Positions 1 through 64,000 of a DNA stretch of 64,000 nucleotides are shown one piece after another (positions within the stretch are counted from its first letter, which is position 1; each line of letters begins with the position of its first letter). The translations under genes were made by a program, and so were the position numbers. This DNA is from Gammaproteobacteria bacterium (GTDB taxonomy: Bacteria > Pseudomonadota > Gammaproteobacteria > UBA4575). The stretch spans positions 31,920-95,919 of the forward strand of contig CBDCTA010000026.1 of NCBI GenBank assembly GCA_965221955.1, written 5' to 3'. Below the pieces are notes generated by a model that was given only the letters and a program-made list of their open reading frames with translations, searched no databases and was not told the origin of the DNA.

Positions 1-1210
1 CTTAGTGAAAAAATTTGAAAGCGGCGTAATCAAAGAACCAATATGTGTTGAGCCAGGCACGAGTATAGGTGAGGTGTTGGAGCTTACTCGTGAAAAAAAT
101 ATTTCCGGTGTTCCGGTTGTATCAGGTGAGTCTTTAGTGGGCATTGTAACTAGTCGTGATTTACGTTTTGAAAAGCGTAGAGACGAGCCAGTTTCAAAAA
201 TCATGACACCACAGGAACGTTTAGTCACAGTAAAAGAAGGCGCTGGAAAAGATGAAATCAAAAAACTTTTGCATGAGCATCGAATTGAAAAAGTTTTAGT
301 AGTGAATAATGATTTTGAGTTGCGTGGACTCATTACTGTAAAAGATATTCAAAAATCAAAAGATTTCCCTTTGGCTTGTAAAGATCATGAGGGTAGTTTG
401 ATTGTCGGTGCAGCGGTAGGGGTGGGTGCTGAAGCGGATGAACGTGTAAAAGAACTAGTAAAGGTTGGCGTGGATGTAATTGTGGTCGATACCGCGCATG
501 GGCATTCGCAAGCTGTGCTGGATCGAGTGAGTTGGGTAAAGAAAAATTTCCCAGAAGTTCAAGTCATTGGCGGCAACATTGCTACAGGTGAGGCTGCAAA
601 AGATTTAATTAAGGCGGGTGCTGACGCGGTTAAAGTGGGTATTGGTCCTGGCTCAATCTGTACTACAAGAATTGTTGCAGGTGTGGGCGTGCCACAAATA
701 AGTGCCGTAGATCATGTATGCGAAGCCATTAAAAATGAAGTGCCGGTGATTGCTGATGGCGGCATCCGATATTCTGGGGATATTTCAAAAGCGATTGCAG
801 CAGGTGCGAATACGGTAATGATTGGTGGTTTATTCGCAGGCACAAAAGAAGCGCCAGGAGAAGTTGAACTTTATCAGGGCCGTTCTTATAAGAGCTATCG
901 TGGCATGGGTTCTTTGTCTGCTATGCAACAAGGTTCAAGTGATCGTTATTTCCAGGATGATGAAACAAGTTCAGAAAAATTTGTACCTGAAGGTATTGAA
1001 GGTCGTGTGCCATACAAAGGTACTGTGGTAAATATTTTACAACAACTACTTGGTGGCTTGCGTTCGAGTATGGGTTATGTTGGTTGCAGTAATATTGATG
1101 ATATGCGTACAAAACCAGAGTTTGTAAAAATATCTGCTGCGGGTAATCGAGAAAGTCATGTGCATGATGTAACGATTACGAAAGAAGCACCAAATTATCA
1201 CGTCGAATAA
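1..1210 (+). CDS. guaB: IMP dehydrogenase (5'-truncated by window edge)
   Basis: CBS pair, catalytic loop [15 protein letters not shown] and YRGMGS motifs; directly upstream of guaA. Confidence 0.98.
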
Positions 1211-1246
1211 TTGTTTTCGAGCGTACATCTTTAGCTGTATTTTTTC

Positions 1247-2812
1247 ATGAAAAATATTCATGCCGATAAAGTATTAATTCTTGATTTTGGATCTCAATAC
1301 ACACAGCTTATTGCACGACGGGTTCGTGAACTTGGAACCTACAGTGAAATTTATCCTTGGGATATCGCATTAGAAAAAATCACTGAATTCAATGCCAAAG
1401 GCATTATTCTTTCGGGTGGCCCTGAGTCGGTCATACTTGAAAACACACCTGAAATTTCTACTGAACTCTTAAATCTAGGTATTCCTGTGCTTGGAATTTG
1501 CTATGGCATGCAAGCATTGGCTGAAAAATTGGGAGGAGAGGTTGAAGAATCCAATCATAGAGAGTTCGGTTATGCGCAAGTTAATGTTGAAAATGATAGC
1601 GAATTACTTGATGGGCTTACTGACGAGCCTACAAAAAATGCACTAGATGTTTGGATGTCGCATGGTGATCGTGTTACTAAACTGCCAAATGGTTTTACAG
1701 TGATTGCAAGTACAGACAGTGCACCTATTGCTGCAATCGAAAATCAACAGAAAAAAATCTATGGCTTGCAATTTCATCCAGAGGTCACGCATACCAAACA
1801 AGGCAAGCTGATTTTGCAACGTTTTGTACATGATATATGTGGTTGTGGTTCGGATTGGACGGCTGCCAACATCGTTCAAGAGTCCATAGAGAACGTAAAA
1901 CAACAAGTTGGTACTGAGCATGTCATTTTAGGTTTGTCGGGCGGGGTGGATTCGTCTGTTGTTGCAGCCCTCTTGCATAAAGCGATAGGTGATCAACTTA
2001 CTTGTATATTTGTAGATACTGGATTGTTGCGTTTAAACGAAGGTGATCAAGTGATGGAGACTTTTGCGCAGCACATGGGTGTAAAAGTCATTCGTGTGGA
2101 TGCAGAGCAACGCTATTTAGATGAGTTAGAAGGAGTTGCGGATCCAGAAGACAAACGAAAAATTATTGGCAATTTGTTTATTAAAATTTTTGAAGAAGAG
2201 TCTGCGAAGTTGACCAATGCAAAATGGTTAGCGCAAGGAACCATTTATCCAGATGTAATCGAATCTGCAGGTGCAGCTACTGGTAAAGCACACCTAATTA
2301 AGTCACACCACAATGTAGGTGGTTTGCCTGAAGACATGAAGTTGAATTTGGTTGAGCCCTTGCGGGAGCTTTTTAAAGATGAAGTACGTACGATTGGTGA
2401 TGAGTTAGGATTGCCACACGAAATGATTCATCGTCACCCTTTCCCGGGCCCAGGTTTAGGTGTTCGTATATTGGGTGAGGTTAAAAAACAATATGCAGAT
2501 TTACTGCGGCTTGCAGATGATATTTTTATTTCAGAACTTCGTGTACAGAACTTATATGATGAAGTGTCACAAGCCTTTGCAGTGTTTTTACCTGTGAAGT
2601 CTGTGGGTGTTATGGGTGACGGCAGAAAGTACGATTTTGTTATTGCATTGCGTGCAGTAGAAACTATCGATTTTATGACTGCACGTTGGGCGCATTTGCC
2701 GTATGAATTTTTAGATCATGTGTCGCGAAGAATCATAAATGAAATCGAAGGTATCTCGCGCGTGACTTATGATATTTCCGGCAAACCACCCGCCACTATT
2801 GAATGGGAATAA
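1247..2812 (+). CDS. guaA: GMP synthase (glutamine-hydrolysing)
   Basis: LDFGSQY, GICYG, QFHPE, SGGVDS and C-terminal KPPATIEWE. Confidence 0.99.
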
Positions 2813-2827
2813 GTTCTCATTAGCATT

Positions 2828-3277
2828 TTGAATGACGATCAAAAATGGATGCGTGAAGCATTAGTTCTAGCCGAACATGCGATGTCACGAGAAGAAGTGC
2901 CTGTGGGGGCAGTGGTTGTTCTTGAAAATAAAATTATTGGTAAAGGCTGGAACCAACCTATTGCGAGTAATGATCCTAGCGCGCATGCTGAAATTGTTGC
3001 CTTACGTGATGCAGGGGAAACTATTAAAAATTATCGATTACTAGACGCTGCGCTTTATGTAACCCTAGAACCTTGTTTAATGTGTGTGGGTGCGATGTTG
3101 CATGCACGTATTAAAAAATTAGTGTTTGGTGCGTTCGACCCCAAAACAGGTGCCGCGGGGTCAGTCTTTAATTTGTTCGAAGATTCTCGACATAACCATA
3201 GTGTTGATGTGCAAGGTGGTGTATTAGAGAAAGAAAGCGCAGAGTTGCTGCAAACGTTCTTTCAGCAACGAAGATAG
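2828..3277 (+). CDS. tadA: tRNA adenosine(34) deaminase
   Basis: EVPVGA, HAE and EPCxxC zinc motifs; guaA-tadA-mltF synteny. Confidence 0.96.
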   Translation: MNDDQKWMREALVLAEHAMSREEVPVGAVVVLENKIIGKGWNQPIASNDPSAHAEIVALRDAGETIKNYRLLDAALYVTLEPCLMCVGAMLHARIKKLVFGAFDPKTGAAGSVFNLFEDSRHNHSVDVQGGVLEKESAELLQTFFQQRR

Positions 3278-3281
3278 TGCA

Positions 3282-4679
3282 TTAGTTTTGAGCCAGCTTC
3301 TCATACAGTTCACCCTTGTTTTCTAGCCATACCAGCAAATCGAAGTAGTTGCGGATGTTCTGTACGTAGGTTACAGGTTCACGGCCGCGGGCGTAGCCAA
3401 AGCGAGTTTTTTCATACCATTTTTTGTTGCTGAGAAGTGGTAAGTACTTTCTTACATCCATCCATAGATCTGGGCTATCCCCAGCATTTTGAGTAAGAAT
3501 CCGCGCATCTTCTAAATGACCAAAGCCAACATTGTAGGCTGCGAGCGCCATCCAAGTACGATCGGGCTCCCTGATACGAGAAGGAATTTTTGCATGCATG
3601 GACAAAAAATATTCTGTGCCACCGAGTACGCTCTTATGGGGATCCACTCGATTTTCAATTTTAAGTAATTTTGCAGTATCGCGCGTTAACATCATCAAAC
3701 CTTTTACACCTGTAGGAGAAACAGCATTTGAGTTCCATAAGGATTCTTGATAACTCACAGCAGCAAGGAAGCGCCAGTCTTGATCAAACTCGATTGCTGC
3801 TTCTTTGAAAAGATTTTGATATTTAGGTAAACGTTCACGCACATGTTTTAGAAAAGTGTGACTATCAACAGGAGTGATGTCAGCAACGTGACCAAAATAC
3901 TTTTCTCTTAAATGTGTAAGTGTTCCATCTTCTTCTATTTGGCTAAAAAATTTATCAACTGCTTTTTGCAAAGAGTCGTCTTCAGATTTTTTTAATGCCC
4001 ACGCCAATGGTTGTTCAGGCCCGAGGCTAAACCCAATTCTTAGGCTAGGAAAATATCGACGCGTAACTGCAAGCTCGTTTGAGTCAGCAATGGTGTAGTC
4101 GATGAGGTTGTCAGAAGTTAATAACATCAACTCTTCGGAAGTTAAATCGGGATACTCTTTCCATGCTAAATTAGGGAAAAATTCTTTATGGTTTAAAAGC
4201 ATTTGTGCATGCGTGCTGCCTTGTACAACAGCTATTTTTTTGCCTTGCAAATCGTCAATAGATTTGGGCTTTTGTTGGCCTGATCTATAGGCAATCTGTG
4301 AGACAACTTTTGTATATTCTGGTCCAAAATCCACATAGGCTTCGCGTTGCTTTGTGTGGGTGATGCCCGCGGCACCGATATGTGCAGTACCATTTACAAC
4401 ACTAGGTAATATTTGGTGAAATTCATTTTGGACTTCGATGTTTAATTCAACCCCTAAATAATCTGCAAACAATTTTGAAAGTTCATACTCAAAACCTGTA
4501 GGGCCGTTTGGTCCAATATAATAAGTGGTCGGGCTATTGCGTGTGATTACATTTAATTTATTTGAACGTTTAATTTCATGCAATAAAGAAGAAGAATATT
4601 GTTGGTTTACAACAAATAGAATTACAAAAGCTGAAACAGCTAACAAAACTATTCCTAATTTTTGCATAGTAGATTTCAT
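3282..4679 (-). CDS. mltF: Membrane-bound lytic murein transglycosylase F
   Basis: N-terminal SBP-3 domain plus SLT domain (YQES, GLMMLT, AYNVG, GYARG). Confidence 0.95.
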   Translation of the reverse strand: MKSTMQKLGIVLLAVSAFVILFVVNQQYSSSLLHEIKRSNKLNVITRNSPTTYYIGPNGPTGFEYELSKLFADYLGVELNIEVQNEFHQILPSVVNGTAHIGAAGITHTKQREAYVDFGPEYTKVVSQIAYRSGQQKPKSIDDLQGKKIAVVQGSTHAQMLLNHKEFFPNLAWKEYPDLTSEELMLLTSDNLIDYTIADSNELAVTRRYFPSLRIGFSLGPEQPLAWALKKSEDDSLQKAVDKFFSQIEEDGTLTHLREKYFGHVADITPVDSHTFLKHVRERLPKYQNLFKEAAIEFDQDWRFLAAVSYQESLWNSNAVSPTGVKGLMMLTRDTAKLLKIENRVDPHKSVLGGTEYFLSMHAKIPSRIREPDRTWMALAAYNVGFGHLEDARILTQNAGDSPDLWMDVRKYLPLLSNKKWYEKTRFGYARGREPVTYVQNIRNYFDLLVWLENKGELYEKLAQN

Positions 4680-5435
4680 AAGTTCTAATTGCGGCGAGAA
4701 GTTATGTATTTAGACGTTAGTATCCAACCTGAGTTCAGGAAATATTCTATAAACGAATAAGGCAATGAACTGTGACATGCCTTGCAAGTGTGCCTTAATT
4801 AATAGAAAAACTGTAATGAAATTTTCTATTTCTCAATAAAAAAATAAACAAACTTACGCGTCTTTATTGATGATCAAAAAAAGCTTATTTATAGTAGTTA
4901 ATTAAACAATTACGCTAAGTAATTATTCTTTGGTAAATAATTTTAAATTACGAAATGCTCTTGAGAAAACTAAGGAATAGTCAGCGGCTTCAATAGATAT
5001 TTCTTAAATTATACAAATATCTATTTTTTGACAGATGTAGCACTTCAAATGAGGAGTAAAGAATTTTAGTGAGCCAGTTAATTGTTATTACATTATTTAA
5101 CGCAAACTATTTCTATTGTAAAAAATGTAAATATTTGTTATTCGCAATGAGTCTTGGTCTATTTAAAGCCTACATCTTTGTCTGAATTGCCATAGCGTGA
5201 AAATTTATCTCTAAAATTATATTTATTAATCATTAAGTTACAAATTTACATAAAAAATAACTGCTAAGCCTATGTTAAACACAAGTAAATTGTTGTAATT
5301 TCTTCCTATAACATTTAAAAATAAATGTATATTCATGCAGAATATTGCTAATAGTAATTATCTCGATAACCTTTCAAATATATAACTAGATAATCTCAAA
5401 AAAACTAAAATAAGCCTTACTAACTAGAGAGAGAA

Positions 5436-7343
5436 ATGGCTGCACATGGCGACGATAACAATACGGCATCTTTGATAGATAGAGTCTCTGAGCGGGACGA
5501 TGATTTTGAACGAGTATTGGGTGAAGTTATTGATTTGCCCGCATCACTCGATGCACAAAAAAATTTATCAGAAGAACCATACGAAATAGGTGACTTACTT
5601 GTTTCTTATTTAGAGCAGCTTGGCGTTGAGTTTGTGTTTGGTATTCCTGGTGGTGCAATTGAGCCTCTATACAATGCACTTGCTAGAAGTGAAAGAAGAG
5701 GTGGAGCGAAGTCTGTAGTAGCTCGGCATGAAACTGGTGCTGCATTTATGGCAGATGGTTATTCAAGAAATAGTGGTAACCTTGGGGTGTGTTGTGCAAC
5801 AGCAGGACCAGGTGCTACAAACTTGATAACTGGTGTTGCTTCTGCGTTCGATAATCATTCACCAATGTTGGTGATCACTGCACAAACCGCAATAGAAAAC
5901 TTTGGTCGCAACGCGGCACAAGAATCCGCGGATACAGGAATTAATACAGTAGCAATGTTTGAGCATTGTACTCATTACAGCACATTGGTTTCACATATTA
6001 ATCAGTTTGAACAAAAACTCGCATCTGCAATTATGACGGCCTACCGCTCTCCTATGGGGCCCGCACATTTAAGCATTCCGCTTGATGTGTTAAGGCATCC
6101 AAGCTCTGCGCAATATCCTTCATATGACCTTTCAAGCTTGTTGTGGCAGCCAAGTCCGATTGATATGGATAGCTTGAACATTTTTTGTGGAGAACTCTCG
6201 GCATCAAACAGTTTAGTTTTTATCGTTGGTGAAGGGTGTTCTCAAGGAATTGGTTCAATTTTAAATACTGCGTTGAAATTTAATGCCAAAATCGTAACCA
6301 CACCACATGCGAAAGGCTTGGTGAGTCCGTATCATCCTTTATTCCGCGGCGTATTAGGTTTTGCAGGTCATGCTAGTGCAATTGAGACGATAGATAGTGA
6401 AGTAGATACCATTGTTGCAATTGGTACCACATTAAGTGAAACAGCAAGTAATACTTGGGATCAAAAAGTATTAAATCAAAAGCTGATTCACATTGATTCT
6501 TCTGAAGATAACTTAATGCATTCCCCCATGGCACGGTTACATGTTAGGGGTGATATCGCAAAAATATTTGAACACGTCGAAACGAAATTTGATATTCAAA
6601 AACCTTCTAGCTCAAACGATCGTGTAAGTTACGTTTCTAAAGAATTTAAAAGAAAATCTAAAAAGAAAGAAAAAACTTTGAAACATCATTTCGAGATGAA
6701 TGATGTAGAGAAATGCAGTGATAATTCATCACCAATAAAGCCACAAAGGCTCATGCAGCTTTTGCCAAAAATATTTCCACCTGAAACTAAATACCTATGT
6801 GATTCAGGCAATAGTATGGCGTGGTCCATACATTATTTACATCCGTATGATCGAAGGTTAGCTGGATCTAGAGGTGAAAATGGTGGATTGTTTTGGACAT
6901 GTTTAGAATTTGGCTCCATGGGGTGGGCTATTGGCTCATCAATCGGTACGGCGCTTACAAACAGAAAACGGCCTGTTGCTTGTTTAACAGGTGATGGTGC
7001 TATGTTGATGTATGGTGGTGATGTAACCGTAGCGATACAAGAGAAATTACCTGTAGTGTTTATTGTTTTAAATGATTCCGAATACGGGATGGTTAAGCAC
7101 GGGCAAAGATTGGGTCATGCCGAAAGAGTGGGTTATAAACTTCCTGAAATTAACTTTGTTGAATTTGCGCATTCCATGGGAATGAACGCACGTCGAATTA
7201 ATACGGTTGTAGATTTGGAGAATCTTGACGTGAAAGAATTAATTTCCCACGGTCCTGCAATTTTGGAAGTCATGATTGATAAAGAAGAGGTACCACCAAT
7301 AGACAGTCGACTAAAGGCTTTAGGTACAATTAACGGTAACTAA
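5436..7343 (+). CDS. ThDP-dependent enzyme, acetolactate synthase-like (not ilvI/B context)
   Basis: FGIPGG, RHETGAAFMADG, GPGATN, GSMG and GDG...N ThDP motif; no ALS small subunit nearby. Confidence 0.9.
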   Translation: MAAHGDDNNTASLIDRVSERDDDFERVLGEVIDLPASLDAQKNLSEEPYEIGDLLVSYLEQLGVEFVFGIPGGAIEPLYNALARSERRGGAKSVVARHETGAAFMADGYSRNSGNLGVCCATAGPGATNLITGVASAFDNHSPMLVITAQTAIENFGRNAAQESADTGINTVAMFEHCTHYSTLVSHINQFEQKLASAIMTAYRSPMGPAHLSIPLDVLRHPSSAQYPSYDLSSLLWQPSPIDMDSLNIFCGELSASNSLVFIVGEGCSQGIGSILNTALKFNAKIVTTPHAKGLVSPYHPLFRGVLGFAGHASAIETIDSEVDTIVAIGTTLSETASNTWDQKVLNQKLIHIDSSEDNLMHSPMARLHVRGDIAKIFEHVETKFDIQKPSSSNDRVSYVSKEFKRKSKKKEKTLKHHFEMNDVEKCSDNSSPIKPQRLMQLLPKIFPPETKYLCDSGNSMAWSIHYLHPYDRRLAGSRGENGGLFWTCLEFGSMGWAIGSSIGTALTNRKRPVACLTGDGAMLMYGGDVTVAIQEKLPVVFIVLNDSEYGMVKHGQRLGHAERVGYKLPEINFVEFAHSMGMNARRINTVVDLENLDVKELISHGPAILEVMIDKEEVPPIDSRLKALGTINGN

Positions 7344-7454
7344 TTTAGTTTTAGTTATTTCAATTAGCCAATATTTCAATTGGCAAATAATAAAAACAAA
7401 AAATGTTTTGCAACTATGTTTTACAATATAGTGCTATGAAATCGAATAATAACC

Positions 7455-8267
7455 ATGTCAGCCGACAAAGATAAACAAGAAGTAATCCATACTAAAATCT
7501 GGAACGAAGAACCGGAGCCAGATAATCCTTTTGCAGCCAAAAAATGTTACTGCGCAGGGTACGATGTATATGGTGATCTTCTTGGTAAAGCTTCTTGGGC
7601 AGAATATTTATACTTATTATTTAAATTAAAAAAGCCTACACCTGAACAAGCAAAGTTACTCGAAACAATTGCTGTAGCAATTGCTAACCCTGGAATTCGT
7701 GACCATAGCGTTCGCGCAGCAATGAATGCGGGAGTAGGCGGGTCAACTGCTGCGTCTGCGTTGATGGCTGCGTTGGCTGTTGGTGCCGGACAGTACGGAG
7801 GCGCGCGAGAAGTTTATATATTGTTGAAGCTCTGGAAAGAATGTAGTTATGACTTAGCAAAATGGAAACACGCAATTTTTAATCCACCAAAATCAAATTC
7901 TCCAAGTGGCTGGCCTGATATTAATCACCCAATTGGATTTGATCCAAACTCAGATTGCTTCCCATTACCTTTTAAGCAAACTCTAAATGAATTGATAAGT
8001 ATTTCAAAGAGTAAATCCTTGGTTTGGTTGCTCAAGAATAAAAATGAATTGCAAGAAATTGCTGGTTGTCCATTGTCGTTAACAAGTGTAATTGCTGCGG
8101 CACTTTTCGATTTAGGATTTGATTGTGAACAAGGTGAGATGCTCTATTTGTTGCTTAGATTACCTGGTGCTGCTGTACACAGCATTGAACAAAAACATAT
8201 TGGTTGGCGAAATTTTCCATTTTATTTAAATGGTTTAGAGATATTAGATGACCCAGTTATTAAATAA
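7455..8267 (+). CDS. Citrate synthase / citryl-CoA lyase-fold protein, divergent
   Basis: GYDVYGDLLG start, GAGQYGGA, C-terminal LLRLPGAAVHSIEQ helix typical of the family. Confidence 0.75.
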   Translation: MSADKDKQEVIHTKIWNEEPEPDNPFAAKKCYCAGYDVYGDLLGKASWAEYLYLLFKLKKPTPEQAKLLETIAVAIANPGIRDHSVRAAMNAGVGGSTAASALMAALAVGAGQYGGAREVYILLKLWKECSYDLAKWKHAIFNPPKSNSPSGWPDINHPIGFDPNSDCFPLPFKQTLNELISISKSKSLVWLLKNKNELQEIAGCPLSLTSVIAAALFDLGFDCEQGEMLYLLLRLPGAAVHSIEQKHIGWRNFPFYLNGLEILDDPVIK

Positions 8268-8276
8268 GGAATAATA

Positions 8277-9092
8277 ATGGAAAGAAGTGATAAGTTTGGC
8301 CATAAAAGGTTGCTTGAGTTTGAAGATTTTTGTAAATCTAAGTTAGGAGGCTCTATTCCTGGTGAGCGTGCAGTGTTTCGAGGAAGGGATGTTTTTAATG
8401 AATTCAAACATTGGTCATGGTTAAAAATGCTTTATTTTTGCGTAATCGGGACTGAGCCAGCTGAAGAGACAGAAAAATTTTTAAATGGACTATATTGCAC
8501 TTGTTTTAATTTTTCTGACCCTCGTATTTGGAATAACCGAGTGGCTGCTTTAGCAGCAACTGCTTCAAGCACTGCACAACTAGGAGTTTGCGCCGCATCT
8601 GCTATATCTGAAGCTGAAATATATGGGGGTCCACCCGTATCGGAAGCATTAAGCTTTTTACTTGAAGCAAAGAAAAAATTTGATAGAGGGGAAACAATTA
8701 AGGACATTGTTGATATTGAGTTAAACTCAAATGGAGTTTTATATGGGTTTGGTAGACCGATTAATAAAAATGACGAGAGAATTATTCCAACTCTTAATCT
8801 GCTTAAAGAGCTTAACTTATACGATCGACCATATATTCAATTCGCATTAAAAATACAAAATGAATTGTTAAGCAGAAAAAATAAAACAGGGTTTAATATT
8901 GGTGGAGTTATGGCGGCTTTCTGCGCTGATGATGGGATGACTCCAAAACAATTGTATCAATTGATGGTTGTTTGTTTTTATGTGGGACAACTTGCTTGTT
9001 ATATAGAATCAGATAGCAAAATTGTTGGGTCGTTTTATCCTTTACGGTGCAATAAAATTTCATACTCAGGGCACAAAGGAAAAGTTTGGTAG
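8277..9092 (+). CDS. Second citrate synthase-fold protein, divergent
   Basis: AVFRGRD, DPRIWNNRVAALA, YGG and YGFGRP..DERI segments. Confidence 0.7.
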   Translation: MERSDKFGHKRLLEFEDFCKSKLGGSIPGERAVFRGRDVFNEFKHWSWLKMLYFCVIGTEPAEETEKFLNGLYCTCFNFSDPRIWNNRVAALAATASSTAQLGVCAASAISEAEIYGGPPVSEALSFLLEAKKKFDRGETIKDIVDIELNSNGVLYGFGRPINKNDERIIPTLNLLKELNLYDRPYIQFALKIQNELLSRKNKTGFNIGGVMAAFCADDGMTPKQLYQLMVVCFYVGQLACYIESDSKIVGSFYPLRCNKISYSGHKGKVW

Positions 9093-9124
9093 TTCTATTA
9101 AGCAAGTTTGGGTAATAAGTAAGT

Positions 9125-10150
9125 ATGAAGATTGAAAATGACAATTCCAAATTAAATCATATTGATGATAAAAAATTGTGGGATATTATTGCTGGTTTAT
9201 CTGGTTATCATGCCGTTATTATTGCGTATAGATTAGATATTTTCTCAATTCTAAATGATAAACCAATGAATATTGCTGATTTATCAAAAATGTTAGATAT
9301 AAAATTACGGCCCGCTGAAGCATTAGTAAATACAAATTTAAATTTGGGTTTGATTGAACTAAGTGACAATAAATTAAAGTTGTCTGATATCGGTAAAAAA
9401 TATCTTGTTAAGTCCAGCGATACCTATTTTGGACCTATGTTTGAGCTTGTTTCTAAAAATGAGCTAAGTTTTGAAAAAGTACATGATGCTGTTTTGTCAA
9501 ATAAACCTCAGGAATATGGTTCGGGCGATATATTTGAGTCACATGAAAAAAAATTTGAGCTGGCTAAAAAGTTTACTGAAGCGATGCATAGCTTGAGCGT
9601 AGCGCCGGCTTCGTCATGGGTAGAAAAAATAGACTTGGGTGAGAGTTCAATACTTTTAGATATTGGTGGTGGGTCTGGAGCCCATACAATTTCTGCGCTG
9701 AAAAGATGGCCAAATCTTGAAGGCATAGTGTTTGATATTGAACCAGTCTGTGAGGTTTGTGAATTAATGTTTAGTAAAAATAATTTAAATTCGCGTGCTT
9801 CTACATCTAGTGGTGATTTTTGGAATGATGGCTATCCTTTTTCTGATTTACATTTCTATTCGCAAATTTTTCATGATTGGCCAGAAGATAAATGCAAGTT
9901 TCTCGCAAAAAAGAGTTTTGATTCACTACCCAGTAAGGGAAAAATTATTATTCATGAAATGCTTTATGATGATGATAAGCATGGACCATTTGTGGCTGCC
10001 GCGTGTAGTGTTGCATTGTTATCATGGACCGAAGGAAAGCAATATTCTGGTCTAGAAATTAAGGAGTTTCTTGAAGAAGCAGGTTTTGCTGATATTGATA
10101 TAATTCCAACATTCGGTTATTGGAGTGTCATTGTCGGCACTAAACTTTAG
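9125..10150 (+). CDS. SAM-dependent O-methyltransferase (Methyltransf_2, with dimerisation domain)
   Basis: LDIGGGSG, GDFW and IFHDW motifs; N-terminal winged-helix-like region. Confidence 0.93.
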   Translation: MKIENDNSKLNHIDDKKLWDIIAGLSGYHAVIIAYRLDIFSILNDKPMNIADLSKMLDIKLRPAEALVNTNLNLGLIELSDNKLKLSDIGKKYLVKSSDTYFGPMFELVSKNELSFEKVHDAVLSNKPQEYGSGDIFESHEKKFELAKKFTEAMHSLSVAPASSWVEKIDLGESSILLDIGGGSGAHTISALKRWPNLEGIVFDIEPVCEVCELMFSKNNLNSRASTSSGDFWNDGYPFSDLHFYSQIFHDWPEDKCKFLAKKSFDSLPSKGKIIIHEMLYDDDKHGPFVAAACSVALLSWTEGKQYSGLEIKEFLEEAGFADIDIIPTFGYWSVIVGTKL

Positions 10151-10423
10151 CTAAAGTGCGCTTTAGTTTCTATAAATAAATATTAAATTTAGGTTGTTTC
10201 CATACATACTAATTTTTTATCCGTTTGTCATTGAAATCTTGTGATCCACGGTATCAATATTCCGATACGTGTTGTCTTTAATTCTCGCCTAACTCCTTAA
10301 AATAAGGTGCATTAATTTGTATTTTCGCTTGCCGAGCGAGACGAAGTCTCGCCCCTAGATTAAATAAAATTCTATTTGGGAAAGTGAAGGGAATAAAAAT
10401 GTACGACATCAAGGAGTGTCAGC

Positions 10424-12547
10424 ATGAAACATCTTACTTTTATAAATTACAATTTTTTATTAATTGTCACTTTATTATTTAGTGTAACGAATATTGCTTA
10501 CGCTGATTATGATGACGATGAAGAAGAAGCACTTATTGAGCTATATGGAGATGAAGAAACTATTAGTATAGCTACAGGTACAGCTCAACCGATATCACGT
10601 GCTCCAGCTGTGGCAACTGTTATAACAGCAAAAGATATTAAGGAAATGGGTGCTACAGATATTGATGAGGCGCTAGAGACAGTTCCAGGTCTGCACGTAT
10701 CAAGAAACTTCTTTGCAAATGGTCCAATTTATACTTTCCGTGGTATTTATGCTGTGAGTAATCCACAAGTCTTGATGTTAGTAAATGGAATATCTGTAAA
10801 TAATATTTGGCAAGGAGATAGAAGTCTTCTATGGGGAGGAATGCCTGTTGAAGCTATTTCGAGAATTGAAGTTATTCGAGGGCCTGGTTCTGCAGTCTAT
10901 GGTGCAGATGCATTTTCGGGTGTAATTAATATCATTACTAAAGAGGCTGCAGAAATTGATGGTTTTGAATTTGGTTCTAGAGTTGGAAGTTTTGATACAA
11001 AAGATATTTGGGCATTGTATGGAGATAAAGTCAGGGGATTTGATGTTGCATTTTCTCTCGAAGGTAGACAGACAGATGGGCATGATGAAGATATAGAATC
11101 TGATTTTCAGTCTTTCTTAGATGGTGTAACCGCAACAAATGCATCACTAGCTCCTGGATCTACGAATAATGAAAGGGATTGGATTGATGCTCGTTTAGAT
11201 ATTTCAAAGGGAAATTGGAAGTTTCGTGCTGGATTACAAAGTAGAGAGAATGTTGGTGCTGGTGTAGGTGCGGGGGAATCACTAGATACAAATTCAGAAT
11301 ACAGCAGCAAAAGATGGAACGCAGATTTAACTTACAATAATAATAACTGGATCGAAAATTTAGATTTAACGTCACAACTTAGCTTTTTTAATTCAAGTCA
11401 GGAAGTTGATAAAGACCAAGTTTTATTTCCACCTGGTGCAATTGTGCCTGGATTAGGTGGTCCATTCCCAGAAGGATTAATTGGTAATCCTGAGTTATGG
11501 GAAAGGCATATTCGATATTCTACCACAGCATTATTTAATGGTGTTCAAAATCATCAGATTAGAACAGGTATTGGTTATACACATAGTGAAATATATAAGG
11601 TAAAAGAAGAGAAAAATTTTGGATTAGACGGAAACGGTGTACCGATTCCAATCGGGAGTTCTCCAGTTGATGTTTCAGATACACCTGCAGTATTTTTGCC
11701 TGAAAAACACAGAAATAACAGTTTTATGTTTGTGCAAGATGTTTGGCAAATCAGTAATGATTGGGAGCTCACTGCTGGTTTACGCTATGACGACTACAAT
11801 GATTTTGGAGATACTTGGAATCCTCGTGCAGCACTTGTTTGGGCAGCAAGACATGATCTAACAGCAAAGCTGCTTTATGGTGAAGCGTTTCGTGCTCCTT
11901 CATTAGGTGAGTTTAGATTACAAAATAATCCAGTAACCCTTGGAAATGATGAATTAGACCCAGAAGAAATTAAAACGCTTGAGTTAGCATTTGATTATCG
12001 GCCAAAGGATAACTTAACACTTGGATTGAATTTATTTAAATACGAATGGGATGACATTATTCAATATGCACCTAACCCTAGTTTGCCTGTTGGCTCATTA
12101 CAAGCACAAAATATTGGCGAACAAGAAGGTTATGGGTTTGAATTTGAATTTGATTGGAAAGTATCTAGAACCTTGAATATTTTAGGCAACTTTGCCCATC
12201 AAGATTCTGAAGATCAGACGACAGATGAAGACTCTGGTAATGCCCCAGAAAATCAATTCTATGTACGAACAAACTGGGAGTTTGCTCCTGGTTGGAGTCT
12301 ATCACCACAATGGAATTTTGTAATGGAACGAAAGAGAGTTGATGGTGATATGCGAAGTAATATTGAAGACTATGATATGTTGGACCTTACTTTACGTCAT
12401 AAGTCTTTTAATGGTCGTTGGGAAGTTGCTCTTTCTGGGCGAAATGTTTTAAACAAGCGTGCATTTGAACCTGCTAGCACTAGTATTCCTGGTGACTTAC
12501 CTTTGGCACGAAGAAGCGTATGGGGGGAGTTGCGATTTAATTATTAA
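10424..12547 (+). CDS. TonB-dependent outer-membrane receptor
   Basis: Signal peptide, plug (RIEVIRGPGSAVYGADA), barrel motifs, C-terminal aromatic residue. Confidence 0.95.
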   Translation: MKHLTFINYNFLLIVTLLFSVTNIAYADYDDDEEEALIELYGDEETISIATGTAQPISRAPAVATVITAKDIKEMGATDIDEALETVPGLHVSRNFFANGPIYTFRGIYAVSNPQVLMLVNGISVNNIWQGDRSLLWGGMPVEAISRIEVIRGPGSAVYGADAFSGVINIITKEAAEIDGFEFGSRVGSFDTKDIWALYGDKVRGFDVAFSLEGRQTDGHDEDIESDFQSFLDGVTATNASLAPGSTNNERDWIDARLDISKGNWKFRAGLQSRENVGAGVGAGESLDTNSEYSSKRWNADLTYNNNNWIENLDLTSQLSFFNSSQEVDKDQVLFPPGAIVPGLGGPFPEGLIGNPELWERHIRYSTTALFNGVQNHQIRTGIGYTHSEIYKVKEEKNFGLDGNGVPIPIGSSPVDVSDTPAVFLPEKHRNNSFMFVQDVWQISNDWELTAGLRYDDYNDFGDTWNPRAALVWAARHDLTAKLLYGEAFRAPSLGEFRLQNNPVTLGNDELDPEEIKTLELAFDYRPKDNLTLGLNLFKYEWDDIIQYAPNPSLPVGSLQAQNIGEQEGYGFEFEFDWKVSRTLNILGNFAHQDSEDQTTDEDSGNAPENQFYVRTNWEFAPGWSLSPQWNFVMERKRVDGDMRSNIEDYDMLDLTLRHKSFNGRWEVALSGRNVLNKRAFEPASTSIPGDLPLARRSVWGELRFNY

Positions 12548-12589
12548 TCAAACTAAAAATTAAATTTGTTTTGATTAGTAGTTACAACA

Positions 12590-13558
12590 TTGCGTAACAC
12601 TCACTTTAATCGATACTTAGTGTCTCTATATGGCGTGAAAAATGCCGTATGGAGTTTTTTGCTATTTACGATATTAATTTCCTTTCCTAGTTTTGCGGCA
12701 ACTCCTTCCGTTGCGGTGATCTACCCAGAATTACGTGCACCTTACAACAAAATTTACGACGACATTGCAGAAGGTGTAGAAAAACATGCCAATGGTCAAA
12801 CGAAAAGATATAAGTTAACAAAAAACTATTCTCCACAAAAACTTAACGAATGGGTTGAAAGAAACAATATAAAAGTTGCTGTTGCACTTGGAAAAGGTGG
12901 CGAAAAAGCAATTGGGCAATTAACGCAAAACATTCCCGTTGTGTTAAGTGGCGTATTAAAACCTAAGTCACCTAATTATTATGGTATCTCTTTAGCAGCA
13001 TCACCCGATAAATTATTTAAAGAACTAAAAAAACAAAATTCGGAAATTAAACGAGTCATCGTTGTTTACAACCCTAAGAAAACCGAATGGCTTATTCGTC
13101 AGGCGAAAACTGATGCAATTAATAATAATTTAGAGCTCATTACCTTTACGACAATGAGTCTTTCAGAGTCTGCAAAAATTTATCGTGAAGTGTTTACGAG
13201 ATCTGACATCAATATATCAGCAATTTGGTTGCCCCCGGACAGGTATTCAGTAGATAACAAGGCAATCCTATCTTACATTCTTGAGCAGTCTTGGGCGAAA
13301 AATGTGGCAGTGTTTTCAAGCAGTCCAGCCCATGTAAACAAAGGTGTTTTATTTGCAATGTATCCTGACAACAAAAAACTGGGAGAAAGTTTGGGTGCGT
13401 ATGCATTGGATGAGCTTAATGGTGATTCAAAATTGGACAAGATGATTCCTGTTGAAGATCTAAAAATTGCATTTAATAGACGAACAGCAGAACACCTAGG
13501 CATTAAATTTAGAACTGATGATTTGCGTCGATATGATGCAGTTTTTCCAGCAGAGTAA
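12590..13558 (+). CDS. Periplasmic ABC_sub_bind / YfiR-like sensory protein (true start may be later)
   Basis: Signal peptide, AVALG, AIWL and N..TA..LG motifs; between receptor and sensor, with no permease or ATPase. Confidence 0.75.
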   Translation: MRNTHFNRYLVSLYGVKNAVWSFLLFTILISFPSFAATPSVAVIYPELRAPYNKIYDDIAEGVEKHANGQTKRYKLTKNYSPQKLNEWVERNNIKVAVALGKGGEKAIGQLTQNIPVVLSGVLKPKSPNYYGISLAASPDKLFKELKKQNSEIKRVIVVYNPKKTEWLIRQAKTDAINNNLELITFTTMSLSESAKIYREVFTRSDINISAIWLPPDRYSVDNKAILSYILEQSWAKNVAVFSSSPAHVNKGVLFAMYPDNKKLGESLGAYALDELNGDSKLDKMIPVEDLKIAFNRRTAEHLGIKFRTDDLRRYDAVFPAE

Positions 13559-13561
13559 GTA

Positions 13562-16500
13562 ATGATTCATCCAATTAAAATATTTAAGCAATTTTATACG
13601 AGTGGTTTTAAAGAGCAACTTGTTACTACTTTTTTGATTGGCATTTTCATTACTGCTGCGTTATCAACCTATTTAATTTCTTCATTTACTTCGAGCAAGG
13701 TTGAAGAAAAAGTTGAAAACGAAGGGTTTCAAATCACACGCGATTTTGCAGATAGAAACACTTTGGCATTACTATATTTTAGTGAAGAAAGTGCAAGAGA
13801 AAATGTAGAAGCAATTAAAAATTTCCCAGATGTTAAAGGTGTTGCGGTATACGATGCTCAGAAGAAACCATTAATTGAAGATGGTGAAAATACATTTTCA
13901 AAGGAGGGTGAAAACTGGCCAACGGAAATGAAATTAATTTCTGAAACGAAAGATGATTGGTATTTTGCATCACCTGTATATGCGCGAGGCACCGATCCTG
14001 TTATTGCGGAATCACCTTTCATTGATACTGATGAAGTAGAAGAGCGTGAGTTATTGGGTTATGTGCGTGTGCATATGAGCAAAGAAAGTCTGCATGCTCT
14101 CGAAAATACTATCCTAAAAATAACTATCATGATCACGTTAGTGTTGTCTGTGATTTTAGCTGTAGTGCTGTGGACAACAACGGACCGCGTTGTTAAACCA
14201 CTTAAACAATTGGCCGGATTTATGCGTGAAGCAGAAGAAGGGAATATGGGTATCCGCTCTGAGCTATGGGGCCCTAGAGATATTACTAAAATGCAGAATG
14301 CATTTAATACGATGATCAAAGCATTGGGAGATCGTGAGCATAATTTAGAAAGTGCACGCCAATCTGCGCTTCAATATGCGCATGCTAAAGGAGAGTTTGC
14401 AGCAAACGTAAGCCATGAGTTGCGTACTCCTTTAAATGGTATTATTGGCATGCTCGATATTCTTAAAGATACAGAATTAAGTGCTAAGCAAAAAGAATAT
14501 GTAAATGTTGCACAAGATTCAGGAGATGCGCTTCTTAGCTTGATTGATGATGTGCTCAATTTTTCTAGAATGGATTCTGGAAAGATTGAGATTGAACACG
14601 AGCAGTTTAATTTGCGTGAAATGTTGGATGACATTATTGGTATTTTAACGGGTCATGCGTCATCAAAAGATCTTGATCTCGCATACATCATTGATAAAAA
14701 CGTACCGAGCCATCTCAAAGGTGATGTGAGCCGTATTCGTCAGTTGTTAATCAACTTAGGTGGGAATGCTGTTAAGTTCACTGAAAAAGGTGAGATAGGA
14801 TTCCAAGTGAGTAAAGCTGCGGTGCAAAGTCGTCATTTAGTTTTGAGATTCGAAGTACGTGATACTGGAGTTGGGATTACTGAAGATGCACAAAATAAGA
14901 TTTTTGAAGCATTTCAACAAGCTGATGCGTCTACAACCAAGAAATTTGGTGGCACAGGGTTAGGGCTGGCAATTTGTAAACAATTAGTTGAATCCATGCG
15001 CGGGGAAATTGGAGTTGAAAGTGAAGCTGGTAAAGGTAGTACTTTCTGGTTTGAAATTCCATTTAAAGAAATGCCATCAACTGTAAACACATTAGACGTG
15101 AGGCACTCCACAGCTTCGGGATTGCGTATTTTTATAGTTGATGACAGTGAAATGGTGCGTGAGAATTTACAACAAACTTTTGAAGGATGGGGTGCTTTTG
15201 TTGGTAGTGCAAAGAGTGGTAATGAAGCAGTAGAGCTTTTGCGTTCCGCAAGTGAGCGTAAAAGGCCATTTGATGTCGCTTTTATAGACGAATTAATGGG
15301 TGATTCGAATGGTATTGAGTTGATTCGTTCTATTACGAAAGATGCAAGTATTGCACCGATGAAATTAGTGTTAATGACAAATCAAATTAATCCAGAGGCA
15401 TTTATAGACCGTTTTAGAGAGATTGATGCTTATGTTAAAAAACCATTGCGTCAGTCAAACGTATTCAATTGCATCGCTGATTTAATCAATATGCCTGTGG
15501 TGCAACATACAGATAAAAATGACATTGCTCCAGGTGCAACAGATATACCTAATTTCAATGCTACTTTATTAATTGTTGAAGATAATCGTGCTAACCAACA
15601 AGTCGCACAAGCTATGTTCGAAAGGCTTGGTTGTAAATGTTCGATCGCAAGTAATGGAATTGAAGCATTAAAGTTATTAGAACAAGCGGAATACGATGCG
15701 GTATTTATGGATTGCAATATGCCTGAGATGGATGGCTATGAAACTACAAACAAAATAAGGCAACTACCGAGTGAAATTTCGCAGATTCCAATTATTGCAA
15801 TGACGGCAAACGTGCTTAAAGGTGATCGTGAAAAATGTATCCAGTCAGGTATGAACGATTACACAAAGAAACCATTGAAGCTTGAAAAACTGATTGAAAA
15901 ACTCAGCCGTTGGGTTGGTGAAGGGTCTATTGAGAAATATACAGAAGAAGAGAGCTCGTTGATTACTTTGATAGAAGATTCTGCATTAGTAGACACTGCA
16001 GAGCATCATGCCATTGATAGAGATACGGTAGATATATTGAAAGAAAACGTTGGTGATGGTTTCAATGACATGGTCCAAGTTTATATTGATGACATGGAGA
16101 TTCTGCTTCGTTCGCTTGAAAAGAGTGTGCAAGAAAAAGACCCAAGTTCATTGCGGCATTATGCGCATAGTATAAAAGGCAGTAGTTCAAACTTCGGTGC
16201 GAGTAGATTAGTGCATCTTGCGAAGCAGCTTGAGGCAATTGGTAAAAATGATTCTGTAGAGGGTGCACATGATTTAGTTCAAGCAATATTCCCTCAGGCT
16301 GCATTTGTTATTAGTGAATTAAGGAAAGAAATTAATTTAACAAAAGAAGACACCCTGTTAATGCAAAAGAGCACAGAGAAGATTCTTATTGCAGATGACG
16401 ACCGAAGTATGCGCGTGGCTTTACAAAATGTTTTGGCGACAGATGGTTACGAAATTGAATCAGTTGCGGATGGTATAGAGGCTGTTAAACGCTGTGAGCA

Positions 16501-18082
16501 AGATATGCCAGGATTAATTTTATTGGATGCCATGATGCCTAATTTAAATGGTTTCGATGCATGTAAAAAAATACGCATGTTAAGGGGTGGTAAACATGTA
16601 CCTATTCTAATTGTTACTGCATTAGAAGATGATAGTTCTATCGAAGAAGCATTTGATTCGGGCGCAACAGACTTTATCTCAAAGCCTGTTCATTTTGCTG
16701 TAATGCGACAACGCGTTTCACGCTTATTGAAGGCGAGTCGTGCTGAAGTGCATGTGCGTGAGTTGGCCTATAACGACTCCCTTACTGGGTTGCCAAATCG
16801 AACCATGTTTATTGACCAGATGAATAAACTGATTAAGAAAGTACGCCCGCAAGCCCATATGTTGGCTGTGTTGTTTTTAGATTTGGATCGCTTTAAATAT
16901 GTAAACGACTCATTGGGTCACAGCGTTGGGGATATGTTATTAAAACAAGTTGCTGAAAGAATACTAAGTTGTGTGCGTTCGGCAGATACTGTGGCAAGGT
17001 TGGGTGGAGATGAGTTCACCTTGGCATTAGATGGCATAGAAGATAAAAGTGTAGTCGCAAATATAGCGGATAAGATTTGTCGTCGAGTAGGGGAACCTTA
17101 TTCATTTGCAGGCAAAGAAATATATGTCTCAGCGAGTATTGGTATTTCATTGCACCCTGATGATGGGACCAATATTGGTGAATTGATGAAGCGCGCTGAT
17201 ACCGCAATGTTCAAAGCTAAAGAGCGCGGCGGGAGTTTCTTATTCTATGAGCCCGAAATGGAAGCGGTAGTAACCAACAAAGTAGAAATTGAACAAGACT
17301 TGCGTCACTCATTAGACCGAGAAGAGCTGGATGTTTTCTATCAACCTAAGTTAAATTTACAAACCTCTAAGGTCGAGGGTCTAGAAGCTCTAGTTAGATG
17401 GAATCATCCTGAAAAAGGGCAAGTTGGACCAAATGATTTTATTCCATTAGCAGAAGAGACGGGGCTGATATCTGAAGTGGGATTATGGGTGTTAATTAGT
17501 TCGTGTGTGCAAATGCAATCTTGGATTGATAAAGGTTATGACCCTATGCCTGTGTCGGTAAACCTATCTGGCAGACAACTTGAAAATGGCGATATTGCTG
17601 CGCAAGTTGCACACGTATTAGCAGAGTCAGGCTTAAAGCCCGAATATTTAGAGTTAGAAATAACTGAAAGCATCATTATGAAACGCCCTGAAGAAGTGAT
17701 TTCAATTCTGCATCAATTAAAAGCGATGGGCGTAAAACTTTCGATTGATGATTTTGGTACAGGGTATTCGTCACTAAATTATTTGCGCAAATTCCCGATT
17801 GATTTGCTTAAGATTGATAAAGCCTTTATACGCGATGTTGCTACGAACAAAGAAGATCGTTTAATCGTTAAGGGAATTATTGCTTTAGCCAAGAGTTTAA
17901 ATCTCGAGGTTTTAGCAGAGGGAGTTGAAACAATTGAGCAACAAACCTTCCTCAGAGACGAAGGCTGTGACTATATTCAGGGCTACTATATTGGTAAACC
18001 GATGAAGAGCAGCGATTTTGAACAAGAGTTTATTCTTTCTAACCGCAGCAACATTGAATTGATCTCAAATTATCGCAAGTAA
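13562..18082 (+). CDS. Hybrid sensor: TM-HAMP-HisKA-HATPase-REC-REC-HPt-REC-GGDEF-EAL
   Basis: [18 protein letters not shown], three REC domains, AHSIKG (HPt), RLGGDEF, EAL, DDFGTG. Confidence 0.95.
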
Positions 18083-18591
18083 AAATTGGATAAAATTTAG
18101 CCATCCTGTTTTACGGTTTGCGGTAATTCCCTAAATTTTTCAAGTAAAAATTAAAGAGTAAGTTATTAACCATATCTATTTTATGGTTATATTGCTTATT
18201 TTGTGATATCTCCAGCACAGTGAGTGTCCAAATATCCGCTTACACTCGGATTATTACAAATACCTTTTGGAAAATGTCATCTTCACTGGAAATCATAATT
18301 TGCTTACACAAATGCTTGCAAAGTATTGGTTTGCTAGTGTAGTTTAGCGTTCTTGTCATCTACCACTATATAGGCATTCAGCTGGTCTAGTGGTATTACA
18401 ATAAATAGAAGAAAGCTGGCATACATTAAACACAAGACTTTTTTAAACTAGGTACTGGTAGTGGGGTTTTGAACCATGTTCAAAACTGGTTAGTTGTCAC
18501 ATAAATTGTGATACTAATAGCACTGATAGATAATAACTATAATTTAGTTACCAGTAATCAGATGGAGCGAATAGGGGTTTGAATTTTTAGC

Positions 18592-20469
18592 ATGGATACA
18601 TTTCCTAGTCTTTTCTTACAACAAACCAGAACAAGATCTAACGATCTAGCGATTCGATATAAACATCATGGATTATGGAAATCGTGGACATGGAGTGATG
18701 TAAACACCAATGTTACTGAGCTTGCATGTGGTCTTGCATCTAAAGGATTAAAGCCAAACGAAAATGTTGCCATCATAGGTAACAACATCCCACAACTTTA
18801 TTTCGCAATGATCGCGGTGCAGTGTTTAGGTGCAGTACCTGTTCCTATTCATCCAGATTCAAATACACAAGAACTTGTTACTTTTTTAAATAACTGTGAA
18901 GCGAAGTTTGCAATCGTTCAAGATCAGCAGCAAGTAGATGCGCTTTACGATGTGATAGATAGGTGTGAAAACTTAGAAGAGATTATATACAACGATGGTC
19001 GTGGCATGACGGAATATGACCATTCACACTTAAGTAGTTTTGAAGAAATGCAGGAAATGGGTAAAAAGTTTGCTCAAGAACATGTCAGTTTTTTTGAAGA
19101 TGTCACATCAAAAGTTACACAAGATTCCGACGCTTTCATACTTTACACAGCAGGCACATCGGGAACTGCACGCGGAGCTGTGCATACGCATGGTAGTTTA
19201 GTTAATACGGGTATGGCGTTTGCTAGCCAAGAGAAGATTAAACAAGATGAACAAGTGTTAGCATTTTTGCCTCTCTCTTATGCGGCAAATACATTATTTA
19301 CCTATACGCTTTGGTTGTTGAAAGGGTTCACTATCAATTGCCCTGAAAGTAACGAAACTATTATGAATGATCTTCGTGAAATAGGTCCGACATTAATTTA
19401 CGCACCACCACATTTTTACAAACAGCTTCATGCAGAAATCACATGGAGAGGGCAAAGGTCTTCGACATATTGGTTTGATAAATGGTTCAGGATTGCTACT
19501 AAAAATAGACAAAAGTTTTTAAACGGAGAAAACTTGTCCCTAGTTGATAAGATTAAATGGGGCATGGGACAGCTTTTAATGTATCAGCCATTAAAAAATG
19601 TTTTTGGTTTAAGCAAACTTCGAAAAGCATATGTTGGCGGAGATATGCTGAATAGTGAAGTATTTAATTTTTTACGTTCTATAGGCGTTCATATTAAAAA
19701 AACATATGGGACAACAGAAAGTGCAGGCTTCATTAGTATTCAAGGGTGGGAGCAGTTAAATACTCCTGCGGGCGAGTATATTTTGGGTAAACCTTTGTCT
19801 GGAATTGATGTTAAGAAACTAGATAATGGTGAAATAGTTTTTAGAGGAATTAATGCATTTAAAGAATATTGCAATGATCCTGAGGCTACAGCAGCAGTAA
19901 AGGATTCTGATGGTTGGGTTAGAACAGGTGATGCTGGAGATATTGATAGTATAGGTGCAATTAGAATAACAGATCGAGTAGATGCAATTGGCAAGTTTAG
20001 CAATGGTGAAAGTTTTGCCCCACATCTTGTAGAAAATGCATTGAAGTCTTCTCCTTATATTCAAGAAGCTGTTGCGGTTGGAGAAGGGCATGATGCTATT
20101 GTGGCATTTATAGTAATTGATGGGGTTACAGTTGGTAGTTGGGCAGAAGTAAATAATGTTCGCTTTGCTGGATATAAAGATTTAGCAACACAGAAAGAAG
20201 TTTATGACTTAGTAAAGAAAACAGTCGAAGATGTAAATGCTCATATGGGTCAAATTGAAGGTGAGCATTGTCCACGAATTTCTCGATTTGTATTAATGCA
20301 TAGAGAATTCTTGGTAGATCAAGGTGAGATTACAAGATCACGTAAAATTAAACGCGATGTGGTAATGGGAACGCATCAAGCATTAGTAAATGCCATGTAT
20401 TCAGCGCAACAGAAAGTTGAAATTTCAGAGGCAGGTCAAACTGCAGAGTTAAGAATTGAATCTACCTAA
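18592..20469 (+). CDS. Long-chain acyl-CoA synthetase (AMP-binding)
   Basis: YTAGTSG, YGTTE and RTGD motifs. Confidence 0.88.
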   Translation: MDTFPSLFLQQTRTRSNDLAIRYKHHGLWKSWTWSDVNTNVTELACGLASKGLKPNENVAIIGNNIPQLYFAMIAVQCLGAVPVPIHPDSNTQELVTFLNNCEAKFAIVQDQQQVDALYDVIDRCENLEEIIYNDGRGMTEYDHSHLSSFEEMQEMGKKFAQEHVSFFEDVTSKVTQDSDAFILYTAGTSGTARGAVHTHGSLVNTGMAFASQEKIKQDEQVLAFLPLSYAANTLFTYTLWLLKGFTINCPESNETIMNDLREIGPTLIYAPPHFYKQLHAEITWRGQRSSTYWFDKWFRIATKNRQKFLNGENLSLVDKIKWGMGQLLMYQPLKNVFGLSKLRKAYVGGDMLNSEVFNFLRSIGVHIKKTYGTTESAGFISIQGWEQLNTPAGEYILGKPLSGIDVKKLDNGEIVFRGINAFKEYCNDPEATAAVKDSDGWVRTGDAGDIDSIGAIRITDRVDAIGKFSNGESFAPHLVENALKSSPYIQEAVAVGEGHDAIVAFIVIDGVTVGSWAEVNNVRFAGYKDLATQKEVYDLVKKTVEDVNAHMGQIEGEHCPRISRFVLMHREFLVDQGEITRSRKIKRDVVMGTHQALVNAMYSAQQKVEISEAGQTAELRIEST

Positions 20470-20514
20470 GTTAAATAAGATTAAAAAGTAAAAACATATA
20501 GCTGGAAGTTATAA

Positions 20515-21306
20515 GTGAGTAGTATAGCAAACGGAAAAGAACCACATATGGTGATCGAGAATATCGATCTAGCATTTGGTGGTACAAAAGCAATTACTGA
20601 TATCAGTTTCACTGTTTATAAAGGTGAAATTTGTGCCGTAATAGGACCTAATGGTGCAGGTAAAAGCTCTATGTTGAATGTAATTAATGGTGTTTATATT
20701 CCGCAACAAGGTTCCATTACCTATGAAGGTAAAAAATTCAACAAGATGAAACCACACTCTGCTGCGGTAATGGGTATCGGCCGTACTTTCCAAAATATTG
20801 CGTTGTTCTCAGGAATGTCTGTTGTTGAAAATATCATGACAGGTCGAAATCTGATGATGAAATCAACTTGGATTGAAAATGCACTAGGTATTGGTCGTAG
20901 TAAAAGAGAAGAGCTAGAGCATAGAGAGGCTTGTGAAGAAATTATTGAGTTCTTGGGTTTGCAATCCATTCGCAAAACTCAAGTTTCTGCATTGTCATAT
21001 GGATTGCAAAAACGTGTAGAACTTGGTCGTGCCTTAGCTGCTGAGCCAAATATGTTGTTGCTTGATGAGCCGATTGCTGGGATGAACATTGATGAAAAGC
21101 TAGATATGGCATGTTTTATCCAGGAAATAAATCGAAATAAAGGCACTACTATCGTGCTTATTGAACATGATATGGGTGTAGTAATGGATATCTCAGATCA
21201 TGTTGTTGTAATGGACTATGGTGAAAAAATTGGTGATGGCACACCTGAAGAAGTTAAAAATAATCAAAAAGTAATTGATGCATACTTAGGTGTCAGTCAT
21301 GACTAA
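20515..21306 (+). CDS. ABC ATPase, LivG-like
   Basis: GPNGAGKS, RTFQN, LSYG, LLLDEP, AYLG. Confidence 0.93.
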   Translation: MSSIANGKEPHMVIENIDLAFGGTKAITDISFTVYKGEICAVIGPNGAGKSSMLNVINGVYIPQQGSITYEGKKFNKMKPHSAAVMGIGRTFQNIALFSGMSVVENIMTGRNLMMKSTWIENALGIGRSKREELEHREACEEIIEFLGLQSIRKTQVSALSYGLQKRVELGRALAAEPNMLLLDEPIAGMNIDEKLDMACFIQEINRNKGTTIVLIEHDMGVVMDISDHVVVMDYGEKIGDGTPEEVKNNQKVIDAYLGVSHD

Positions 21307-21344
21307 TCGACAACTTAAGTGTATAGCTTAGTAGGAGCGCAAGA

Positions 21345-22322
21345 GTGGAATTTCTTACCGATCTAATTTCAATTTTTACAACCGATGGTATGTTTTCACC
21401 ATTTGGTATGGAGACACTGATTGCAGGAATGCTGTCGGGAGTCATGTATTCACTGGTTGGAATTGGATTCGTACTAATTTACAAATCATCAGGTGTGTTC
21501 AACTTTGCGCAGGGTACTATGTTGTTGTTTGCGGCATTGACCTATGTGAGTTTGACAGAACGTCAAGTGAATCCAGTAGTAGCTTTTGCGATCACAACCG
21601 TTGTCATGATTATTATGGGAATTGTCATTGAGCGTACTGTAATGAGGCCATTAGCCAACCGAGATTTATTATCATTGTTTATGGCAACAGTGGGATTGAA
21701 CTATTTCTTGGAAGGTTTGGCTCAAGGTACTTGGGACTCTGCAGTACATGGTTTAGATCTTGGTATTCCAAGTGATCCAATATTTGTTGCAGATGTTGCT
21801 AAAGAAACCTTTGGTTGGGAAAGCCCTTGGTTTGATATTTTGGTAAGTAAGTTTGATGGCTTTGCGGCCATAACTGCATTACTCATGGTTGGTGGTTTGT
21901 ACGCCTTTTTCCAATATACGCGTACAGGTTTATCACTGCGTGCGGTATCGGATGATCATATGGCTGCGCAGGCGGTTGGCATTCCACTATCCAAAATTTG
22001 GGCGATTGTATGGGCGGTAACTGGTGTGATCACATTTATCGTTGGCATGATTTGGGCAGACCGCCTTAGTGTGTCATTCACCTTAACTTGGGCAGTATTG
22101 AAAGGTTTGCCGGTAATTCTTATTGGTGGTTTGACCTCAATTCCGGGTTGCATTGTTGGTGGCTTAATTATTGGCGCAAGTGAAAAACTTGGCGAAATAT
22201 ATTTTGCAGAATTATTTGGTGGTCAAGGAATTGAACACTGGTGGGCGTATTTAACGGCACTTGTATTTATTTTAATTCGTCCAACTGGAATATTTGGTGA
22301 ACGCGAAATTGAACGTGTTTAA
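21345..22322 (+). CDS. ABC permease, LivH-like
   Basis: FNFAQG, TGLSLRAVS, RPTGIFG; multiple TM segments. Confidence 0.92.
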   Translation: MEFLTDLISIFTTDGMFSPFGMETLIAGMLSGVMYSLVGIGFVLIYKSSGVFNFAQGTMLLFAALTYVSLTERQVNPVVAFAITTVVMIIMGIVIERTVMRPLANRDLLSLFMATVGLNYFLEGLAQGTWDSAVHGLDLGIPSDPIFVADVAKETFGWESPWFDILVSKFDGFAAITALLMVGGLYAFFQYTRTGLSLRAVSDDHMAAQAVGIPLSKIWAIVWAVTGVITFIVGMIWADRLSVSFTLTWAVLKGLPVILIGGLTSIPGCIVGGLIIGASEKLGEIYFAELFGGQGIEHWWAYLTALVFILIRPTGIFGEREIERV

Positions 22323-22370
22323 CAAATAAATAAAGAATAATTAAATAAAGAATTTTAGTAGAGAAAATTA

Positions 22371-23483
22371 ATGTATTACCGAGAGACAGGCCAAAACGTA
22401 AGTACCTATGCTGAAGATCGTCGCATGGTACCAGTGCGTGAAGATCGCTGGGTCATGTGGGTATTTTTAGCCTTCATGTTTTTTGTTGTGCCATTTTGGG
22501 CCAATGATTACTGGTTTAGTGCAATTCTCATTCCTATGATGGTGTTGGGTATTGCAACGTTAGGCCTAAATATTGCTACCGGTTACACGGGACAACTTTC
22601 TCTGGGTAGTGCAGGCTTTATGTGCTTTGGTGCGTTTACCGCATTTAATTTATTGTTCCGTGTCGAATGGATGAACATCTGGCTAGCCTTCTTATGTGCC
22701 GGAATAGTTGCCGGTTTAGTGGGCATTATATTTGGTTTACCGAGCCTTCGAATTAAAGGGTTTTACTTACTTGTATCTACACTCTGTGCTCAATTTTTTG
22801 CCGAATGGTTTTTTAATGCTTATCCATGGTTTTTGAACTACACTAGTTCTGGTGTTGTGCATTTACCAACATTTCACTATCGTTTCCTTCCGTTCCAGGA
22901 CCAGATTTTTGATTTCTTTGGTTTAGAAAAAGATTACAGCGCCTATGTTTGGCGCTATTTAATAGCACTTATTGTAACGGTGTTATTAACCGTTGCATGT
23001 AAGAATATGGTGCGAAGCTCTACCGGCCGTAATTGGATGGCTGTGCGTGATTTTGATATCGCTGCAAATGTAATTGGAATTTCTGTAGGAAAAACAAAAC
23101 TGAATGCATTTTTCGTTAGCTGTTTCTATTGCGGAATAGCAGGGGCGATGTATTCATATTGCTACATCGGCAATCTGGATTTTATGATTTTCGATTTAAG
23201 AAGATCTTTCCTGGTTATGTTTATGTTGATTTTAGGAGGTATGGGCTCAATTATTGGTTCATTCTTAGGTGCTATATTTGTATATGGTTGGCCAATATTA
23301 TTGACAAGAAGTGCTGATGCGCTATTAGGAGGCGGAGCATTAGACACGGCATTTATTGAGAATAACTCTAAAATTATTGTAGGAACAATAATCGTGTTGT
23401 TATTAATCTATCAACCAATGGGATTTGCTGGGTTGTGGAACACGGTTAAGCATCGTTTACGCATTTGGCCGTTTAAAACGTAA
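22371..23483 (+). CDS. ABC permease, LivM-like
   Basis: GYTGQLSLG, LRIKGFY, GRNWMAVRD. Confidence 0.92.
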   Translation: MYYRETGQNVSTYAEDRRMVPVREDRWVMWVFLAFMFFVVPFWANDYWFSAILIPMMVLGIATLGLNIATGYTGQLSLGSAGFMCFGAFTAFNLLFRVEWMNIWLAFLCAGIVAGLVGIIFGLPSLRIKGFYLLVSTLCAQFFAEWFFNAYPWFLNYTSSGVVHLPTFHYRFLPFQDQIFDFFGLEKDYSAYVWRYLIALIVTVLLTVACKNMVRSSTGRNWMAVRDFDIAANVIGISVGKTKLNAFFVSCFYCGIAGAMYSYCYIGNLDFMIFDLRRSFLVMFMLILGGMGSIIGSFLGAIFVYGWPILLTRSADALLGGGALDTAFIENNSKIIVGTIIVLLLIYQPMGFAGLWNTVKHRLRIWPFKT

Positions 23484-23614
23484 TAAACGGGTAAGGATAA
23501 GAATAAAAAGTTTTTTTGTATTTGTTTTCTAATTCGTTTTTAAATAAATATGAAAATGTAAGTAGCTTGCGCAAGCTATTTTTTAACTAAGAAACTCTCT
23601 TTGGAGGAGTACAC

Positions 23615-24964
23615 ATGAAGAAAAAACTACTAACGTTAGTGGTAGCATTAGGATCGATGCTAGCTGTGAGTACCGCGGTACAAGCAGAAGACACCATGTA
23701 CGTACCGATTCCGAGCTACCGTGTAGGACCATATGCGGCGGGTGGAACGGGCTACTTTGGTGGCATCCTAGACTACTACAACCTATTGAACGAAAGAGAT
23801 GGCGGCGTCAATGGCGTGAAGCTCATCTGGTCAGAGTGCGAAACTGAGTACTCAGTAGAGCGCGGAGTAGAGTGCTACAAGCGACTAAAAGATCGTGAAG
23901 GTGGTGCAGTATTTTTTGACCCATTATCAGTAGGGATCTCCACAGCATTGATTGAGACTGGTCGTAAAGACAAGATGCCCATCATTGCGGTCAACCACGG
24001 TAAGACAGCGGGCCAACGCGGCGACATCTTCCCTTACTACTTTATGCCAGGTATCAACACCTATGACGAACACTCCATTATGGTGCACTTCATTGGTGAC
24101 GTACTCGAAGGCGGACGTGACAACCTAAAAGGCAAGAAAATTGCCATGTTATACCACGGCTCTCCATACGGTCGTGAAGCGATCGACTTCATGGACAGCA
24201 TGTGTGAAAAGCACGGTTGCACCCACCACCCTCTAGAAGTCCCTCATCCAGGTAACGAACAACAATCACAATGGTTGAACATTCGTAAATTAAAGCCTGA
24301 CTATGTACTACTAAGAGGCTGGGGCGTAATGAACCCCGTAGCGATGCAGACCGCAGTACGTACCGGATACCCAGTAAGTCGTCTCATCGGCAACATCTGG
24401 TCCAACTCAGACGAAGACGTCATCCCAGCGGGTAAAGCGGCAGATGGCTACCAAGCCATTACCACCCACCCTGCAGGCACCGACTTCGCAGTGGTACAAG
24501 AAATCATCAAGACCGTATACGGTGCAGGCAACGGCGACTTACAAGACAAGTCACGTTTAGGCTCTGTGTACTGGAACCTAGGTGTATTAGCCGGCGTGGT
24601 GCATACAGAAGCACTCCGTATTGCTCAAGCTCGTTTTGGCAACCGTCCATTGACCTCTGCTGAAGCACGTTGGGGCTTTGAGAACCTACGTCTTGATGCA
24701 GCGCGCATTGAAGAGCTAGGAGCAACCGGGCTTGTGCCTGAGTTGAACCTTACTTGCCTTGACCACGTAGGCGGTCACCTTGCGAAATTCCAACAATGGG
24801 ATGCAGGCAAGCGTCAGTGGAACATCGTATCGGATTGGATTGAGGGCGATGTACCTCTATCACAAGCGATCATCGATGCAGGTGCAGAGCAGTATGCAAC
24901 GGATAACAAAATCGCAGCACGTCCTTGCACCGCTGACAATAATGATGATGACTTTGACTTGTAA
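23615..24964 (+). CDS. ABC substrate-binding protein (Liv-type, probably fatty acid/organic acid)
   Basis: Signal peptide, YRVGPYA, GGVNGV, ECETEY motifs; operon context. Confidence 0.9.
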   Translation: MKKKLLTLVVALGSMLAVSTAVQAEDTMYVPIPSYRVGPYAAGGTGYFGGILDYYNLLNERDGGVNGVKLIWSECETEYSVERGVECYKRLKDREGGAVFFDPLSVGISTALIETGRKDKMPIIAVNHGKTAGQRGDIFPYYFMPGINTYDEHSIMVHFIGDVLEGGRDNLKGKKIAMLYHGSPYGREAIDFMDSMCEKHGCTHHPLEVPHPGNEQQSQWLNIRKLKPDYVLLRGWGVMNPVAMQTAVRTGYPVSRLIGNIWSNSDEDVIPAGKAADGYQAITTHPAGTDFAVVQEIIKTVYGAGNGDLQDKSRLGSVYWNLGVLAGVVHTEALRIAQARFGNRPLTSAEARWGFENLRLDAARIEELGATGLVPELNLTCLDHVGGHLAKFQQWDAGKRQWNIVSDWIEGDVPLSQAIIDAGAEQYATDNKIAARPCTADNNDDDFDL

Positions 24965-24998
24965 GATTTAAATATAAGTTTTAAATCATTTATTTCTT

Positions 24999-25035
24999 CG
25001 CAGCCGGTCAGCCTAAATTAGTTGACCGGCTGTTT
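24999..25035 (+). terminator. Stem-loop after the binding-protein gene (terminator or mRNA stabiliser)
   Basis: CAGCCGGTCAGC-loop-GTTGACCGGCTG. Confidence 0.65.
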
Positions 25036-25138
25036 GAAGAAAATAGATAGTTAAAAAAGGAGTGAATTCTGATTTGTTAAAGCGATTTAATAACTAATAA
25101 ATCAGAGTTTTCTTGAAAAAGATTTAAGGGAAATAGTT

Positions 25139-25945
25139 ATGAGCGATACACCATTACTTTCAATTAATAATATTGAAGCAGTTTATGGTGGTGCAATTTT
25201 GGCACTACGTGGTGTTTCATTGAATGTAAATAAAGGCGAAGTGGTTTCTTTGCTTGGTGCCAATGGTGCAGGTAAGACTACGACCTTGAAAGCCTGTTCA
25301 CGCTTACTTGAAGCAGAGCGTGGCGAAGTGACCAAAGGTGAAATTGAACTCAATGGCGAAGATATTTCCAAGTACAATGCTTATGAAATGGTTAGAAACG
25401 GTGTTGTACAAGTTTTGGAAGGTCGTCATATCTTTGCGCACTTGTCGGTTGAAGAGAACTTAAAAACAGGTTCATTTATTCAAAACATGAGCAAGGCCGA
25501 ACAAAATAGAGGTCTAGAACACGTATACGAATTATTCCCACGTATTAAAGAACGACGTAAGAACCCTGGTGGTTTATGTTCGGGTGGTGAGCAGCAAATG
25601 ATTGCGGTTGGTCGTGCATTGATGTCAAAACCAAGTCTAATTCTTTTAGACGAACCTTCAATGGGTCTTGCACCTCAGTTTATTGAGCAAATTTTTGAAA
25701 TTGTAAAACGTCTTAACGAAGAAGAAGGTGTGAGCTTTCTAGTATCTGAGCAAAATGCAATGGTTGCATTACGTTATGCATCGATCGGTTATGTGATTGA
25801 AAATGGCCGCGTAGTGAAGAAAGGCTTAGCCAAAGAATTACTCGAATCATCTGACGTTGCAGAAATGTATTTGGGTGGTGGTAAGGATGCGGTTTCGTTT
25901 GATGGGGTGAAGTACTATCACCGTCGTAGACCTTGCATGGTTTGA
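25139..25945 (+). CDS. ABC ATPase, LivF-like
   Basis: GANGAGKT, SGGEQQM, LDEPSMGLAP. Confidence 0.93.
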   Translation: MSDTPLLSINNIEAVYGGAILALRGVSLNVNKGEVVSLLGANGAGKTTTLKACSRLLEAERGEVTKGEIELNGEDISKYNAYEMVRNGVVQVLEGRHIFAHLSVEENLKTGSFIQNMSKAEQNRGLEHVYELFPRIKERRKNPGGLCSGGEQQMIAVGRALMSKPSLILLDEPSMGLAPQFIEQIFEIVKRLNEEEGVSFLVSEQNAMVALRYASIGYVIENGRVVKKGLAKELLESSDVAEMYLGGGKDAVSFDGVKYYHRRRPCMV

Positions 25946-26232
25946 TTAGCACAAATCCATCTACTGCGCTGATACTTCGTTCCAAATCTTTTTCCGTTGC
26001 TCATTTACTAGCGTGTAAACTGCGCTATTCAAAAGCTTTGCGCCTCGGCTCAGCACACTAGCTGAATTCCTTAGGGTCTACTAAAACTCGGCGCTTTCTC
26101 GTTCCCACAATAAAATAACTGTTTAATAAGTAACTTATAGTCATAAAATGCGTGTTAACAACTCAATGCGGATATTCAAGCAATTAATTAAATAATTTGC
26201 TCAAATTTTACAATCACTCAATAATCATTAAT

Positions 26233-26589
26233 TCACTTATCAAGCAAACAATCTTTTTTTTGTATTCCGGCACTACCTCCATATTCAGTTTTTTCACTTA
26301 TGCTCAATGTTAATCTAAGCTTTGATTCTTCTACAACATAATGGGCTGCTTCTATTTTTAAACTGTGTGGATACAAGAAATCTTCAGTTTTTTTAATATG
26401 CTTGAAGCAACTCTTTATGTCTTTTTTTGTGACTAATTCATCAGGTGCTTTAGTTTCTGAATACGCAATATTAAATGTTACAAGACTAATTAGTAATCCT
26501 ACTCCAAATCCAGTAACCATCTTTGTGAAGGTTCTCTTGTCTTTCATACATGCTCCAAAAATAATTTTTTGTGTAATTAATAGACCCAA
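26233..26589 (-). CDS. Hypothetical exported protein (start probably at MKDKR)
   Basis: Hydrophobic signal-like segment then a soluble domain with two Cys. Confidence 0.5.
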   Translation of the reverse strand: MGLLITQKIIFGACMKDKRTFTKMVTGFGVGLLISLVTFNIAYSETKAPDELVTKKDIKSCFKHIKKTEDFLYPHSLKIEAAHYVVEESKLRLTLSISEKTEYGGSAGIQKKDCLLDK

Positions 26590-26778
26590 GTAATGTTGAT
26601 ATTATCACTAAGCTAATAGAACGAATATTTTTAAAGCATTGTTCTTTAAAGAAAGTGCCATAAGGCCACATTATGAAATTTACTAGTCATTTTAGGCTGG
26701 GTAGAGAATTCTTACTAAGCTGAGTATTTATATAGATATTATTAATCAATAATGACGCTTTGATAGAAAGCAGACAAT

Positions 26779-27732
26779 TTAAGCAGCTTTTTCTAGTCGA
26801 CTTAGCCAGACGTTTAGCCCTGCAGCGTTAAGGTTGAGGTCGGGTTGCAGGAATTGAGTGAATTGTTTTATTTCTTGGTTCGTATAGTTTTCTTGCAGTC
26901 TTTCTTGTAAGTAATTATCTAAATCACTGCGGATCTTTTTTTCTGAATCTTCAGTGTTCAAATATTGCTTGGTAATTTCTGCATATTTTGCAAGATCTTG
27001 TCGTAATTCGTTAGCGAGTCTTTCTATTTCTGTTACACGTCCAAAGTGGGTGAGGTAAATATACTTTGGATGTAATGCAAGTAGCTTATCTAGAGAGTTA
27101 AACCACGGTTCTGGTTCGAATTGAACTGGGGTGGTAGTGGGTAAAATAAAATCAGAATTATCTTTTTGCATTTCGCGGTACGATAAACCAAAGGTATCAC
27201 CGCTGAAAATGCCACTACTCGTTTCGTCATAGATACAAAAGTGGTGGCGAGCATGACCAGGGGTGTCTAGAAATTTTAGTGTTCTATTGGCAAGTTTTAT
27301 TTCATCGTTATCATTGGTAGTGACTACGCGTTGTTCTTCAATTGGAACAATTTCGCCAAATAGTTTTGTAAACTTTTCTTTTCCATATACTGCGGTGGCG
27401 CCCATAATTAATTTTTCAGGATTAATCATGTGAGGGGCTCCACGTGGGTGAATAACCAATTTTGCATTGGGTAGTTTGCTCATTAGCAAACCTGCACCAC
27501 CAGCGTGATCAAGATGCACATGGGTGGGTATTACATAGTCGATATCATTGATGCTTAAATTTTTAAGCTTTAATGTTTCTAATAAATAAGGAACAGTATG
27601 TCCGGTGCCTGTATCAATAAAAACAGCGCGTCCATTTTGAATCATAAGGTAACAAGCTGCATGACCTGCATGTTGATACATAGTGTCAATGCATGTAATA
27701 CCATGCTCATATTCGTGCAAAAGTGGTTTCAT
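26779..27732 (-). CDS. MBL-fold metallo-hydrolase
   Basis: THVHLDHAGG, TPGHA, GD and THFG motifs. Confidence 0.93.
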   Translation of the reverse strand: MKPLLHEYEHGITCIDTMYQHAGHAACYLMIQNGRAVFIDTGTGHTVPYLLETLKLKNLSINDIDYVIPTHVHLDHAGGAGLLMSKLPNAKLVIHPRGAPHMINPEKLIMGATAVYGKEKFTKLFGEIVPIEEQRVVTTNDNDEIKLANRTLKFLDTPGHARHHFCIYDETSSGIFSGDTFGLSYREMQKDNSDFILPTTTPVQFEPEPWFNSLDKLLALHPKYIYLTHFGRVTEIERLANELRQDLAKYAEITKQYLNTEDSEKKIRSDLDNYLQERLQENYTNQEIKQFTQFLQPDLNLNAAGLNVWLSRLEKAA

Positions 27733-27750
27733 TCGATGTTAACGTTTGGT

Positions 27751-28233
27751 TTATTTAAGCAGATTCGTTGCGCTGACGATGATGCCATCTTCGTCTGCAT
27801 ATAAAAAATGTCCTGGAACAAAATCTACATCGGCAAAATGAACAGTGAGTTGTTTTTCGCCAATGCCTTTTTTCTCTGTTTTCATTGGTAATGTGCATAA
27901 TGCTTTGCAGCCAATATTGATGGTAGCGATGACTCCTGAATCGCGGATACAACCATTCACTACAATCCCAGACCAATGATTATCCGCACCTGCTTGTGCG
28001 AGCAAGTCACCTACTAGCGCACGACGAGTTGATCCACCACCATCTATGACAAGTACTTTACTGTCACCAGGTGATTTGAGTGCTTCTCTTACGAGTGAAT
28101 TATCTTCAAAACATTTGATGGTATAAATTTCTCCAGAGAATGAGAGGCTACCGCCATAGTTTCTAAACAGTGGTTGGGCAACAGAGATTTTTCCTTCATG
28201 ATCGTCACATAAGTCTGCTGTTTTAAATTGCAT
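27751..28233 (-). CDS. rraA: RraA family protein (regulator of RNase E / HMG aldolase-like)
   Basis: TADLCD, CFEDNS, VLVIDGGGS, GCIRD, YADEDG. Confidence 0.93.
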   Translation of the reverse strand: MQFKTADLCDDHEGKISVAQPLFRNYGGSLSFSGEIYTIKCFEDNSLVREALKSPGDSKVLVIDGGGSTRRALVGDLLAQAGADNHWSGIVVNGCIRDSGVIATINIGCKALCTLPMKTEKKGIGEKQLTVHFADVDFVPGHFLYADEDGIIVSATNLLK

Positions 28234-28507
28234 AAATTTTTTCCTTCTTATTGTCTTCTAGTAAGAGTGATCTACTGAATTCTCAGCGTAAGGCTTCTTA
28301 ATATACCCCATGATAGGTAGCAAAAGCGTCATTTAAACGGACTCAAATAACAAACTTATTTCCCTATTCATGACTTGCATGACCGATCACTCATTTTTTA
28401 TAGTCAGGCTAAATTAGGATCTGGTAATATACACGGCCCACAGACATTTGTGGGATTGGGAGTCGAATTTTTAAATTTCACAGAAGGGCTTTTTCAAGGA
28501 GAAGATC

Positions 28508-29833
28508 GTGAGCAAGAGCAGAGCAGAGCAGATAAAAGAATTAGAACAAGATTGGGCGAGTAACCCGCGTTGGGCAAATGTTAAACGTGATTACAGTGCT
28601 GAAGATGTTGTGCGTCTACGTGGCAGTGTACAGCCTGAACACACTCTTGCACGTAGAGGCGCTGAAAAACTTTGGGAAAAAGTAAATGGCACAGCGAAAA
28701 AAGGTTATGTAAATGCTTTTGGTGCGATCACTGCTGGACAAGCGATGCAACAAGCTAAGGCAGGTTTAGAAGCCGTTTATTTATCAGGTTGGCAGGTTGC
28801 TGCAGATGGCAACACTTCTGAAACGATGTATCCAGATCAATCTTTATATGCATACGATTCTGTTCCTACCATGGTACGACGCATCAACAATACGTTTAAG
28901 CGTGCAGACGAAATTCAGTGGAAAAACATTGCTGATGGAAAAATGTCTGAAGACGATGCGATTGATTACTTTCTTCCAATCGTTGCGGATGCTGAAGCAG
29001 GTTTCGGTGGTGTGTTAAACGCTTATGAGTTAATGAAAAACATGATCGCAAATGGTGCTGCAGGTGCGCACTTTGAAGATCAGCTTGCAGCGGTTAAGAA
29101 GTGTGGTCACATGGGTGGTAAAGTGTTAGTGCCTACACAGGAAGCAGTACAAAAATTATTGGCTGCTCGTTTAGCTGCAGATGTTATGAGTGTGCCTACC
29201 ATTGTTCTAGCTCGTACAGATGCAGAAGCGGCAAACTTATTAACCAGTGATTTTGACGACAATGACAAGCCTTTCTTAACAGGCGAGCGTACTCAAGAAG
29301 GTTTTTATCGTGTGAAGAATGGTTTAGAGCAAGCTATTAGTCGCGGTGTTGCCTACGCGCCTTACGCAGATTTAGTGTGGTGTGAAACAGGTAAACCTGA
29401 TATTGGTTTTGCGCGTGAATTTGCACAAGCAGTGCAAGCTGCTGTTCCTGGGCAAATCATGTCATATAACTGTTCGCCTTCATTTAACTGGAGGAAGAAC
29501 TTAAGCGATTCACAAATTGCAAGTTTCCAAGAAGAGCTTTCTGATTTAGGTTACAAATTCCAGTTCATCACCTTGGCGGGTATTCACCTTAATTGGTACC
29601 GTACTTTCGACTTAGCGTACAACTACGCACGAGGTGAAGGTATGAAGCACTATGTCGATATGGTTCAAGAGCCTGAATTTGATGGTCGTGAGCGAGGCTA
29701 TACTTTCGTTTCTCACCAGCAAGAAGTAGGTGCAGGATATTTCGACGATGTTACTACTGTAATCCAAGGTGGCTCATCTTCCGTTACAGCATTAACGGGT
29801 TCTACAGAAGAAGAGCAATTTGACGAAAAATAA
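28508..29833 (+). CDS. aceA: Isocitrate lyase
   Basis: KKCGHMGGK signature, [17 protein letters not shown]. Confidence 0.98.
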
Positions 29834-29851
29834 TTAAAATAAAATCTAGTA

Positions 29852-29886
29852 AAGCCCGGTATGTTATTCACATATCGGGTTTTTTT
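29852..29886 (+). terminator. Intrinsic terminator after aceA
   Basis: AGCCCGGTATG-loop-CATATCGGGTT followed by a T run. Confidence 0.8.
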
Positions 29887-29983
29887 GTGTCTATAGTTTG
29901 AAAGGGCTTGTTAATAAAGCATGTCTTTATTATATAAACTATAATCAAACTTAATTTATAAAAACAAAATTCAAGGACTATTA

Positions 29984-31342
29984 ATGGCGAATCAGCCTTA
30001 CCAACATGTTCAAGTTCCTGCTGATGGTGAAGTCATTCAGCTTAACTCTGACAATACATTACAAGTGCCAGACAACCCTATTATTCCTTTTGTAGAAGGC
30101 GACGGAATAGGGATTGATGTGACGCCAGTGATGCGCCGAGTGGTTACTTCAGCAGTTGATCAAGCTTATGAGAAGAAGCGTCGAATACGCTGGATGGAAA
30201 TTTATGCAGGAGAGAAAGCATCGCGATTATATGGTGCGGCGAGTTTTTTGCCTGAAGAAACACTTGATGTAATGCGTGAGTACATTGTTTCTATTAAAGG
30301 TCCGCTTGCAACTCCGGTAGGCGAAGGTATGCGATCGTTAAATGTGTCGATACGTCAAGTGTTAGATCTGTATGCATGTGTGCGACCGATTCGTTATTTT
30401 TCAGGAACCCCTACTCCACTTAGAGATTCAGGTACAACCGACATGGTGATCTTCCGTGAAAATACTGAAGATATTTATGCAGGTATTGAATGGGAAGCAA
30501 TGAGTGCAGAGGCTAAAAAAGTTATTAAGTTTTTGTCTGAAGAAATGGGTGTTACAAAAATCCGTTTTCCTGAAACTTCTGGAATTGGGGTTAAACCCGT
30601 ATCTAAAGAAGGTTCTGAACGTTTAATACGAAAAGCAATTCAATACGCAGTAGATAATGATAGAGACAATGTTTCTTTAGTGCATAAAGGTAATATTATG
30701 AAATTTACCGAAGGTGCATTTCGAAACTGGGGATTTGAATTAGCTGTTCGTGAATTTGGCGCTGAACTTATTGGTGATGGACCATGGTGTAAATTTAATA
30801 ATCCAAATACAGGTAAAGAAATAATAATTAAAGACGTAATTGCAGATAATTTTTTACAACAAATTCTTTTAAACCCAGAAGACTATGATGTCATTGCGAC
30901 ATTAAACTTAAATGGTGATTATATTTCAGATGCACTTGCAGCACAGGTGGGTGGAATCGGTATAGCGCCGGGCGGTAATATTTCTGACAGTGTTGCGGTG
31001 TTTGAAGCGACACACGGCACTGCACCAGGATTTGCAGGCAAGAATCGTGTTAATCCAGGTTCGATTATTTTATCTGCGGAGATGATGTTACGATATATAG
31101 GTTGGGATGAAGCTGCAGACTTAATCGTAAAAGGCGTTGAGGGTGCGATTGCTGCAAGAACGGTTACTTATGATTTAGCTCGTGCACGGGCAGGATTCAC
31201 TGCTAGAGGCGCAAAAGGCCGTCGTCCTGGAACTTCTAAAGAAGTTCAAGAGGATCTCGAGCGCTTAATGCCAGGTGCTACATTAGTCAGCACCTCTGGA
31301 TTTGGCGAAGAAATAATCAAAAATATGTCTCTAGAAATTTAG
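29984..31342 (+). CDS. icd: Dimeric isocitrate dehydrogenase (E. coli Icd type, atypical coenzyme loop)
   Basis: [44 protein letters not shown]. Confidence 0.93.
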
Positions 31343-31521
31343 GAAAATCAAGGTCTAACCGATAATTATTAATGTTTCTCATGTAATATAGGGACTTGCA
31401 TTACTTGAATGATACGTATTCAAGTGCAATGTGAAAAAGTGATGCAATATTTATATAGTAGCTAATAAGTCTCTTTCTTTATAATTAATGGTTTCTATAG
31501 TACTTAAACCCAGGATTAAAC

Positions 31522-32211
31522 ATGCGGATTGCGCTGTTAGAAGATGATCGCGATCAAGCTGATATTATCGGAGTTTGGTTAAATGATGCTGGGCATCATC
31601 CTTATGTTTATCATGCGGGCAGCCAAATAGTAGGTGCGCTAAGCACAGAAAGCTTCGACGTCATTATGCTTGATTGGGAAGTACCTGATATGAGCGGTTT
31701 GGAGGTCTTGCGATGGATTCGCGAGAACTTAGATTGGGCATGCCCAGTCATTTTTATTACCCAACGCGATCAAGAAAGTGACGTAGTAGCTGCACTTGAG
31801 GCAGGTGCGGATGATTATATGGCTAAGCCTGTTAATCGTGCAGAGATGCTTGCGCGAATTGGTGCTATACACAGAAGAAATAATCCACCGGAAGAAGATG
31901 ATTCTGTTCTGGAAATTCCGCCTTATGTTATCGATTTAAAAAAGCGCAATATAGTATGTAAAGGCGTTGAAATTGATTTAACACAGAAAGAATATGAGCT
32001 GGCTTTATTTATATTGCGTAATGTCGGTAGAGTTTTATCACGCGGTTATTTATTAGAGCGAGTATGGGGCAAGAATCCTGAGATTAATACACGTACTGTA
32101 GATACTCATGTAAGTCGTTTGCGCCGTAAACTCGCATTTACTAAAGAAAATGGTTGGAAACTTACTTCAGTCTATCAGCATGGGTATCGTTTAGAGCCTG
32201 ATACTGATTAA
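31522..32211 (+). CDS. OmpR-family response regulator
   Basis: REC (LEDD, LDW, GADDY..KP) plus winged helix (RTVDTHVSRLR). Confidence 0.95.
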   Translation: MRIALLEDDRDQADIIGVWLNDAGHHPYVYHAGSQIVGALSTESFDVIMLDWEVPDMSGLEVLRWIRENLDWACPVIFITQRDQESDVVAALEAGADDYMAKPVNRAEMLARIGAIHRRNNPPEEDDSVLEIPPYVIDLKKRNIVCKGVEIDLTQKEYELALFILRNVGRVLSRGYLLERVWGKNPEINTRTVDTHVSRLRRKLAFTKENGWKLTSVYQHGYRLEPDTD

Positions 32212-32279
32212 TGTATTCAAATAAGCGCAAAGCTAAAATCCTATAACTTATTGGGCGTGAGTTTCAGTTGTCATTGTCT

Positions 32280-32783
32280 ATGACAGTTATCCATAAAAAA
32301 ATTTGCATGATTGGCGACTTTGCAGTCGGCAAGACGAGTATCACTTCGCGCTTTGTAAAAAATATATTTTCCGATAAATATCATAGTACTGTAGGCGTTA
32401 AAGTCGATTCCAAAGAAGTTAGTATTGATGGTCAAACAACATTGAAGTTAATGATTTGGGATATGGCAGGAAAAGATAGCTTTTCGACTCTAGATGAAAA
32501 CTACTTAAAAGGGTCATCAGGTTATTTATTGGTAGCAGACGGTACACGGTTAAATACGATTGAAACAGCTTATAAGCTTCAGCAACATATTGAGGATAAA
32601 TTTGGCAAATTGCCATTTTGCATGTTAATCAACAAAAGTGATTTAACAGATGAATGGAAATATTCTGTAGATAAATTAAACGAAGTAAAAACTGATGGTT
32701 GGAAATGTTTTGAAACCAGTGCGAAGTCAGGCGAGCATATTAATCGTACATTTACAGAGCTTGGGAGAAAATTGCTTAAATGA
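32280..32783 (+). CDS. Small Ras/Rab-like GTPase (prokaryotic Rup-type)
   Basis: G1 GDFAVGKT, G2 STVG, G3 WDMAG, G4 NKSD, G5 ETSAK; ATG at 32280. Confidence 0.9.
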   Translation: MTVIHKKICMIGDFAVGKTSITSRFVKNIFSDKYHSTVGVKVDSKEVSIDGQTTLKLMIWDMAGKDSFSTLDENYLKGSSGYLLVADGTRLNTIETAYKLQQHIEDKFGKLPFCMLINKSDLTDEWKYSVDKLNEVKTDGWKCFETSAKSGEHINRTFTELGRKLLK

Positions 32784-34261
32784 GCCAGCATGTTGAGAGT
32801 ATTGCTGAAAATTTGTATGCGCTAACTGCGCGTAAGATGAAGCCACTCGTGATTGTGGTTGATGATGATAATCACTATATCTCTCATCATGGCGAATTAA
32901 CTGACTATCAACTTCCTGGTTTTGAGCCAGGAAACAGCTGCATTGAGGCGCTGCCATTTCTTGTGGGGTTAGAAAACGAGCCTTATATTTCTTTGCCCAT
33001 AATGAGCTTTAATGACAATAATATAACTAGCATAAATATCATAAAAATCAATTTGTACCGTTATATTGTTTTGCTTGAGGCTAAAGAGGAGCATAAACGT
33101 CAGCAACGAGCTACTCAAGATTCGAACGAAACTAAGCTTTTATACCAAAAGCTGCAACAATTAACTCAACAATTGGAAGTTGCTAATAATGCTAAATCGC
33201 GATTTATATCTAATATGTCGCATGAGTTTCGTACGCCCATTTCGTCAATTTTAGGTTATTCAGATATATTGGCTCAAAATAGTTCTTTAAATACTGAAGA
33301 AGGTCAACATGCAAAAGCGATTAATCGTAATGCAAAATATTTATTGTCACTAATTGATAATGTATTGGAGCATGCGCAACTAGAATCTGACAAGTTACTC
33401 GTTAATATTGCACCATTTTTGTTAAATGAACTTGTAGTAACCATTGGTGTAATGTTTGGTTCACAAGCTGAAGATTCAAAAATTGAATTTAATATTAAAA
33501 CGAGTGAATGCTTACCTGATGCAATCTATTCAGACCAAATACGTTTGCAGCAAATTTTAATTAATCTTATTGGCAATGCATTTAAATATACTGATCAAGG
33601 TTCGGTTACAGTTAGTTTTGATTGGATTGACGAAGAACTAGTAATTACTGTAGCAGATACAGGTCCAGGGATATCCAAAGAGCATCAGCCAAATATCTTT
33701 GATGCATACTCTAGATATAACGTTGGTGGCAAAAAAGGTGCAGGTTTAGGGCTTAATATTAGTGCGCAATTGGCAGAAAAATTGCGAGGCAATCTTGTTT
33801 TAAAATCACAATTTGGGGAGGGCTCGACTTTTATTTTGACTATTAAAGCGCCCATTGCTAATGCTGATGATATTGTAATAGGGCCTAAATCATCAAATGA
33901 TACTGTTAAGAGTGTGTTAGTAGTGGAAGATGATGAGGACTTAATAGAGTTGCTCAAAATTTACCTAGGTGAATACGGCTATAATACCCATACAGTAGAG
34001 AATGGTGAGATGGCCATACAAAAATGCAAATCTGAAAATTTTGATCTTGTGCTTTTAGATATGCAGTTACCAGAATTGAGCGGTATTGATGTGGTCAAAA
34101 GTCTGAGAAAAACACATGTTGATTTACCTATAATTGGTATGACAGCTTCTTCTAATAATGAAGATAAAATAAAAGCTTTAGATGCAGGTTGTAACGAATT
34201 TTTATCTAAACCGATTCAGCCAGCCTCGCTTGCAAACGCAATTAACAATTTTTTTAGTTAA
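32780..34261 (+). CDS. Cytoplasmic hybrid histidine kinase (HisKA-HATPase-REC)
   Basis: SHEFRTP, NAFKY, DTGPG, GLGL, C-terminal REC; ATGA overlap with the GTPase gene. Confidence 0.93.
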   Translation: MSQHVESIAENLYALTARKMKPLVIVVDDDNHYISHHGELTDYQLPGFEPGNSCIEALPFLVGLENEPYISLPIMSFNDNNITSINIIKINLYRYIVLLEAKEEHKRQQRATQDSNETKLLYQKLQQLTQQLEVANNAKSRFISNMSHEFRTPISSILGYSDILAQNSSLNTEEGQHAKAINRNAKYLLSLIDNVLEHAQLESDKLLVNIAPFLLNELVVTIGVMFGSQAEDSKIEFNIKTSECLPDAIYSDQIRLQQILINLIGNAFKYTDQGSVTVSFDWIDEELVITVADTGPGISKEHQPNIFDAYSRYNVGGKKGAGLGLNISAQLAEKLRGNLVLKSQFGEGSTFILTIKAPIANADDIVIGPKSSNDTVKSVLVVEDDEDLIELLKIYLGEYGYNTHTVENGEMAIQKCKSENFDLVLLDMQLPELSGIDVVKSLRKTHVDLPIIGMTASSNNEDKIKALDAGCNEFLSKPIQPASLANAINNFFS

Positions 34262-34265
34262 AATC

Positions 34266-34592
34266 ATGTCTGAATTGTCTGCCGATGCCAAAGAAAAATT
34301 GCTTGAGTTGAAAAAAGATTATGTAGTGAATCTTCCTAACAAAACAGCTCAGCTGAAATTAAGTTGGAATAATAATGATTTAGATGATTTACGCATGCAA
34401 TGTCATAAAATTGCTGGATCTTCTGCTTCGTTTGGCTTTCCTGATATTTCCTTTGCTGCTAAAACAATGGAAGCACTATGTAAAACTCGTATTGAACATA
34501 ATCAGCAAGTTATAGCCACACTAGAAGAAGATAAAACTTTATTAAATGCCTACCGAGTATTGCAAGAATCACTCGATAAACACTCATCCTAA
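34266..34592 (+). CDS. Stand-alone HPt protein
   Basis: HKIAGSSASFGF motif; ATG 4 nt after the kinase stop. Confidence 0.85.
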   Translation: MSELSADAKEKLLELKKDYVVNLPNKTAQLKLSWNNNDLDDLRMQCHKIAGSSASFGFPDISFAAKTMEALCKTRIEHNQQVIATLEEDKTLLNAYRVLQESLDKHSS

Positions 34593-34889
34593 AAAATTAA
34601 TTAATTCAATTATTTTCTGCACTTAAGTTGCATTTGTAATGTGTGCATTGCATTTTAAATATAAATTAAAAATTAGTTACTATGTTTAACTATTAAAAAT
34701 TAATATTAAAAATTTAAACATAAAGTGTTGATTTAATAGAGAAAGCATACATTGCATAATTTATTGGAAACGTAAATTATTCTTTAACTTTAATTTACAA
34801 TGCTGAGTAAAAAGTATGGCAGTTTGAATGCTATATTATTTCAGAATAAAAATATTATTCATTACACTAATTCATTGGGAGATATCAAA

Positions 34890-35954
34890 ATGAAACGTAT
34901 TAGTTTGCTGTTTGCAGCATTTTTAACTGCATTCATATTATCAGCTTGCCAAACTACGACTGAAACAGCCGAAGTGCCAGCAGAAATGTCTGAAGAGGAG
35001 AAAATTGCTGCAGAGATGGCTGCTGAGAGAGAGGCAAATATTGCAGCTTATGAAGCTGCAAAAAAGGAAAAAATGATGGAAATGGAAGGTGATTCTAGTA
35101 CCTCTGCTTCTGCACCTGCGATGTCAGCAGCATCAGGTGATCTTTATCCACCTAACGCTCGCCCAGGTGAGTGCTATGCGCGTATGTTAATTCCCGGTGA
35201 GAGTCGCACAATTACTGAAAAAGTTATAAAGAAAGAAGCTTCGGAAAGAGTTGAGATTATTCCTGCTACCTATAAGACTGTAACTAAGCGTGTTTTAGTT
35301 AAGCCTGAGACTACTAAGTTAGTTTCTGTTCCTGCTAAATATGGAACTAAAACTGAGCGAGTACAAATTTCTCCAGCTAAAACCGTTTGGAAGAAAGGTG
35401 CTGGTGCTATGGCCGCAGGTGCAGGGTCAGGTGCAGCTGGTGGTACAAGTGCAGCAGCAATTGTAGATCGTTTTGGTAATCAAAAGATTATTGGTTCAAG
35501 AGTTACCGATACAGGTGAATTAATGTGTTTGGTTGAAATACCAGCTCAATACAAAAATGTTACTAAGACTGTTTTGGTTAGCCCTGCTACAACTAAGACT
35601 GTTACTTCTCCCGCAGAATATAAAACTGTACAAGTAACTGAACTTGTAACCCCAGCTCAAGAAAAGCGTATTGCAATTCCTGAAGAGTATGGAACGGTAA
35701 CGCGTACTGAACAGGTGCGTGCTGAGCAATTAACTTGGGTGCCAGTTCTTTGCCAAGTAAATATGACTACTGGAAATGTTACTCAGTTACAACGAGCGCT
35801 TAAGAAACAAGGCTGCTATCAATGTGAAGTTGATGGAATTATGGGTCCATGTACTTTGCGTGGTTCTCAATGCTATGCGAAGAGAAAAGGTCTTCCTTAC
35901 GGCACAAACTTTGTAACGTTAGAAACCATTCGTTCGCTGGGTCTTAAATTCTAA
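34890..35954 (+). CDS. Lipoprotein with PAxY/KTV repeats and C-terminal peptidoglycan-binding-like domain
   Basis: GGAG RBS, lipobox LSAC, repeated PA(T/K/Q/E)Y units, LQRAL...VDGIMG. Confidence 0.75.
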   Translation: MKRISLLFAAFLTAFILSACQTTTETAEVPAEMSEEEKIAAEMAAEREANIAAYEAAKKEKMMEMEGDSSTSASAPAMSAASGDLYPPNARPGECYARMLIPGESRTITEKVIKKEASERVEIIPATYKTVTKRVLVKPETTKLVSVPAKYGTKTERVQISPAKTVWKKGAGAMAAGAGSGAAGGTSAAAIVDRFGNQKIIGSRVTDTGELMCLVEIPAQYKNVTKTVLVSPATTKTVTSPAEYKTVQVTELVTPAQEKRIAIPEEYGTVTRTEQVRAEQLTWVPVLCQVNMTTGNVTQLQRALKKQGCYQCEVDGIMGPCTLRGSQCYAKRKGLPYGTNFVTLETIRSLGLKF

Positions 35955-36004
35955 GTTATCGCGCTAATAATTTTAGATTAGCAATAATCTAATACTGCTT
36001 TTAG

Positions 36005-36033
36005 AACGCCACGCTCATGCGTGGCGTTTTTTA
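36005..36033 (+). terminator. Intrinsic terminator
   Basis: AACGCCACGC-TCAT-GCGTGGCGTT plus T run. Confidence 0.85.
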
Positions 36034-36237
36034 TTACTGGTTAGGGATATACTGATAGTGTTATATCTTAAGCACGAATGATTGATCCAATAGTCTGTTG
36101 AATTTAGCATTTAGTAGCGAATAGGGTTCAATAATTGTTGAATTGTCATTATTATCATTTACTTATTGCCATCTGAATTAGTAAATATAAGCATTTTTCA
36201 CCTCATTCCATTTAGTTTCTAGATACTCGTTGTTTAT

Positions 36238-36969
36238 ATGAATATTCAAATTATTTCCGATGTTCACCTTGAGTTTGGGAGTTTTGAACTGCCAGATGGA
36301 CAATGCGACGTGTTAGTCGCTGCAGGAGATATTGGTGTAGGTCTTGAAGGTCTAGAGTGGTTACAAACCTTAGATATACCTGTGATTTATGTCGCCGGTA
36401 ACCATGAATATTGGGGTTATGAAATGCAGGATCTACAAGAAGATTTCATCGATATTAGCAAAGGCAGTAATGTGCGCTTTTTGGAAAAGAAGAGTGTGGT
36501 GATCAAAGGGGTGCGCTTTATAGGGTGTACATTATGGACGGATTTTAACGAGTGTGAAGACAAGGACATGATGGATGACTTGCAAAATATTATGAACGAT
36601 TTTAGGTATATCTCATTGAACAAATCACCTATTACTCCAGAAAATTTAATTGAGATAAATCATGATAGTGTGAATTGGCTGGGTCGAGAGGTCGGAAAAG
36701 AATATGAAGGTCCGACTGTTGTAGTTACTCATCATGCCCCAGTAAAGAAAAGCTGGGCTGCAGACCCTGATGATTATTTGAAGTTTGCATACTGCAACCA
36801 GCTGGAGCCTATGTTGAAAGAAAACCAAATTGATTTATGGATACACGGTCATATCCACCATGCTAGTGATTACAGGAAACATGGTACACGTGTAATATGT
36901 AACCCACGCGGCTATAAAGGCTATCAGATTGTAGAAAATTTTGATGCTGCGAAAACATATAAAGTTTGA
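36238..36969 (+). CDS. Calcineurin-like metallophosphoesterase
   Basis: SDVH, AGD, GNHE, THH, HGHIH, NPRGY. Confidence 0.92.
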   Translation: MNIQIISDVHLEFGSFELPDGQCDVLVAAGDIGVGLEGLEWLQTLDIPVIYVAGNHEYWGYEMQDLQEDFIDISKGSNVRFLEKKSVVIKGVRFIGCTLWTDFNECEDKDMMDDLQNIMNDFRYISLNKSPITPENLIEINHDSVNWLGREVGKEYEGPTVVVTHHAPVKKSWAADPDDYLKFAYCNQLEPMLKENQIDLWIHGHIHHASDYRKHGTRVICNPRGYKGYQIVENFDAAKTYKV

Positions 36970-37011
36970 TGGTCTGCTGCATAATAAGCATTTCATTGAT
37001 ATCATAAATAT

Positions 37012-37350
37012 ATGGCAACAAAAAATATTTTTAAAGTAAGTTTCTATAATCAAAGCAATGTCTATGAAATTTATGCGAGTAAAGTATACCAATCAGACTT
37101 GCACGGTTTTATTACTATAGAAGAGCTTCGTTTCCACGAGCGTACTAGCGTTGTGGTAGACCCAAGTGAAGAGAAACTCAAAACTGAATTTGAGCAAGTC
37201 AAACGATTTTTCGTACCTATGCACGCTATAATTCGTATCGACGAAGTTAAAAAAGAAGGTGTGGCTAAAATTTCAGAAGCAGGCGAAAATATCGCGCACT
37301 TTCCATCGCATATCTATAACGCGAGTAACGATAAAGATTCTAAATCTTAA
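37012..37350 (+). CDS. DUF1820 family protein
   Basis: VYEIYA, VVVDPSEEKLK.EF, PMHAIIRIDEV. Confidence 0.8.
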   Translation: MATKNIFKVSFYNQSNVYEIYASKVYQSDLHGFITIEELRFHERTSVVVDPSEEKLKTEFEQVKRFFVPMHAIIRIDEVKKEGVAKISEAGENIAHFPSHIYNASNDKDSKS

Positions 37351-37416
37351 ATTTTTTCGTTAATTAAATTAGACACTAGAAATCCTTAGTCTGATAAAAT
37401 CTAGTCGGATAACTGT

Positions 37417-37507
37417 GGAGAGATGCCGGAGTGGTCGAACGGGCTCGCCTGGAAAGTGAGTGTGTCCTAATAGGGCACCGAGGGTTCGAATCCCTCTCTC
37501 TCCGCCA
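37417..37507 (+). tRNA. tRNA-Ser(GGA), integration hotspot
   Basis: GGAGAGA/TCTCTCC acceptor stem, anticodon loop CT-GGA-AA (37451-37453), long variable arm, GGTTCGAATCC, encoded CCA. Confidence 0.97.
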
Positions 37508-37758
37508 GCCAGTCTTGTCTCTTGCAAGAGACGCTAGATGTTGAGCAGAAAAGGCCTATTTCTGCAGGGATTTGCGAAAAGAAAAACCTGCAAGGGGCGC
37601 CCTACAATTTGTTTTTGCCCTCAATACTGCCAAAAGTCTCTTTTGTGAATTTCGCGGTGCCCCTTTGGGTAATCCATTGATTGGGTCAAATATAGCTTTA
37701 TTCAGTCTTGTTTACATTATGAATGTCCGCTTTCGGCCAATAGCGGACATTTAAATTT

Positions 37759-38463
37759 CTAGTATTCTACTGCTTTGTACGTTCTACCTTCTATTGGAGG
37801 TGTATCTAACGGCTCAGCATTTTTAAATGTAACTGGAACAGTCTTACATCCATGTAATATAGAATCTTTTGGATATTCAATTGCTCGAATATTGCAATCT
37901 TTATAATCCTTTTCAAAAATCGAAAAGTGTAAATGAGGGTCAAGCGCATAGCCTGATTGACCACTTTTACCTATAACTTGGCCCTGTTTAACTTTTTCTC
38001 CAATCTCAACAAAACTTCCAAAACTTGTTAAATGCACATAAGCAGAGACTCTTCCGTCATCATGTTCTATTGCAATAAAGTTTTGTTTCGTAACATCATT
38101 GGTGTTGTCATCCCAAAGTTCATCAACATTAATCACAACCCCATCTGCTACCGCTACAATTTCATCACCAATTGGCATCGAAAAATCATAGGCAAATTGT
38201 ATATCGCCAACTGAACCACCCTTCATCTCTGAGGCAGGTTGATGTGTGAGCATTCCACAATTGCCTTGGCCTACTACATAGGCTGCACCAACTGGATATG
38301 GGAGGATATATTTTGATTCCTCAGCAGGGGTGTATTCTGATAACCAGCAACCCTTAACATGACCAATACGAACATCATCTTCTCTTGAAATCTCGGTCTG
38401 CTGATTTGTTGTGCTACACGAGAAAACAGATAAAACTATTATTGCTGTAACTATTTTGTTCAT
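37759..38463 (-). CDS. M23 family peptidase, lipoprotein
   Basis: Lipobox VFSC, YDFSMPIG, YVHL, HLHF. Confidence 0.88.
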   Translation of the reverse strand: MNKIVTAIIVLSVFSCSTTNQQTEISREDDVRIGHVKGCWLSEYTPAEESKYILPYPVGAAYVVGQGNCGMLTHQPASEMKGGSVGDIQFAYDFSMPIGDEIVAVADGVVINVDELWDDNTNDVTKQNFIAIEHDDGRVSAYVHLTSFGSFVEIGEKVKQGQVIGKSGQSGYALDPHLHFSIFEKDYKDCNIRAIEYPKDSILHGCKTVPVTFKNAEPLDTPPIEGRTYKAVEY

Positions 38464-38530
38464 GGTAATCCCATATTTTAAAATGTCCGCTTTAGGTCGT
38501 TAGTGGATATATACTTCCCTACAATTGTTT

Positions 38531-39976
38531 CTAATTTCTCACATTTCTTATCATATCCAGATAAGAGTCCAAATGCCCTCTAACAGGCTCATTAATTTCT
38601 TTATTATCTGAAATCTCCATTACTGTATTATCTTTGTTTAATGTAATTAAATTACTTGTAGATTTTCTTGTTATGCCTTGATTTAATTGTTTTTGTTTAT
38701 TTATCGATTCTAATTGCATAGCTAGCTTAGCTTGAAGAGCTTTGTTGCGATCGATTAATTGCTGATTAAGTAACACATACTCTTCTTGTTTAGCTTGACC
38801 TATATGGAAGTATTTAATCTTTTTTTCATATTGATTCTTGAGCATGTCTTGCATGTCACTAAGGGCTAAAATTTTTTCTTGATGTCTTTGTCCTAACAGC
38901 CTTATTTGTAGTAAATATGCTTCGGATTTATTGGGTGAAATTGTTTGTGCAATCTGCAAATACTCTGTTGCAGCTTCGTAATTATTGGTTCGTAATTGGC
39001 TTTCTGCTAATGAAGTGTAGTGTTGATAAATTCGACTGATGCCAAATTGAGCCTCACTATTATCACCATCTATGAGTAATATTTTTTGATATGTCTCTAA
39101 TGCATTGTCTCCTCTTGGAGAGTTGAGTCTCCCCTTTATTAAATGAGAAGTCGCGAGCGCGTGTAGTTCTTTTATAGATTCATTATCTCCTAAATCTTGA
39201 CTGTTGTTAGCTATAATTGGATCGTCGCTTGATAGTGTTTGATCGGTCGAATCTATTTTGTTTAGATTAGAGATGTTCTCCCAAAATGGCGCATCGTTAA
39301 AAACCAATAATCCTATCGTTAACATTAATGCTGCTAACGAACTTGCGGATAGGGCTATAGATAGTTTAATCAAAGAATCTACATTGGCTGCTTTAATCCT
39401 CAACCATTTATTTAACGAATCTACTGACGCACTCTTTATTTTAGGCAAGTTACATATTTTATATACCTTGATGGGTTGTTTGATATTAGGCACTCTGAAC
39501 TTCGCCACATACGAGATTGAGAAAGGAATGTATTTATTCAGCTGCAAATGAGCTTGCTCCGACAAATAAATATCATTGGGCGTAGCAAGCTCTTGCAATC
39601 TCGCAGTTATGTTCACTTCATTACCATAAGGTTCACCTTCATCCAACACAATGTATCCATAGTTGACTCCGATTCGAAAATTTATTTGTTCAGAAGTCGG
39701 CGAATGATTATTAAGATTTGTTGCAGCAGTTTGAATTTCTGAAGCACAATAGACAGCTTCTTCTGATGTTGGGAAAGTCGCCATCACACTATCCCCACGT
39801 AATCGTACAATCGTTCCGCGCTTACTTTTTACTATTTTTTTAATAACTCGAAAACGTTGGGTTAGATTCTCATGCGTTTTTGTTTCATTGGTTTCTGTTA
39901 ATTCTGAATAGTTAACAATATCTGCAAGAAGAATTGCACATTTTATTTGAGTCAGTTTTCCAGATGGGAGATTCAT
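38531..39976 (-). CDS. Class III adenylate/guanylate cyclase domain membrane protein with TPR-like C-terminus
   Basis: ADIVNY, GDS, FRIGVN, G..VN..ARL; one TM; helical repeats. Confidence 0.85.
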   Translation of the reverse strand: MNLPSGKLTQIKCAILLADIVNYSELTETNETKTHENLTQRFRVIKKIVKSKRGTIVRLRGDSVMATFPTSEEAVYCASEIQTAATNLNNHSPTSEQINFRIGVNYGYIVLDEGEPYGNEVNITARLQELATPNDIYLSEQAHLQLNKYIPFSISYVAKFRVPNIKQPIKVYKICNLPKIKSASVDSLNKWLRIKAANVDSLIKLSIALSASSLAALMLTIGLLVFNDAPFWENISNLNKIDSTDQTLSSDDPIIANNSQDLGDNESIKELHALATSHLIKGRLNSPRGDNALETYQKILLIDGDNSEAQFGISRIYQHYTSLAESQLRTNNYEAATEYLQIAQTISPNKSEAYLLQIRLLGQRHQEKILALSDMQDMLKNQYEKKIKYFHIGQAKQEEYVLLNQQLIDRNKALQAKLAMQLESINKQKQLNQGITRKSTSNLITLNKDNTVMEISDNKEINEPVRGHLDSYLDMIRNVRN

Positions 39977-40055
39977 ACTGCACCTCCATTGTCATTTTTG
40001 ACTATATTTCTCGAAATGTTATGTAGCAGTCCTGCTCATGATGTCACAACTATAT

Positions 40056-40195
40056 AGTGATATAAATCACTGATAAATTGTGACAATTATTATTTTCGTT
40101 CTAACGTGTTGATTTTAATCAGTGTGTCTTGTTTTCAGAAATTAAAACTCCTTAACTGTATTCCTTGTTACTAAATCTTAGTGACTAAAGTCACT
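40056..40195. promoter_or_regulatory. Two CRP-like palindromes in a divergent promoter region
   Basis: AGTGA-TATAAA-TCACT (40056-40071) and AGTGA-CTAAAG-TCACT (40180-40195). Confidence 0.5.
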
Positions 40196-40286
40196 TACTC
40201 ATTGAGATAAAAGCACTAGTCTGTAGCTGATAGACAAAATAACGACATCAATATTTGAGACTTCGAATAAGTAGAAGTAATAAAAA

Positions 40287-41021
40287 ATGAGTAAATACGA
40301 GTATTTTACGGTGGGATGCCGATCATTATTAATCGTGATGACCATTAGTTGTAGTGGAGGTGGAGGTGGAGGTGGAGATGGTGTATCACAAGGTACTCGC
40401 GTACCAAACACATCTGTATTTGGATGTTTTTTAGAAGACTATCCTGATCCCACAACTTCTGAATATATTCTTCCTTATCAGGTTGGAATGTCATTTGTAA
40501 TGAATCAAGGTAATTGCGGTCAATTTATTACACACCGACCTATGTGCACAGCAATTAATGCAATGGGACAAATTGTTAGTTGTGGTGACGGTAGATATGC
40601 TTATGATTTTGCTATGCCAATTGGCATAGTAATACTTGCTACTCGCGGAGGAACAGTAACAAATATCATAGACGGGTTTAGCAATTCAACCAACAGAGTA
40701 GACCAAGCTAACTTTATTACGATAGAACATGCTGATGGCTCTGTGGCTTCGTATATCCACTTATCTCCAAATAGCTTTATGGTTAATGTAGGGGATGTAG
40801 TTCTGCAAGGAGACCCGATAGGATTGAGTGGATCTAGTGGTTTTACTGATCCTGGTTTTAGTAATCCACATCTACATTTTAATGTAATTGTTCCTCCTTT
40901 TGATTTTTGTACAACTACTGATTTTTCTGGTTGTCTAACAATCCCTGTGACTTTCAGAAATGCAAACCCATTAGATGCGCCACTTATTGAAGGGAAAACT
41001 TATAGTGCATTACCTTTTTAA
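40287..41021 (+). CDS. M23 family peptidase, lipoprotein (paralog of 37759-38463)
   Basis: ISC + poly-Gly linker, YDFAMPIG, YIHL, HLHF; shares QGNCG and PVTF.NA.PLD motifs with the paralog. Confidence 0.88.
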   Translation: MSKYEYFTVGCRSLLIVMTISCSGGGGGGGDGVSQGTRVPNTSVFGCFLEDYPDPTTSEYILPYQVGMSFVMNQGNCGQFITHRPMCTAINAMGQIVSCGDGRYAYDFAMPIGIVILATRGGTVTNIIDGFSNSTNRVDQANFITIEHADGSVASYIHLSPNSFMVNVGDVVLQGDPIGLSGSSGFTDPGFSNPHLHFNVIVPPFDFCTTTDFSGCLTIPVTFRNANPLDAPLIEGKTYSALPF

Positions 41022-41161
41022 CAGGTGAAATTTAAAGACAGAAATTAGATTGACACCAATGTCCGCTTTGGGTCGTTAGCGGTCATTTTAAGTTTGTAGT
41101 TCATTGATTCCAACCTGTTGCTCCCCTAATTATGTCCGCTTTCGGCCAATAGCGGTCATTA

Positions 41162-41365
41162 CTAAGACTGGATGAAAAAGCTATACGCCAGCACAGCAAA
41201 ACCAAAAATAATAATTCCTATTGGCACTCCACTGTCATAAGACGGATTCATCGAACCTTTATCTGGTAAGACAAACCCAGACTGATACCAAAGAAATACT
41301 CCGAGGATAACTATTCCAACACCAATTAGCATTACGAAATATTTATAAATCAAAGCTTTCTTCAT
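41162..41365 (-). CDS. Small two-TM membrane protein
   Basis: Two hydrophobic helices; fills the space between two hairpin repeats almost exactly. Confidence 0.65.
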   Translation of the reverse strand: MKKALIYKYFVMLIGVGIVILGVFLWYQSGFVLPDKGSMNPSYDSGVPIGIIIFGFAVLAYSFFIQS

Positions 41366-41597
41366 CTAATTATGTATGAATATAAATATCCGCTTTAGGT
41401 CGGAAGCGGTCATATTAAGTCTGTTATTTTGTGATTCCAATCTGATTATCCCTTAAATAGTTTAAATTATGTCTGCTTACGGCCAATAGCGGTCATTCAT
41501 TATAGTGAGTAAAGTATTGAAGCAGATATAATTCATTGATGGTAACTACTCATCATTTCTGCGACACTATTGTCACCTTATCTCATTGGAGTTTGTT

Positions 41598-41942
41598 ATG
41601 GCTACGAAAACGAAAAAAAAGAAATCAGCAAAGAAGCGCACGATAACTAGTATTAAACAGGAATTGACCACCTTAAGAAAGGTAGCCAGGAAAGAAACCG
41701 ATGCTTTGAAAAAGGTGGCTGCGAAAGATACGGCAGCCTTGAAAAAAAAGATAGCTCAGCTAAATGCAAGGAGCAAAAGAGAAGCAGCTGCCCTAAAAAA
41801 GAAGGTCGTCACTGCGGAAAAAAAAGCCGAGGCTGAAATTGCTGCGTTGAAAAAGGCATATACAGCATCAAAGAAAGCTTACACTGCGTCTAAGAAAAAA
41901 GTATCTAAGAAGAAGGTAGAAAGGAAGAAGTCACAAACTTGA
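41598..41942 (+). CDS. Lys/Ala-rich histone H1-like basic protein
   Basis: GGAG RBS before ATG 41598; ALKK repeats, strongly basic. Confidence 0.7.
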   Translation: MATKTKKKKSAKKRTITSIKQELTTLRKVARKETDALKKVAAKDTAALKKKIAQLNARSKREAAALKKKVVTAEKKAEAEIAALKKAYTASKKAYTASKKKVSKKKVERKKSQT

Positions 41943-42156
41943 AATACGAGCAAGAAATAAACATTTTTTTCGATAGATTGAATTCGCAGAACTTATATAA
42001 CCAGATATCTTAGATCGTTTTCGTTGGTAAATATAATGTCCGCTTTCGCTCAATAGCGGACATTGTTAGTCGTAGGGGCTCATTCTTGCCATTCTTGAAT
42101 TGCTTTAACTACTATCGAGCTTTTTCTCAGAATACATAAAAGAGCATTACATAAAA

Positions 42157-42417
42157 CTATTTAATTCTCATTGCTTCCACAACTTCACCGCCATCAACTT
42201 TTGTTAGTGTAGCGCCACAAGCAATAACCTCAGTATCAGCAGGCCAGCTAATTACATAGGACCTATCAATTCGATTGATTTCCCAAACTGAACCATCTTC
42301 AAGAGTTACCATGCTTCCGTCGCTAGTTTTTTCTTTAATCAAGTGGCCTTCATCGCACCCAATCGCTATGGCGGAAAAACTTAACAACACTATGAAAGCT
42401 AATTTTAATGTCTTCAT
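42157..42417 (-). CDS. Small exported protein
   Basis: Signal peptide, two Cys, LEDGSVW beta-rich motif. Confidence 0.7.
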   Translation of the reverse strand: MKTLKLAFIVLLSFSAIAIGCDEGHLIKEKTSDGSMVTLEDGSVWEINRIDRSYVISWPADTEVIACGATLTKVDGGEVVEAMRIK

Positions 42418-42549
42418 TCTTATTACCCTTGAATCGCTCTAGCTATTCTCGAAAAGTTTCCCAGATTCGTTAAAGAATATAGCTGAAAGCTAATGATTAA
42501 TTGATTTAAATCATAAAAATTATCATGAGTATTTAGCTAGAATAACGTT

Positions 42550-42742
42550 GTGCTAAGCGGGTTAGCACAGTACGTTGGATAGCCAGTTGAGGGAGTAATT
42601 ACACCAGGCTAGCTAACGAAAACCAAATAGTGGTTTGCCTAACTGCCGATTCGCCATCCTCAAGGCGTGGCTTGAAAAGGTACAAAATTAATCCGTAAGA
42701 AGCCCCGTCTATAAACTAGTATTAATGAGATGGGGCTTTTTT
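42550..42742 (+). ncRNA. Candidate structured sRNA with FNR-like promoter and terminator
   Basis: TTGAT-N4-ATCAT at 42501, TAGAAT at 42538, several helices, terminator 42701-42742, no ORF. Confidence 0.5.
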
Positions 42743-42887
42743 ATTTGTTCCACTATAATTATGCCGCTAATTATTCAGCATGTCCGAATTGGGTCGTTAG
42801 CGGTCATTTTGAAGATTTGTTTTGAAGATTCCAACCTGACTTTCCCTAAATTTATTTAAATTCTGTTCGAATTCGGCCAATAGCGGA

Positions 42888-43356
42888 CATTTAGTAAGAG
42901 GACTCATTGCGTAGTATAGAGTCCTGTATTGTAGAGAACACTCATTAAGGATGCAGTTATAGTAGTAGAGACTGAATGCCTAGCATGCAGTCCAAGCGAA
43001 CTTCGGTTCCGTTTTATGCTCAAATTCGAAGGAAAGATTAAAAATTTGTCTCTGCGGCAAGTTCAGGTAGTTTTTCTCACAAGAATTCAGGAGCTTGCAG
43101 CTCAAAGGGGCACCGAGGATTCGAATCACCTTCTCTCCGCCAGCCAGTCTTGTCTCTTGCAAGAGACGCTAGATGTTGAGCAGAAAAGGCCTATTTCTGC
43201 AGGGATTTGCGAAAAGAAAAACCTGCAAGGGGAACCCTACATTTCGTATTTGCCCACATTTCTTCCAAAAGTCTCTTTTGTGAATTTCGCGGTGCCCCTT
43301 TGGGTTAGCTATTGATTGGGTTAACTATAGCTTTATTCAGTTTTATTTACCTTGAG
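42888..43356 (+). repeat. Junction repeat copy 1: right end + tRNA-Ser 3' fragment + left end
   Basis: Closely similar to 43883-44299; the distal part also matches 37473-37720. Confidence 0.92.
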
Positions 43357-44137
43357 AATGTCCAATTACGGCTAAAAGCGGACATTAGTATTTTTAAGTG
43401 TGTGGTATTTTTTTAGTTAAAAAAACCTACAAATTATCCCTTAAACCAAGTTCTTACTAGCATTCATTTATAGATATATCCGAAATATAGATTTCGGAGA
43501 TATATTCGCTCGCCTTTTATTCAAAAGGTCTTGAATTAACTTGTTTTATAAGGATAAGTTTCAATGAGATATGGGCCTAACGCTAAAAAAGAATTTCAAA
43601 AAATGATTGAAAAAGCTTGTAAAGATAGCCTTGTTACACCAAAAGAACTACTAAAGGAACTTGTAAGTTCTGGATATAAACATTTTTATGACTTGGAAAT
43701 CACTTTAGATGATTTAAAGGCAGTGTGTGAAGATCTTGAAGATAGCAAGGAAATTGCAGAGCTGTGGAGTCATAAAAGCGGTGTAAGAACAGATTATGAA
43801 ATTAGTGATTGAAATAGAAATATCTGACCACTACATAATCACTCCCTCAAATAAGTTAATGTCCGCTTTGGGTCGTAAGCGATATTTAGTAAAAGGACTC
43901 TTTGCGTAGCAAAGAGTCCTGTATTGTAGACAGCTCTCATTAAGGATGCAGTTATAGTAGTAGAGACTGAATGCTTAGCATGCAGTCCAAGCGAACTTCG
44001 GTTCCGGTTTATGCTCAAATTCGAAGGAAAGATTAAAAATTTGTCTCTGCGGCAAGTTCAGGAAGTTTTTCTCACAAGAATTCAGGAGCTTGCAGCTCAA
44101 AGGGGTACCGAGAGTTCGAATCTCTTTCTCTCCGCCA
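43143..44137. mobile_element. Integrase-less mini unit 2 (995 bp, one cargo gene)
   Basis: Left end, hairpin 43357, 82-aa ORF, hairpin 43858, right end, tRNA-Ser 3' copy 44103-44137. Confidence 0.75.
43564..43812 (+). CDS. Hypothetical protein, sole cargo of unit 2
   Basis: AGGA RBS, 82-aa charged ORF between hairpins. Confidence 0.6.
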   Translation: MRYGPNAKKEFQKMIEKACKDSLVTPKELLKELVSSGYKHFYDLEITLDDLKAVCEDLEDSKEIAELWSHKSGVRTDYEISD

Positions 44138-44299
44138 ATCAGTCTTGTCTCTTGCAAGAGACGCTAAATGTGGTGCAGATAAGGCCTATTTCTGCAGGGA
44201 TTTGCGAAAAGAAAATCATGCAAGGGGCACCGTCCATTTCTTTTTTTGCCCTCAATGCTGCCAAAAGTCTCTTTTGTGATCATCAAGGTGCCCCTTTGG
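43883..44299 (+). repeat. Junction repeat copy 2 (left end truncated at the tRNA-Met remnant)
   Basis: Matches 42888-~43303. Confidence 0.92.
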
Positions 44300-44303
44300 C
44301 TTT

Positions 44304-44381
44304 GGCTATTCAAATGTATATTGGTAGAGCACTGTCTTCATAATGCTGGGGTCGGTGGTTCAAGTCCACCCATAGCCACCA
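44304..44381 (+). pseudogene. Degenerate tRNA-Met(CAT) / att remnant
   Basis: GGCTAT...ATAGCC-ACCA acceptor, intact T arm GGTGGTTCAAGTCCACC, CAT loop; D arm and anticodon stem mispaired. Confidence 0.75.
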
Positions 44382-44606
44382 CTTTCGAAACTAACTAATT
44401 GTTTTTATTAAAACGCATTGGGCGATCGCAACGCTTAATTTCTTTTTTGTGCACAACAAAGCACAACGAGTCCGTCATAAGTCCGTCAGTAAGAACTTAT
44501 AAAAATTGATAACGATCCAATATACTCAGCTGACTGTAAATAACGCATGTGTTTGAAACGTAAGATCGAAATGGAAATTCAATGCTACTTTGTAAAGTAG
44601 TAATGC

Positions 44607-46309
44607 TTAAAATAATCCTCGGATGTCTCCAGATTCGGTATCAATATCGATATGCCTAAAAGCGGGATCTGAAGCAGTCCCTGGCATAAGTTTCAAACTA
44701 CCTGTCACAGGAACCAATAAACCTGCACCGGCATATATAAGAATGTCTCGAATAAATAAGCGCCAATTCTCAGGTCTACCTTTTTTATTCGGATTGTCAC
44801 TAAGGCTTAGAGGAGTCTTAGCTATGCAAACATGAAACTTCCTAACGGCTTTATCTTGATTAATGTGATGTAATTTTTCTTTGGCAGTTGGTGTATAGGA
44901 TATATCTTTAGCGCCATAAATCTCTGTTGCAATGGTTTTGATCTTTTCTTCAACAGAAATATTTTCAGGATATAAACAGTGAAAGTCTGCTTCTGTATTG
45001 CATGCATCGATTACTGTTTCAGCAAGTTCGAGTGAACCTTCACCACCTTGTTCAAAGTGTTTAGAAACCGCGAATTTTATACCTGCCTGTTGGACAGCTT
45101 TCTTCACGTGATCTATTTCTTCATCATGGTCAGTCGTGAAATGGTTTAGACAAACCACTGGTGAAATGCCACATTTATTGATGATATCTATATGCGCCCA
45201 TAAATTTTCAAGACCTTTTTCTAATAAGCTTAAATTCTTTTGTGTATATTGATCACTTAAAGGTTTACCAGGCTTAACTGGAGGACCACCTCCATGCATT
45301 TTGAGAGAGCGTATGGTAGCAACTAGTACAATACAATTAGGAGCAAGCCCACTTAGTCGATATTTAATATTCCAAAATTTTCAAAACCTATATCGGCCCC
45401 AAATCCACTTTCTGTCACATGGTAATCGGTAAGCTTTAAACCAACTTTGTCTGCGATAATGGATGATTGACCTAATGCTATATTTGCAAAAGGTCCGCAA
45501 TGTACAAGCAGTGGTTGACCTTCAAGAGTTTGTAATAAGTTTGGCGCGATTGCTTTAGATAACATTGCAGTCATTGCGCCATCGACTTCTAAATCTTTTG
45601 TTGTAATAGGTGTGTTATCTTTAGAGTACGCGACTATCATCTTTGAGATGCGTTCACGCATATCCTTCATACTCGTACAAATAGATAAAATAGCCATCAA
45701 CTCAGAAGAGACGCTTATTTGGAATCCGCTTTGCAGCATAAAGCCATCGGTTTTATCGCCTATACCTATAATAATTTCTCGCAGAGATTGCGCGCATAAA
45801 TCGATAGCCCAATTTATAGAGAGATTTCTTGGATCGATGTTAAGTCGCTTAAGGTGTTTATGTTCTAGAGTTTGATCAGAATAATTAAATTCATGTTGAA
45901 GACGGCTAGTAAGTGCAACCATTCCAAGATTATGCGCATTGGTGATTGCGTCGAAGTCTCCAGTTAAACCAAGACTAAATTCTGAGAGAGGCACGCAATG
46001 CGCTAATCCACCACCTCCAGCAGAACCTTTAATGTTAAATGTGGGACCACTTGAAGGTTGGCGAATCGCGCCAGTAACTTTCTTATTCAATTTGCCTAAA
46101 GCTTGGATCAAGCCAATTGTGGTGGTGGTTTTTCCCTCGCCAAGAGGCGTAGGCGTAATCGCAGTTACATCAATATATTTGCCAATAGAAGATTGTTCGC
46201 GTCTTTTGAGTATTTTTGAGTGATCTAATTTTCCTATGTGATGTCCATAAGGAATATATTCTGTTTTATCTAAGCCAAGTTCATTGGCAAGTTGGTCTAT
46301 TGTTTTCAT
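44607..46309 (-). pseudogene. fhs: Formate-tetrahydrofolate ligase, one frameshift at ~45380
   Basis: TPTPLGEGKTTT, GPFANIA, TESGFGAD, IAKTPLS, MPG; one missing A in GAAAA restores FEKFWNIK. Confidence 0.92.
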
Positions 46310-46344
46310 TGATGAAGCGTATGTTGAAAGTAAATTCTGACGCC

Positions 46345-46358
46345 TTGATTTAAATCAA
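46345..46358. promoter_or_regulatory. FNR box (perfect)
   Basis: TTGAT-TTAA-ATCAA in the fhs divergent promoter region. Confidence 0.7.
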
Positions 46359-46529
46359 TATCAGCTAAGACATGTTCAAGTATTATTTTAAGTCGCTAAA
46401 ATAATAAGTACATTTCTTCATGAAAAAATCTACTACAACTGTTCGCAATGCTTTGTTATTACTAGCATGCATTATTGTATTTCTTGTTTGTGCAGCTATC
46501 ATTGCTCGTTCACTTGGATAAATAATTTT

Positions 46530-47038
46530 ATGAAACGACTTTGTTTTCTCTCACCAGACCTTGAGCATGCCAAAACGGTCATTCAAGATTTAAAGGATAA
46601 TGATATTAAGGAAAAGCATATCTACACGATTGCAAAATCAGGTACACCCTTGGGAGATTTGCCTGATGGGGTCCAGACGATGATGATTTTCTACCTGCAT
46701 TTGAGCGCGGTGTGGCACTAGGTGGTGTGACTGGTATATCTTTAGGTCTTGTTGCAATGGCATTTCCTCCTGCAGGACTCGTAGTAGGAGGAGGGGCTAT
46801 CTTGTTAATAGGCCTCATGGGGGCGAGTGTAGGGGGATTGCTTACGGGTATGGCGGGAGCTGCCTTTCCTAGTTCACGTCTCGAAAAATTTGAAAGTGAA
46901 ATCGATGCGGGAAAAATACTTATTATGGTAGATGTGCCTGTTGATCGGGTCGAACATTTCAATCGACTTATTAAAGATTTTGACCCTGAAATTGAGATTG
47001 AAGGAATAGAACCACCAGCTCACTTAATTCCTAAATAA
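46530..47038 (+). pseudogene. DUF1269-like membrane protein, frameshift at G run ~46670
   Basis: Joining the two ORFs gives MKRLCFL...PDGGPDDDDFLPAFERG, Gly-rich TMs, then FESEIDAGKILIMVDV. Confidence 0.7.
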
Positions 47039-47091
47039 ACATACTTGAATATCGTTCAAATTGTTTGCATATATAATAGCCAACATAAAAA

Positions 47092-47325
47092 ATGCCAAGC
47101 GAATTTGAGCATGTTGAAATTCTTATTCTAGAAGATCTGAGTCTTTCACAACGTTCAATGCTCATTGCAAAACTCGACCATGAAAGAGGGATTATCCAAG
47201 CATGGTTTGATCCTGAGAACCATCACCACCTTATTGTCGAGTATGGGCGTGATCATTTTAGCCATCTTACGTTATTAGATTTTATTAAATTACATGGATT
47301 TCATGGAAAGATTGTGAAAATTTAA
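47092..47325 (+). CDS. Small HMA-fold-like protein without CxxC
   Basis: Pattern GI..AWF...HHHLIVEY.......LL..I...G. Confidence 0.55.
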   Translation: MPSEFEHVEILILEDLSLSQRSMLIAKLDHERGIIQAWFDPENHHHLIVEYGRDHFSHLTLLDFIKLHGFHGKIVKI

Positions 47326-47377
47326 TTTTGTATTCACACAAGAGATCTAAATATTGGTGAATATTAAACTACATAAG

Positions 47378-47740
47378 CTAAGTTTCGACTTCATCTTTAG
47401 GATTCGGAAGCCCTGCTAATTTGCAAAGCATGCGAATTGGCCCATGTGGAAATAGTTCATACAGAAAAGTTTTATAGCTCTCCTCATCAGAAAACTTTTT
47501 GTTCTCAAGTTTTGCGCGACTAGCAAGCAGCTTATGCATGCTCGGATGTGTCATATGCATTTCATAGTATTCTCTAAAGAAGCTGATTAGCTCCCATCCA
47601 GTTTCAGTAATCGGTTTATGTCCTTCAGATACATGCTGTTTTATTATTTGCTCCGCAACTTGTTCATCCCAATCATCTGGGGTAATTAGATAACCTTCAT
47701 TATCAGTTTCAATAATTTTATTATTTACTTCAATAGACAT
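47378..47740 (-). CDS. DsrC/TusE family protein lacking the C-terminal Cys
   Basis: TDNEGYL...DW, LFP.GP, CKLAGLP.P; ends KDEVET. Confidence 0.85.
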   Translation of the reverse strand: MSIEVNNKIIETDNEGYLITPDDWDEQVAEQIIKQHVSEGHKPITETGWELISFFREYYEMHMTHPSMHKLLASRAKLENKKFSDEESYKTFLYELFPHGPIRMLCKLAGLPNPKDEVET

Positions 47741-47818
47741 CTATCTGCTCCTTCTAATTGCTTCTTATTTCAATTTAGTGAACTAATATAAGAATAAATT
47801 TATTTATTTGTAATTCAT

Positions 47819-48277
47819 TTAGTGCTTAAAGCTGTTACCACACCTACGCCCAAGTCCTCGTCCATTTCGCGGCATACTCTCGCGTTCGACACAACGTTCA
47901 AAGGCCGGCAGGTGGTTGTCACGTGAGGCAGCTTGCAAACATTGCAAAACTTCTAATACATCAGGAAAATCAGTGGCGTTGATTAGTCGCTCATACATAG
48001 CGATGTTTTCAATTTCTCCCGCTACACCATCTTCACACGCTTTTAATAGGTCAGAATGAATTAGTATTCGATCAAGATCTGGTTCTGGAGGTACTGAAAT
48101 ATTGTATTTTTCATAAAGCGGTAACAGCATTTCTATATGTGCTTGTTCAGATTCAACGATATTAATAAAGGGACGCACTGGACCGAATTTATTGATAACT
48201 TTTCGGTACGTGTCTCTGGCATTGTATTCGTCCATTAAGGCCTCATTGAGTACTTTTGCTAATGTGTTTTTATTCAT
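47819..48277 (-). CDS. Ferritin-like (DUF2202-like) protein
   Basis: DEY.A...Y, PF.NI..SE..H, EIENIAMY, S..NHLPAF. Confidence 0.8.
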   Translation of the reverse strand: MNKNTLAKVLNEALMDEYNARDTYRKVINKFGPVRPFINIVESEQAHIEMLLPLYEKYNISVPPEPDLDRILIHSDLLKACEDGVAGEIENIAMYERLINATDFPDVLEVLQCLQAASRDNHLPAFERCVERESMPRNGRGLGRRCGNSFKH

Positions 48278-48292
48278 TATCTATTCTCATTT

Positions 48293-49040
48293 CTAGTTTG
48301 TATCTAATATTTTTAATAATAAAAGAAGCGATATACCAATAATAAAAAACAAAAAACTAATAAAGTTTTCTTTTAGGTTGCCATGTTTATTGATTTCAGG
48401 AACGAGATCAGATGCTGCAATATAGATAAAATTTCCAGCAGCAAAAGGTAAAAGAAAGGCAACATCAAATTTTGTTGATGCACTATATGCAATTAATCCA
48501 CCAATGAGGAATGTAAAGCCAGAAAAAAAATTAAACAATAAAGCGCGATTTTTTTTAAAACCACCGTGAATTAGAACTCCAAAATCCCCAAGCTCCTGTG
48601 GTATTTCATGAGCTGCAGCGGCAATCCATGTGGTTATTCCAATACGAATATCTATTAAAAATGCGCCTGCAACCGCCATGCCGCCAATAAAATTATGGAG
48701 GCCATCACCTAATAAAATGAGGTAGGTAAGTGGCTGTTTACATTCAGAGGATGCTTTATGGCAATGATGCCAATGTAGGAATTGTTCTAAAATAAAAAAT
48801 ACTGTAAAGCCAATAATGACCCATATAAATGTAGAAATTTGAATTCCATCTGTCTCGAGCGTAGCCGGAATCATATGAAAGGAAAGCGCCGCCTAGTAAG
48901 GAGCCCGCAGATAGAGCTACTAAATGTAAGATAACTTTATCTAAAGTGCTCTGTTTGATGAACAGAGTTACACTGCCAATCAACGCGATGGAGCTCATTA
49001 ATATACCGCCGACGATAATCCATGTAAGTGGATTCGTCAT
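48293..49040 (-). pseudogene. ZIP family metal transporter, frameshift ~48880
   Basis: GDGLHNF, HEIPQELGDF, GNFIYIA; N-terminal half in another frame. Confidence 0.88.
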
Positions 49041-49091
49041 TTAGTAACTTCTAAATAAGTTGATATCTTTTGCAAAGACAACTAAAAACTT

Positions 49092-49670
49092 TCAAGCAGC
49101 TACGGTAGTAGTAGATGGGATGCTGTAAATTTTCGGGTCGTAGGCAGCATGCTTGGATAGGATCTCCATTGCTTGTTTCTCATGATCCTCATCGCGTGTT
49201 CTTACAAATAAAACAAGACGACCACGATCTACTTGTTCCTCGAGATACTCAGCATGACTTTGATGAATTAGCGAGCCTATCACTGCTCCAATACCGCCAA
49301 TTACAGCAGTAGTTGCTGCAGCTGTTATCAGTGCACCACCCAATACACCCGCGGTAGCCACTATTGCGCCTCCTGCAACAGCAGCCCCAGTTATAAACAA
49401 GGTGCCAAATAGGGCATGAGGTACATCACCGATAGATTCTTTAGCAACAAAGGCAGTTTGAGGTGCATCTGGACTATCTATATCTTTATTTACTTCTTCA
49501 TATATATGTCCCAGTTTCTCTTTCACGGTGAAGTCACCTGCTAGAAGACCTAGCTCTTCATTTTTAAACCCTGCAGCTTTGAGGTCCTCAACCGTCTCCT
49601 CAATTTTCTCAACTTTAAAAAAGATACCCACTGCTTCTCGAATATCGGCTGATTGTTTATCGTTTTTCAT
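49092..49670 (-). CDS. Membrane protein, general-stress-protein-like
   Basis: EAVGIF...L..AGF, Gly/Ala-rich TM hairpin, G.LVLFVR. Confidence 0.7.
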   Translation of the reverse strand: MKNDKQSADIREAVGIFFKVEKIEETVEDLKAAGFKNEELGLLAGDFTVKEKLGHIYEEVNKDIDSPDAPQTAFVAKESIGDVPHALFGTLFITGAAVAGGAIVATAGVLGGALITAAATTAVIGGIGAVIGSLIHQSHAEYLEEQVDRGRLVLFVRTRDEDHEKQAMEILSKHAAYDPKIYSIPSTTTVAA

Positions 49671-49860
49671 TTTTATGATCCCACCTTTTCAATTGTGAAG
49701 ACTGCCTGAATTACAGAATCAAATCTTGGTTTTAATCAAAATTAGCATAATTTAGTAAAGTCAAGGTTGCTTGATATGGGTCAACTTTTTTTCATATATC
49801 TAAAATAAAATTTGACGTTTAGGGTTTCACATAATCATATGCATATATCGGAGAGAAATA

Positions 49861-50346
49861 ATGACAGCAATAACAGCAACTAAAATAGATATTGGTATCA
49901 ATGAAGAAGATCGCATAAAAATAGCGGAGGGATTAAAACGATTGCTAGCTGACTCCTATACCCTTTATTTACAGACACATAACTTTCATTGGAATGTAAC
50001 AGGGCCTCAGTTTCATGAATTACATATTATGTTTGAAGACCATTACACGGAATTAGCTGTAGCTGTGGATGATATCGCTGAGAGAATACGTACACTTGAT
50101 ATACCTGCACCTGGAACCTATTCAGAATTTTCCAAGTTAAGCTCAATTAATGAAGTCGAGGGCGTACCTTCAGCTAATGAAATGGTGAATTTATTAACGA
50201 GTGGGCATGAAAAAGTAGTTAAAACATGTCGGAGTGTTTTAAAAGTCGCTGAACAAGCTGATGATGAATCTACGGCAGCGCTTGTATCGGATCGTATGCG
50301 AATTCATGAAAAAACAGCTTGGATGTTAAGGGCTATAAACCAATAA
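49861..50346 (+). CDS. dps: Dps DNA-binding ferritin-like protein
   Basis: [29 protein letters not shown]. Confidence 0.96.
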
Positions 50347-50437
50347 ATTTTATATTGTTGAATTTATGGCGACTTTTTGGTCGAACAGGACAAAAATTAA
50401 AGGGTAACAAGTTGGGTTCGACGAATAACACTTCTAT

Positions 50438-51077
50438 AATGACTGCTCACAACCAAAAGCGGACGTTTAAACAAGCTCTATCAAATAATCAATAAATGTT
50501 ACAAGTAAATTCTTTGATAGATGATGGCGTGGAGAAGTAGCAATAGAAACCAAACATTAGGGAAGATTGTTTGGATAGGAATTCCAACTCACCACATTCC
50601 CCACACCTCCATAAAGATAAATCTGTTAGCTGATAGCACCCCACTTACGCCACTTTTTCATTGGACCAGTCTCTGGAGTAGTTGTTTTGTGATAGTTGTG
50701 ACTCTCAGGGTTATTACAATAACCACAGGCTTTGTGCGCTTATAGTTTTCCCATCCTCAGAGAGTTTGCGTATACCACCCCAATATTTACAAGTAGCACA
50801 TTTACCTTCTGTATCAGAGGACATTTCAAAATGTAATCCAGCTTTTGCAGAAGATGAAGCAATACCTCCTGCAGTAGCTAAAGCAAATAAAGCGCCCGTT
50901 TTGCCTAGTAATTCTCTACGATTTATCTTTGTTTTATCCATGGTATCTCCTTGTTCATATACGATAATGGAGACTACAGAAATATTTAAATATAAATTTG
51001 ATTTATATCAATTACGAAGTGTAAGTTAAGTAATTCAAATATTAGCGAATGACCACTATTGGTTGAACGTGGGCATT
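50438..51077 (-). repeat. Two reverse-oriented 30-bp hairpin repeats flanking one gene
   Basis: Reverse complements: 50438-50467 AACGTCCGCTTTTGGTTGTGAGCAGTCATT; 51048-51077 AATGCCCACGTTCAACCAATAGTGGTCATT. Confidence 0.7.
50626..50941 (-). pseudogene. Tat-exported small Cys-motif (HiPIP-like) protein, frameshift ~50725
   Basis: NRRELL Tat motif, CATCKYW; removing one base gives GYCNNP...GPMKKWRKW; perfect FNR box at 50998-51011. Confidence 0.6.
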
Positions 51078-51128
51078 CTGATTATTGGGAGTTTGCGCTA
51101 ATATATAAAAAAGGTTAGGGGCCATGTA

Positions 51129-51972
51129 ATGAGTTTCTCTGTTCTAGTTTGGAACGTCCAGAAATTTAGAGGCGAAAGTCAAAGCCGCATTGATGATGTC
51201 GTTGAGCATATACGAGCTGCTGATCCTGATATCTTTGGGAATTATCGAATTAGAAAAACCCGCTAAAGCTGTTGCCCGTCAACTTATCGTCGAAGAGTTC
51301 ACTGACTACGACTTTGCAATTACTGACTCAAAAAAACAAATAGATTTCCTGATTGGTTGGAAGATCAATATATTTGAACAAATACTCTTTACTCAACGCA
51401 GAGATTTCCAAGAGGGAAACATAAACCTTCGACCAGGAGGTCTCCTAAGCGTCCGACTTCCGAATGAACAGGCATTCCACAATGTTCTCTTCCTCCACAC
51501 TGACAGTGGCAAAACCTTAGAAGAATACAAACGTCGACAAGCGATGTTTAAAAAGATCTGGAGTTTGCGAGGTGCACTTGAAAATCTTCCGGTTCAACAA
51601 GGGGTCGCCCGCTTGGTGGCTTTGGGTGACTTGAATACCATGGGTCGATCTAGAACGAATACATTGCCAACACTTAAAGCTGCAACAGAGATTGATGATT
51701 TACGAGCGGATGCACTTGCGAAGGGGATGCGGGTACTCAGTAAGTCAGCTTCACTTACTTATAGGAGTGCTGGAGGTCATCTTAAGGGGAACTTAGACCA
51801 CGTGCTGGTGAGTAGTGATTTAGATGTAGAGTTATGGACTGATCCTGCGCAAGAGTTTAGTCCGTTTGAGGTTGAAGTTACTGGTTGGAATCTATTAGAT
51901 GAGCCAGAAAGGACGAGTTTTATAGAAGATGTAAGTGATCACTGTGCTTTATTTGTGGAAGTAATTACGTGA
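51129..51972 (+). pseudogene. Endonuclease/exonuclease/phosphatase family protein, frameshift ~51238
   Basis: WNV...DIFGIIE after removing one G; GDLN, LDHV, SDH. Confidence 0.82.
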
Positions 51973-51985
51973 GTTTAGCTGAGTT

Positions 51986-52900
51986 TTATATTTGGATTGC
52001 TTTTTGATGTGTGACCATATTTTTAACAAGAGCAACACCTAAATGATTTTCTATAATTTTGTAGCAATTAGAATTCATTGTAGTATGGGATATTGCAATG
52101 ATGTACATTTAATAGCGCATCTTGTAGTTTTTGATCTTCTTCTAGAACTTCTATATTTAGACCTAAATCAATACATTCTTGTAATTCAACATGTCTATCG
52201 TGTAATTTTTGTTGTGTCACATCAGATAATGAATTAGTTATTCTTTCTGATTTGGCTTCAGCTTCATCGTTATTTTCAAACATACAGTTTTGTAGTTGTT
52301 GCTTTACAAATTGCTTAGCAAGATGAGTCGCGTTGTATGCTTGTTCTAAAAAACCAAGTTGGTATTTTTGTAATATAGGGTGCCAAACTAATGCGCGTGT
52401 TTGATCATTTTTTATTTCGACATGCGCACGTTCAAAGTCATTAATTATAGAATATGCTGAGAAACCACCAATTTGAGGGTCAATTGGGCCAAGGTTGGAC
52501 TGTTTCCCCATTACAATTGATTTGCATGAACAAGCAATCATAGTTCCCAGCCGACATAGCTAATTGCGGGATTAATACACGTATATCATTTCCAAACATT
52601 GAATGTAAATAATTTGTAATCGACTGTGCGGCAGTTAAACCCCCACCAGGTGTATGTAATATGAGATCAAGACCTTTTGTTCTATCCATTTTATGAATTG
52701 CCATCATAAAACCATTTTTATCTTCATCGTTTATCGCCATTTCGGGTGTGTTCGGTTTACTTAACCATCCAGAATAGTACGTAATCACGTTTCTTTTAGT
52801 ATAGTTATGATATGCTTTGAGATACTTTCTACGAACACCATCACTAGGTGAAGTTGGGAATGTATTAATTTCCCTGTAGTATTTGATTCCAGTTAGGCAT
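51986..52900 (-). pseudogene. ClpP-like (SDH/S49-type) serine protease, about three frameshifts
   Basis: MPNWNQIL start, LDLILHTPGG, AMSAG(T)MIA, LGPIDPQ, H.RH, KIIEN. Confidence 0.82.
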
Positions 52901-52937
52901 GACTTTTTAACCTTCAAAATAACTTTGTAAAAAAATT

Positions 52938-53132
52938 ATGAGCGAAAAAGATAAAATTGAATCTACATATAAGTTTATTTCACAGCAATTTGAAAATATA
53001 AACGAAGTTAGTCCCGACCTTTTAAAACAGCTCGAATTTAACCAAAAAGTTTATAGCCAAATTGATTCAGATGAATATTATTACGAAACATTTGGTTCTT
53101 GTGATGCATTCAATTCTACACCTACAAAGTAA
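52938..53132 (+). CDS. Hypothetical small acidic protein
   Basis: 64-aa ORF with protein-like composition. Confidence 0.4.
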   Translation: MSEKDKIESTYKFISQQFENINEVSPDLLKQLEFNQKVYSQIDSDEYYYETFGSCDAFNSTPTK

Positions 53133-53384
53133 AATTTTATTGCAAAAATTTGAGAGGTCATGATTATATAGTTGAATCCGCATTACCCCCCGTACCCCCT
53201 AGATCGACCAGCGGCCAACCAAAACCCAACCTAAATCAGTCAAAAGTCAGGCAAATCTCCCACCCTCTGTCCTAACCTGTTGTTTCCTTTAGCCAGAGTA
53301 CTGCCTTGGTAGAGCTGTGCTTAACTGAAAACTGTAAACTAGGTTTTGTTTGTGCTCTCATTTCAATTGCTAAGTAAATTGATT

Positions 53385-55007
53385 CTACTCAGTTAGCCAA
53401 TTTAATGATGTGGAATCTTTAAAGCTTTCTAGCTTAACTGTATTGGGTACTGATCCAGATTTAATTTCATTCAATAGTGTGGGGGATAAGTAAGCCAATA
53501 TTAAGATACGTCGAATATAACTAACCATAACGTTTTCTTTTTGTGCAATTTCTCGTAAGGACATAAATGATCCATCCAATAAATCTTGATTCCATTCAAT
53601 TGCCTTAGCAACCTTTCTTTGAATTACTTGAGTTGAAGAAGAATTTGGCACAGAATTTTTTCCATTAAGCATCAAAGTTTGTCCTTTACCCTGTTGCTGC
53701 CACTGAATAGCTTGCTTAAGAATATAGTTATCTCGCTTAATTGGATCTAAGCCAAATAAAATAGCTAACTTATCTCTTACTATATGAAGAGCCAGATCAT
53801 TCTTGTTAATGATTATTTTTTGTATAGATGGCAGTAATTTGATTAGTGCTTCATTAGTATACTTCTTCGGTAAAAGTAATTTAGTCTGCTTAGTGACTAT
53901 ATTTATCAACGATAACTCAGGTTTATCGTATCCGATAATATCAAGTACTTTCTGAGGATCTGAATAGGTTTGTTGAATCGTTTTATAAACAGCATTTTCA
54001 ACTTCATCTGCAGTTACACGTGAAATAGAGCCGGCCAAACTGTCTTGGTGTTGCAACAGGGCTTGACTTACATAATACCGATAACGTTTTTTGCCTTTTT
54101 TACTATGTGAGGGTGACATACGATGTTCACGATCATCAAACAGTAATCCAGTTAAAAGACTTCGTCCCTTTGCGCCCAATCGATGTATGTTTTCATGATG
54201 ATTCAGTCGTAGTATGGATTGAGTTTGTTTCCAAACATCTAAATCTAAAGTAGCTTTGTGCTCACCTTCAAAGACCTGATCTTTGTGTCTTACTTTGCCA
54301 ATATACAAAGGATTTTTAAGTATCTTATACAATGCTCCACGACTGAAAGATTTGCTTTGCTTGGTTTTGTGTTTAGTTTGATCCAAGTGATGTTTTAATT
54401 TTCGGACTGATTTGAGTTTTATATATTGATTAAAAATGTAGTGAATGGTTTTCGCTTCTTTTTTATTAATTACTAATAACCGCTCTTTAACATCATAACC
54501 AAGCGGAATGGGACCTCCCATCCACATGCCTTTTTTCTTTGAGGCGGCAATTTTGTCTCGAATCCGTTCTCCGGTGACTTCACGTTCAAACTGTGCAAAG
54601 GAGAGCAGTACATTTAAGGTTAATCGACCCATGGAACTGGACGTATTGAATTGTTGCGTCACCGATACAAAGGAGACTTCATGCTCATCAAAGAGCTCCA
54701 CCAGTTTGGCAAAATCTGCCAACGAACGTGAGAGTCGATCGGCTTTATAGACCACTACAATATCAATCCGCTTTTGTTTTATTTTCTCGATCAGATTGGT
54801 TAGAGCAGGGCGCTTGATATTTCCGCCTGAGAACCCACCATCATCATAATGTTCTTTTATTAACGTCCAGCCTTCATGCTTTTGACTGTTTACATACGCC
54901 TCACAAGCTTCACGTTGGGCATCCAATGAATTAAAACTCTGATCTAAACCTTCATCGGAGGATTTACGGGTATAGATGGCACAACGTTTGATTGGTTTAT
55001 TGGCCAT
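53385..55007 (-). CDS. Large serine recombinase
   Basis: CAIYTRKSS catalytic motif, DRLSRS, SFAQFERE, PLGY, NPLYIG recombinase domain. Confidence 0.95.
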   Translation of the reverse strand: MANKPIKRCAIYTRKSSDEGLDQSFNSLDAQREACEAYVNSQKHEGWTLIKEHYDDGGFSGGNIKRPALTNLIEKIKQKRIDIVVVYKADRLSRSLADFAKLVELFDEHEVSFVSVTQQFNTSSSMGRLTLNVLLSFAQFEREVTGERIRDKIAASKKKGMWMGGPIPLGYDVKERLLVINKKEAKTIHYIFNQYIKLKSVRKLKHHLDQTKHKTKQSKSFSRGALYKILKNPLYIGKVRHKDQVFEGEHKATLDLDVWKQTQSILRLNHHENIHRLGAKGRSLLTGLLFDDREHRMSPSHSKKGKKRYRYYVSQALLQHQDSLAGSISRVTADEVENAVYKTIQQTYSDPQKVLDIIGYDKPELSLINIVTKQTKLLLPKKYTNEALIKLLPSIQKIIINKNDLALHIVRDKLAILFGLDPIKRDNYILKQAIQWQQQGKGQTLMLNGKNSVPNSSSTQVIQRKVAKAIEWNQDLLDGSFMSLREIAQKENVMVSYIRRILILAYLSPTLLNEIKSGSVPNTVKLESFKDSTSLNWLTE

Positions 55008-55485
55008 TGGAGGATTTGGTTAAGCCAAAGAACCGTGGCCCTGAAATGTGGGAATTGGTTATTAGTTTAGCGATGGGTGTGAGGCTTTTAAACAGTTCAC
55101 CGTTATACAGATACCCTTCTTTAACTTTAGTCACGCGATAGGTTTCGCCTTTCCATTCCCGAAGGATTTGGGTGCCTTTTGCAGGTTCGGCTTTTGGTTT
55201 CTTATGGTTGTTGAGCGCTTTGAATTTTTTGTAGATTTTCTCGCGCAGTTTAATGGGATCATGGCCTTGGGCTTTTGCCTGTAAACCCCAGGCCACATTG
55301 CCGTGCAAAAAGGTGGTACTGACCCGTTTAGGGACCTCTTTGTGATACAAGCGTACAAAGTGCTCTTTGAGTAAGGCGATATCCTCGCGGGTTAAGTCTT
55401 TGGTCGCCTTATTAATCAGGGCCTGATCTTGGGGTTTCACCCCACCATTCGTCCATACGGTGGAGTGGAAGTCCAGTTCTTTCAA
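54997..55485 (-). CDS. DUF2924 family protein
   Basis: GT.ILREWKG, Y.G..FKSL..IA..IT....SGPRFFGL; overlaps the recombinase start. Confidence 0.85.
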   Translation of the reverse strand: MKELDFHSTVWTNGGVKPQDQALINKATKDLTREDIALLKEHFVRLYHKEVPKRVSTTFLHGNVAWGLQAKAQGHDPIKLREKIYKKFKALNNHKKPKAEPAKGTQILREWKGETYRVTKVKEGYLYNGELFKSLTPIAKLITNSHISGPRFFGLTKSSNGQ

Positions 55486-55488
55486 GCA

Positions 55489-56991
55489 CTAGGGGTAATA
55501 ATGCCCATTCAAGGCATGCATTTCATCCCATTCGCGTAACCAGGGAGAGTAGGCAATGATGGGGATAAGGGGCCCCGTGTACTGGGTTTTATTTTTCGCC
55601 CATATTAGAAATTGCGACATACTATCGACCTGATCATCATGTTTACCTTTTGGGAAACTCACCACCTCATGCTGAAAATCGGCAAGCCACGAGGCTTCTT
55701 TGGGAATCAACACTTTCTCACTTTCAATGATGGTGGTGGCCTCCATCATGCGCGTCTGTTTATCGCCTTTTGGTTCGAATTTTGTGATGTTATACGAACA
55801 ACTATTGCGCAGATCTTGTATCAGACTCGTACCGGCCCCTTTATCTTCAATCAAAATCTGATCCGCCTCCCAACGTTTTGCATAACGAATGATATGGGCT
55901 TTAAGTTTTGGGTATTCAAGACGTCTTCGTTCTACATGCAATAAGTAACACTTTTGATTTTTAATCATCCAAGTCGTCCCCACCGACCAATCATGAAACT
56001 CTTCCGCTTTAGAGGCAGTGTCCCAACTTTGCACGATCAGATCGCCTGCCTCTTTATCCGGTACTTTTTCATAACTTTTAAACCATTCCCATTTTACGAT
56101 TCCACCTCCAAGCGGTGCAGGGCGCTGTTGATACTGTGCGGCAAAGTTGTAGCTGCCCAACGAGCGTTGTAACTCATCTAAGGTTTCCTTTGATTCACGG
56201 GCAGGGTGGAGCACATCTCCAATCAGACGCTCATGTAAGGCATGTTTAGCAATACGAATCGTTTCATGCTCTTCTGCAATGGCCGGTAAGTTAAGATGTT
56301 TCCACTCACCCGTGTCTAACAAAAAGCCGACTAAATCGTTTTCATGTAAGCGTTGCTGAATCACAATAATGGGATCGGTGACTTTATTGTTTAAACGAGA
56401 AGACACCGTATTGCCAAACCATTCATTGGCATTGTTCAATGCCGTATCAGAGGTGGCATCATCGGCTTTCAACGAATCATCAATAATCAATAAGTTTCCA
56501 CCGCGACCGGTGAGGGTACCGCCCACTGAGGTGGCAAGCCTGCCACCTTGTTTAGTGGTGACAAACTCGGCTTCACTGTTTTTTGATTTATGAATCCGCG
56601 AATTGGGAAAGCACGCTTTATACCAGGCCGATTCGATGATGATGCGCGTATCCCGTGCATGTTTATTGGCAAGACTTTGTGAGTAGCTCGCACAAATAAT
56701 TTGTCGGCTGGGATCATGACCTAACACCCAGGCAGGGTAGGCTACGGAGGCAATAATGGATTTAAGATGACGGGGTGGTACGGTAATGATGGAGCGTTTG
56801 AACTGACCTTCATGACAACACTGTAAGTGATAACAAATCGCTTCGATATGCCAGTTATGTAAGTAAGGTTCTCCTGCGTTTAATGTAGCAAAAACTTTTT
56901 GTACAAAACTGACGAAGTCTTGACGTAAGATCGCGTTAAATTCACGTTTAGTTAGATTCATTTTCATTATCTTCTCCTTGTGTGGAATCAT
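55489..56991 (-). CDS. Terminase large subunit-like ATPase/nuclease
   Basis: PPRHLKS Walker A, IIDD Walker B, QRLH, YQQRP, SWDTA, IEDK, HDDQVD. Confidence 0.9.
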   Translation of the reverse strand: MIPHKEKIMKMNLTKREFNAILRQDFVSFVQKVFATLNAGEPYLHNWHIEAICYHLQCCHEGQFKRSIITVPPRHLKSIIASVAYPAWVLGHDPSRQIICASYSQSLANKHARDTRIIIESAWYKACFPNSRIHKSKNSEAEFVTTKQGGRLATSVGGTLTGRGGNLLIIDDSLKADDATSDTALNNANEWFGNTVSSRLNNKVTDPIIVIQQRLHENDLVGFLLDTGEWKHLNLPAIAEEHETIRIAKHALHERLIGDVLHPARESKETLDELQRSLGSYNFAAQYQQRPAPLGGGIVKWEWFKSYEKVPDKEAGDLIVQSWDTASKAEEFHDWSVGTTWMIKNQKCYLLHVERRRLEYPKLKAHIIRYAKRWEADQILIEDKGAGTSLIQDLRNSCSYNITKFEPKGDKQTRMMEATTIIESEKVLIPKEASWLADFQHEVVSFPKGKHDDQVDSMSQFLIWAKNKTQYTGPLIPIIAYSPWLREWDEMHALNGHYYP

Positions 56992-57364
56992 CTAAGTTAC
57001 GTTGACGATCTTGAAACTGCGCAATGATGGCTTCATCGTCCTCACTAAACCATGCAGTGGATTCTTTCTCATGCTGCTGATGATCCACTTCGGCTTTTAA
57101 CCCCAGTAAGGTTTGTGCAGCCCGCACATCGCCTTTACTGGCTTTCGATAACAACGCTTTAATCAGTGCGCGTTGTTTGGTGATACTGCGCACTTCACCG
57201 CCTTCCGTAATGTGGACAAACTCCTCGAGTTCTTCCTTAATGTCGGTGGCAATATTCTTCACACCTTTGGGCCGACCCTTAGGATTTCCGGATTGGCCTT
57301 TTTTAAACTGCGTTTGTTTGGGAGGTTTACCGTATCCGACTAAATAATTATCTTTATCCATCAC
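56948..57364 (-). CDS. DUF5681 protein (small terminase-like)
   Basis: VGYGKPP...FKKGQSGNPKGRPKG, A.KGD..A. Confidence 0.85.
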   Translation of the reverse strand: MMDKDNYLVGYGKPPKQTQFKKGQSGNPKGRPKGVKNIATDIKEELEEFVHITEGGEVRSITKQRALIKALLSKASKGDVRAAQTLLGLKAEVDHQQHEKESTAWFSEDDEAIIAQFQDRQRNLDDSTQGEDNENESN

Positions 57365-58676
57365 TCACCTCCCGTTCCTGTAAGCGTTGATCTGCAAGCT
57401 CAGTAAACGTTAATCCTGATTTTATATGAATGGCAGATTCACCTGTTTCTTGTTGCCATCGGTGGATCGTGACATCGACATAACAAGGATCCAGCTCAAT
57501 ACCAAAGCAACTACGGTGTGCACGATGTGCGGCGATCAAGGTACTACCTGATCCTAAAAAACCATCTAACACAATATGATTAGGGTGGGTAGCATCTAAA
57601 ATAGCATCATGCAGTAAAGCGATATTTTTAGGTGTTGCGTGTAAGGCTAGCTCTGATTCACGTTCTTTGCTAAAGGATGAGAGTCCTGGATAATTCCATA
57701 CATTGGTCCGATAGCGTCCATGTTTGCCGAGTTCAATATTATTGATGTAAGGTTTTGTGCCTAATTTATATATAGCGATAAGCTCATGTTGAGAGCGATA
57801 AAATGAGCCCATGCCGCCGTTAGATTTACACCAGACACACAGATTGATTTGCTCACTGAAAATACCTTTACACGCATGATGAAGCTCAGGTAAGTGACGC
57901 CAATCCATAAAGATATAGTGTAATGAACCATTTGCACTGTACTGCGCAAGGTTGCCTAAGCTTTGGCGAAGAAATGATGTAAATTCTTTTGGCGTAAATT
58001 CAGAATGCGCCATAGGAAAATTATTAAATTGATGTTTACCAAGGCCACGCATATCCGTGATGTCCAAATTATAAGGAGCATCCGTTAATACCATTTGAGC
58101 AAGCTCTTTACCCATGAGTTGGCTAACCACTTCAACATCACAACTGTTACCGCACACCACACGATGATGGTCTAATGCAAATACATCACCTATTTGTGTG
58201 ATGGGGTTACTAGGGATGGGCAATGCTTCTTCTAAACTCTCTTCATCAACGGGCTCTGCATGAAGTATCAGATCAATTTCAGGAATATCAAAACCCGTTA
58301 ATTCCATATCGAAACTGAGATCAATAAGCTCTTGGAGTTCAATTTTTAATAGCGATGAATCCCATTCAGCTTCTTCTGTGATGCGATTATCCGCTAAACG
58401 ATAAGCGCGTAAATCTTCTTTTGTTAGACCTTCTCTACGTATGCAAGGTATACACTTAAGCCCTAGCTTTTTAGCAGCCAGCCAACGCGCTTCGCCTGCA
58501 TAAATCTTTCCATAGGCATCAATAACAACTACGGTTGTAAAACCAAAGCGTTTAATTGAATTTTTGAGCTTACATATCTGCTTAGGAGTATGTTTTCTTG
58601 GATTGGATGAAGAGGGTCGCAAATTATCAATTGCAACATATTCAACTTTATAAATATATTGTTCCATCAGTTTCAC
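57354..58676 (-). CDS. ParB-N domain + N6/N4 DNA methyltransferase
   Basis: NPRKH...SI..FGF, GEARW, RLADN; motif IV variant DAPY, LDGFLGSGST, GIELDP. Confidence 0.9.
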   Translation of the reverse strand: MKLMEQYIYKVEYVAIDNLRPSSSNPRKHTPKQICKLKNSIKRFGFTTVVVIDAYGKIYAGEARWLAAKKLGLKCIPCIRREGLTKEDLRAYRLADNRITEEAEWDSSLLKIELQELIDLSFDMELTGFDIPEIDLILHAEPVDEESLEEALPIPSNPITQIGDVFALDHHRVVCGNSCDVEVVSQLMGKELAQMVLTDAPYNLDITDMRGLGKHQFNNFPMAHSEFTPKEFTSFLRQSLGNLAQYSANGSLHYIFMDWRHLPELHHACKGIFSEQINLCVWCKSNGGMGSFYRSQHELIAIYKLGTKPYINNIELGKHGRYRTNVWNYPGLSSFSKERESELALHATPKNIALLHDAILDATHPNHIVLDGFLGSGSTLIAAHRAHRSCFGIELDPCYVDVTIHRWQQETGESAIHIKSGLTFTELADQRLQEREVSDG

Positions 58677-58710
58677 CTCATAAGGTTATTTAGAAGCCGA
58701 CAGTATTGCA

Positions 58711-58747
58711 AAATGTAACGTGAAATATATAAAATAGCGTTACATTT
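58711..58747. promoter_or_regulatory. Perfect 10-bp inverted repeat (operator) in the divergent promoter
   Basis: AAATGTAACG-N17-CGTTACATTT. Confidence 0.65.
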
Positions 58748-58763
58748 ATTATAGGCAGAGAAG

Positions 58764-59324
58764 ATGGCTTTAGCGTTACATAAAGAAGAGAGGGAGGTTG
58801 TTGAGGCTATAATTTGGTTTGTAAATCTAAAACGTATTAGATCAACCAAACAAATTGAAAATCGGTTTCAAAAACTTGGATTTGTTAAAACCAAAATAAA
58901 AGATATTGAGACTGAAAACGTTAAGGCTTACCGCTATGATCAAGCCGAGTTACGCGATTGGATGCAATCCATCATAAAAAGCCAACGTGGAAAAAAAGAG
59001 ATAATGGAAAAAGTTATTGAGCGATTAGATCAAGTGGGAGGTATAAAACTAGTTTTTAAAAAAGATCGATTAGAGTATGAATTTACATTAAATGGTGTAC
59101 AAGCCGTTTGTGCATTAGGGCTTGCTTTTATCCTTGATGAAAATCGTGGATTAACCACACGATTACAGCAATGTGGAAATCTGGATTGCAACAAATTTAG
59201 ATTAGATTTTAAGCCGAAAGGTCGGCCGCGACGATTTTGTAATGAAAAATGTAAGCGTCCATTTGATAACTACACAGCTGCAGAGCGCGTGAGAAAACAC
59301 CGAGCAAAGATGAAATCGATATAA
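58764..59324 (+). CDS. CGNR-type zinc-finger protein, probable regulator
   Basis: C-terminal RLQQC...C..F..D.....PRRFC...C with basic tail. Confidence 0.7.
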   Translation: MALALHKEEREVVEAIIWFVNLKRIRSTKQIENRFQKLGFVKTKIKDIETENVKAYRYDQAELRDWMQSIIKSQRGKKEIMEKVIERLDQVGGIKLVFKKDRLEYEFTLNGVQAVCALGLAFILDENRGLTTRLQQCGNLDCNKFRLDFKPKGRPRRFCNEKCKRPFDNYTAAERVRKHRAKMKSI

Positions 59325-59341
59325 TTAGGTATTAGCTAAGC

Positions 59342-59569
59342 TTATTCTGCTTGTACCACTGGTTCGGCAAGCGCATAAAGATCCACATCAAATACTTCGT
59401 TAATGTAATCGATCGTTTTGGGCTGATTGTCCAAAGAGGCTTTAGTGAGTCGTGGCGTAAAGAGTCCTGCATTTCGTTTGAAGTGTGCGTCCTCGGTTGC
59501 CACAGAGCGTATCCATTCAATGGCCACCACATATTCACTTTTCTTCAGCTTTATGTATCTTACGCTCAC
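59342..59569 (-). pseudogene. 3' fragment of a larger protein (resembles C-termini of NucS-like nuclease proteins)
   Basis: EYVV.IEWI..V....A......GLFT..L..ASL..QP.TI; recalled similarity only, no clear RBS. Confidence 0.4.
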
Positions 59570-59692
59570 GGCTTATTCACATCTGTAGGAGCAGTTGGAT
59601 TTAATTATCAATTTACAAAGAGAGTCAGCGTTGAAGCAAAATCTGGAGAAAACCAAGCTGTTGATTTGATCTATACAATAGAAAGAAGTTAA
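59570..59692 (+). pseudogene. Orphan 3' end of a TamB-like gene
   Basis: GLFTSVGAVGFNYQFTKRVSVEAKSGENQAVDLIYTIER* resembles the TamB/DUF490 terminal strands. Confidence 0.6.
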
Positions 59693-59709
59693 TTTCTAAG
59701 CTAATTCTT

Positions 59710-59912
59710 TTAATTACTTCGTTTGAAAAAAGCTAATTGAAATAGCGCCAAATATGGCACCAATTAGAAAGAGCAGAAAAAACAAGATTGCTCTTGGTAG
59801 ATCTACACCCCAAAATAAAAAGTAAATTGACGTCACCTTAAAATTCTGAACTAAAAAAAATTATCAGCATGATAAGTATCACTACAACTAAAATAGACTT
59901 AAACTTATGCAT
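59710..59912 (-). pseudogene. LapA/DUF1049-like small membrane protein, frameshift in A run ~59855
   Basis: IIFF-VQN...V.IYFLFW...LP..ILFF..FLIGAIFG. Confidence 0.6.
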
Positions 59913-60134
59913 GATTACCCTCTGCTTTTTTGAATAGCGAATTTTCAAAGTGTATATCTTATCGAAATAAATGAACTTATAATCTGCAAAAGAATTTATT
60001 TTGCATCATTGATTTAGGTCAATATCATCTCCTTTTTATGAACTATTCTGAGTTAAGTTCTGTAATAAATAAGCTAATACTTAAGTCATTAAAATGTATT
60101 GTGACTTTTATATGACAATCACAACGCTAGCAAC

Positions 60135-61520
60135 ATGATCCTAGAGCATTTAAAAAATCTTGAAAAAATTCAACCTAAGCCCCTTAAGCGTTTAAGTTCT
60201 CAATTACTTTCGCTAGTTGAAAAACAGTTATGGTTGAAAGTCTTAATTGGTATGATTTTAGGATTAGTAGTTGGTTTTATTATCGGTCCTACAGTTGGCA
60301 TTATTCGTCCTGAACTAAGTATTCTTATCGGTAATTGGTTAGCATTACCAGGACAGCTATTTCTAGCAACGATTCAAATGATCGTAATCCCGTTGGTATT
60401 TGCGTCCATAATTTTAGGGATAGCATCTAGTGAAAGTGTCAACCAGCTAAAGAAACTTGGGATAATTGTTAGTATATATTTTGTTATTACTACAGCGATC
60501 GCAGCCTTTATTGGTATTGGCGTTGCACTTCTATCGCTAACAAGAAAGTCATTAGCAATAGCAGATAAATCTATTGATACGACATCAGCTCAAAATATCG
60601 AACCAATAGAAACAGCATCACCTCCGAGCGCAGAAGAATTACCTCAAGTTCTCATTCAACTATTACCTGGCAACCCGTTGAGTTCAATGGTTGAAGGTCA
60701 AATGTTACAAATTGTAATTTTTGCGTTAATATTCGGAATTGCTCTTGTTGCAATGTCACCTACACAATCTAAACCACTTTTAGAACTATTAAATTCTTTA
60801 CAACAAGTTTGTATGACGATTGTGAAGTGGGCAATGTGGTTAGCACCGATTGCCGTTTTTGGATTAATGGCACGGCTGACGAGTCAAGTTGGGATCAGTG
60901 CACTTATTAGTATGTCGCATTATGTTGCAACGGTTTTACTTGCGCTTCTTTTATTACTTATATTTTACTTAGTTATAATATTTATATTTACTCGTCAAGC
61001 ACCATTTCAATTCCTGGGTGCTACACGTGAGCTTCTATTGCTTGCATTTTCAACTTCAAGTTCTGCAGCGGTTATGCCTTTATCTATTAAAACAGCTGAA
61101 GAAAAATTGAACGTTCGAACATCAATTTCTCAATTTGTCATTCCATTAGGTGCAACGATCAATATGAATGGAACGGCTCTTTACCAAGCTGTAGCAACAA
61201 TTTTTCTAGCACAAGTGTATGGTGTTGATATTTCTTTAAGTGGTATGATTTTAATTGTCACGATGGCGGTTGGCGCATCTATTGGATCACCTGCTACACC
61301 GGGAGTAGGGATTGTTATACTTGCAACTATTCTTGATACGGTTGGCATCCCACCTGAAGGTATTGCTCTTATTATGGGTGTAGATCGTATCTTAGATATG
61401 AGTCGAACATCAATTAATGTAGCTGGAGATGTCGTCGCTGCGAAGTTGATGAATAGATGGGTGAATCATGAAAACCCAAACGAGGTCAGATCAAAAACAA
61501 ATTCTATTAAGACAACTTAA
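60135..61520 (+). CDS. Dicarboxylate/amino acid:cation symporter (DAACS)
   Basis: AFSTSSSAA, GATINMNGT, DRILDMSRTSINV.GD. Confidence 0.95.
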   Translation: MILEHLKNLEKIQPKPLKRLSSQLLSLVEKQLWLKVLIGMILGLVVGFIIGPTVGIIRPELSILIGNWLALPGQLFLATIQMIVIPLVFASIILGIASSESVNQLKKLGIIVSIYFVITTAIAAFIGIGVALLSLTRKSLAIADKSIDTTSAQNIEPIETASPPSAEELPQVLIQLLPGNPLSSMVEGQMLQIVIFALIFGIALVAMSPTQSKPLLELLNSLQQVCMTIVKWAMWLAPIAVFGLMARLTSQVGISALISMSHYVATVLLALLLLLIFYLVIIFIFTRQAPFQFLGATRELLLLAFSTSSSAAVMPLSIKTAEEKLNVRTSISQFVIPLGATINMNGTALYQAVATIFLAQVYGVDISLSGMILIVTMAVGASIGSPATPGVGIVILATILDTVGIPPEGIALIMGVDRILDMSRTSINVAGDVVAAKLMNRWVNHENPNEVRSKTNSIKTT

Positions 61521-61644
61521 GTATTATTTTAGAATAAAATTACTGTGGGCTACACTCTAAGCACCATTAAGAATTTCAAGATTAAGGTTCACGTACAAAC
61601 TAAATTTTAGAAAAAATATTGTCCACAGTAAAAATAATTAAAAT

Positions 61645-63814
61645 TTAGCTTTCTACAAAACCACTTTTTAGATGTAAATCTCGTTGTGGGAATGGAATTT
61701 CAATTCCATGTTTAATTAATGCAGTTTCTATTTCCCATGTATATAGTGCTCTCCATGAGCCTGGTGTAGCGTTGCTACCTTTCTTATTGACTACCCAAAC
61801 TACTAACTCAAAATTTAAGCTACTGTCTCCAAAACCTACTAACCATACTTGTGGGCGTCTTTTCGCACCATCATCATATGTAACTTCAACTTGTCTTGTT
61901 GCTTCTAGCACAGCCTTACGGACTAGTTCTTTATCTGATCCATATGCAACTCCAAAAGGCACATGCATACGAAACATAGGCTCATTCATGGTGTAGTTTG
62001 TAACTTTTGCTACGACCAGTTCAGAATTTGGAACAATAATGTCTAGATTATCCAGTGTTGTGATAGTAGTGCTTCGTACATGAATTCCTTTTACTATGCC
62101 TTTCATGCCTGATTCTAATTCGACATAATCTCCAACTTTCAAATTCTGCTCAAACAAAAGAATAATTCCAGACACAAAATTATTAACAATAGACTGAAGG
62201 CCAAAACCTATACCAACACTAAGTGCACCAGCGATAATAGCAACATTGGTAAAACTTAAGCCAATAGATGAAAGGGCTATAATTAAGCCAACAATTATTA
62301 TCAAGTAATGGGAAAGCCTACTTAGTGTGTAAATAATAGATGTCGAACGACTGTCATTTGCATCGCTTATTCGTCTAAATATTCTTCTTACAATTATTGA
62401 GATTAAATATGCAATCAGAATAATTATGATTGCTCTAAAAATGTCACTAAACGTTACAGGAACATCACCGATCGTAAACAAACTTTTTGAAAATACATTT
62501 TGAAAGCTTTGCCATACTCTACCGAGGGTAGAATAGCTATCAGAGCGTAATTTGAAAAATATACCCTGAGTTTTTGCTAGTTGCTCTCTAACTGCATTAT
62601 TAAAAAATGTGAGATCGTTTATTGATATATCTAAATTTCTTAATACTGTTGATGTGTTTTTGAGTACTTCTCTATGTTCTCGAAGAATTTGTTCTTCTGT
62701 TTTATAATTTTCATTTTCACTATCCCTGTCTAACATGAGCTCGTTTATTATTTCACGATCTTTCTGAAGTGCTTTATGCCAACTGTCATATTCACTTTTT
62801 GTATTCTTTAAAATTACTTCTCTGGCTTTATATTGCTCAACTTGCTTATCAGGGTCTAAACCAGTTTCGTTTTCCTCAAGTAGATATATAGACTGCTTAG
62901 CTTGTAAGAGATGCAAGCGTATCGTTTGATATGCGGTCAGTATTTCAGCCAGCAGTGCTTTTTGTTTGAAAACATTAGATTTGAAGGTATTTATTAAATC
63001 ATCTTCTACAATCTCCAATGTTAGGCTTTTTGCTTCTACTTGATATTTTTGGGCCGCGTCTAATTCTTCAAGTTGCTTCTTTATTTCGTTTTTGATCGTG
63101 TTATATTCACTATTTGTGATAACAAGATTATTTAATGCATGTTCTTTTTCTTCATTTAGCCAACTAATTTTAGTTTTATAATTTTCAATCTGCTGTTTTT
63201 GAATGGGCTGTTTATTTGTAGAAACTAACCAAGCTAATCTATTCGCAATTATTTCTAGTCCTGCAGCTAGTTTTTCATGATCTGCTGCATCGATCTTTCG
63301 ATATGCAGCAAATAGTGTATCTATCTTTTGATTTAAAGCCTTGATTGCTTTTTGACTTCTTTAAACTGTGGTGCTTGAATGCTATAGATAGACTCAGTCT
63401 CTCGTAGAGACCACTCAACACTCTGTAGCTCATCCAAAGAATATTTATCTTTAAAAGGTGACTTTTCAGAGGGCGAGATCTGTTCAATTTTTTTCAAGTC
63501 CTCAAGCGCTTTTAAGCTAGCGTGTATTTTGCTTCATTTTCGCTTAATTTAATTTTATGTTTATCATCTAAGTTATTAAAAAGCGTTTTTAGTTGTGATA
63601 AGAAAGAACTAACATTTTTAGAGAAGTCATTATCTTGGATGTCGAAATACTGCCACCAGTTTGGATTCAGATCTAATGGGCTAGGTATTAGTGATGTTGT
63701 TTCTGCTTTTATATCAGGTGTTGCTATGAGCTCTTCTGATTGTGAATACACAGCAATTGGCAAGTAAAGAATGCACACAAATATCAATAAAAGTGTAAAT
63801 ATTCTTGAGTTCAT
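61645..63814 (-). pseudogene. Large MscS/MscK-like mechanosensitive channel, several frameshifts in the N-terminal part
   Basis: C-terminal GIGFGLQ..NNFVSG, IIVPNS, VAYGSD, FGDSSL, IPFPQRD; signal-peptide ORF at 63512-63814. Confidence 0.85.
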
Positions 63815-64000
63815 TTCATTTTTCTCAAGAAATATAGCAATCCAGTAAAAACTGCAAACATAATACCCAAGATGTAAAAATAGCCATATTTAAGTTTGAG
63901 CTCTGGAATAAATTCAAAATTCATTCCATACAACCCCGCGATAAATGAAAGTGGTACAAAGAGAACTGTAAAGATAGTTAGTGTTTTTACAATCTTGTTT
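63811..64000 (-). CDS. corA: CorA Mg2+ transporter, 3' end (cut by window edge)
   Basis: Manual translation LTIFTVLFVPLSFIAGLYGMNFEFIPELKLKYGY; TGA overlaps the ATG of the MscS-like gene. Confidence 0.88.
   Translation of the reverse strand, partial: NKIVKTLTIFTVLFVPLSFIAGLYGMNFEFIPELKLKYGYFYILGIMFAVFTGLLYFLRKMK

Follow-up and report, generated by a model that had tools for sequence, protein, structure and literature searches.

A conserved gene cluster linking a ThDP enzyme and a citrate-synthase-fold protein pair to a TonB-dependent receptor, a periplasmic binder and a GGDEF–EAL sensor kinase

Genes and flanking regions of the locus

The window, the whole 64 000-nucleotide stretch of gammaproteobacterial DNA that was analysed, contains a unit of seven co-oriented genes on the plus strand (5436..18082), separated by gaps of, in order, 111, 9, 32, 273, 42 and 3 nt. 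The ORF list agrees with the original prediction in the limits of the unit and in its position behind an AT-rich region (4680..5435, 756 nt) that separates the ThDP gene from a divergent mltF-like gene (3282-4679, minus strand). The GC content is 0.286 in 4501-5500, compared with about 0.36-0.41 within genes. Alignment of six genus relatives identifies conserved blocks at roughly 4765-4850, 4885-4935 and 5225-5335 in this region, which is probably a promoter and operator site. Rfam finds no family at threshold in 4680..5435 and just a chance-level RT-6 match (E = 0.47) in 4600-5500; a tRNA is the sole match in the window at gathering score. In a promoter and terminator scan of the window, promoter-like sites were fewer than in shuffles. 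The 273 nt gap between the enzyme and receptor genes (10151..10423) contains a 7 bp GC-rich hairpin (10336-10352) with no T-run, the terminator scan places no site there, and the gap is a possible internal promoter or processing site. Fur boxes are not enriched over shuffles upstream of the ThDP, receptor, binder, CSL1 or kinase genes. Because the best Fur-box mismatch is close to that of shuffles both upstream of the ThDP gene (7.4 versus 7.5, 70 loci) and upstream of the receptor gene (7.5 versus 7.65, 59 loci), the module is predicted not to be iron-regulated. An upstream k-mer search returned A/T-rich words and a few 9-mers present in 11-12 of 69 loci, the 9-mers probably stemming from related genomes.

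The first gene (5436..7343, +) encodes a ThDP-dependent carboligase-like enzyme of 635 residues that belongs to the acetolactate-synthase/ScyA superfamily. Pfam assigns its three domains to TPP_enzyme_N, M and C (PF02776, PF00205 and PF02775), and the GDG...N cofactor motif is present as GDGAMLM...VLNDSEYG. The enzyme scores below every curated NCBIfam cut-off. It reaches 260 bits with TIGR00118, the acetolactate synthase large subunit (cut-off 538), and 256 bits with the ScyA-related family NF035927 (cut-off 1000), which is one of its top NCBIfam matches but of which it is thus not a member; its neighbours are the CSL genes described below and not the ilvN/ilvH-type gene that would partner an acetolactate synthase. 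The closest solved relatives are BbmA (8x3x, 3e-77) and CsmA (8x3z, 2e-75), with 2-hydroxyacyl-CoA lyase, benzaldehyde lyase and glyoxylate carboligase also among the structure-search matches. The ScyA family, BbmA and CsmA, which we take to be ThDP acyloin/β-keto-acid synthases of secondary metabolism, have the same three-domain architecture, whereas the enzyme here is extended by 50 residues at its N terminus and has a CSL protein as its partner or as a fused part; natural ThDP–CSL1 fusions form seven protein clusters (858-901 aa). The ThDP superfamily also includes catabolic lyases and decarboxylases, which counts against a reading in which the unit makes and senses a molecule.

The next two genes encode the paralogues CSL1 (7455..8267, +, 270 aa) and CSL2 (8277..9092, +, 271 aa), both of the citryl-CoA-lyase fold. 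The curated cut-offs for citryl-CoA lyases and citrate synthases (NF004864-NF004869) range from 193 to 261 bits; against NF004869 (cut-off 212) CSL1 scores 60 and CSL2 47 bits, CSL1 reaches 18 bits against PF00285 (cut-off 27) and CSL2 has no Pfam match. The model of CSL1 (pLDDT 64.5) has a citrate-synthase-like all-helical fold, for which Foldseek identifies the citryl-CoA lyase of Hydrogenobacter thermophilus (PDB 6hxp, E = 8e-6) as top match, followed by the CCL modules of ATP-citrate lyase and then by citrate synthases. HMMER aligns both proteins with 6hxp (CSL1, E = 6e-11; CSL2, E = 2.6e-4, residues 29-221). In CSL1, HGGA is aligned to QYGGA and NVD to SLT, in an alignment that did not span the second His region of the protein; in CSL2, HGG is replaced by YGG (IYGGP), GYGH by GFGR (GFGRP) and NVD by NIG. 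The HGGA His, the GYGH His and the NVD Asp are presumably the catalytic residues of citrate synthase and citryl-CoA lyase, and their replacements are Tyr and Thr in CSL1 and Tyr, Arg and Gly in CSL2. With His, His and Asp missing from the aligned positions, the pair appears to be without citrate-synthase chemistry and may be non-catalytic. Arginines that we assume to be the carboxylate-binding ones of citrate synthases are kept in both proteins at positions aligned to 6hxp. In fold and size the CSL proteins resemble both the Hydrogenobacter enzyme and the CCL module of ATP-citrate lyase, but they differ from the former in being two distinct paralogues instead of a homo-oligomer and in the replaced catalytic residues. 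The original description of them as citrate-synthase-like stands for the fold, although they have the size of a citryl-CoA lyase and lack its catalytic residues; with this pair included, a count of four biosynthetic genes was overstated. The CSL1 family comprises 3457 proteins at E ≤ 0.001, and one 549-residue protein (P0128) is a natural CSL1–CSL2 fusion. Because of this fusion and the ThDP–CSL1 fusions, we count ThDP, CSL1 and CSL2 as one enzymatic unit.

A class-2 SAM methyltransferase (9125..10150, +, 341 aa; PF00891, Methyltransf_2, 7.6e-34) follows, whose relatives in the PDB are 5i2h, RedM, the DsyB/MTHB methyltransferase and ASMT. Beyond the 273 nt gap lies a TonB-dependent outer-membrane receptor (10424..12547, +, 707 aa) with a signal peptide, a Plug domain (residues 58-167) and a TonB β-barrel (280-675), and with no N-terminal signalling extension. 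It scores under all NCBIfam cut-offs, and the nearest solved structures (CirA, PirA, BtuB and PfeA) match it mainly over the plug. TonB-dependent uptake is, to our knowledge, typical of nutrients and metal chelators and not of known autoinducers.

The sixth gene (12590..13558, +) encodes a periplasmic type I binding protein of family PF04392 (ABC_sub_bind, 6.4e-13), with a signal peptide read from the sequence. Its AF2 model (pLDDT 90.9) gives 3lkv, 3lft (L-Trp complex) and 6hni/6hnj as top Foldseek matches; ribose-binding and LacI-type folds, LsrB (1tjy) and the LuxP–LuxQ complex (1zhh, E = 7.8e-8) are further matches. As originally proposed, the binder is accompanied by no ABC permease or ATPase, Pfam and NCBIfam identifying none inside the unit. 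An acyl-CoA ligase/ABC cluster lies 2.4 kb beyond the unit (ABC system, 20515-25945); it was rejected as the transporter of the binder, having a Peripla_BP_6 binder of its own and being linked to the unit within the family only.

The last gene (13562..18082, +) encodes a membrane hybrid sensor kinase of 1506 residues in which Pfam recognizes, in order, a periplasmic sCache_4-like domain, HAMP, HisKA, HATPase_c, receivers, Hpt, a receiver, GGDEF and EAL, with three receiver stretches in all. The sequence shows an H-box (HELRTP) and, in agreement with the proposed c-di-GMP output, intact GGDEF and EAL motifs, the former preceded by RSAD at a distance of five residues. Partial NCBIfam matches to BarA, TorS (470, cut-off 676), LuxQ (343, cut-off 1200) and DibA are all under cut-off. 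To the earlier description as a kinase/c-di-GMP sensor it is to be added that a whole phosphorelay precedes GGDEF–EAL; overall, the earlier domain calls hold in Pfam and NCBIfam once the CSL, binder and sensor descriptions are corrected. No natural binder–kinase fusion was found among longer proteins, a result of little weight. A candidate of 1839 residues (L110) was rejected, since a 4 nt overlap places its two matches in different frames and Pfam detects no PF04392 in the ORF.

Conservation and variation across genomes

The gene order is kept in 12/12 family relatives, and the arrangement recurs across many other gammaproteobacterial lineages. For the wider comparison 80 diverse loci were collected, 46 of them with enough flank to evaluate. 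The ThDP enzyme, CSL1, CSL2 and the TonB receptor each occur in 46/46 evaluable loci, the PF04392 binder in 42, the kinase part of the sensor in 44, its GGDEF–EAL part in 37, and a periplasmic partner together with a sensor kinase in 44; since related genomes supply many of the loci, these counts overstate independence. The conserved core comprises six genes (ThDP, CSL1, CSL2, TonB receptor, binder and sensor kinase), and these remain clustered in L112 and L116-L122, where their order is permuted. Among 400 sampled genomes of the class, CSL1 is present in 41, the binder in 52 and both in 38; 29 of the 38 have the two at most 15 kb apart on one contig, one has a partial copy there, and in 8 they are split over contigs. 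The arrangement is far beyond chance, and the gene-neighbourhood check that had been proposed, with unlinked halves as refutation, shows the biosynthetic and sensing halves to be tightly linked across genomes. Cultured carriers include Porticoccus litoralis DSM 25064 and Collimonas and Hahella species. A literature search found no paper describing the module, which is widespread in bacteria and, apparently, undescribed.

The sensing genes vary. Two of the 46 evaluable loci (L066 and L087) have the enzymes and receptor and no sensor within 10 kb, and L113, where DUF4154 is also present, has the receptor and enzymes without binder or kinase in reach. A YfiR-like DUF4154 protein and a CHASE8 sensor, non-homologous to the binder and kinase, replace that pair in L073, L080 and L115, and these sensors carry GGDEF–EAL or partner a REC–GGDEF–EAL protein. 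Where the kinase is short (L051, L077 and L081), a separate GGDEF–EAL protein is encoded nearby; five loci (L076, L078, L088, L093 and L102) have a hybrid kinase with no GGDEF–EAL in reach. We counted these five kinases, the sensorless L066 and L087 and the TonB type of uptake against a make-and-sense reading. Five genomes (98-100% complete) contain the binder and kinase and no CSL1, even by profile search, and in three of these the receptor is nearby; this pattern is typical of shared signals or goods, and fits the sensing of an exogenous compound equally.

The enzymes around the core vary as well. The O-methyltransferase is found in 8/12 family loci and 7/80 wider loci, and methylation of the product, as originally envisaged, is not a core feature; the methyltransferase is a lineage-specific accessory tailoring gene outside the conserved core. 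In L016, L018, L029 and L061 it is placed after one of the receptor and binder genes and before the other, a position taken by a carbamoyltransferase in L098. An SDR reductase is inserted in eight loci from four lineages, and L107 has a KAS III-like condensing enzyme and an SDR where the CSL pair would be expected. The variable tailoring genes inside the unit, together with the ThDP relatives BbmA, CsmA and the ScyA-related family, lead us to favour biosynthesis over catabolism.

A possible make-and-sense circuit and its alternatives

The gene linkage, fusions, domain content, lost catalytic residues, variable tailoring genes and swappable sensors suggest that the seven-gene locus is one functional unit, in which a self-made, lineage-decorated small molecule would be re-imported, sensed in the periplasm and used to control c-di-GMP; we regard the chances of this reading as evenly balanced. 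From these features we infer the chemistry, export, re-uptake, binder–kinase contact and signal role of the molecule as follows. In the cytoplasm, the ThDP carboligase would associate physically with CSL1 and CSL2 and couple units derived from 2-oxo acids to a scaffold of the acyloin or α-hydroxy-β-keto-acid type. The CSL pair, its citrate-synthase chemistry presumably gone and its putative carboxylate-binding arginines kept, would bind or further process the ThDP product. A hydroxyl of the scaffold would be capped by methylation in this genome, the scaffold being reduced or carbamoylated in other lineages. The molecule would exit the cell, return across the outer membrane through the TonB-dependent receptor and, once in the periplasm, be captured by the PF04392 binder. 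The loaded binder would then dock on the sensor kinase and, through an intramolecular His–Asp–His–Asp relay, switch the GGDEF–EAL module and change c-di-GMP, a messenger in biofilm formation. The unit encodes no product exporter and no transcription factor. The autoinducer circuit put forward in the original prediction would be one such arrangement; its rivals are a metallophore and a sensed exogenous compound.

The product could instead be a metallophore or other scavenging molecule that is secreted and regained in loaded form through the TonB receptor, the binder and kinase only reporting that it has come back, a task that two-component systems perform for certain siderophore receptors. This would account for a receptor that accompanies the enzymes in 46/46 loci, even where binder and kinase are out of reach (L066, L087 and L113), and whose closest solved relatives are siderophore and B12 receptors, and it would suit the arginines kept in the CSL proteins, given their presumed carboxylate-binding role in citrate synthases. 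However, the upstream regions of the enzyme and receptor genes have no Fur-box enrichment, the unit has no inner-membrane importer, reductase, exporter or NRPS/NIS synthetase, and its output is c-di-GMP rather than transcription of uptake genes; methylation or carbamoylation of hydroxyls would also be expected to strip metal ligands. We consider a metallophore unlikely.

A catabolic role, in which the unit imports, senses and degrades an exogenous compound that the ThDP/CSL complex cleaves in the cytoplasm after entry through an unlinked transporter, is in our view distinctly improbable. Although the ThDP superfamily includes lyases, the closest relatives of this enzyme are carboligases, and the O-methyltransferase, carbamoyltransferase and KAS III condensing enzyme are accessories of a biosynthetic type. 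The lack of an encoded exporter, the genomes with receptor, binder and kinase only and the receptor and enzymes alone in L113 would all fit degradation, but the unit has no conserved inner-membrane importer. A further alternative is very improbable, namely that the enzyme trio serves internal metabolism and that the ligand of the receptor, binder and kinase has nothing to do with it, the two sets of genes being neighbours through co-regulation or common history. The tie between binder ligand and enzymes is putative and the 273 nt gap (10151-10423) may contain a promoter of its own, yet the linkage outlasts gene-order permutation, strand inversion and replacement by a non-homologous sensor pair, and in L016, L018, L029, L061 and L098 an accessory enzyme gene separates the receptor gene from that of the binder.

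Returning to a self-made molecule that is re-imported and sensed, a bolder form of this reading, which we offer tentatively and with some doubt, is that diffusible signals of a new family are made here. Acyloin-type molecules would be produced by a ThDP carboligase together with a rewired citrate-synthase-fold heterodimer, with ‘dialects’ set by lineage-specific methylation, reduction or carbamoylation; trace amounts would be captured by the dedicated TonB receptor, and the periplasmic binder–kinase read-out would set c-di-GMP. Biofilms would then be controlled through quorum or kin sensing by a route that many environmental Gammaproteobacteria possess and on which receiver-only genomes eavesdrop. 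If true, a widespread route of cell–cell or cell–environment signalling would be added, in which ThDP plus pseudo-citrate-synthase chemistry, TonB-gated uptake and c-di-GMP control by an in-cis phosphorelay are each unusual among autoinducer systems. The CSL1 family (about 3500 members, now annotated ‘citryl-CoA lyase’) and its CSL2 partner would gain a function, the citrate-synthase fold would have been recruited to new chemistry, and hydrocarbon- and methane-associated marine bacteria would have a defined ligand–receptor pair for c-di-GMP control. The cultured carriers make the module directly testable.

Comparison with known systems

With siderophore synthesis and uptake clusters the unit has only the TonB receptor in common; an NRPS/NIS synthetase or inner-membrane importer is neither present in the unit nor recurrent inside the 80 loci. 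With LuxP–LuxQ (AI-2) and TorT–TorS it shares a transporter-less type I periplasmic binder adjoining a hybrid sensor kinase. The binder here, however, is of PF04392 and not of the LuxP or TorT family, its contact with the kinase is putative, and the output of the kinase is c-di-GMP.

In YfiBNR and HmsCDE, too, a periplasmic accessory protein governs a membrane c-di-GMP enzyme. The parallel with YfiR/YfiN drawn in the original prediction does not extend to the window itself, where a PF04392 binder and an sCache_4-like sensor domain are found in place of DUF4154 and CHASE8 and no YfiB-like lipoprotein is seen, but it is apt for L073, L080 and L115, which hold a YfiR/HmsC-like DUF4154 protein and a CHASE8 sensor exactly at the position of the binder and kinase. 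We know of no linked enzymes or TonB receptor in YfiBNR or HmsCDE.

The ScrABC system of Vibrio parahaemolyticus combines in one operon the signal-making ScrA, the periplasmic S-signal binder ScrB and the membrane GGDEF–EAL protein ScrC, whose activity is switched by loaded ScrB (PMC10269520). The unit in the window has this type of architecture, its operon encoding an enzyme, a periplasmic binder that lacks a transporter and a GGDEF–EAL protein of the membrane, and by this comparison of architecture it would follow the same logic of making a signal, binding it in the periplasm and setting c-di-GMP. It differs in three respects: the ThDP enzyme and two CSL proteins stand in for ScrA, a TonB-dependent receptor is added, and the sensor domain is separated from GGDEF–EAL by a complete histidine-kinase phosphorelay.

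Organization of the unit

The unit consists of seven co-oriented ORFs on the forward strand. A three-domain ThDP enzyme (5436–7343) is followed by two weakly citryl-CoA-lyase-like proteins, CSL1 (7455–8267) and CSL2 (8277–9092), a class-2 methyltransferase (9125–10150), a TonB-dependent receptor (10424–12547), a PF04392 periplasmic binding protein (12590–13558) and a 1506-residue membrane protein (13562–18082) that carries sCache_4, HAMP, HisKA and HATPase_c domains, three receiver stretches, Hpt, GGDEF and EAL. The intergenic gaps are 111, 9, 32, 273, 42 and 3 nt. A gap of 756 nt with a GC content of 0.286, against ~0.36–0.41 in the genes, separates the ThDP gene from a divergent mltF-like gene. 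The original prediction of seven co-oriented genes behind an AT-rich region is confirmed by the ORF listing, the GC profile and the Pfam and NCBIfam domains on which these assignments are based. In translation, receptor and binder have signal peptides, and two hydrophobic segments of the kinase flank a periplasmic domain of roughly 140 residues. The kinase has a HELRTP H-box, GGDEF with RSAD five residues upstream, and EAL, all motifs of established meaning; because the last three are present, both c-di-GMP domains look competent. The window lies on contig 26 of 29 in a 2.69 Mb genome, which has a single copy of CSL1.

A tadA-like deaminase and the divergent MltF-like protein (SBP_bac_3 plus SLT lytic transglycosylase) border the module (2828–4679), a synteny shared by 12 of 12 family relatives. 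The AT-rich region ahead of the ThDP gene has non-coding blocks at ~4765–4850, 4885–4935 and 5225–5335 that are kept in six genus relatives; examples are TTGCAAGTGTGC and a block, ~110 nt long, that lies 100–210 nt ahead of the ThDP start codon. These blocks, which match no Rfam family, could be operator or promoter elements; at gathering score, a single tRNA gene (37417–37504) is all that Rfam identifies in the window. The 273 nt gap between methyltransferase and receptor holds a 7 bp GC-rich hairpin (10336–10352; loop GAA, no T-run). The start codon of the binder is uncertain: the ORF begins with TTG at 12590, a start at GTG 12635 would make the signal peptide more typical, and a terminator-like hairpin is reported at 12624–12654, within the uncertain stretch 12590–12654.

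Pfam and NCBIfam identify no permease or ATPase inside the unit, which bears out the expectation of a binder without its own ABC components. Further downstream (18592–25945), an acyl-CoA ligase (FadD-like, 18592–20469) precedes a complete Liv-type ABC transporter (20515–25945, 2.4 kb from the unit) in the order ATPase, two BPD_transp_2 permeases, Peripla_BP_6 binder and second ATPase. This ABC system was ruled out as the transporter of the PF04392 protein; it has its own binder, and the ligase/ABC cluster adjoins the module in family relatives only.

Linkage of the two halves across genomes

CSL1 was found in 20 of 61 genomes (60 relatives and the window's own), every carrier belonging to the family. 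All 12 relative loci that were fetched keep the order ThDP–CSL1–CSL2–receptor–binder–kinase next to mltF and tadA; eight also have the methyltransferase, placed between receptor and binder in L016 and L018. Scanning one genome per species with a CSL1 alignment matched 317 stretches, 233 of them encoding a relative. The best 80 loci, a set overlapping in part with the genomes of the 12 family loci, come from Porticoccus, Cycloclasticus, Methylococcaceae, Collimonas, Hahella, Colwellia, Fluviicoccus, Thiogranum, Parabeggiatoa and many MAGs. In the 46 of these 80 loci that are evaluable (at least 2.5 kb to the left and 9.5 kb to the right of CSL1) ThDP enzyme, CSL2 and receptor are each present without exception, the binder in 42, the sensor part of the kinase in 44 and its GGDEF-EAL part in 37; the six-gene core, the unit minus its methyltransferase, is complete in 35. 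Two loci (L066, L087) have no sensor within reach. The GGDEF-EAL part is lost to the locus end in L033, unmatched within reach in L098 and absent within reach beside the hybrid kinases of L076, L078, L088, L093 and L102. This neighbourhood search thus upholds the predicted linkage between enzymes and sensing chain.

An even sample of 400 class genomes (E ≤ 1e-10; co-occurrence counted from two match tables) contained the binder in 52, CSL1 in 41 and both in 38; two unpublished genomes are counted here, G075 with both genes and G177 with the binder alone. In 29 of these 38 genomes a single contig carries the pair within 15 kb; in one more (G389) a CSL1 fragment adjoins the binder, and in the remaining eight, all fragmented assemblies, the two genes are on separate contigs. 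A more distant CSL1 class (~30% identity) is likewise linked to the same genes in other orders (L112 and L116–L122), typically ThDP–receptor–CSL1–CSL2 with binder–kinase on the opposite strand. Since linkage persists through permutation and strand inversion, it argues for shared function and not inherited synteny.

The enzymes and their accessory genes

The ThDP protein falls under every curated NCBIfam cut-off (TIGR00118, 260 bits against 538; ScyA-related, 256 against 1000). Its nearest solved relatives are BbmA (8x3x, 3e-77) and CsmA (8x3z), which rank above acetolactate synthases; catabolic ThDP lyases come lower in the same list. CSL1 and CSL2 match citryl-CoA lyase 6hxp alone (6e-11 and 2.6e-4 respectively). 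Opposite HGGA and NVD of 6hxp, CSL1 has QYGGA and SLT; opposite HGGA, GYGH and NVD, the positions of the catalytic His, His and Asp in citrate-synthase enzymology, CSL2 has IYGGP, GFGRP and NIG. Each family is strongly conserved internally (81 and 72 sequences), at positions that include LRLPGAA.H..EQ in CSL1 and G.GRP....DER in CSL2, segments aligned with those of citrate synthases that bear the arginines binding substrate carboxylates. The CSL1 monomer model is moderate (pLDDT 64.5; low at residues 1–46, 80–112 and 237–270), yet its first structural matches are 6hxp and CCL modules. By the defining features of those families, the module enzymes lie outside the citrate-synthase/CCL, ALS and ScyA families.

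Seven protein clusters are natural fusions of 858–901 residues in which three ThDP domains precede CSL1; one, P0122, shares 47% identity with the window ThDP enzyme across 594 residues and 55% with CSL1. The 549-residue protein P0128 joins CSL1 (46% identity) to CSL2 (34%). The fusion clusters are mostly single-member and any one could be an assembly error, yet eight different sequences agree, and from these fusions we infer that ThDP enzyme, CSL1 and CSL2 probably work as one assembly.

Clustering of the ORFs left unassigned within and beside the 80 loci gave one family that recurs inside the unit, an SDR reductase (eight loci: L033; L041, at the flank; Collimonas L064, L074 and L099, between ThDP and CSL1; Hahella L073 and L080, after CSL2; Thiogranum L098). 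L114 has a partial copy, and L098 also has a carbamoyltransferase between receptor and binder. Carriers of the methyltransferase (5 of 46 evaluable loci, 7 of 80 overall) are members of the window's family plus the Methylococcales loci L030 and L061, where identity is 52%. Ketone reduction, and methylation or carbamoylation of a hydroxyl as a cap, would be as expected for an acyloin-type scaffold. In a sister module, a single locus (L107 of genome G228, 8482–12331), the expected place of the CSL pair, between the receptor and a ThDP gene of 40% identity, is taken by a KAS III (FabH-like) condensing enzyme and an SDR, with binder, kinase and GGDEF-EAL gene alongside. Other inserts within module loci are mobile or foreign elements. 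ORFs of GIY-YIG or IS200-like type separate ThDP from CSL1 in L076, L078, L088 and L093 (~9200–9800), and in L114 (10723–12456) CSL2 is cut short by an IS66 transposase. A PoNi immunity gene stands between CSL2 and receptor in L082 (10850–13498). Putative further members are a UbiA-type prenyltransferase that precedes the ThDP gene of Hahella L073 (6699–7640) and, beside the variant module L115 (genome G377), a UbiE-like methyltransferase and a globin-PAS chemoreceptor (15492–16367 and 4003–6657). Among cultured, non-pathogenic carriers, Porticoccus litoralis DSM 25064 has all six core genes, a Collimonas species has the SDR as well, and a Hahella species has the YfiR-like variant.

The sensing half and a possible circuit

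A confident model of the binder (pLDDT 90.9) best matches the PF04392 structures 3lkv, 3lft (in complex with L-Trp) and 6hni/6hnj, followed by ribose-binding and LacI-type folds, LsrB and LuxP; ligands tabulated for PF04392 structures are L-Trp, L-Tyr and L-Phe (Table 1 of PMC10443332). In L073, L080 and L115 a DUF4154 YfiR/HmsC-like protein stands in for the binder/kinase pair, partnered by a CHASE8-HAMP kinase plus a REC-GGDEF-EAL protein or by a CHASE8-HAMP-PAS-GGDEF-EAL protein. A YfiR-like gene adjoins receptor–ThDP–CSL1–CSL2 in L113 (genome G195), and three short-kinase loci (L051, L077, L081) have a separate GGDEF-EAL gene upstream of ThDP. A periplasmic partner and a membrane sensor, together with c-di-GMP output for most loci, are thus preserved through non-homologous exchange. 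The YfiR/YfiN analogy originally drawn is therefore literal in the DUF4154/CHASE8 variants; the window has a PF04392 binder and an sCache_4 sensor instead.

The ThDP/CSL assembly would produce a small, lineage-decorated molecule, which the TonB receptor would re-import and the PF04392 protein bind; the sensor kinase would then read it and switch GGDEF-EAL through its own His-Asp-His-Asp relay. We infer the chemistry, the export, the uptake and the binder–kinase contact, and give the whole chain an even chance of holding. A metallophore with a return sensor is an unlikely reading: the best Fur-box matches are at shuffle level upstream of both ThDP (70 loci; 7.4 mismatches against 7.5) and receptor (59 loci; 7.5 against 7.65), and the unit has no NRPS or NIS synthetase, reductase or inner-membrane importer, which counts against a classical siderophore. 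Somewhat less probable still is an exogenous compound that is imported, sensed and broken down. Five genomes (G324, G327, G337, G358 and G110; 98–100% complete) have binder and kinase, three with a receptor nearby, and no CSL1 by single-sequence search or by a profile search run without internal positive control. Such receiver-only genomes are equally compatible with eavesdropping on a shared molecule and with sensing of an exogenous one. Profile search found no binder in G195 or in G213, where an IS66 element interrupts the locus. That the genes are neighbours without a shared molecule is very improbable, the linkage outlasting permutation and inversion.

Full-text searching on combinations of the module's parts, covering literature other than subscription-only, found no published description of it. 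By defining features the window module is not a member of the YfiBNR family. In its logic the module is closest to ScrABC of Vibrio parahaemolyticus, where one operon encodes an enzyme for the signal, a binder in the periplasm and a GGDEF-EAL enzyme (PMC10269520); it also resembles binder-dependent hybrid kinases such as LuxPQ and TorTS. It differs in its enzyme set, its TonB receptor and its in-cis phosphorelay.

Follow-up and report, generated by a model that had tools for sequence, protein, structure and literature searches.

Organisation of the tRNA-Ser(GGA) locus

The window (the whole analysed stretch of 64,000 nt, from an uncultured marine bacterium) contains a single tRNA gene according to ARAGORN, a tRNA-Ser(GGA). 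It is followed by a tandem array of two recombinase-free units and an element carrying a large serine recombinase (LSR). The array is composed as follows:

37417..37507, +, tRNA-Ser(GGA), whose 3' end is the attachment target (ARAGORN; Rfam tRNA, 56 bits)
37508..37722, +, left arm L1, putative P' arm (repeat finder, BLAST, cross-genome comparison)
37723..37750, +, 28-nt hairpin of B type, bordering L1 on its inner side
37759..38463, -, M23 peptidase of unit 1, 234 aa (Pfam PF01551, E 8e-21)
38531..39976, -, nucleotide cyclase of unit 1 with a TPR-like tail, 481 aa (Pfam PF00211, E 3e-12)
40287..41021, +, second M23 peptidase of unit 1, 244 aa, a paralogue of the first in inverted orientation (inverted repeats I1 and I8)
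41059..42890, region of unit 1 with three small family-less ORFs (41162-41365, -; 41586-41942, +; 42157-42417, -)
42886..43107, +, right arm R1 of type 1, putative P arm, with GAGAC, GTCTC and box GAATTCAGGAGCTTGCAG; a hairpin adjoins its outer edge
43108..43142, +, core copy 2, mimic of the tRNA-Ser 3' end (31/35 identical)
43143..43357, +, left arm L2
43358..43886, +, cargo of unit 2: hairpin 43358-43385, family-less 82-aa ORF 43564-43812, hairpin 43859-43886
43881..44102, +, right arm R2 of type 1
44103..44137, +, core copy 3, mimic of the tRNA-Ser 3' end (31/35 identical)
44138..44299, +, left arm L3, which retains just the ~161-nt conserved module
44300..44510, +, decayed tRNA-Met 3' fragment (not called by ARAGORN) and ~130 bp from the left end of a different island family

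The tandem-repeat structure described in the initial annotation of this DNA is confirmed. The final 35 nt of the tRNA-Ser gene (core copy 1, 37473-37507) recur twice with four mismatches each, against a chance expectation of ~5e-10 such matches in the window, and the core copies differ mutually at 5/35 positions. They delimit unit 1 (5,635 bp) and unit 2 (995 bp). The same left end follows all three core copies, the third being shortened: the repeat finder matches 37473-37761 to 43108-43396 at 89%, and BLAST aligns L1 with L3 at 87.8% over 197 nt. A common right end precedes both later copies (42886-43185 against 43881-44180, 93%), and the two R-core-L junctions align by BLAST at 90.2% over 430 nt. 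Assembly duplication, previously held to be unlikely, is excluded by the divergence of the copies and by contig C11 from a second strain, on which unit 2 and its junction are found again at 96.8% identity.

The left end had been put at ~215 bp. This length is indeed repeated within the window, but conservation across genera is limited to the first ~161 nt (37508-37668 in L1), a module containing the palindrome GTCTCTTGCAAGAGAC, the box GCCTATTTCTGCAG and a third GTCTC. The likeness of L3 to the other left arms ceases at 44299; the DNA beyond is not random but consists of the decayed tRNA-Met 3' fragment and left end listed above; contigs C18 and C29 carry this other island family at their tRNA-Met genes. 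The repeated GTCTC/GAGAC motifs of the unit ends number five per R-core-L junction, at identical relative places, against 0.42 predicted from the window rate (Poisson P ~8e-5). All arms are non-coding (L 161-215 bp, R 60-220 bp), with no conserved RNA fold found in them beyond a co-varying 6-bp palindrome.

Pfam identifies two M23 peptidases and one nucleotide cyclase among the seven ORFs of units 1 and 2, leaving four without a match. The cyclase shows weak likeness to the Pycsar cyclase PycC (PADLOC PycC, E 8.5e-11). Hairpins, single or in doublets, part the small ORFs of unit 1 (41059/41132, 41386/41469, 42036, 42780/42863). The units share both ends and, as first observed, differ in cargo, having none in common. 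Neither encodes a recombinase, as determined by Pfam on the seven ORFs and six-frame genome searches with PF00589 and PF00239.

The distal element carries a large serine recombinase

Beyond L3 the window contains the following features:

44607..53132, variable cargo separating L3 from the LSR gene, including a split formate-tetrahydrofolate ligase, DsrC-like, DUF2202 and ferritin-like proteins, a ZIP transporter and a split SDH-type protease
53385..55007, -, LSR, 540 aa (Pfam Resolvase E 2e-38, Recombinase E 2e-14)
54997..55485, -, DUF2924 protein (Pfam PF11149, E 1e-28; phrog_11806)
55489-56991, -, terminase large subunit
56948-57364, -, phrog_26239 protein
57354-58676, -, ParB-like nuclease/DNA methyltransferase fusion

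The LSR matches the TP901-1 and A118 integrases as well as the phrog_95 integrase, and is the only resolvase-domain gene of the genome in a six-frame PF00239 search. Its 3' end points toward L3, in agreement with the initial annotation. The DUF2924 protein is a constant partner of this LSR clade, the same pair being present in genomes G010, G011, G019 and G071, while the last three genes constitute a packaging/modification module (55489..58676, -). No homologues of the 44607..53132 cargo were found at the corresponding place in relatives. The right end of the element was not found: there is no R-type sequence past 44299, and the contig ends with the window. The truncated L3, the tRNA-Met-type fragment and several split cargo genes demonstrate that the island is partly decayed.

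The recombinase, left arm and tRNA-Ser are associated across genomes

LSR homologues within the bacterial family amount to 15 matches in 9/56 genomes. Fourteen of these converge on the 3' end of a tRNA-Ser, or on its copy at a junction, 0.2-9.3 kb away, and four family LSRs have a tRNA-Ser(TGA) or (GCT) at ~0.2 kb, about as far as L is long. Directly after the tRNA, 14 tRNA-Ser(GGA) rows from 12 genomes display CCGCCA-NNN-AGTCTTGTCTCT-N4-AGAGA...GCCTATTTCTGCAG; sixteen other tRNA-Ser(GGA) loci are followed by unrelated sequence (14 from two other genera, plus G014, of the same genus, and G022). A strict L pattern is found in 16/56 family genomes and in 0/13 genomes of genus g3. Hence L is element DNA, because it is missing from unoccupied tRNA-Ser sites. 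L-type sequence also lies near the LSR clade in relatives, a positive outcome of the proposed check for homologous left ends downstream of serine recombinase-DUF2924 genes elsewhere.

A cross-phylum sample comprised 79 loci from many phyla, with LSRs 42-74% identical. A convergent tRNA is located 163-659 bp past the stop codon in 26 of these (tRNA-Ser in 13), and a convergent tRNA or tmRNA lies within 6 kb in 37. At none of the 79 was a co-oriented tRNA or tmRNA encountered first. The motif CCA-NNN-AGTC and a second box are recurrent at the distant loci. The proportions at a tRNA (14/15 family LSRs, at tRNA-Ser; 26/79 distant ones) provide comparative support for the window's serine recombinase as the likely enzyme.

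The complete genome G071 contains tandem LSR-bearing elements of 34.7, 31.1 and 55 kb with attP-like junctions, whereas G010 has just one element, of 42.8 kb, and its attR is clean. Units without an LSR are found between the same arms in seven other genomes: G011 (28.9 kb), G062 (7.4 kb), G068 (3.0 kb), G022 (~1.9 kb), G019 (~4.2 kb), G036 (27.2, 10.1 and 7.9 kb) and G032 (8.6 kb). Searches inside these units in five genomes (G011, G036, G032, G062, G068) gave no PF00589 or PF00239 match. In G000, G011 and G068, the LSR-less units sit between the tRNA and the LSR-bearing element. G032 has a unit and entirely lacks a resolvase-domain gene, so some units are stranded.

The 28-nt hairpin is a genome-wide repeat

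The hairpins are not specific to the unit ends: 165 sites at <=5 mismatches occur genome-wide, on 18/29 contigs. The hairpin is a short, dispersed, extragenic palindrome, often in doublets 73-83 bp apart and flanking single genes. The related view of the units as shuttles for hairpin-bounded cassettes holds in so far as a hairpin marks the L inner edge and the R outer edge in several genomes. The hairpin is, however, a dispersed REP/REPIN-like repeat present throughout the genome, and any part it plays in moving cargo is hypothetical.

A model for the origin of the array

We consider it probable (roughly 0.7) that the array at tRNA-Ser(GGA) was built by a tRNA-Ser-specific LSR, with units 1 and 2 being non-autonomous, akin to cis-mobilizable elements and dependent on the LSR of the distal element at 53385-55007. 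The LSR belongs to a family of capsid-less islands carrying LSR, DUF2924, terminase and a ParB/methyltransferase fusion. L would act as the tRNA-side element arm (P') and R with its 35-nt tRNA mimic as the opposite arm (P), so that at every R-core-L junction two units would meet in an attP-like site. The exchange of strands would most likely occur in or just past the terminal CCGCCA of the tRNA, which would leave the tRNA intact and regenerate a usable target, so that newcomers would stack beside the tRNA. Classical LSRs do not target attL, and sites of ~50 bp suffice for them; neither the tRNA-proximal stacking nor the 160-220-bp conserved arms are explained by such textbook behaviour. Under this model the LSR would act on the arms of the units, which would still move in trans. 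Unit 2 occupies the same place in both strains of the assembly, hence there is no sign of recent movement, and in the sole public run the locus is represented by 2x contigs that contain no informative joints. Overall, the interpretation offered with the initial annotation is partly supported.

It is possible, though unlikely, that units 1 and 2 are fossils, i.e. once full LSR-bearing islands that became immobile scars when their interiors were deleted, for instance between 28-nt hairpins. The split cargo genes and truncated L3 make decay evident, the hairpins sit exactly at the L inner and R outer edges as deletion endpoints would, unit 2 is shared in place by both strains, and G032 has a unit without an LSR. 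Against this, both arms are complete in every unit examined, and between G000 and G011 they share 81-84% identity, more than the 76% of the LSR protein. Furthermore, type-1 R bounds ~8 LSR-less units in 5 genera and was seen on 0/4 LSR-bearing elements with an identified right end. A separate non-autonomous lineage fits these observations better than repeated independent decay. The same 0/4 count means that recognition of type-1 R by the cognate LSR is assumed in the LSR-driven model.

Homologous recombination does act on the array. L3 of contig C11 is a chimera, its first ~130 nt being L2-like and its end L3-like, the signature of exchange between repeats 88-94% identical. An origin by unequal crossing-over, in which exchange between L or R-core-L repeats multiplied one ancestral junction and cargo was swapped in later, with no site-specific integration of separate units, nevertheless appears improbable: the two units have no common cargo, the cores differ from the tRNA at four positions and from one another at five, and the same junction architecture surrounds unrelated content in seven other genomes. 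Hence, such exchange can reshape the array but does not explain its origin.

Equally doubtful, or slightly more so, is an integron-like or REPIN-like array of hairpin cassettes that starts at tRNA-Ser by chance, with the R-core-L blocks as passengers. The interval 37723-43886 contains eleven hairpins bracketing single genes (seven are in unit 1), R-core-L is placed between an A-type and a B-type hairpin and so resembles a doublet spacer, the 82-aa cargo gene recurs as B-gene-A at other places in two other genomes (2/9 loci), and dense hairpin arrays exist elsewhere in the genome. However, no RAYT was found, nor an integron integrase among the genome's four tyrosine recombinases (XerD in duplicate, a likely XerC and, on another contig, an integrase of 437 aa). 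Cassette orientation is mixed, the L tail has no convincing likeness to the doublet spacer, and genera that lack the hairpin nonetheless have units delimited by L and type-2 R arms.

Finally, classical tyrosine-integrase islands that have since lost their integrase are scarcely credible: the 35-nt tRNA 3' repeat and ~200-bp arms with short repeated boxes resemble a lambda-type attP, and tRNA-gene integration is mostly credited to tyrosine integrases in the accessible part of the literature (PMC10484663), but no PF00589 match lies in or beside the arrays examined in six genomes, and L adjoins LSR genes in 14/15 cases.

Comparison with known systems

The 28-nt hairpin resembles REP/REPIN elements and integron attC sites as a short dispersed extragenic palindrome, often in doublets and bracketing single genes; it differs in the mixed gene orientation, the lack of an evident R'/R'' consensus and the failure to find a RAYT or integron integrase. 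For the capsid-less LSR/DUF2924/terminase islands, PICI-type phage satellites are the nearest published kind, and no capsid or tail PHROG matched the 29 ORFs scanned in element 1 of G071. Cis-mobilizable elements (CIMEs) of streptococcal ICEs/IMEs, known together with site-specific accretion, are att-flanked and lack recombination and transfer genes; placed at a tRNA 3' end in tandem to an autonomous relative, they depend on the integrase of that relative. Units 1 and 2 are likewise att-flanked, recombinase-less and in tandem at a tRNA 3' end with an integrase-bearing relative. The streptococcal systems rely on tyrosine integrases and conjugation, whereas here an LSR on a terminase-carrying island would provide mobility.

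Tycheposons of Prochlorococcus, according to the accessible part of the preprint (bioRxiv 10.1101/2020.12.28.424599), integrate serially at tRNA genes; partial tRNA copies separate the elements, older ones are displaced inward by new arrivals, and degenerate remnants occur. Of these elements, 910/937 use tyrosine recombinases and many have replication genes. The present array shares the marine bacterial setting, serial tRNA insertion, partial tRNA copies and remnants. Long shared arms and 1-kb recombinase-less units, features of the present array, are not described in that part of the preprint.

The closest precedent, as far as the accessible part of the paper describes it, is the Dehalococcoides ssrA islands (McMurdie et al. 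2011, PMC3146451). These lie in tandem downstream of the tmRNA gene, parted by direct repeats of its 3' end. The 540-residue serine recombinase DsiB is encoded on the reverse strand beside attL, with a ParB-domain gene in the integration module, and fifteen islands without this module are read as cis-mobilizable elements moved by accretion. Tandem arrangement, tRNA(-like) 3' repeats, a 540-residue serine recombinase, a ParB-domain gene and recombinase-less units are common to both systems, DsiB being likened by description. In the same source the target is tmRNA, the partner is the small recombinase DsiA, the crossover lies in the T-loop and the sites consist of a repeat of 20 bp and a motif of 15 bp. 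The present array differs in its tRNA-Ser target, in having DUF2924 as partner and a terminase, in a crossover that would lie at the CCA end, in its long and conserved arms and in a smallest unit of <1 kb. New here are a minimal unit of 995 bp, arms that are both long and conserved, and a type of R seen only on LSR-less units.

Recombinase-less units are arrayed at tRNA-Ser(GGA)

The single tRNA gene of the window, tRNA-Ser(GGA), is followed by two copies of its last 35 nt (hereafter the core). Each copy contains four mismatches, all located at least 11 nt away from the 3' end, and the chance expectation for such matches is ~5e-10. A left arm (L1 to L3) is found 3' of every core copy and a right arm (R) 5' of the two later copies, delimiting unit 1 (5,635 bp) and unit 2 (995 bp). 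The repeats are 89% identical over 289 nt and 93% identical over 300 nt; the two R-core-L junctions share 90.2% identity over 430 nt, and L1 and L3 87.8% over 197 nt. The principal features are:

37417-37507, tRNA-Ser(GGA)
37723-43886, eleven sites of a 28-nt palindrome (hairpin repeat)
43108-43142, second core copy
44103-44137, third core copy
44299, endpoint of L3
53385-55007, large serine recombinase (LSR), convergent with the array, 9.3 kb past the third core copy

The initial annotation had described these units as tandem and sharing common ends, and core copies, arms and unit sizes were all confirmed. Assembly duplication, named there as one observation that would overturn the proposal, is ruled out: C11, a contig from a second strain in the same assembly, is 96.8% identical across unit 2, the junction of this unit and L3, and the array is therefore not an assembly artefact. 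The one public read run consulted contains 26% of the stretch's sampled words; over 36800-45200 it yields 2x contigs with gaps across most of the units and joints solely at the hairpin repeat.

The cargo of unit 1 comprises a pair of M23 peptidase paralogues in inverted orientation, a nucleotide cyclase weakly resembling PycC (E 8.5e-11) and three small ORFs of no family; that of unit 2 is one 82-codon ORF. The small cargo ORFs had no match in PADLOC or PHROGs. The arrangement at 37759-41021, with the weakly PycC-like (Pycsar) cyclase flanked by the inverted paralogues, may represent an unusual defence or signalling cassette. Pfam searches of the ORFs and six-frame genome searches with PF00589 and PF00239 detected no recombinase in either unit, bearing out the earlier description. 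Similarly, no tyrosine or serine recombinase domain was found inside seven LSR-less units from five relatives. Across 36500-46500, the tRNA alone reaches the Rfam gathering score.

The two strains agree up to 44432 and again from 59361. Between these points (44433-59360) one strain has 14.9 kb including the LSR module, and the other a 4.4-kb alternative segment (C11:15914-20282) that lacks an LSR and has three ORFs, none of them assigned to a known family. Immediately 3' of L3, at 44300-44510, lies a decayed tRNA-Met 3' fragment with ~130 bp of following sequence, which is also found 3' of real tRNA-Met genes on two further contigs of the assembly, C18 (188412-200624) and C29 (20331-20646). 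C18 contains two further copies of this stretch 6 and 12 kb away, forming another tandem array, and C29 encodes a 437-aa tyrosine integrase 17 kb from its copy. A second, tRNA-Met-based island family has thus left a piece inside the tRNA-Ser array.

The arms are non-coding and contain regularly placed boxes

An ORF spanning the first junction (43016-43315) was considered as a gene and rejected: substitutions are spread evenly across codon positions (9/12/8, 7/6/2 and 15/15/16) and the frame is interrupted by stops in the related genome G011, indicating non-coding sequence. RNAalifold analysis of 28 L copies revealed no common RNA fold except a 6-bp palindrome, which co-varies (UA to CG in four copies). 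Each junction contains five GTCTC/GAGAC boxes at fixed positions, compared to 0.42 expected, and these are read as putative protein-binding sites. Between the window's genome (G000) and G011, both arms share 81-84% identity, compared to 76% for the LSR protein.

The LSR belongs to a terminase-containing island module

A six-frame search found one resolvase-domain gene in the genome, the 540-aa LSR. Its catalytic domain (residues 10-162) matches Pfam PF00239 (E 1.6e-38) and that of the TP901-1 integrase (E 3.7e-24), while its C-terminal region matches Pfam Recombinase PF07508 (E 2e-14), with residues 168-344 resembling the A118 integrase C-terminal domain (E 2.5e-6). The LSR gene is followed, in order, by DUF2924, a terminase large subunit, a phrog_26239 protein and a ParB-nuclease/methyltransferase fusion, and the same LSR/DUF2924/terminase/phrog_26239/ParB-methyltransferase module is carried by element 1 of the relative G071. 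No capsid or tail PHROG match was obtained among the scanned window ORFs or the 29 ORFs of that G071 element. Phage satellites of the PICI type are recognised by a packaging function, the absence of capsid and tail genes and dependence on a helper phage; the LSR element is a possible candidate for this class. In its cargo, a formate-tetrahydrofolate ligase is broken into two ORFs (44607-46309) and an SDH-type ClpP-like protease into two overlapping ORFs (52068-52917); both look like pseudogenes.

The left arm accompanies the LSR across genomes

Comparison of sequences 3' of tRNA-Ser(GGA) in family genomes gave 14 rows from 12 genomes sharing the pattern CCGCCA-NNN-AGTCTTGTCTCT-N4-AGAGA...GCCTATTTCTGCAG. 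Unrelated downstream sequence was seen at 16 tRNA-Ser(GGA) loci, 14 of these from two other genera and the remainder from G014 (same genus) and G022. The strict L pattern is present in 16/56 family genomes and in none of the 13 genomes of genus g3; no match was found in viral contigs. L lies directly 3' of the tRNA in the LSR-bearing elements of G010, G019, G066 and G071, answering positively the question, posed by the initial annotation, of whether homologous left ends lie downstream of serine recombinase-DUF2924 genes elsewhere. L is element DNA that travels with the LSR.

LSR homologues were found in 9/56 family genomes (15 matches), and 14 of the 15 are convergent to a tRNA-Ser 3' end or a junction copy, the sole exception being a partial gene in G011. 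The distance is ~0.2 kb in four cases, at tRNA-Ser(TGA) or (GCT); it is 1.4 (G071), 2.1 (G066), 3.4 (G019) and 7.8 kb (G010) to tRNA-Ser(GGA), and 2.2-5.4 kb to junctions in G068, G071 and G011. The interval between L and LSR contains no genes common to different genomes and is a cargo slot. In G000, G011 and G068 the layout runs from the tRNA through LSR-less units to the LSR element. No L remnant is present immediately downstream of the window's LSR.

A wider, cross-phyla sample comprised 79 loci from species-representative genomes, with LSRs 42-74% identical. A convergent tRNA is located 163-659 bp beyond the LSR stop codon at 26/79 loci. Half of these (13) are tRNA-Ser with four anticodons, the others being Gln, Met, Ala, Tyr, Lys, Thr, Phe and Ile. 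Extending the distance to 6 kb gives a convergent tRNA or tmRNA at 37/79 loci, and the first downstream tRNA is co-oriented with the LSR at none of the 79. On our rough estimate from tRNA density, the chance expectation is <1%. Many of these loci have NNN-AGTC right after the CCA end, with a box like AATTC.GC.GG.TT 45-65 nt in, the counterpart of GCCTATTTCTGCAGG in L. The window's serine recombinase, previously suggested as the enzyme acting on the array, is thus well supported as the candidate by both the family and cross-phyla associations.

In G022 (locus L029, 5470-6000) the promoter and 5' end of tRNA-Ser are present as three ~123-bp tandem copies upstream of the true gene, and between this gene and a 19-nt core copy with L lies an insert of 176 bp. 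In G019 (L030, 2208-2431 and 6430-6821) two type-1 junctions (R types are defined below), each preceded by a hairpin, lie ~600 kb from tRNA-Ser(GGA), the first with only ~17 nt of L left; this reflects either genome rearrangement or secondary-site use. In the complete genome of G014 (L033) tRNA-Ser(GGA) lacks L and has an inverted orientation with respect to the conserved DUF1820 gene upstream.

Two types of right arm are distinguished

With window-derived queries, no R or core copies were found beyond the LSR in G010, G011 or G019. A second type of right arm was identified, and using it an attR beyond the LSR was located in G010 only of these three. The two patterns are:

Type-1 R, ...GAATTCAGGAGCTTGCAG...AAAGGGG.ACCGAG..TTCGAATC...CTCCGCCA
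Type-2 R, CCCTGTAAATTGGCTGTTTAACAGGG...CCAACCACCGCCA

Type-1 R delimits both window units, units in C11, G011, G019, G021, G022, G062 and G068, and is additionally present on three marine metagenome contigs. Searching with the pattern gave seven matches in public genomes (six real) and five in metagenomes (three real), the real ones being exclusively from the window's lineage or marine contigs. Among LSR-bearing elements, type-2 R is found at the right end of the one in G010, a single element of 42.8 kb with a clean attR, and of all three in the tandem array of G071 (34.7, 31.1 and 55 kb). Units without an LSR are delimited by type-2 R in G036 (27.2, 10.1 and 7.9 kb) and in G032 (8.6 kb). LSR-bearing elements with an identified right end are hence type 2 in 4/4 cases, and LSR-less units comprise ~8 of type 1 (1.0-28.9 kb) and four of type 2, these being plain counts from a small sample of related genomes. 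In the window's genome type-2 R occurs once, on contig C20. There, a complete type-2 junction (R2-CCGCCA-L, 1-161) at 7080-7427 is situated between PP2C phosphatase and ArsR-rhodanese genes with no tRNA nearby, and may belong to the unassembled continuation of the window's island.

The hairpin repeat is dispersed genome-wide

The window contains 8 sites of the 28-nt palindrome (11 strand matches) when up to three mismatches are allowed, compared to none in 100 shuffles; genome-wide there are 185 strand matches, compared to none for a reversed control. Allowing up to five mismatches yields 165 distinct sites on 18/29 contigs. These frequently form A-B doublets with a spacing of 73-83 bp, and other contigs contain dense arrays. 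The outer edge of type-1 R directly adjoins a hairpin in G019, the window and metagenome contig L192, as does the inner edge of L in G000 and G011. The hairpins that the initial annotation placed at the inner edges of the arms are therefore real, but with 165 sites genome-wide they are not private to the units. The tail of L bears no convincing likeness to the spacer of the hairpin doublets.

As with REP/REPIN sequences, the repeat is a dispersed extragenic palindrome, often in inverted doublets; a search of G000 (96.6% complete) for a RAYT (Y1 transposase, PF01797) was negative. Dense co-oriented hairpin arrays with a spacing of ~0.4-1.5 kb start beside xerD-dsbC at C23:10825-23303 and C14:4286-8403. 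The xerD copies of these two contigs are identical, and the contigs probably represent two strains. An integron or CALIN was considered and rejected: the recombinase beside both arrays scores as XerD (402 bits, above cut-off) rather than IntI, and ORFs occur on both strands. No IntI-type integrase was found in the genome, integron-integrase models scoring far below cut-offs.

Discussion

attL and unoccupied sites are identical through CCGCCA and unrelated beyond, and the left side of type-2 junctions has only CCGCCA in common with the tRNA, which retains its own acceptor stem in those genomes. Because the identity of attL with empty sites stops at CCGCCA, and type-2 junctions match the tRNA only there, crossover should occur in or just after this hexamer. 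We propose that the LSR would bind the tRNA-Ser 3' end as attB and R-CCGCCA-L as attP, with strand exchange at the CCA end. The tRNA would be left intact, and the site would therefore be re-usable, with newer units closest to the tRNA. Lacking the enzyme themselves, units 1 and 2 would have been inserted, and may be excised, by the LSR that the distal element encodes. The layout in G000, G011 and G068 fits this order of arrival.

Textbook LSR att sites are ~40-50 bp in length, with a 2-bp crossover and no long identity. The arms are conserved here over a much longer distance. Both the use of an occupied site (formally attL) as target and the conservation of 160-220-bp arms more strongly than the LSR gene go beyond textbook LSR behaviour and are not explained by it.

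Unequal crossing-over between arms could also rearrange such an array, and certainly happens, since L3 of C11 is a chimera. The units could otherwise be decayed remnants of once-complete islands. Neither process accounts for the association of LSR with L, and nor does a cassette array driven by the hairpins.

We consider it possible, with a probability of roughly one in five, that type-1 R-core-L is the att site of a dedicated, persistent lineage of integrase-less mini-elements, down to 995 bp, that parasitises the LSR of capsid-less terminase islands, themselves probable phage parasites, and serves as a docking platform whose hairpin-marked inner edges exchange single-gene cassettes. If true, this would be a two-tier cassette system, integron-like in function, built from a serine-recombinase att platform and REP-like hairpins. 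The units may still be mobile and may serve as cassette shuttles.

The 995-bp unit, with its one 82-codon gene, is a near-minimal natural 'attP plus cargo' module. It provides a defined substrate for asking how an LSR re-uses an occupied site, and what the 160-220-bp arms, the five GTCTC boxes and the constant DUF2924 partner contribute relative to the ~50-bp textbook reaction. A natural LSR/attB pair at a universally conserved tRNA end is also a possible integration tool.

In the account of PMC10484663, tRNA-gene islands are mostly ascribed to tyrosine integrases. Here a serine-recombinase clade would do the same job, at tRNA-Ser in this family and at other tRNAs and tmRNA across phyla, with tandem arrays and recombinase-less companions that retain both arms. 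In the literature searched, neither the occurrence of this LSR/DUF2924 family at tRNA genes nor its recombinase-less units was found described; DUF2924 was met solely in Wolbachia work, and LSR, tRNA-Ser and attB together solely in pneumococcal phage work. Like cis-mobilizable elements (CIMEs), the window's units share att sites of one kind with an autonomous element, lack recombination and transfer genes and lie in tandem with the LSR element, a layout also seen in G011 and G068. Tycheposons, as outlined in a preprint (bioRxiv 10.1101/2020.12.28.424599), likewise integrate serially at tRNAs, but most of them use a tyrosine recombinase. Closest among described systems are the Dehalococcoides ssrA islands, which, as presented in PMC3146451, are tandem at the tmRNA gene and encode a serine recombinase of 540 residues on the reverse strand beside attL, with fifteen islands lacking the integration module and interpreted as cis-mobilizable elements.

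Follow-up and report, generated by a model that had tools for sequence, protein, structure and literature searches.

Two types of extragenic palindrome delimit gene modules that turn over between strains of a gammaproteobacterium

To our knowledge, the stacking and shuffling of single-gene cassettes is well understood only in integrons, where it depends on IntI and attC. The pdif modules of Acinetobacter plasmids are gene modules that are bounded by 28-bp recombinase-type sites and have no integrase of their own. Neisseria genomes contain Correia elements and dRS3/NIME, in which short inverted repeats carry outward promoters and 20-bp palindromic repeats bracket variable segments. The arrays examined here have an integron-like outcome that appears to be reached with different sites, at tens of loci per genome, with a promoter for each cassette and with no integrase found.

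The window, that is, the whole stretch of 64,000 nt that was analysed (part of contig C26 of genome G000), contains an array which an earlier note had described as eleven co-oriented palindromes of two subtypes, A and B. All eleven lie on the + strand where the note placed them, with the subtypes as it assigned them. Its pattern, searched with up to 2 mismatches, gave 13 matches over both strands of the 64-kb window and 0 in 100 shuffles; the loci matched are 37722, 41058, 41131, 41385, 41468, 42035 and 43357, plus 50438 on the - strand, which is a twelfth site beyond the original eleven. The more diverged sites at 38482, 42779, 42862 and 43858 (C26 positions 70402, 74699, 74782 and 75778, respectively) emerged when type-specific 28-mers were searched, allowing up to 5 mismatches. 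The features of the window are as follows.

37417-37507, +, tRNA-Ser(GGA) (ARAGORN; Rfam tRNA, 56 bits)
37722-37751, +, B site, perfect copy, left boundary of the array (ssDNA fold -10.1 kcal/mol, z -5.05)
37759-38463, -, cargo: M23 peptidase, 234 aa (Pfam PF01551, E 7.9e-21)
38482-38511, +, A site with diverged right arm, 4 mismatches (type-specific 28-mer)
38531-39976, -, cargo: class III nucleotidyl cyclase with TPR region, 481 aa (Pfam PF00211, E 2.9e-12)
40287-41021, +, cargo: second M23 peptidase, 244 aa (Pfam PF01551, E 1.1e-14)
41058-41160, +, junction unit: A 41058-41087, 43-nt spacer, B 41131-41160
41113-41085, -, promoter-like TTGGAA-17-TAAAAT inside the preceding junction unit
41162-41365, -, cargo: 67-aa ORF without Pfam family
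41385-41497, +, junction unit: A 41385-41414, 53-nt spacer, B 41468-41497
41586-41942, +, cargo: 118-aa lysine-rich ORF without Pfam family, reverse of the usual orientation
42035-42064, +, B site, loop variant TTCGCTCAAT
42157-42417, -, cargo: 86-aa ORF without Pfam family
42779-42891, +, junction unit with both sites diverged: A 42779-42808, 53-nt spacer, B 42862-42891
43357-43386, +, B-like site, 5 mismatches
43564-43812, +, cargo: 82-aa ORF without Pfam family
43858-43887, +, A site whose right arm is truncated, where the array ends within the window on the right
50356-50467 (approximate), -, lone decayed junction unit (A, spacer, B)

The array starts 215 nt downstream of the tRNA gene. 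The 3' end of tRNA-Ser, with the sequence downstream of it, is present a second time ahead of the B-like site at 43357. The tight packing reported for two of the genes is correct to the nucleotide: the M23 ORF at 37759-38463 stops 7 nt from B and starts 18 nt from A, and the 67-aa ORF stops 1 nt from B and starts 19 nt from A. The fold previously ascribed to B, with one extrahelical T, was not recovered; in its minimum-energy single-stranded DNA fold, B forms an uninterrupted 10-bp stem that closes a 10-nt loop, and a T-T mismatch belongs instead to the fold of A.

With the type-specific 28-mers (up to 5 mismatches) we counted 165 sites across G000, 84 of type A and 81 of type B. They are extragenic palindromes of 28 bp (28-30 bp), and column profiles separate two kinds that differ in the centre, with inverted arms of 9-11 bp around a short, type-specific middle. 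No covariation was found between the arms of A or B palindromes, so a selected hairpin is not demonstrated, and protein recognition of the duplex arms would fit this better than a selected hairpin. The sites are strongly clustered: 112 of 134 units have a neighbor within 1.5 kb, where uniform placement predicts 18.6, and eight arrays, 45 kb together, contain 98 of the 165 sites. This is not the dispersal through the core genome that would mark REPs. There are about 45 site clusters per genome, with arrays and solo cassettes numbering in the tens, and 30 of the 44 oriented clusters follow a bias with respect to GC skew. Such a bias, together with the short, many-copy, extragenic nature of the palindromes, would suit REP sequences kept by a RAYT (Y1 HUH) transposase. 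However, the bias is accounted for by the co-orientation of the cargo genes, the 5' GTAG is absent on direct reading, and the REP/RAYT search which the earlier note had called for produced no match to the Y1 transposase family PF01797 in G000 or in five other site-rich genomes (G010, G019, G043, G044 and G045). We therefore regard upkeep by RAYT as very improbable.

A module consists of a B site, one or a few small genes and an A site, and its genes mostly run from A to B. Genes had been described as facing either way, which is true of the window but not of the genome, where the main ORF runs from A to B in 54 of 85 modules and in the opposite direction in 10 (21 have no dominant ORF). The median module is 482 bp long, with the stop codon a median of 15 nt from a site and the start codon about 30 nt. 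Because cassettes are stacked head to tail, successive modules are linked by a conserved joint of 101 or 111 bp, composed of A, 45 or 55 nt, and B (counted with 28-bp sites); start-to-start spacings in 31 junctions are 73 (13 junctions), 83 (11), 72 (2), 82 (2), 59 (2) and 71 (1). A promoter-like element, TTGGAA, 17 nt, TAAAAT, stands in fixed register at 26 of 84 A sites, compared with 6 of 5000 random positions, and its -10 hexamer extends over the opening bases of the A palindrome. In 29 of 30 junctions TTCCAAC lies 21 nt from A, whereas the distance on the B side varies from 17 to 27 nt. The predicted functional joint is the whole A-spacer-B unit, bearing the promoter-like element. The cargo is diverse and accessory, and includes M23 peptidases, GNAT acetyltransferases, a globin, cyanase, OsmC, Hsp20 and others; the M23 cassette DNA is present in only 2 of 56 genomes of the family.

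The sites delimit modules of which the content changes from strain to strain and from species to species, and the breakpoints coincide with the sites. In two pairs of co-assembled strain alleles, C14 versus C23 (flanks 99.0-99.5% identical) and C10 versus C29:132-136 kb (98.7-99.7%), the array interior is replaced, and homology ends in both at the boundary B and A sites, so that the strain comparison which had been proposed as a check places the change in gene content exactly at the palindromes. The cargo takes the inner halves of the boundary sites along with it, and C14 carries one additional 1059-bp B-to-B module. Across the genus, the locus that runs from xerD and a gene of the RDD family to lptG is empty in G001, holds X (a long inverted repeat, see below) and a decayed B in G013, one cassette in G014 and three in G010, and has 6 or 22 sites in the two G000 alleles. 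Additionally, each of three cassettes is found again in unrelated surroundings, and the homology stops at the sites. The M23 cassette has three contexts, the other two being C5:749-1535 of G000 (86% identity) and a locus in G006 (82%), and the similarity ends at B and A; one cassette of a C5 array has a 77% match in a solo platform of C17; and the copies at C5:25788 and C11:2728 are 97% identical and have atypical site halves in common, while their flanks are unrelated right up to the sites. The position of the crossover is inconsistent: in the C5/C11 pair it falls to the left of position 18, but in the recombinant B of C14/C23 it falls between 19 and 25. The allelic contigs could also differ through replacement of the whole array via their identical flanks. 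No excised circle or empty-site junction was seen in the assembled contigs of four runs, where the apparent joints have sides of about 30 nt or less and lie inside repeats.

The arrays lie within long inverted repeats rich in GGA-loop hairpins (X), which the earlier note did not mention and which are insertions in intergenic DNA. Copies of X adjoin partial sites as if X had inserted into a site, and two X-bounded "empty" platforms of 180-210 bp (C22:45729-45937 and C29:575437-575614) hold one site each. At the xerD-lptG locus the platform is an insertion relative to the empty locus of G001. These observations would suit non-autonomous transposons or MITEs whose transposase is absent from the assembly; the mover could then be either the X-bounded platform or the junction unit, which at 101-111 bp ends in 10-bp inverted repeats (AATGTCCGCT and AGCGGACATT). 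We consider this unlikely. No transposase family was found in G000, which has no match to IS110, rve, DDE_Tnp_1 or TnpB; no target-site duplication is definable with flanks compared at 75% identity; cassettes change context without spacer or X; and the arrays, which start at a complete B and finish at a complete A, have solo sites at their ends that do not agree with a junction unit always moving whole.

The joint can also be compared with an unusual class of attC, belonging to an integron or to an integrase-less attC cluster. The unit at 41056-41162, about 100 bp in length, forms a single long, imperfect hairpin in which two boxes are paired and the terminal loop is variable (-15.5 kcal/mol on the + strand, -18.7 on the - strand, z about -4.2), and the ORFs are small and co-oriented within hypervariable arrays; a second junction unit folds more weakly (z -2.9 and -1.5). 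Nevertheless, the reported lack of RYYYAAC/GTTRRRY boxes holds in all 31 junction units (0 of 31, on either strand, at the expected places), arrays end in a whole B and a whole A rather than in attI and a whole attC, and there are roughly 45 clusters in a genome. The reported lack of intI was borne out as well: the best TIGR02249 score in G000 is 83 bits against a cut-off of 265, the matching proteins are the XerD and XerC equivalogs, and none of the five other site-rich genomes, two of which are complete, has an IntI above cut-off. We give this explanation next to no credence.

Recombinases in G000, which is 96.6% complete, are limited to XerC and XerD (both equivalogs), one P4-like integrase and one large serine recombinase. 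The last two were rejected as the enzyme of the system, as neither co-occurs with the motif: among 41 relatives the motif is found in 20, the P4-like integrase in 6 and the large serine recombinase in 4. A Xer/dif-like system was rejected by sequence, since A and B are unlike the genome's own dif-like site at C4:59807, which is 4 positions off the dif motif used as the query. In layout, A and B do resemble the sites of Xer/dif-type modules, being 28 bp long with inverted arms on either side of a short middle. Thus, of the earlier proposal of an integron-analogous system with an enzyme acting in trans, the part that stands is that the sites bound exchanged modules; no candidate enzyme was found.

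The same palindrome family is not private to this lineage, but is patchily distributed in other Gamma- and Alphaproteobacteria; a search of 72,556 plasmids gave no match to the A or B sites, and the location here is chromosomal. In G019, which belongs to another genus, the genes beside the sites are metabolic and of ordinary size, and the sites often form runs of A alone, an arrangement that looks more like REP elements. This bears on a serious rival, namely host homologous recombination at REP- or BIME-like regulatory repeats that have no recombinase. The palindromes would then act as outward promoter, as operator at the transcription start and as 3' stabilizer or terminator, and they would serve as portable homology for RecA-dependent or short-homology exchange after DNA uptake because they are the only conserved sequence in horizontally acquired islands of genes. 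The two extragenic subtypes with set linkers are BIME-like, the promoter-like element keeps a set place at A, searches of G000 and the five other site-rich genomes turned up no dedicated enzyme, the 101/111-bp joints supply about 100 bp of homology on each side of a cassette, and a patchy yet widespread family is typical of selfish or regulatory repeats. On the other hand, the extreme clustering is unlike dispersed REPs, and the left junction of the C5/C11 pair (flanks X plus linker versus A plus spacer) offers at most 28 bp of homology, no more than the length that is usually considered enough for RecA-dependent exchange. The retention of the same 28-mer in genomes of 38% and of 60-67% G+C also argues for a sequence-specific partner. 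We hold this rival to be possible, with a minority share of the probability.

The explanation that we consider most likely, with a probability of roughly 55%, is a cassette-shuffling system, distinct from integrons, in which recombination takes place inside the palindromes, A and B being the boundary sites of a genome-wide family of cassettes. Read in the direction of the gene, a cassette comprises the promoter-like element at A, about 30 nt, the ORF or ORFs, and B about 15 nt past the stop codon. Exchange would take place within 28-bp double-stranded core-type sites, with inverted arms of 9-11 bp and a centre of 6-10 bp, and A would recombine with A and B with B, which would permit single-cassette excision, insertion and two-sided replacement. 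The catalyst would be a protein not recognizable in this assembly, either of a new family or encoded elsewhere. More tentatively, and at odds that we would not favor, this may be a second, integrase-independent cassette platform of Gamma- and Alphaproteobacteria, in which single genes with their own promoters, flanked by heterospecific 28-bp core sites (A 5' and B 3'), are exchanged one at a time by a recombinase of an unrecognized family at landing pads seeded by the long-inverted-repeat element.

If the exchange is driven by an enzyme, the recombination system would be new, as would this route of gene flow among environmental Proteobacteria, and the heterospecific pair of short sites would be of interest as a tool. 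If it is enzyme-free, it would show REP-like repeats organizing the flexible genome into exchangeable units. In either case the A and B sites offer a ready means of locating pools of accessory genes in metagenomes.

Among known systems, integrons resemble these loci in having arrays of small modules that are co-oriented and mostly hold a single gene, a recombination unit past each ORF that is about 100 bp long and able to form a long, imperfect hairpin, array content that is hypervariable from strain to strain, and similar cargo, such as GNAT acetyltransferases and small unknown proteins. They differ in that here no IntI, attI or R boxes were found, the joint is made of two autonomous 28-bp palindromes with different types of centre, each cassette appears to bring its own promoter, and there are tens of arrays and solo cassettes per genome, the arrays being bracketed by long inverted repeats. 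The pdif modules are alike in being discrete, in being bounded by 28-bp sites and in lacking a dedicated integrase within the module; however, the sites described here are unlike the genome's own dif-like site, flanking sites are co-oriented whereas those of pdif alternate, and the location is chromosomal, with 0 matches in 72,556 plasmids. REP, BIME and REPIN sequences are likewise many-copy extragenic palindromes of 28-30 bp with two subtypes and defined linkers, but here there is no RAYT, clustering around accessory genes is strong, module boundaries coincide with strain differences, and the same sequence is found in different bacterial classes. Finally, the Neisseria Correia and dRS3/NIME repeats are similar as inverted-repeat elements with outward promoters and an unknown or trans-acting enzyme; their sequences are unrelated, and the repeats described here differ in bracketing whole expressed genes with an ordered B-to-A polarity.

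The palindromic sites in the window are real, and the phenomenon is wider than the earlier note had seen. Its motif, searched with two mismatches allowed, gave 13 matches in the window with both strands counted, against none in 100 shuffled sequences. Type-specific 28-mers with up to five mismatches recovered all eleven of its sites on the forward strand, at the same positions and with the same division into two loop types. A twelfth, decayed unit lies on the reverse strand near 50438. The tight distances that it gave between sites and both the M23 gene (37759-38463) and the gene for a 67-aa protein (41162-41365) were exact. Each site consists of inverted arms of 9-11 bp flanking a centre that defines the type: the A site reads ATGTCCGCTTT GGGTCG TTAGCGGTCAT and the B site reads ATGTCCGCTTT CGGCCA ATAGCGGACAT. 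The source assembly (2.69 Mb in 29 contigs, here called C1 to C29; 96.6% complete, 4.3% contamination), in which the window belongs to C26, carries 165 such 28-mers, 84 of type A and 81 of type B. They are not scattered like ordinary REPs: of 134 units, 112 lie within 1.5 kb of another where 18.6 would be expected, and eight arrays, 45 kb in all, contain 98 of the sites, while 18 of the 45 clusters consist of a single site. Site orientation shows a replication-strand bias, which arises because the cargo genes are co-oriented and is thus not evidence for a single-strand mechanism.

The sites divide the arrays into modules. In 31 junctions a B comes at a set distance after an A, with a start-to-start spacing of 73 nt in 13 cases, 83 nt in 11 and 72, 82, 59 or 71 nt in the others, and the spacer sequence is conserved among them. 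The 85 modules between sites are 482 bp long at the median; in 54 of them the main ORF runs from A to B, in 10 it runs the opposite way, and 21 have no dominant ORF. The earlier observation that genes face either way therefore holds inside the window but not for the family genome-wide. Stop codons lie a median of 15 nt from the nearest site and start codons about 30 nt. Upstream of A, in the direction of the gene, we found a promoter-like element (TTGGAA, 17 nt, TAAAAT) whose -10 hexamer ends in the first two bases of A. A strict fixed-register test was passed by 26 of 84 A sites, compared with 6 of 5000 random positions. The distance on the A side is constant, at 21 nt in all but one of 30 junctions; the 10-nt difference in length between junctions falls on the B side. 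These regularities suggest that each cassette may carry its own promoter. A generic scan placed one such site within the window, and found no enrichment of promoter-like sites overall in the region:

41113-41085, reverse strand, promoter-like site

Some cargo and neighbouring sequences in the window deserve mention in their own right. The cargo at 38531-39976 encodes a class III nucleotidyl cyclase with TPR repeats and a sub-threshold match to the Cas10/Cmr2 palm (E 0.009), and may be a signalling or defence-type gene. A 180-nt non-coding stretch within a module (42560-42740) terminates in a strong hairpin and then a T run, and matched no Rfam family at gathering score. Beyond the array, a formate-tetrahydrofolate ligase (44607-46309) is broken into two ORFs (230 and 318 aa) and is probably a frameshifted pseudogene.

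The assembly itself offers a natural comparison of strains. Seven pairs of contigs (C14/C23, C10/C29, C11/C26, C8/C18, C12/C13, C3/C19 and C6/C24) are allelic at 94-99.8% identity, so that a second strain is present for some regions; two or more strains have been co-assembled, which the 4.3% contamination fits. Comparison of these contigs bore out the expectation that gene content changes at the sites between strains. In the C14/C23 pair the locus lies between lptG and a group made up of xerD, an RDD-family gene and dsbC; the flanks are 99.0-99.5% identical, and homology ends at two boundary sites, a B at one end and an A at the opposite end. Inside, C23 has 12.4 kb with 22 sites, whereas C14 has 4 kb with 6 sites; one module of 1.49 kb is common to both, and an extra module of 1059 bp in C14 extends precisely from B to B. 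Likewise, C10 carries 1.4 kb and C29 (132-136 kb) 4.0 kb inside the same boundary sites. The xerD-to-lptG locus was also compared in five other species of the genus:

G001, empty
G013, decayed B together with the flanking repeat X (described below)
G011, X and B
G014, one cassette
G010, three cassettes

The 14 kb downstream of tRNA-Ser, where the window's array lies, is without sites in four of five species examined.

Individual cassettes recur in unrelated surroundings. The M23 cassette of the window is found again in an array on C5 (86% identity) and in another genome, G006 (82%), each time between B and A and with unrelated neighbours; a C5 cassette recurs at 77% identity in a solo platform on C17. 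The most informative pair is C5:25788 and C11:2728, which are 97% identical over 301 bp, with flanks unrelated up to the outer edges of both B sites. Both copies have the same atypical left-B loop end and right-B left arm, which indicates that the cargo takes the inner halves of its boundary sites along with it and that the exchange points lie inside the 28-bp sites. Cassettes thus move, or at least exchange as site-bounded units. The homology on offer at this junction is at most that of the site itself, and one 28-bp site provides little homology for RecA-dependent recombination.

Arrays and solo cassettes are flanked by X, an inverted repeat of about 60 bp. An nhmmer search gave 56 matches, mostly in facing pairs and none in the window; they are given here with two 'empty' platforms that X bounds:

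C17:16437-16497, X repeat
L128:1753-1816, X repeat
54 further places, X repeat
C22:45729-45937, 'empty' platform in the order X, linker, one site, spacer, X'
C29:575437-575614, 'empty' platform in the same order

X consists of two hairpins, both with GGA in the loop, which resemble the GGA-loop hairpins of Csr/Rsm-type RNAs, and five of its nine predicted pairs retain pairing despite changes on both sides. In G010 the inverted repeat continues for about 110 nt outward past X, with more GGA hairpins. Partial sites adjoin the outer ends of X, a B left arm and centre on one side and an A centre on the other, and may reflect either insertion of X into sites or diverged site arms.

Modular anatomy, cargo polarity, clustering, turnover at the sites and recurrence of cassettes together with site halves are direct observations. 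To account for them we favor recombination inside A and B acting as duplex, core-type sites, to which we assign a probability of roughly 55%. If exchange requires matching centres, A would recombine with A and B with B. Recombination between direct repeats would then release a circle of one cassette and one joint, which could insert into a matching site of any array, and paired exchanges on opposite sides, B with B and A with A, would replace a single cassette. Insertion at the lone site of an X platform would produce the observed solo cassettes, in the order B, cargo, A. In the empty platform at C22:45729 the sole site is B-like in its left part and A-like in its right arm, a hybrid that matches this last prediction. 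Weighing against site-specific recombination, the crossover position differs between two examples, no candidate enzyme was found in the searches described below, no excised circle was seen, and in genus g6 of the family the sites lie beside ordinary metabolic genes, often in runs made up of A only. Homologous recombination by the host, acting at REP/BIME-like regulatory repeats, would call for no dedicated enzyme; given the short homology at the C5/C11 junction and the clustering of the sites, we consider it the less likely explanation, though a serious one.

The window's own array lacks bracketing X repeats; it begins 215 nt downstream of tRNA-Ser, and its far end lies at repeats of the tRNA 3' end. 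The copies (91% and 88% identity) comprise the last ~35 nt of tRNA-Ser(GGA) and ~210 nt downstream:

37473-37720, first copy
42890-43107, repeat of ~230 bp directly before the second copy
43108-43353, second copy
43887-44103, repeat of ~230 bp directly before the third copy
44103-44299, third copy
44318-44375, partial tRNA (CAU anticodon loop, CCA end) in which the 3' two-thirds is present and the 5' part replaced

Further copies of the tRNA-Ser end occur on C11 and C20, and the arrangement looks like a stack of attachment-site scars from elements that integrated at the tRNA. The piece at 44318-44375, not called by ARAGORN or Rfam, probably represents a tRNA remnant at an integration site. Next to it, a 15-kb segment (44421-59361) is missing from the allelic C11, where 4.4 kb replaces it; it encodes a large serine recombinase (53385-55007), a DUF2924 protein, a terminase large subunit and a ParB-like DNA methylase, and is a prophage remnant or island that differs between two co-assembled strains.

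The arms of the sites do not covary: changes on both sides occurred at the frequency expected from shuffles, with no compensatory excess, and the arms of A differ from each other systematically. A selected hairpin structure thus gained no support, and the arms are at least as likely to be recognized as duplex. Folding did not reproduce the single extrahelical T proposed for B. When folded as single-stranded DNA, the whole junction unit forms a single long, imperfect hairpin through pairing of A with B.

The search for an enzyme covered the source assembly and five other site-rich genomes (two complete). No protein in these six reached the IntI cut-off and no junction unit contained R boxes, as the earlier note had anticipated in reporting neither intI nor RYYYAAC/GTTRRRY boxes; no Y1 protein was found in the same genomes. 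On both grounds for the integron and on the latter for REP/RAYT, we rejected these identities, and taken together they are very improbable in spite of the attC-like fold of the junction unit. Mobilisation by a transposase absent from the assembly we regard as improbable; IS110, rve, DDE_Tnp_1 and TnpB families had no match in the source assembly. No recombinase is among the 25 commonest Pfam families of the cargo (58 ORFs of the source assembly, and 26 of G022 and G019 together, the latter from another genus). Neither accessory recombinase tracks the motif, as a trans-acting enzyme would be expected to: the A site is present in 20 of 41 genomes, compared with 6 for the P4-like integrase (C29:2613-3908) and 4 for the large serine recombinase, itself part of the prophage remnant. 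XerC and XerD are ordinary equivalogs, and XerCD is unlikely because the genome's dif-like site (C4:59807, located with a dif motif, where the GC skew of C4 changes sign) is unlike A and B. A four-site palindrome cluster (C4:64595-65817) lies 5 kb from this site. The position of xerD beside one array is at about chance level given 45 clusters. No neighbour gene recurred across 80 loci of other genomes; the sole three-locus neighbour cluster of interest, an AddA-like helicase-nuclease, is due to synteny with the xerD locus. Joints in Logan contigs (four runs of one study) had short sides within repeats and therefore have no bearing on excised circles. Self-comparison of the genome also revealed tandem repeats at C22:1-1926 and C29:662144-663592, with periods of 339 bp and 294 bp.

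Of the 14 other genomes in the genus, 13 have the A site. Elsewhere in the family it is present in genera g2, g6, g8, g9 and g11, and it was not found in the family's sampled small-genome genera. By record title, the exact A 28-mer is also present in the isolates Lysobacter dokdonensis DS-58 and Noviluteimonas lactosilytica A6 and in alphaproteobacterial assemblies (Sphingomicrobium, Caulobacteraceae, Xanthobacteraceae and Pseudolabrys). In these records the flanks of A have 55-67% G+C, A-like and B-like palindromes lie 6-43 nt apart or in threes, and a generic palindrome has 16 to 175 copies in five such genomes. Several low-G+C contigs filed under distant phyla appear mis-binned. In an even sample of the phylum, at least one copy with up to one mismatch was found in 22 of 401 genomes, mostly with 1-5 copies per carrier, compared with 2 of 401 for the reversed control. 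The same arms with the same two types of centre across classes and base compositions argue for a sequence-specific partner, and the patchy distribution argues for horizontal spread.

Sites, spacers and X matched no Rfam family at gathering score or at E up to 5, and the junction unit had no match in plasmid and phage collections. Site strings of 16-19 nt were absent from the papers searched, whose supplementary files, outside the search, could hold such repeats, and two 10-nt strings gave unrelated matches only; keyword searches of listings and abstracts returned no description of such a system. We classify the system as gene cassettes bounded by short sites. The sites do not have the features that define REP/RAYT elements or Xer modules. 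Of the earlier designation as an integron-analogous cassette system, the enzyme acting in trans was not found and the features that define integrons are missing, but the analogy stands in that content turns over at the sites: the likeness to an integron array lies in its way of working, and the likeness to attC in the long imperfect hairpin of the junction unit.
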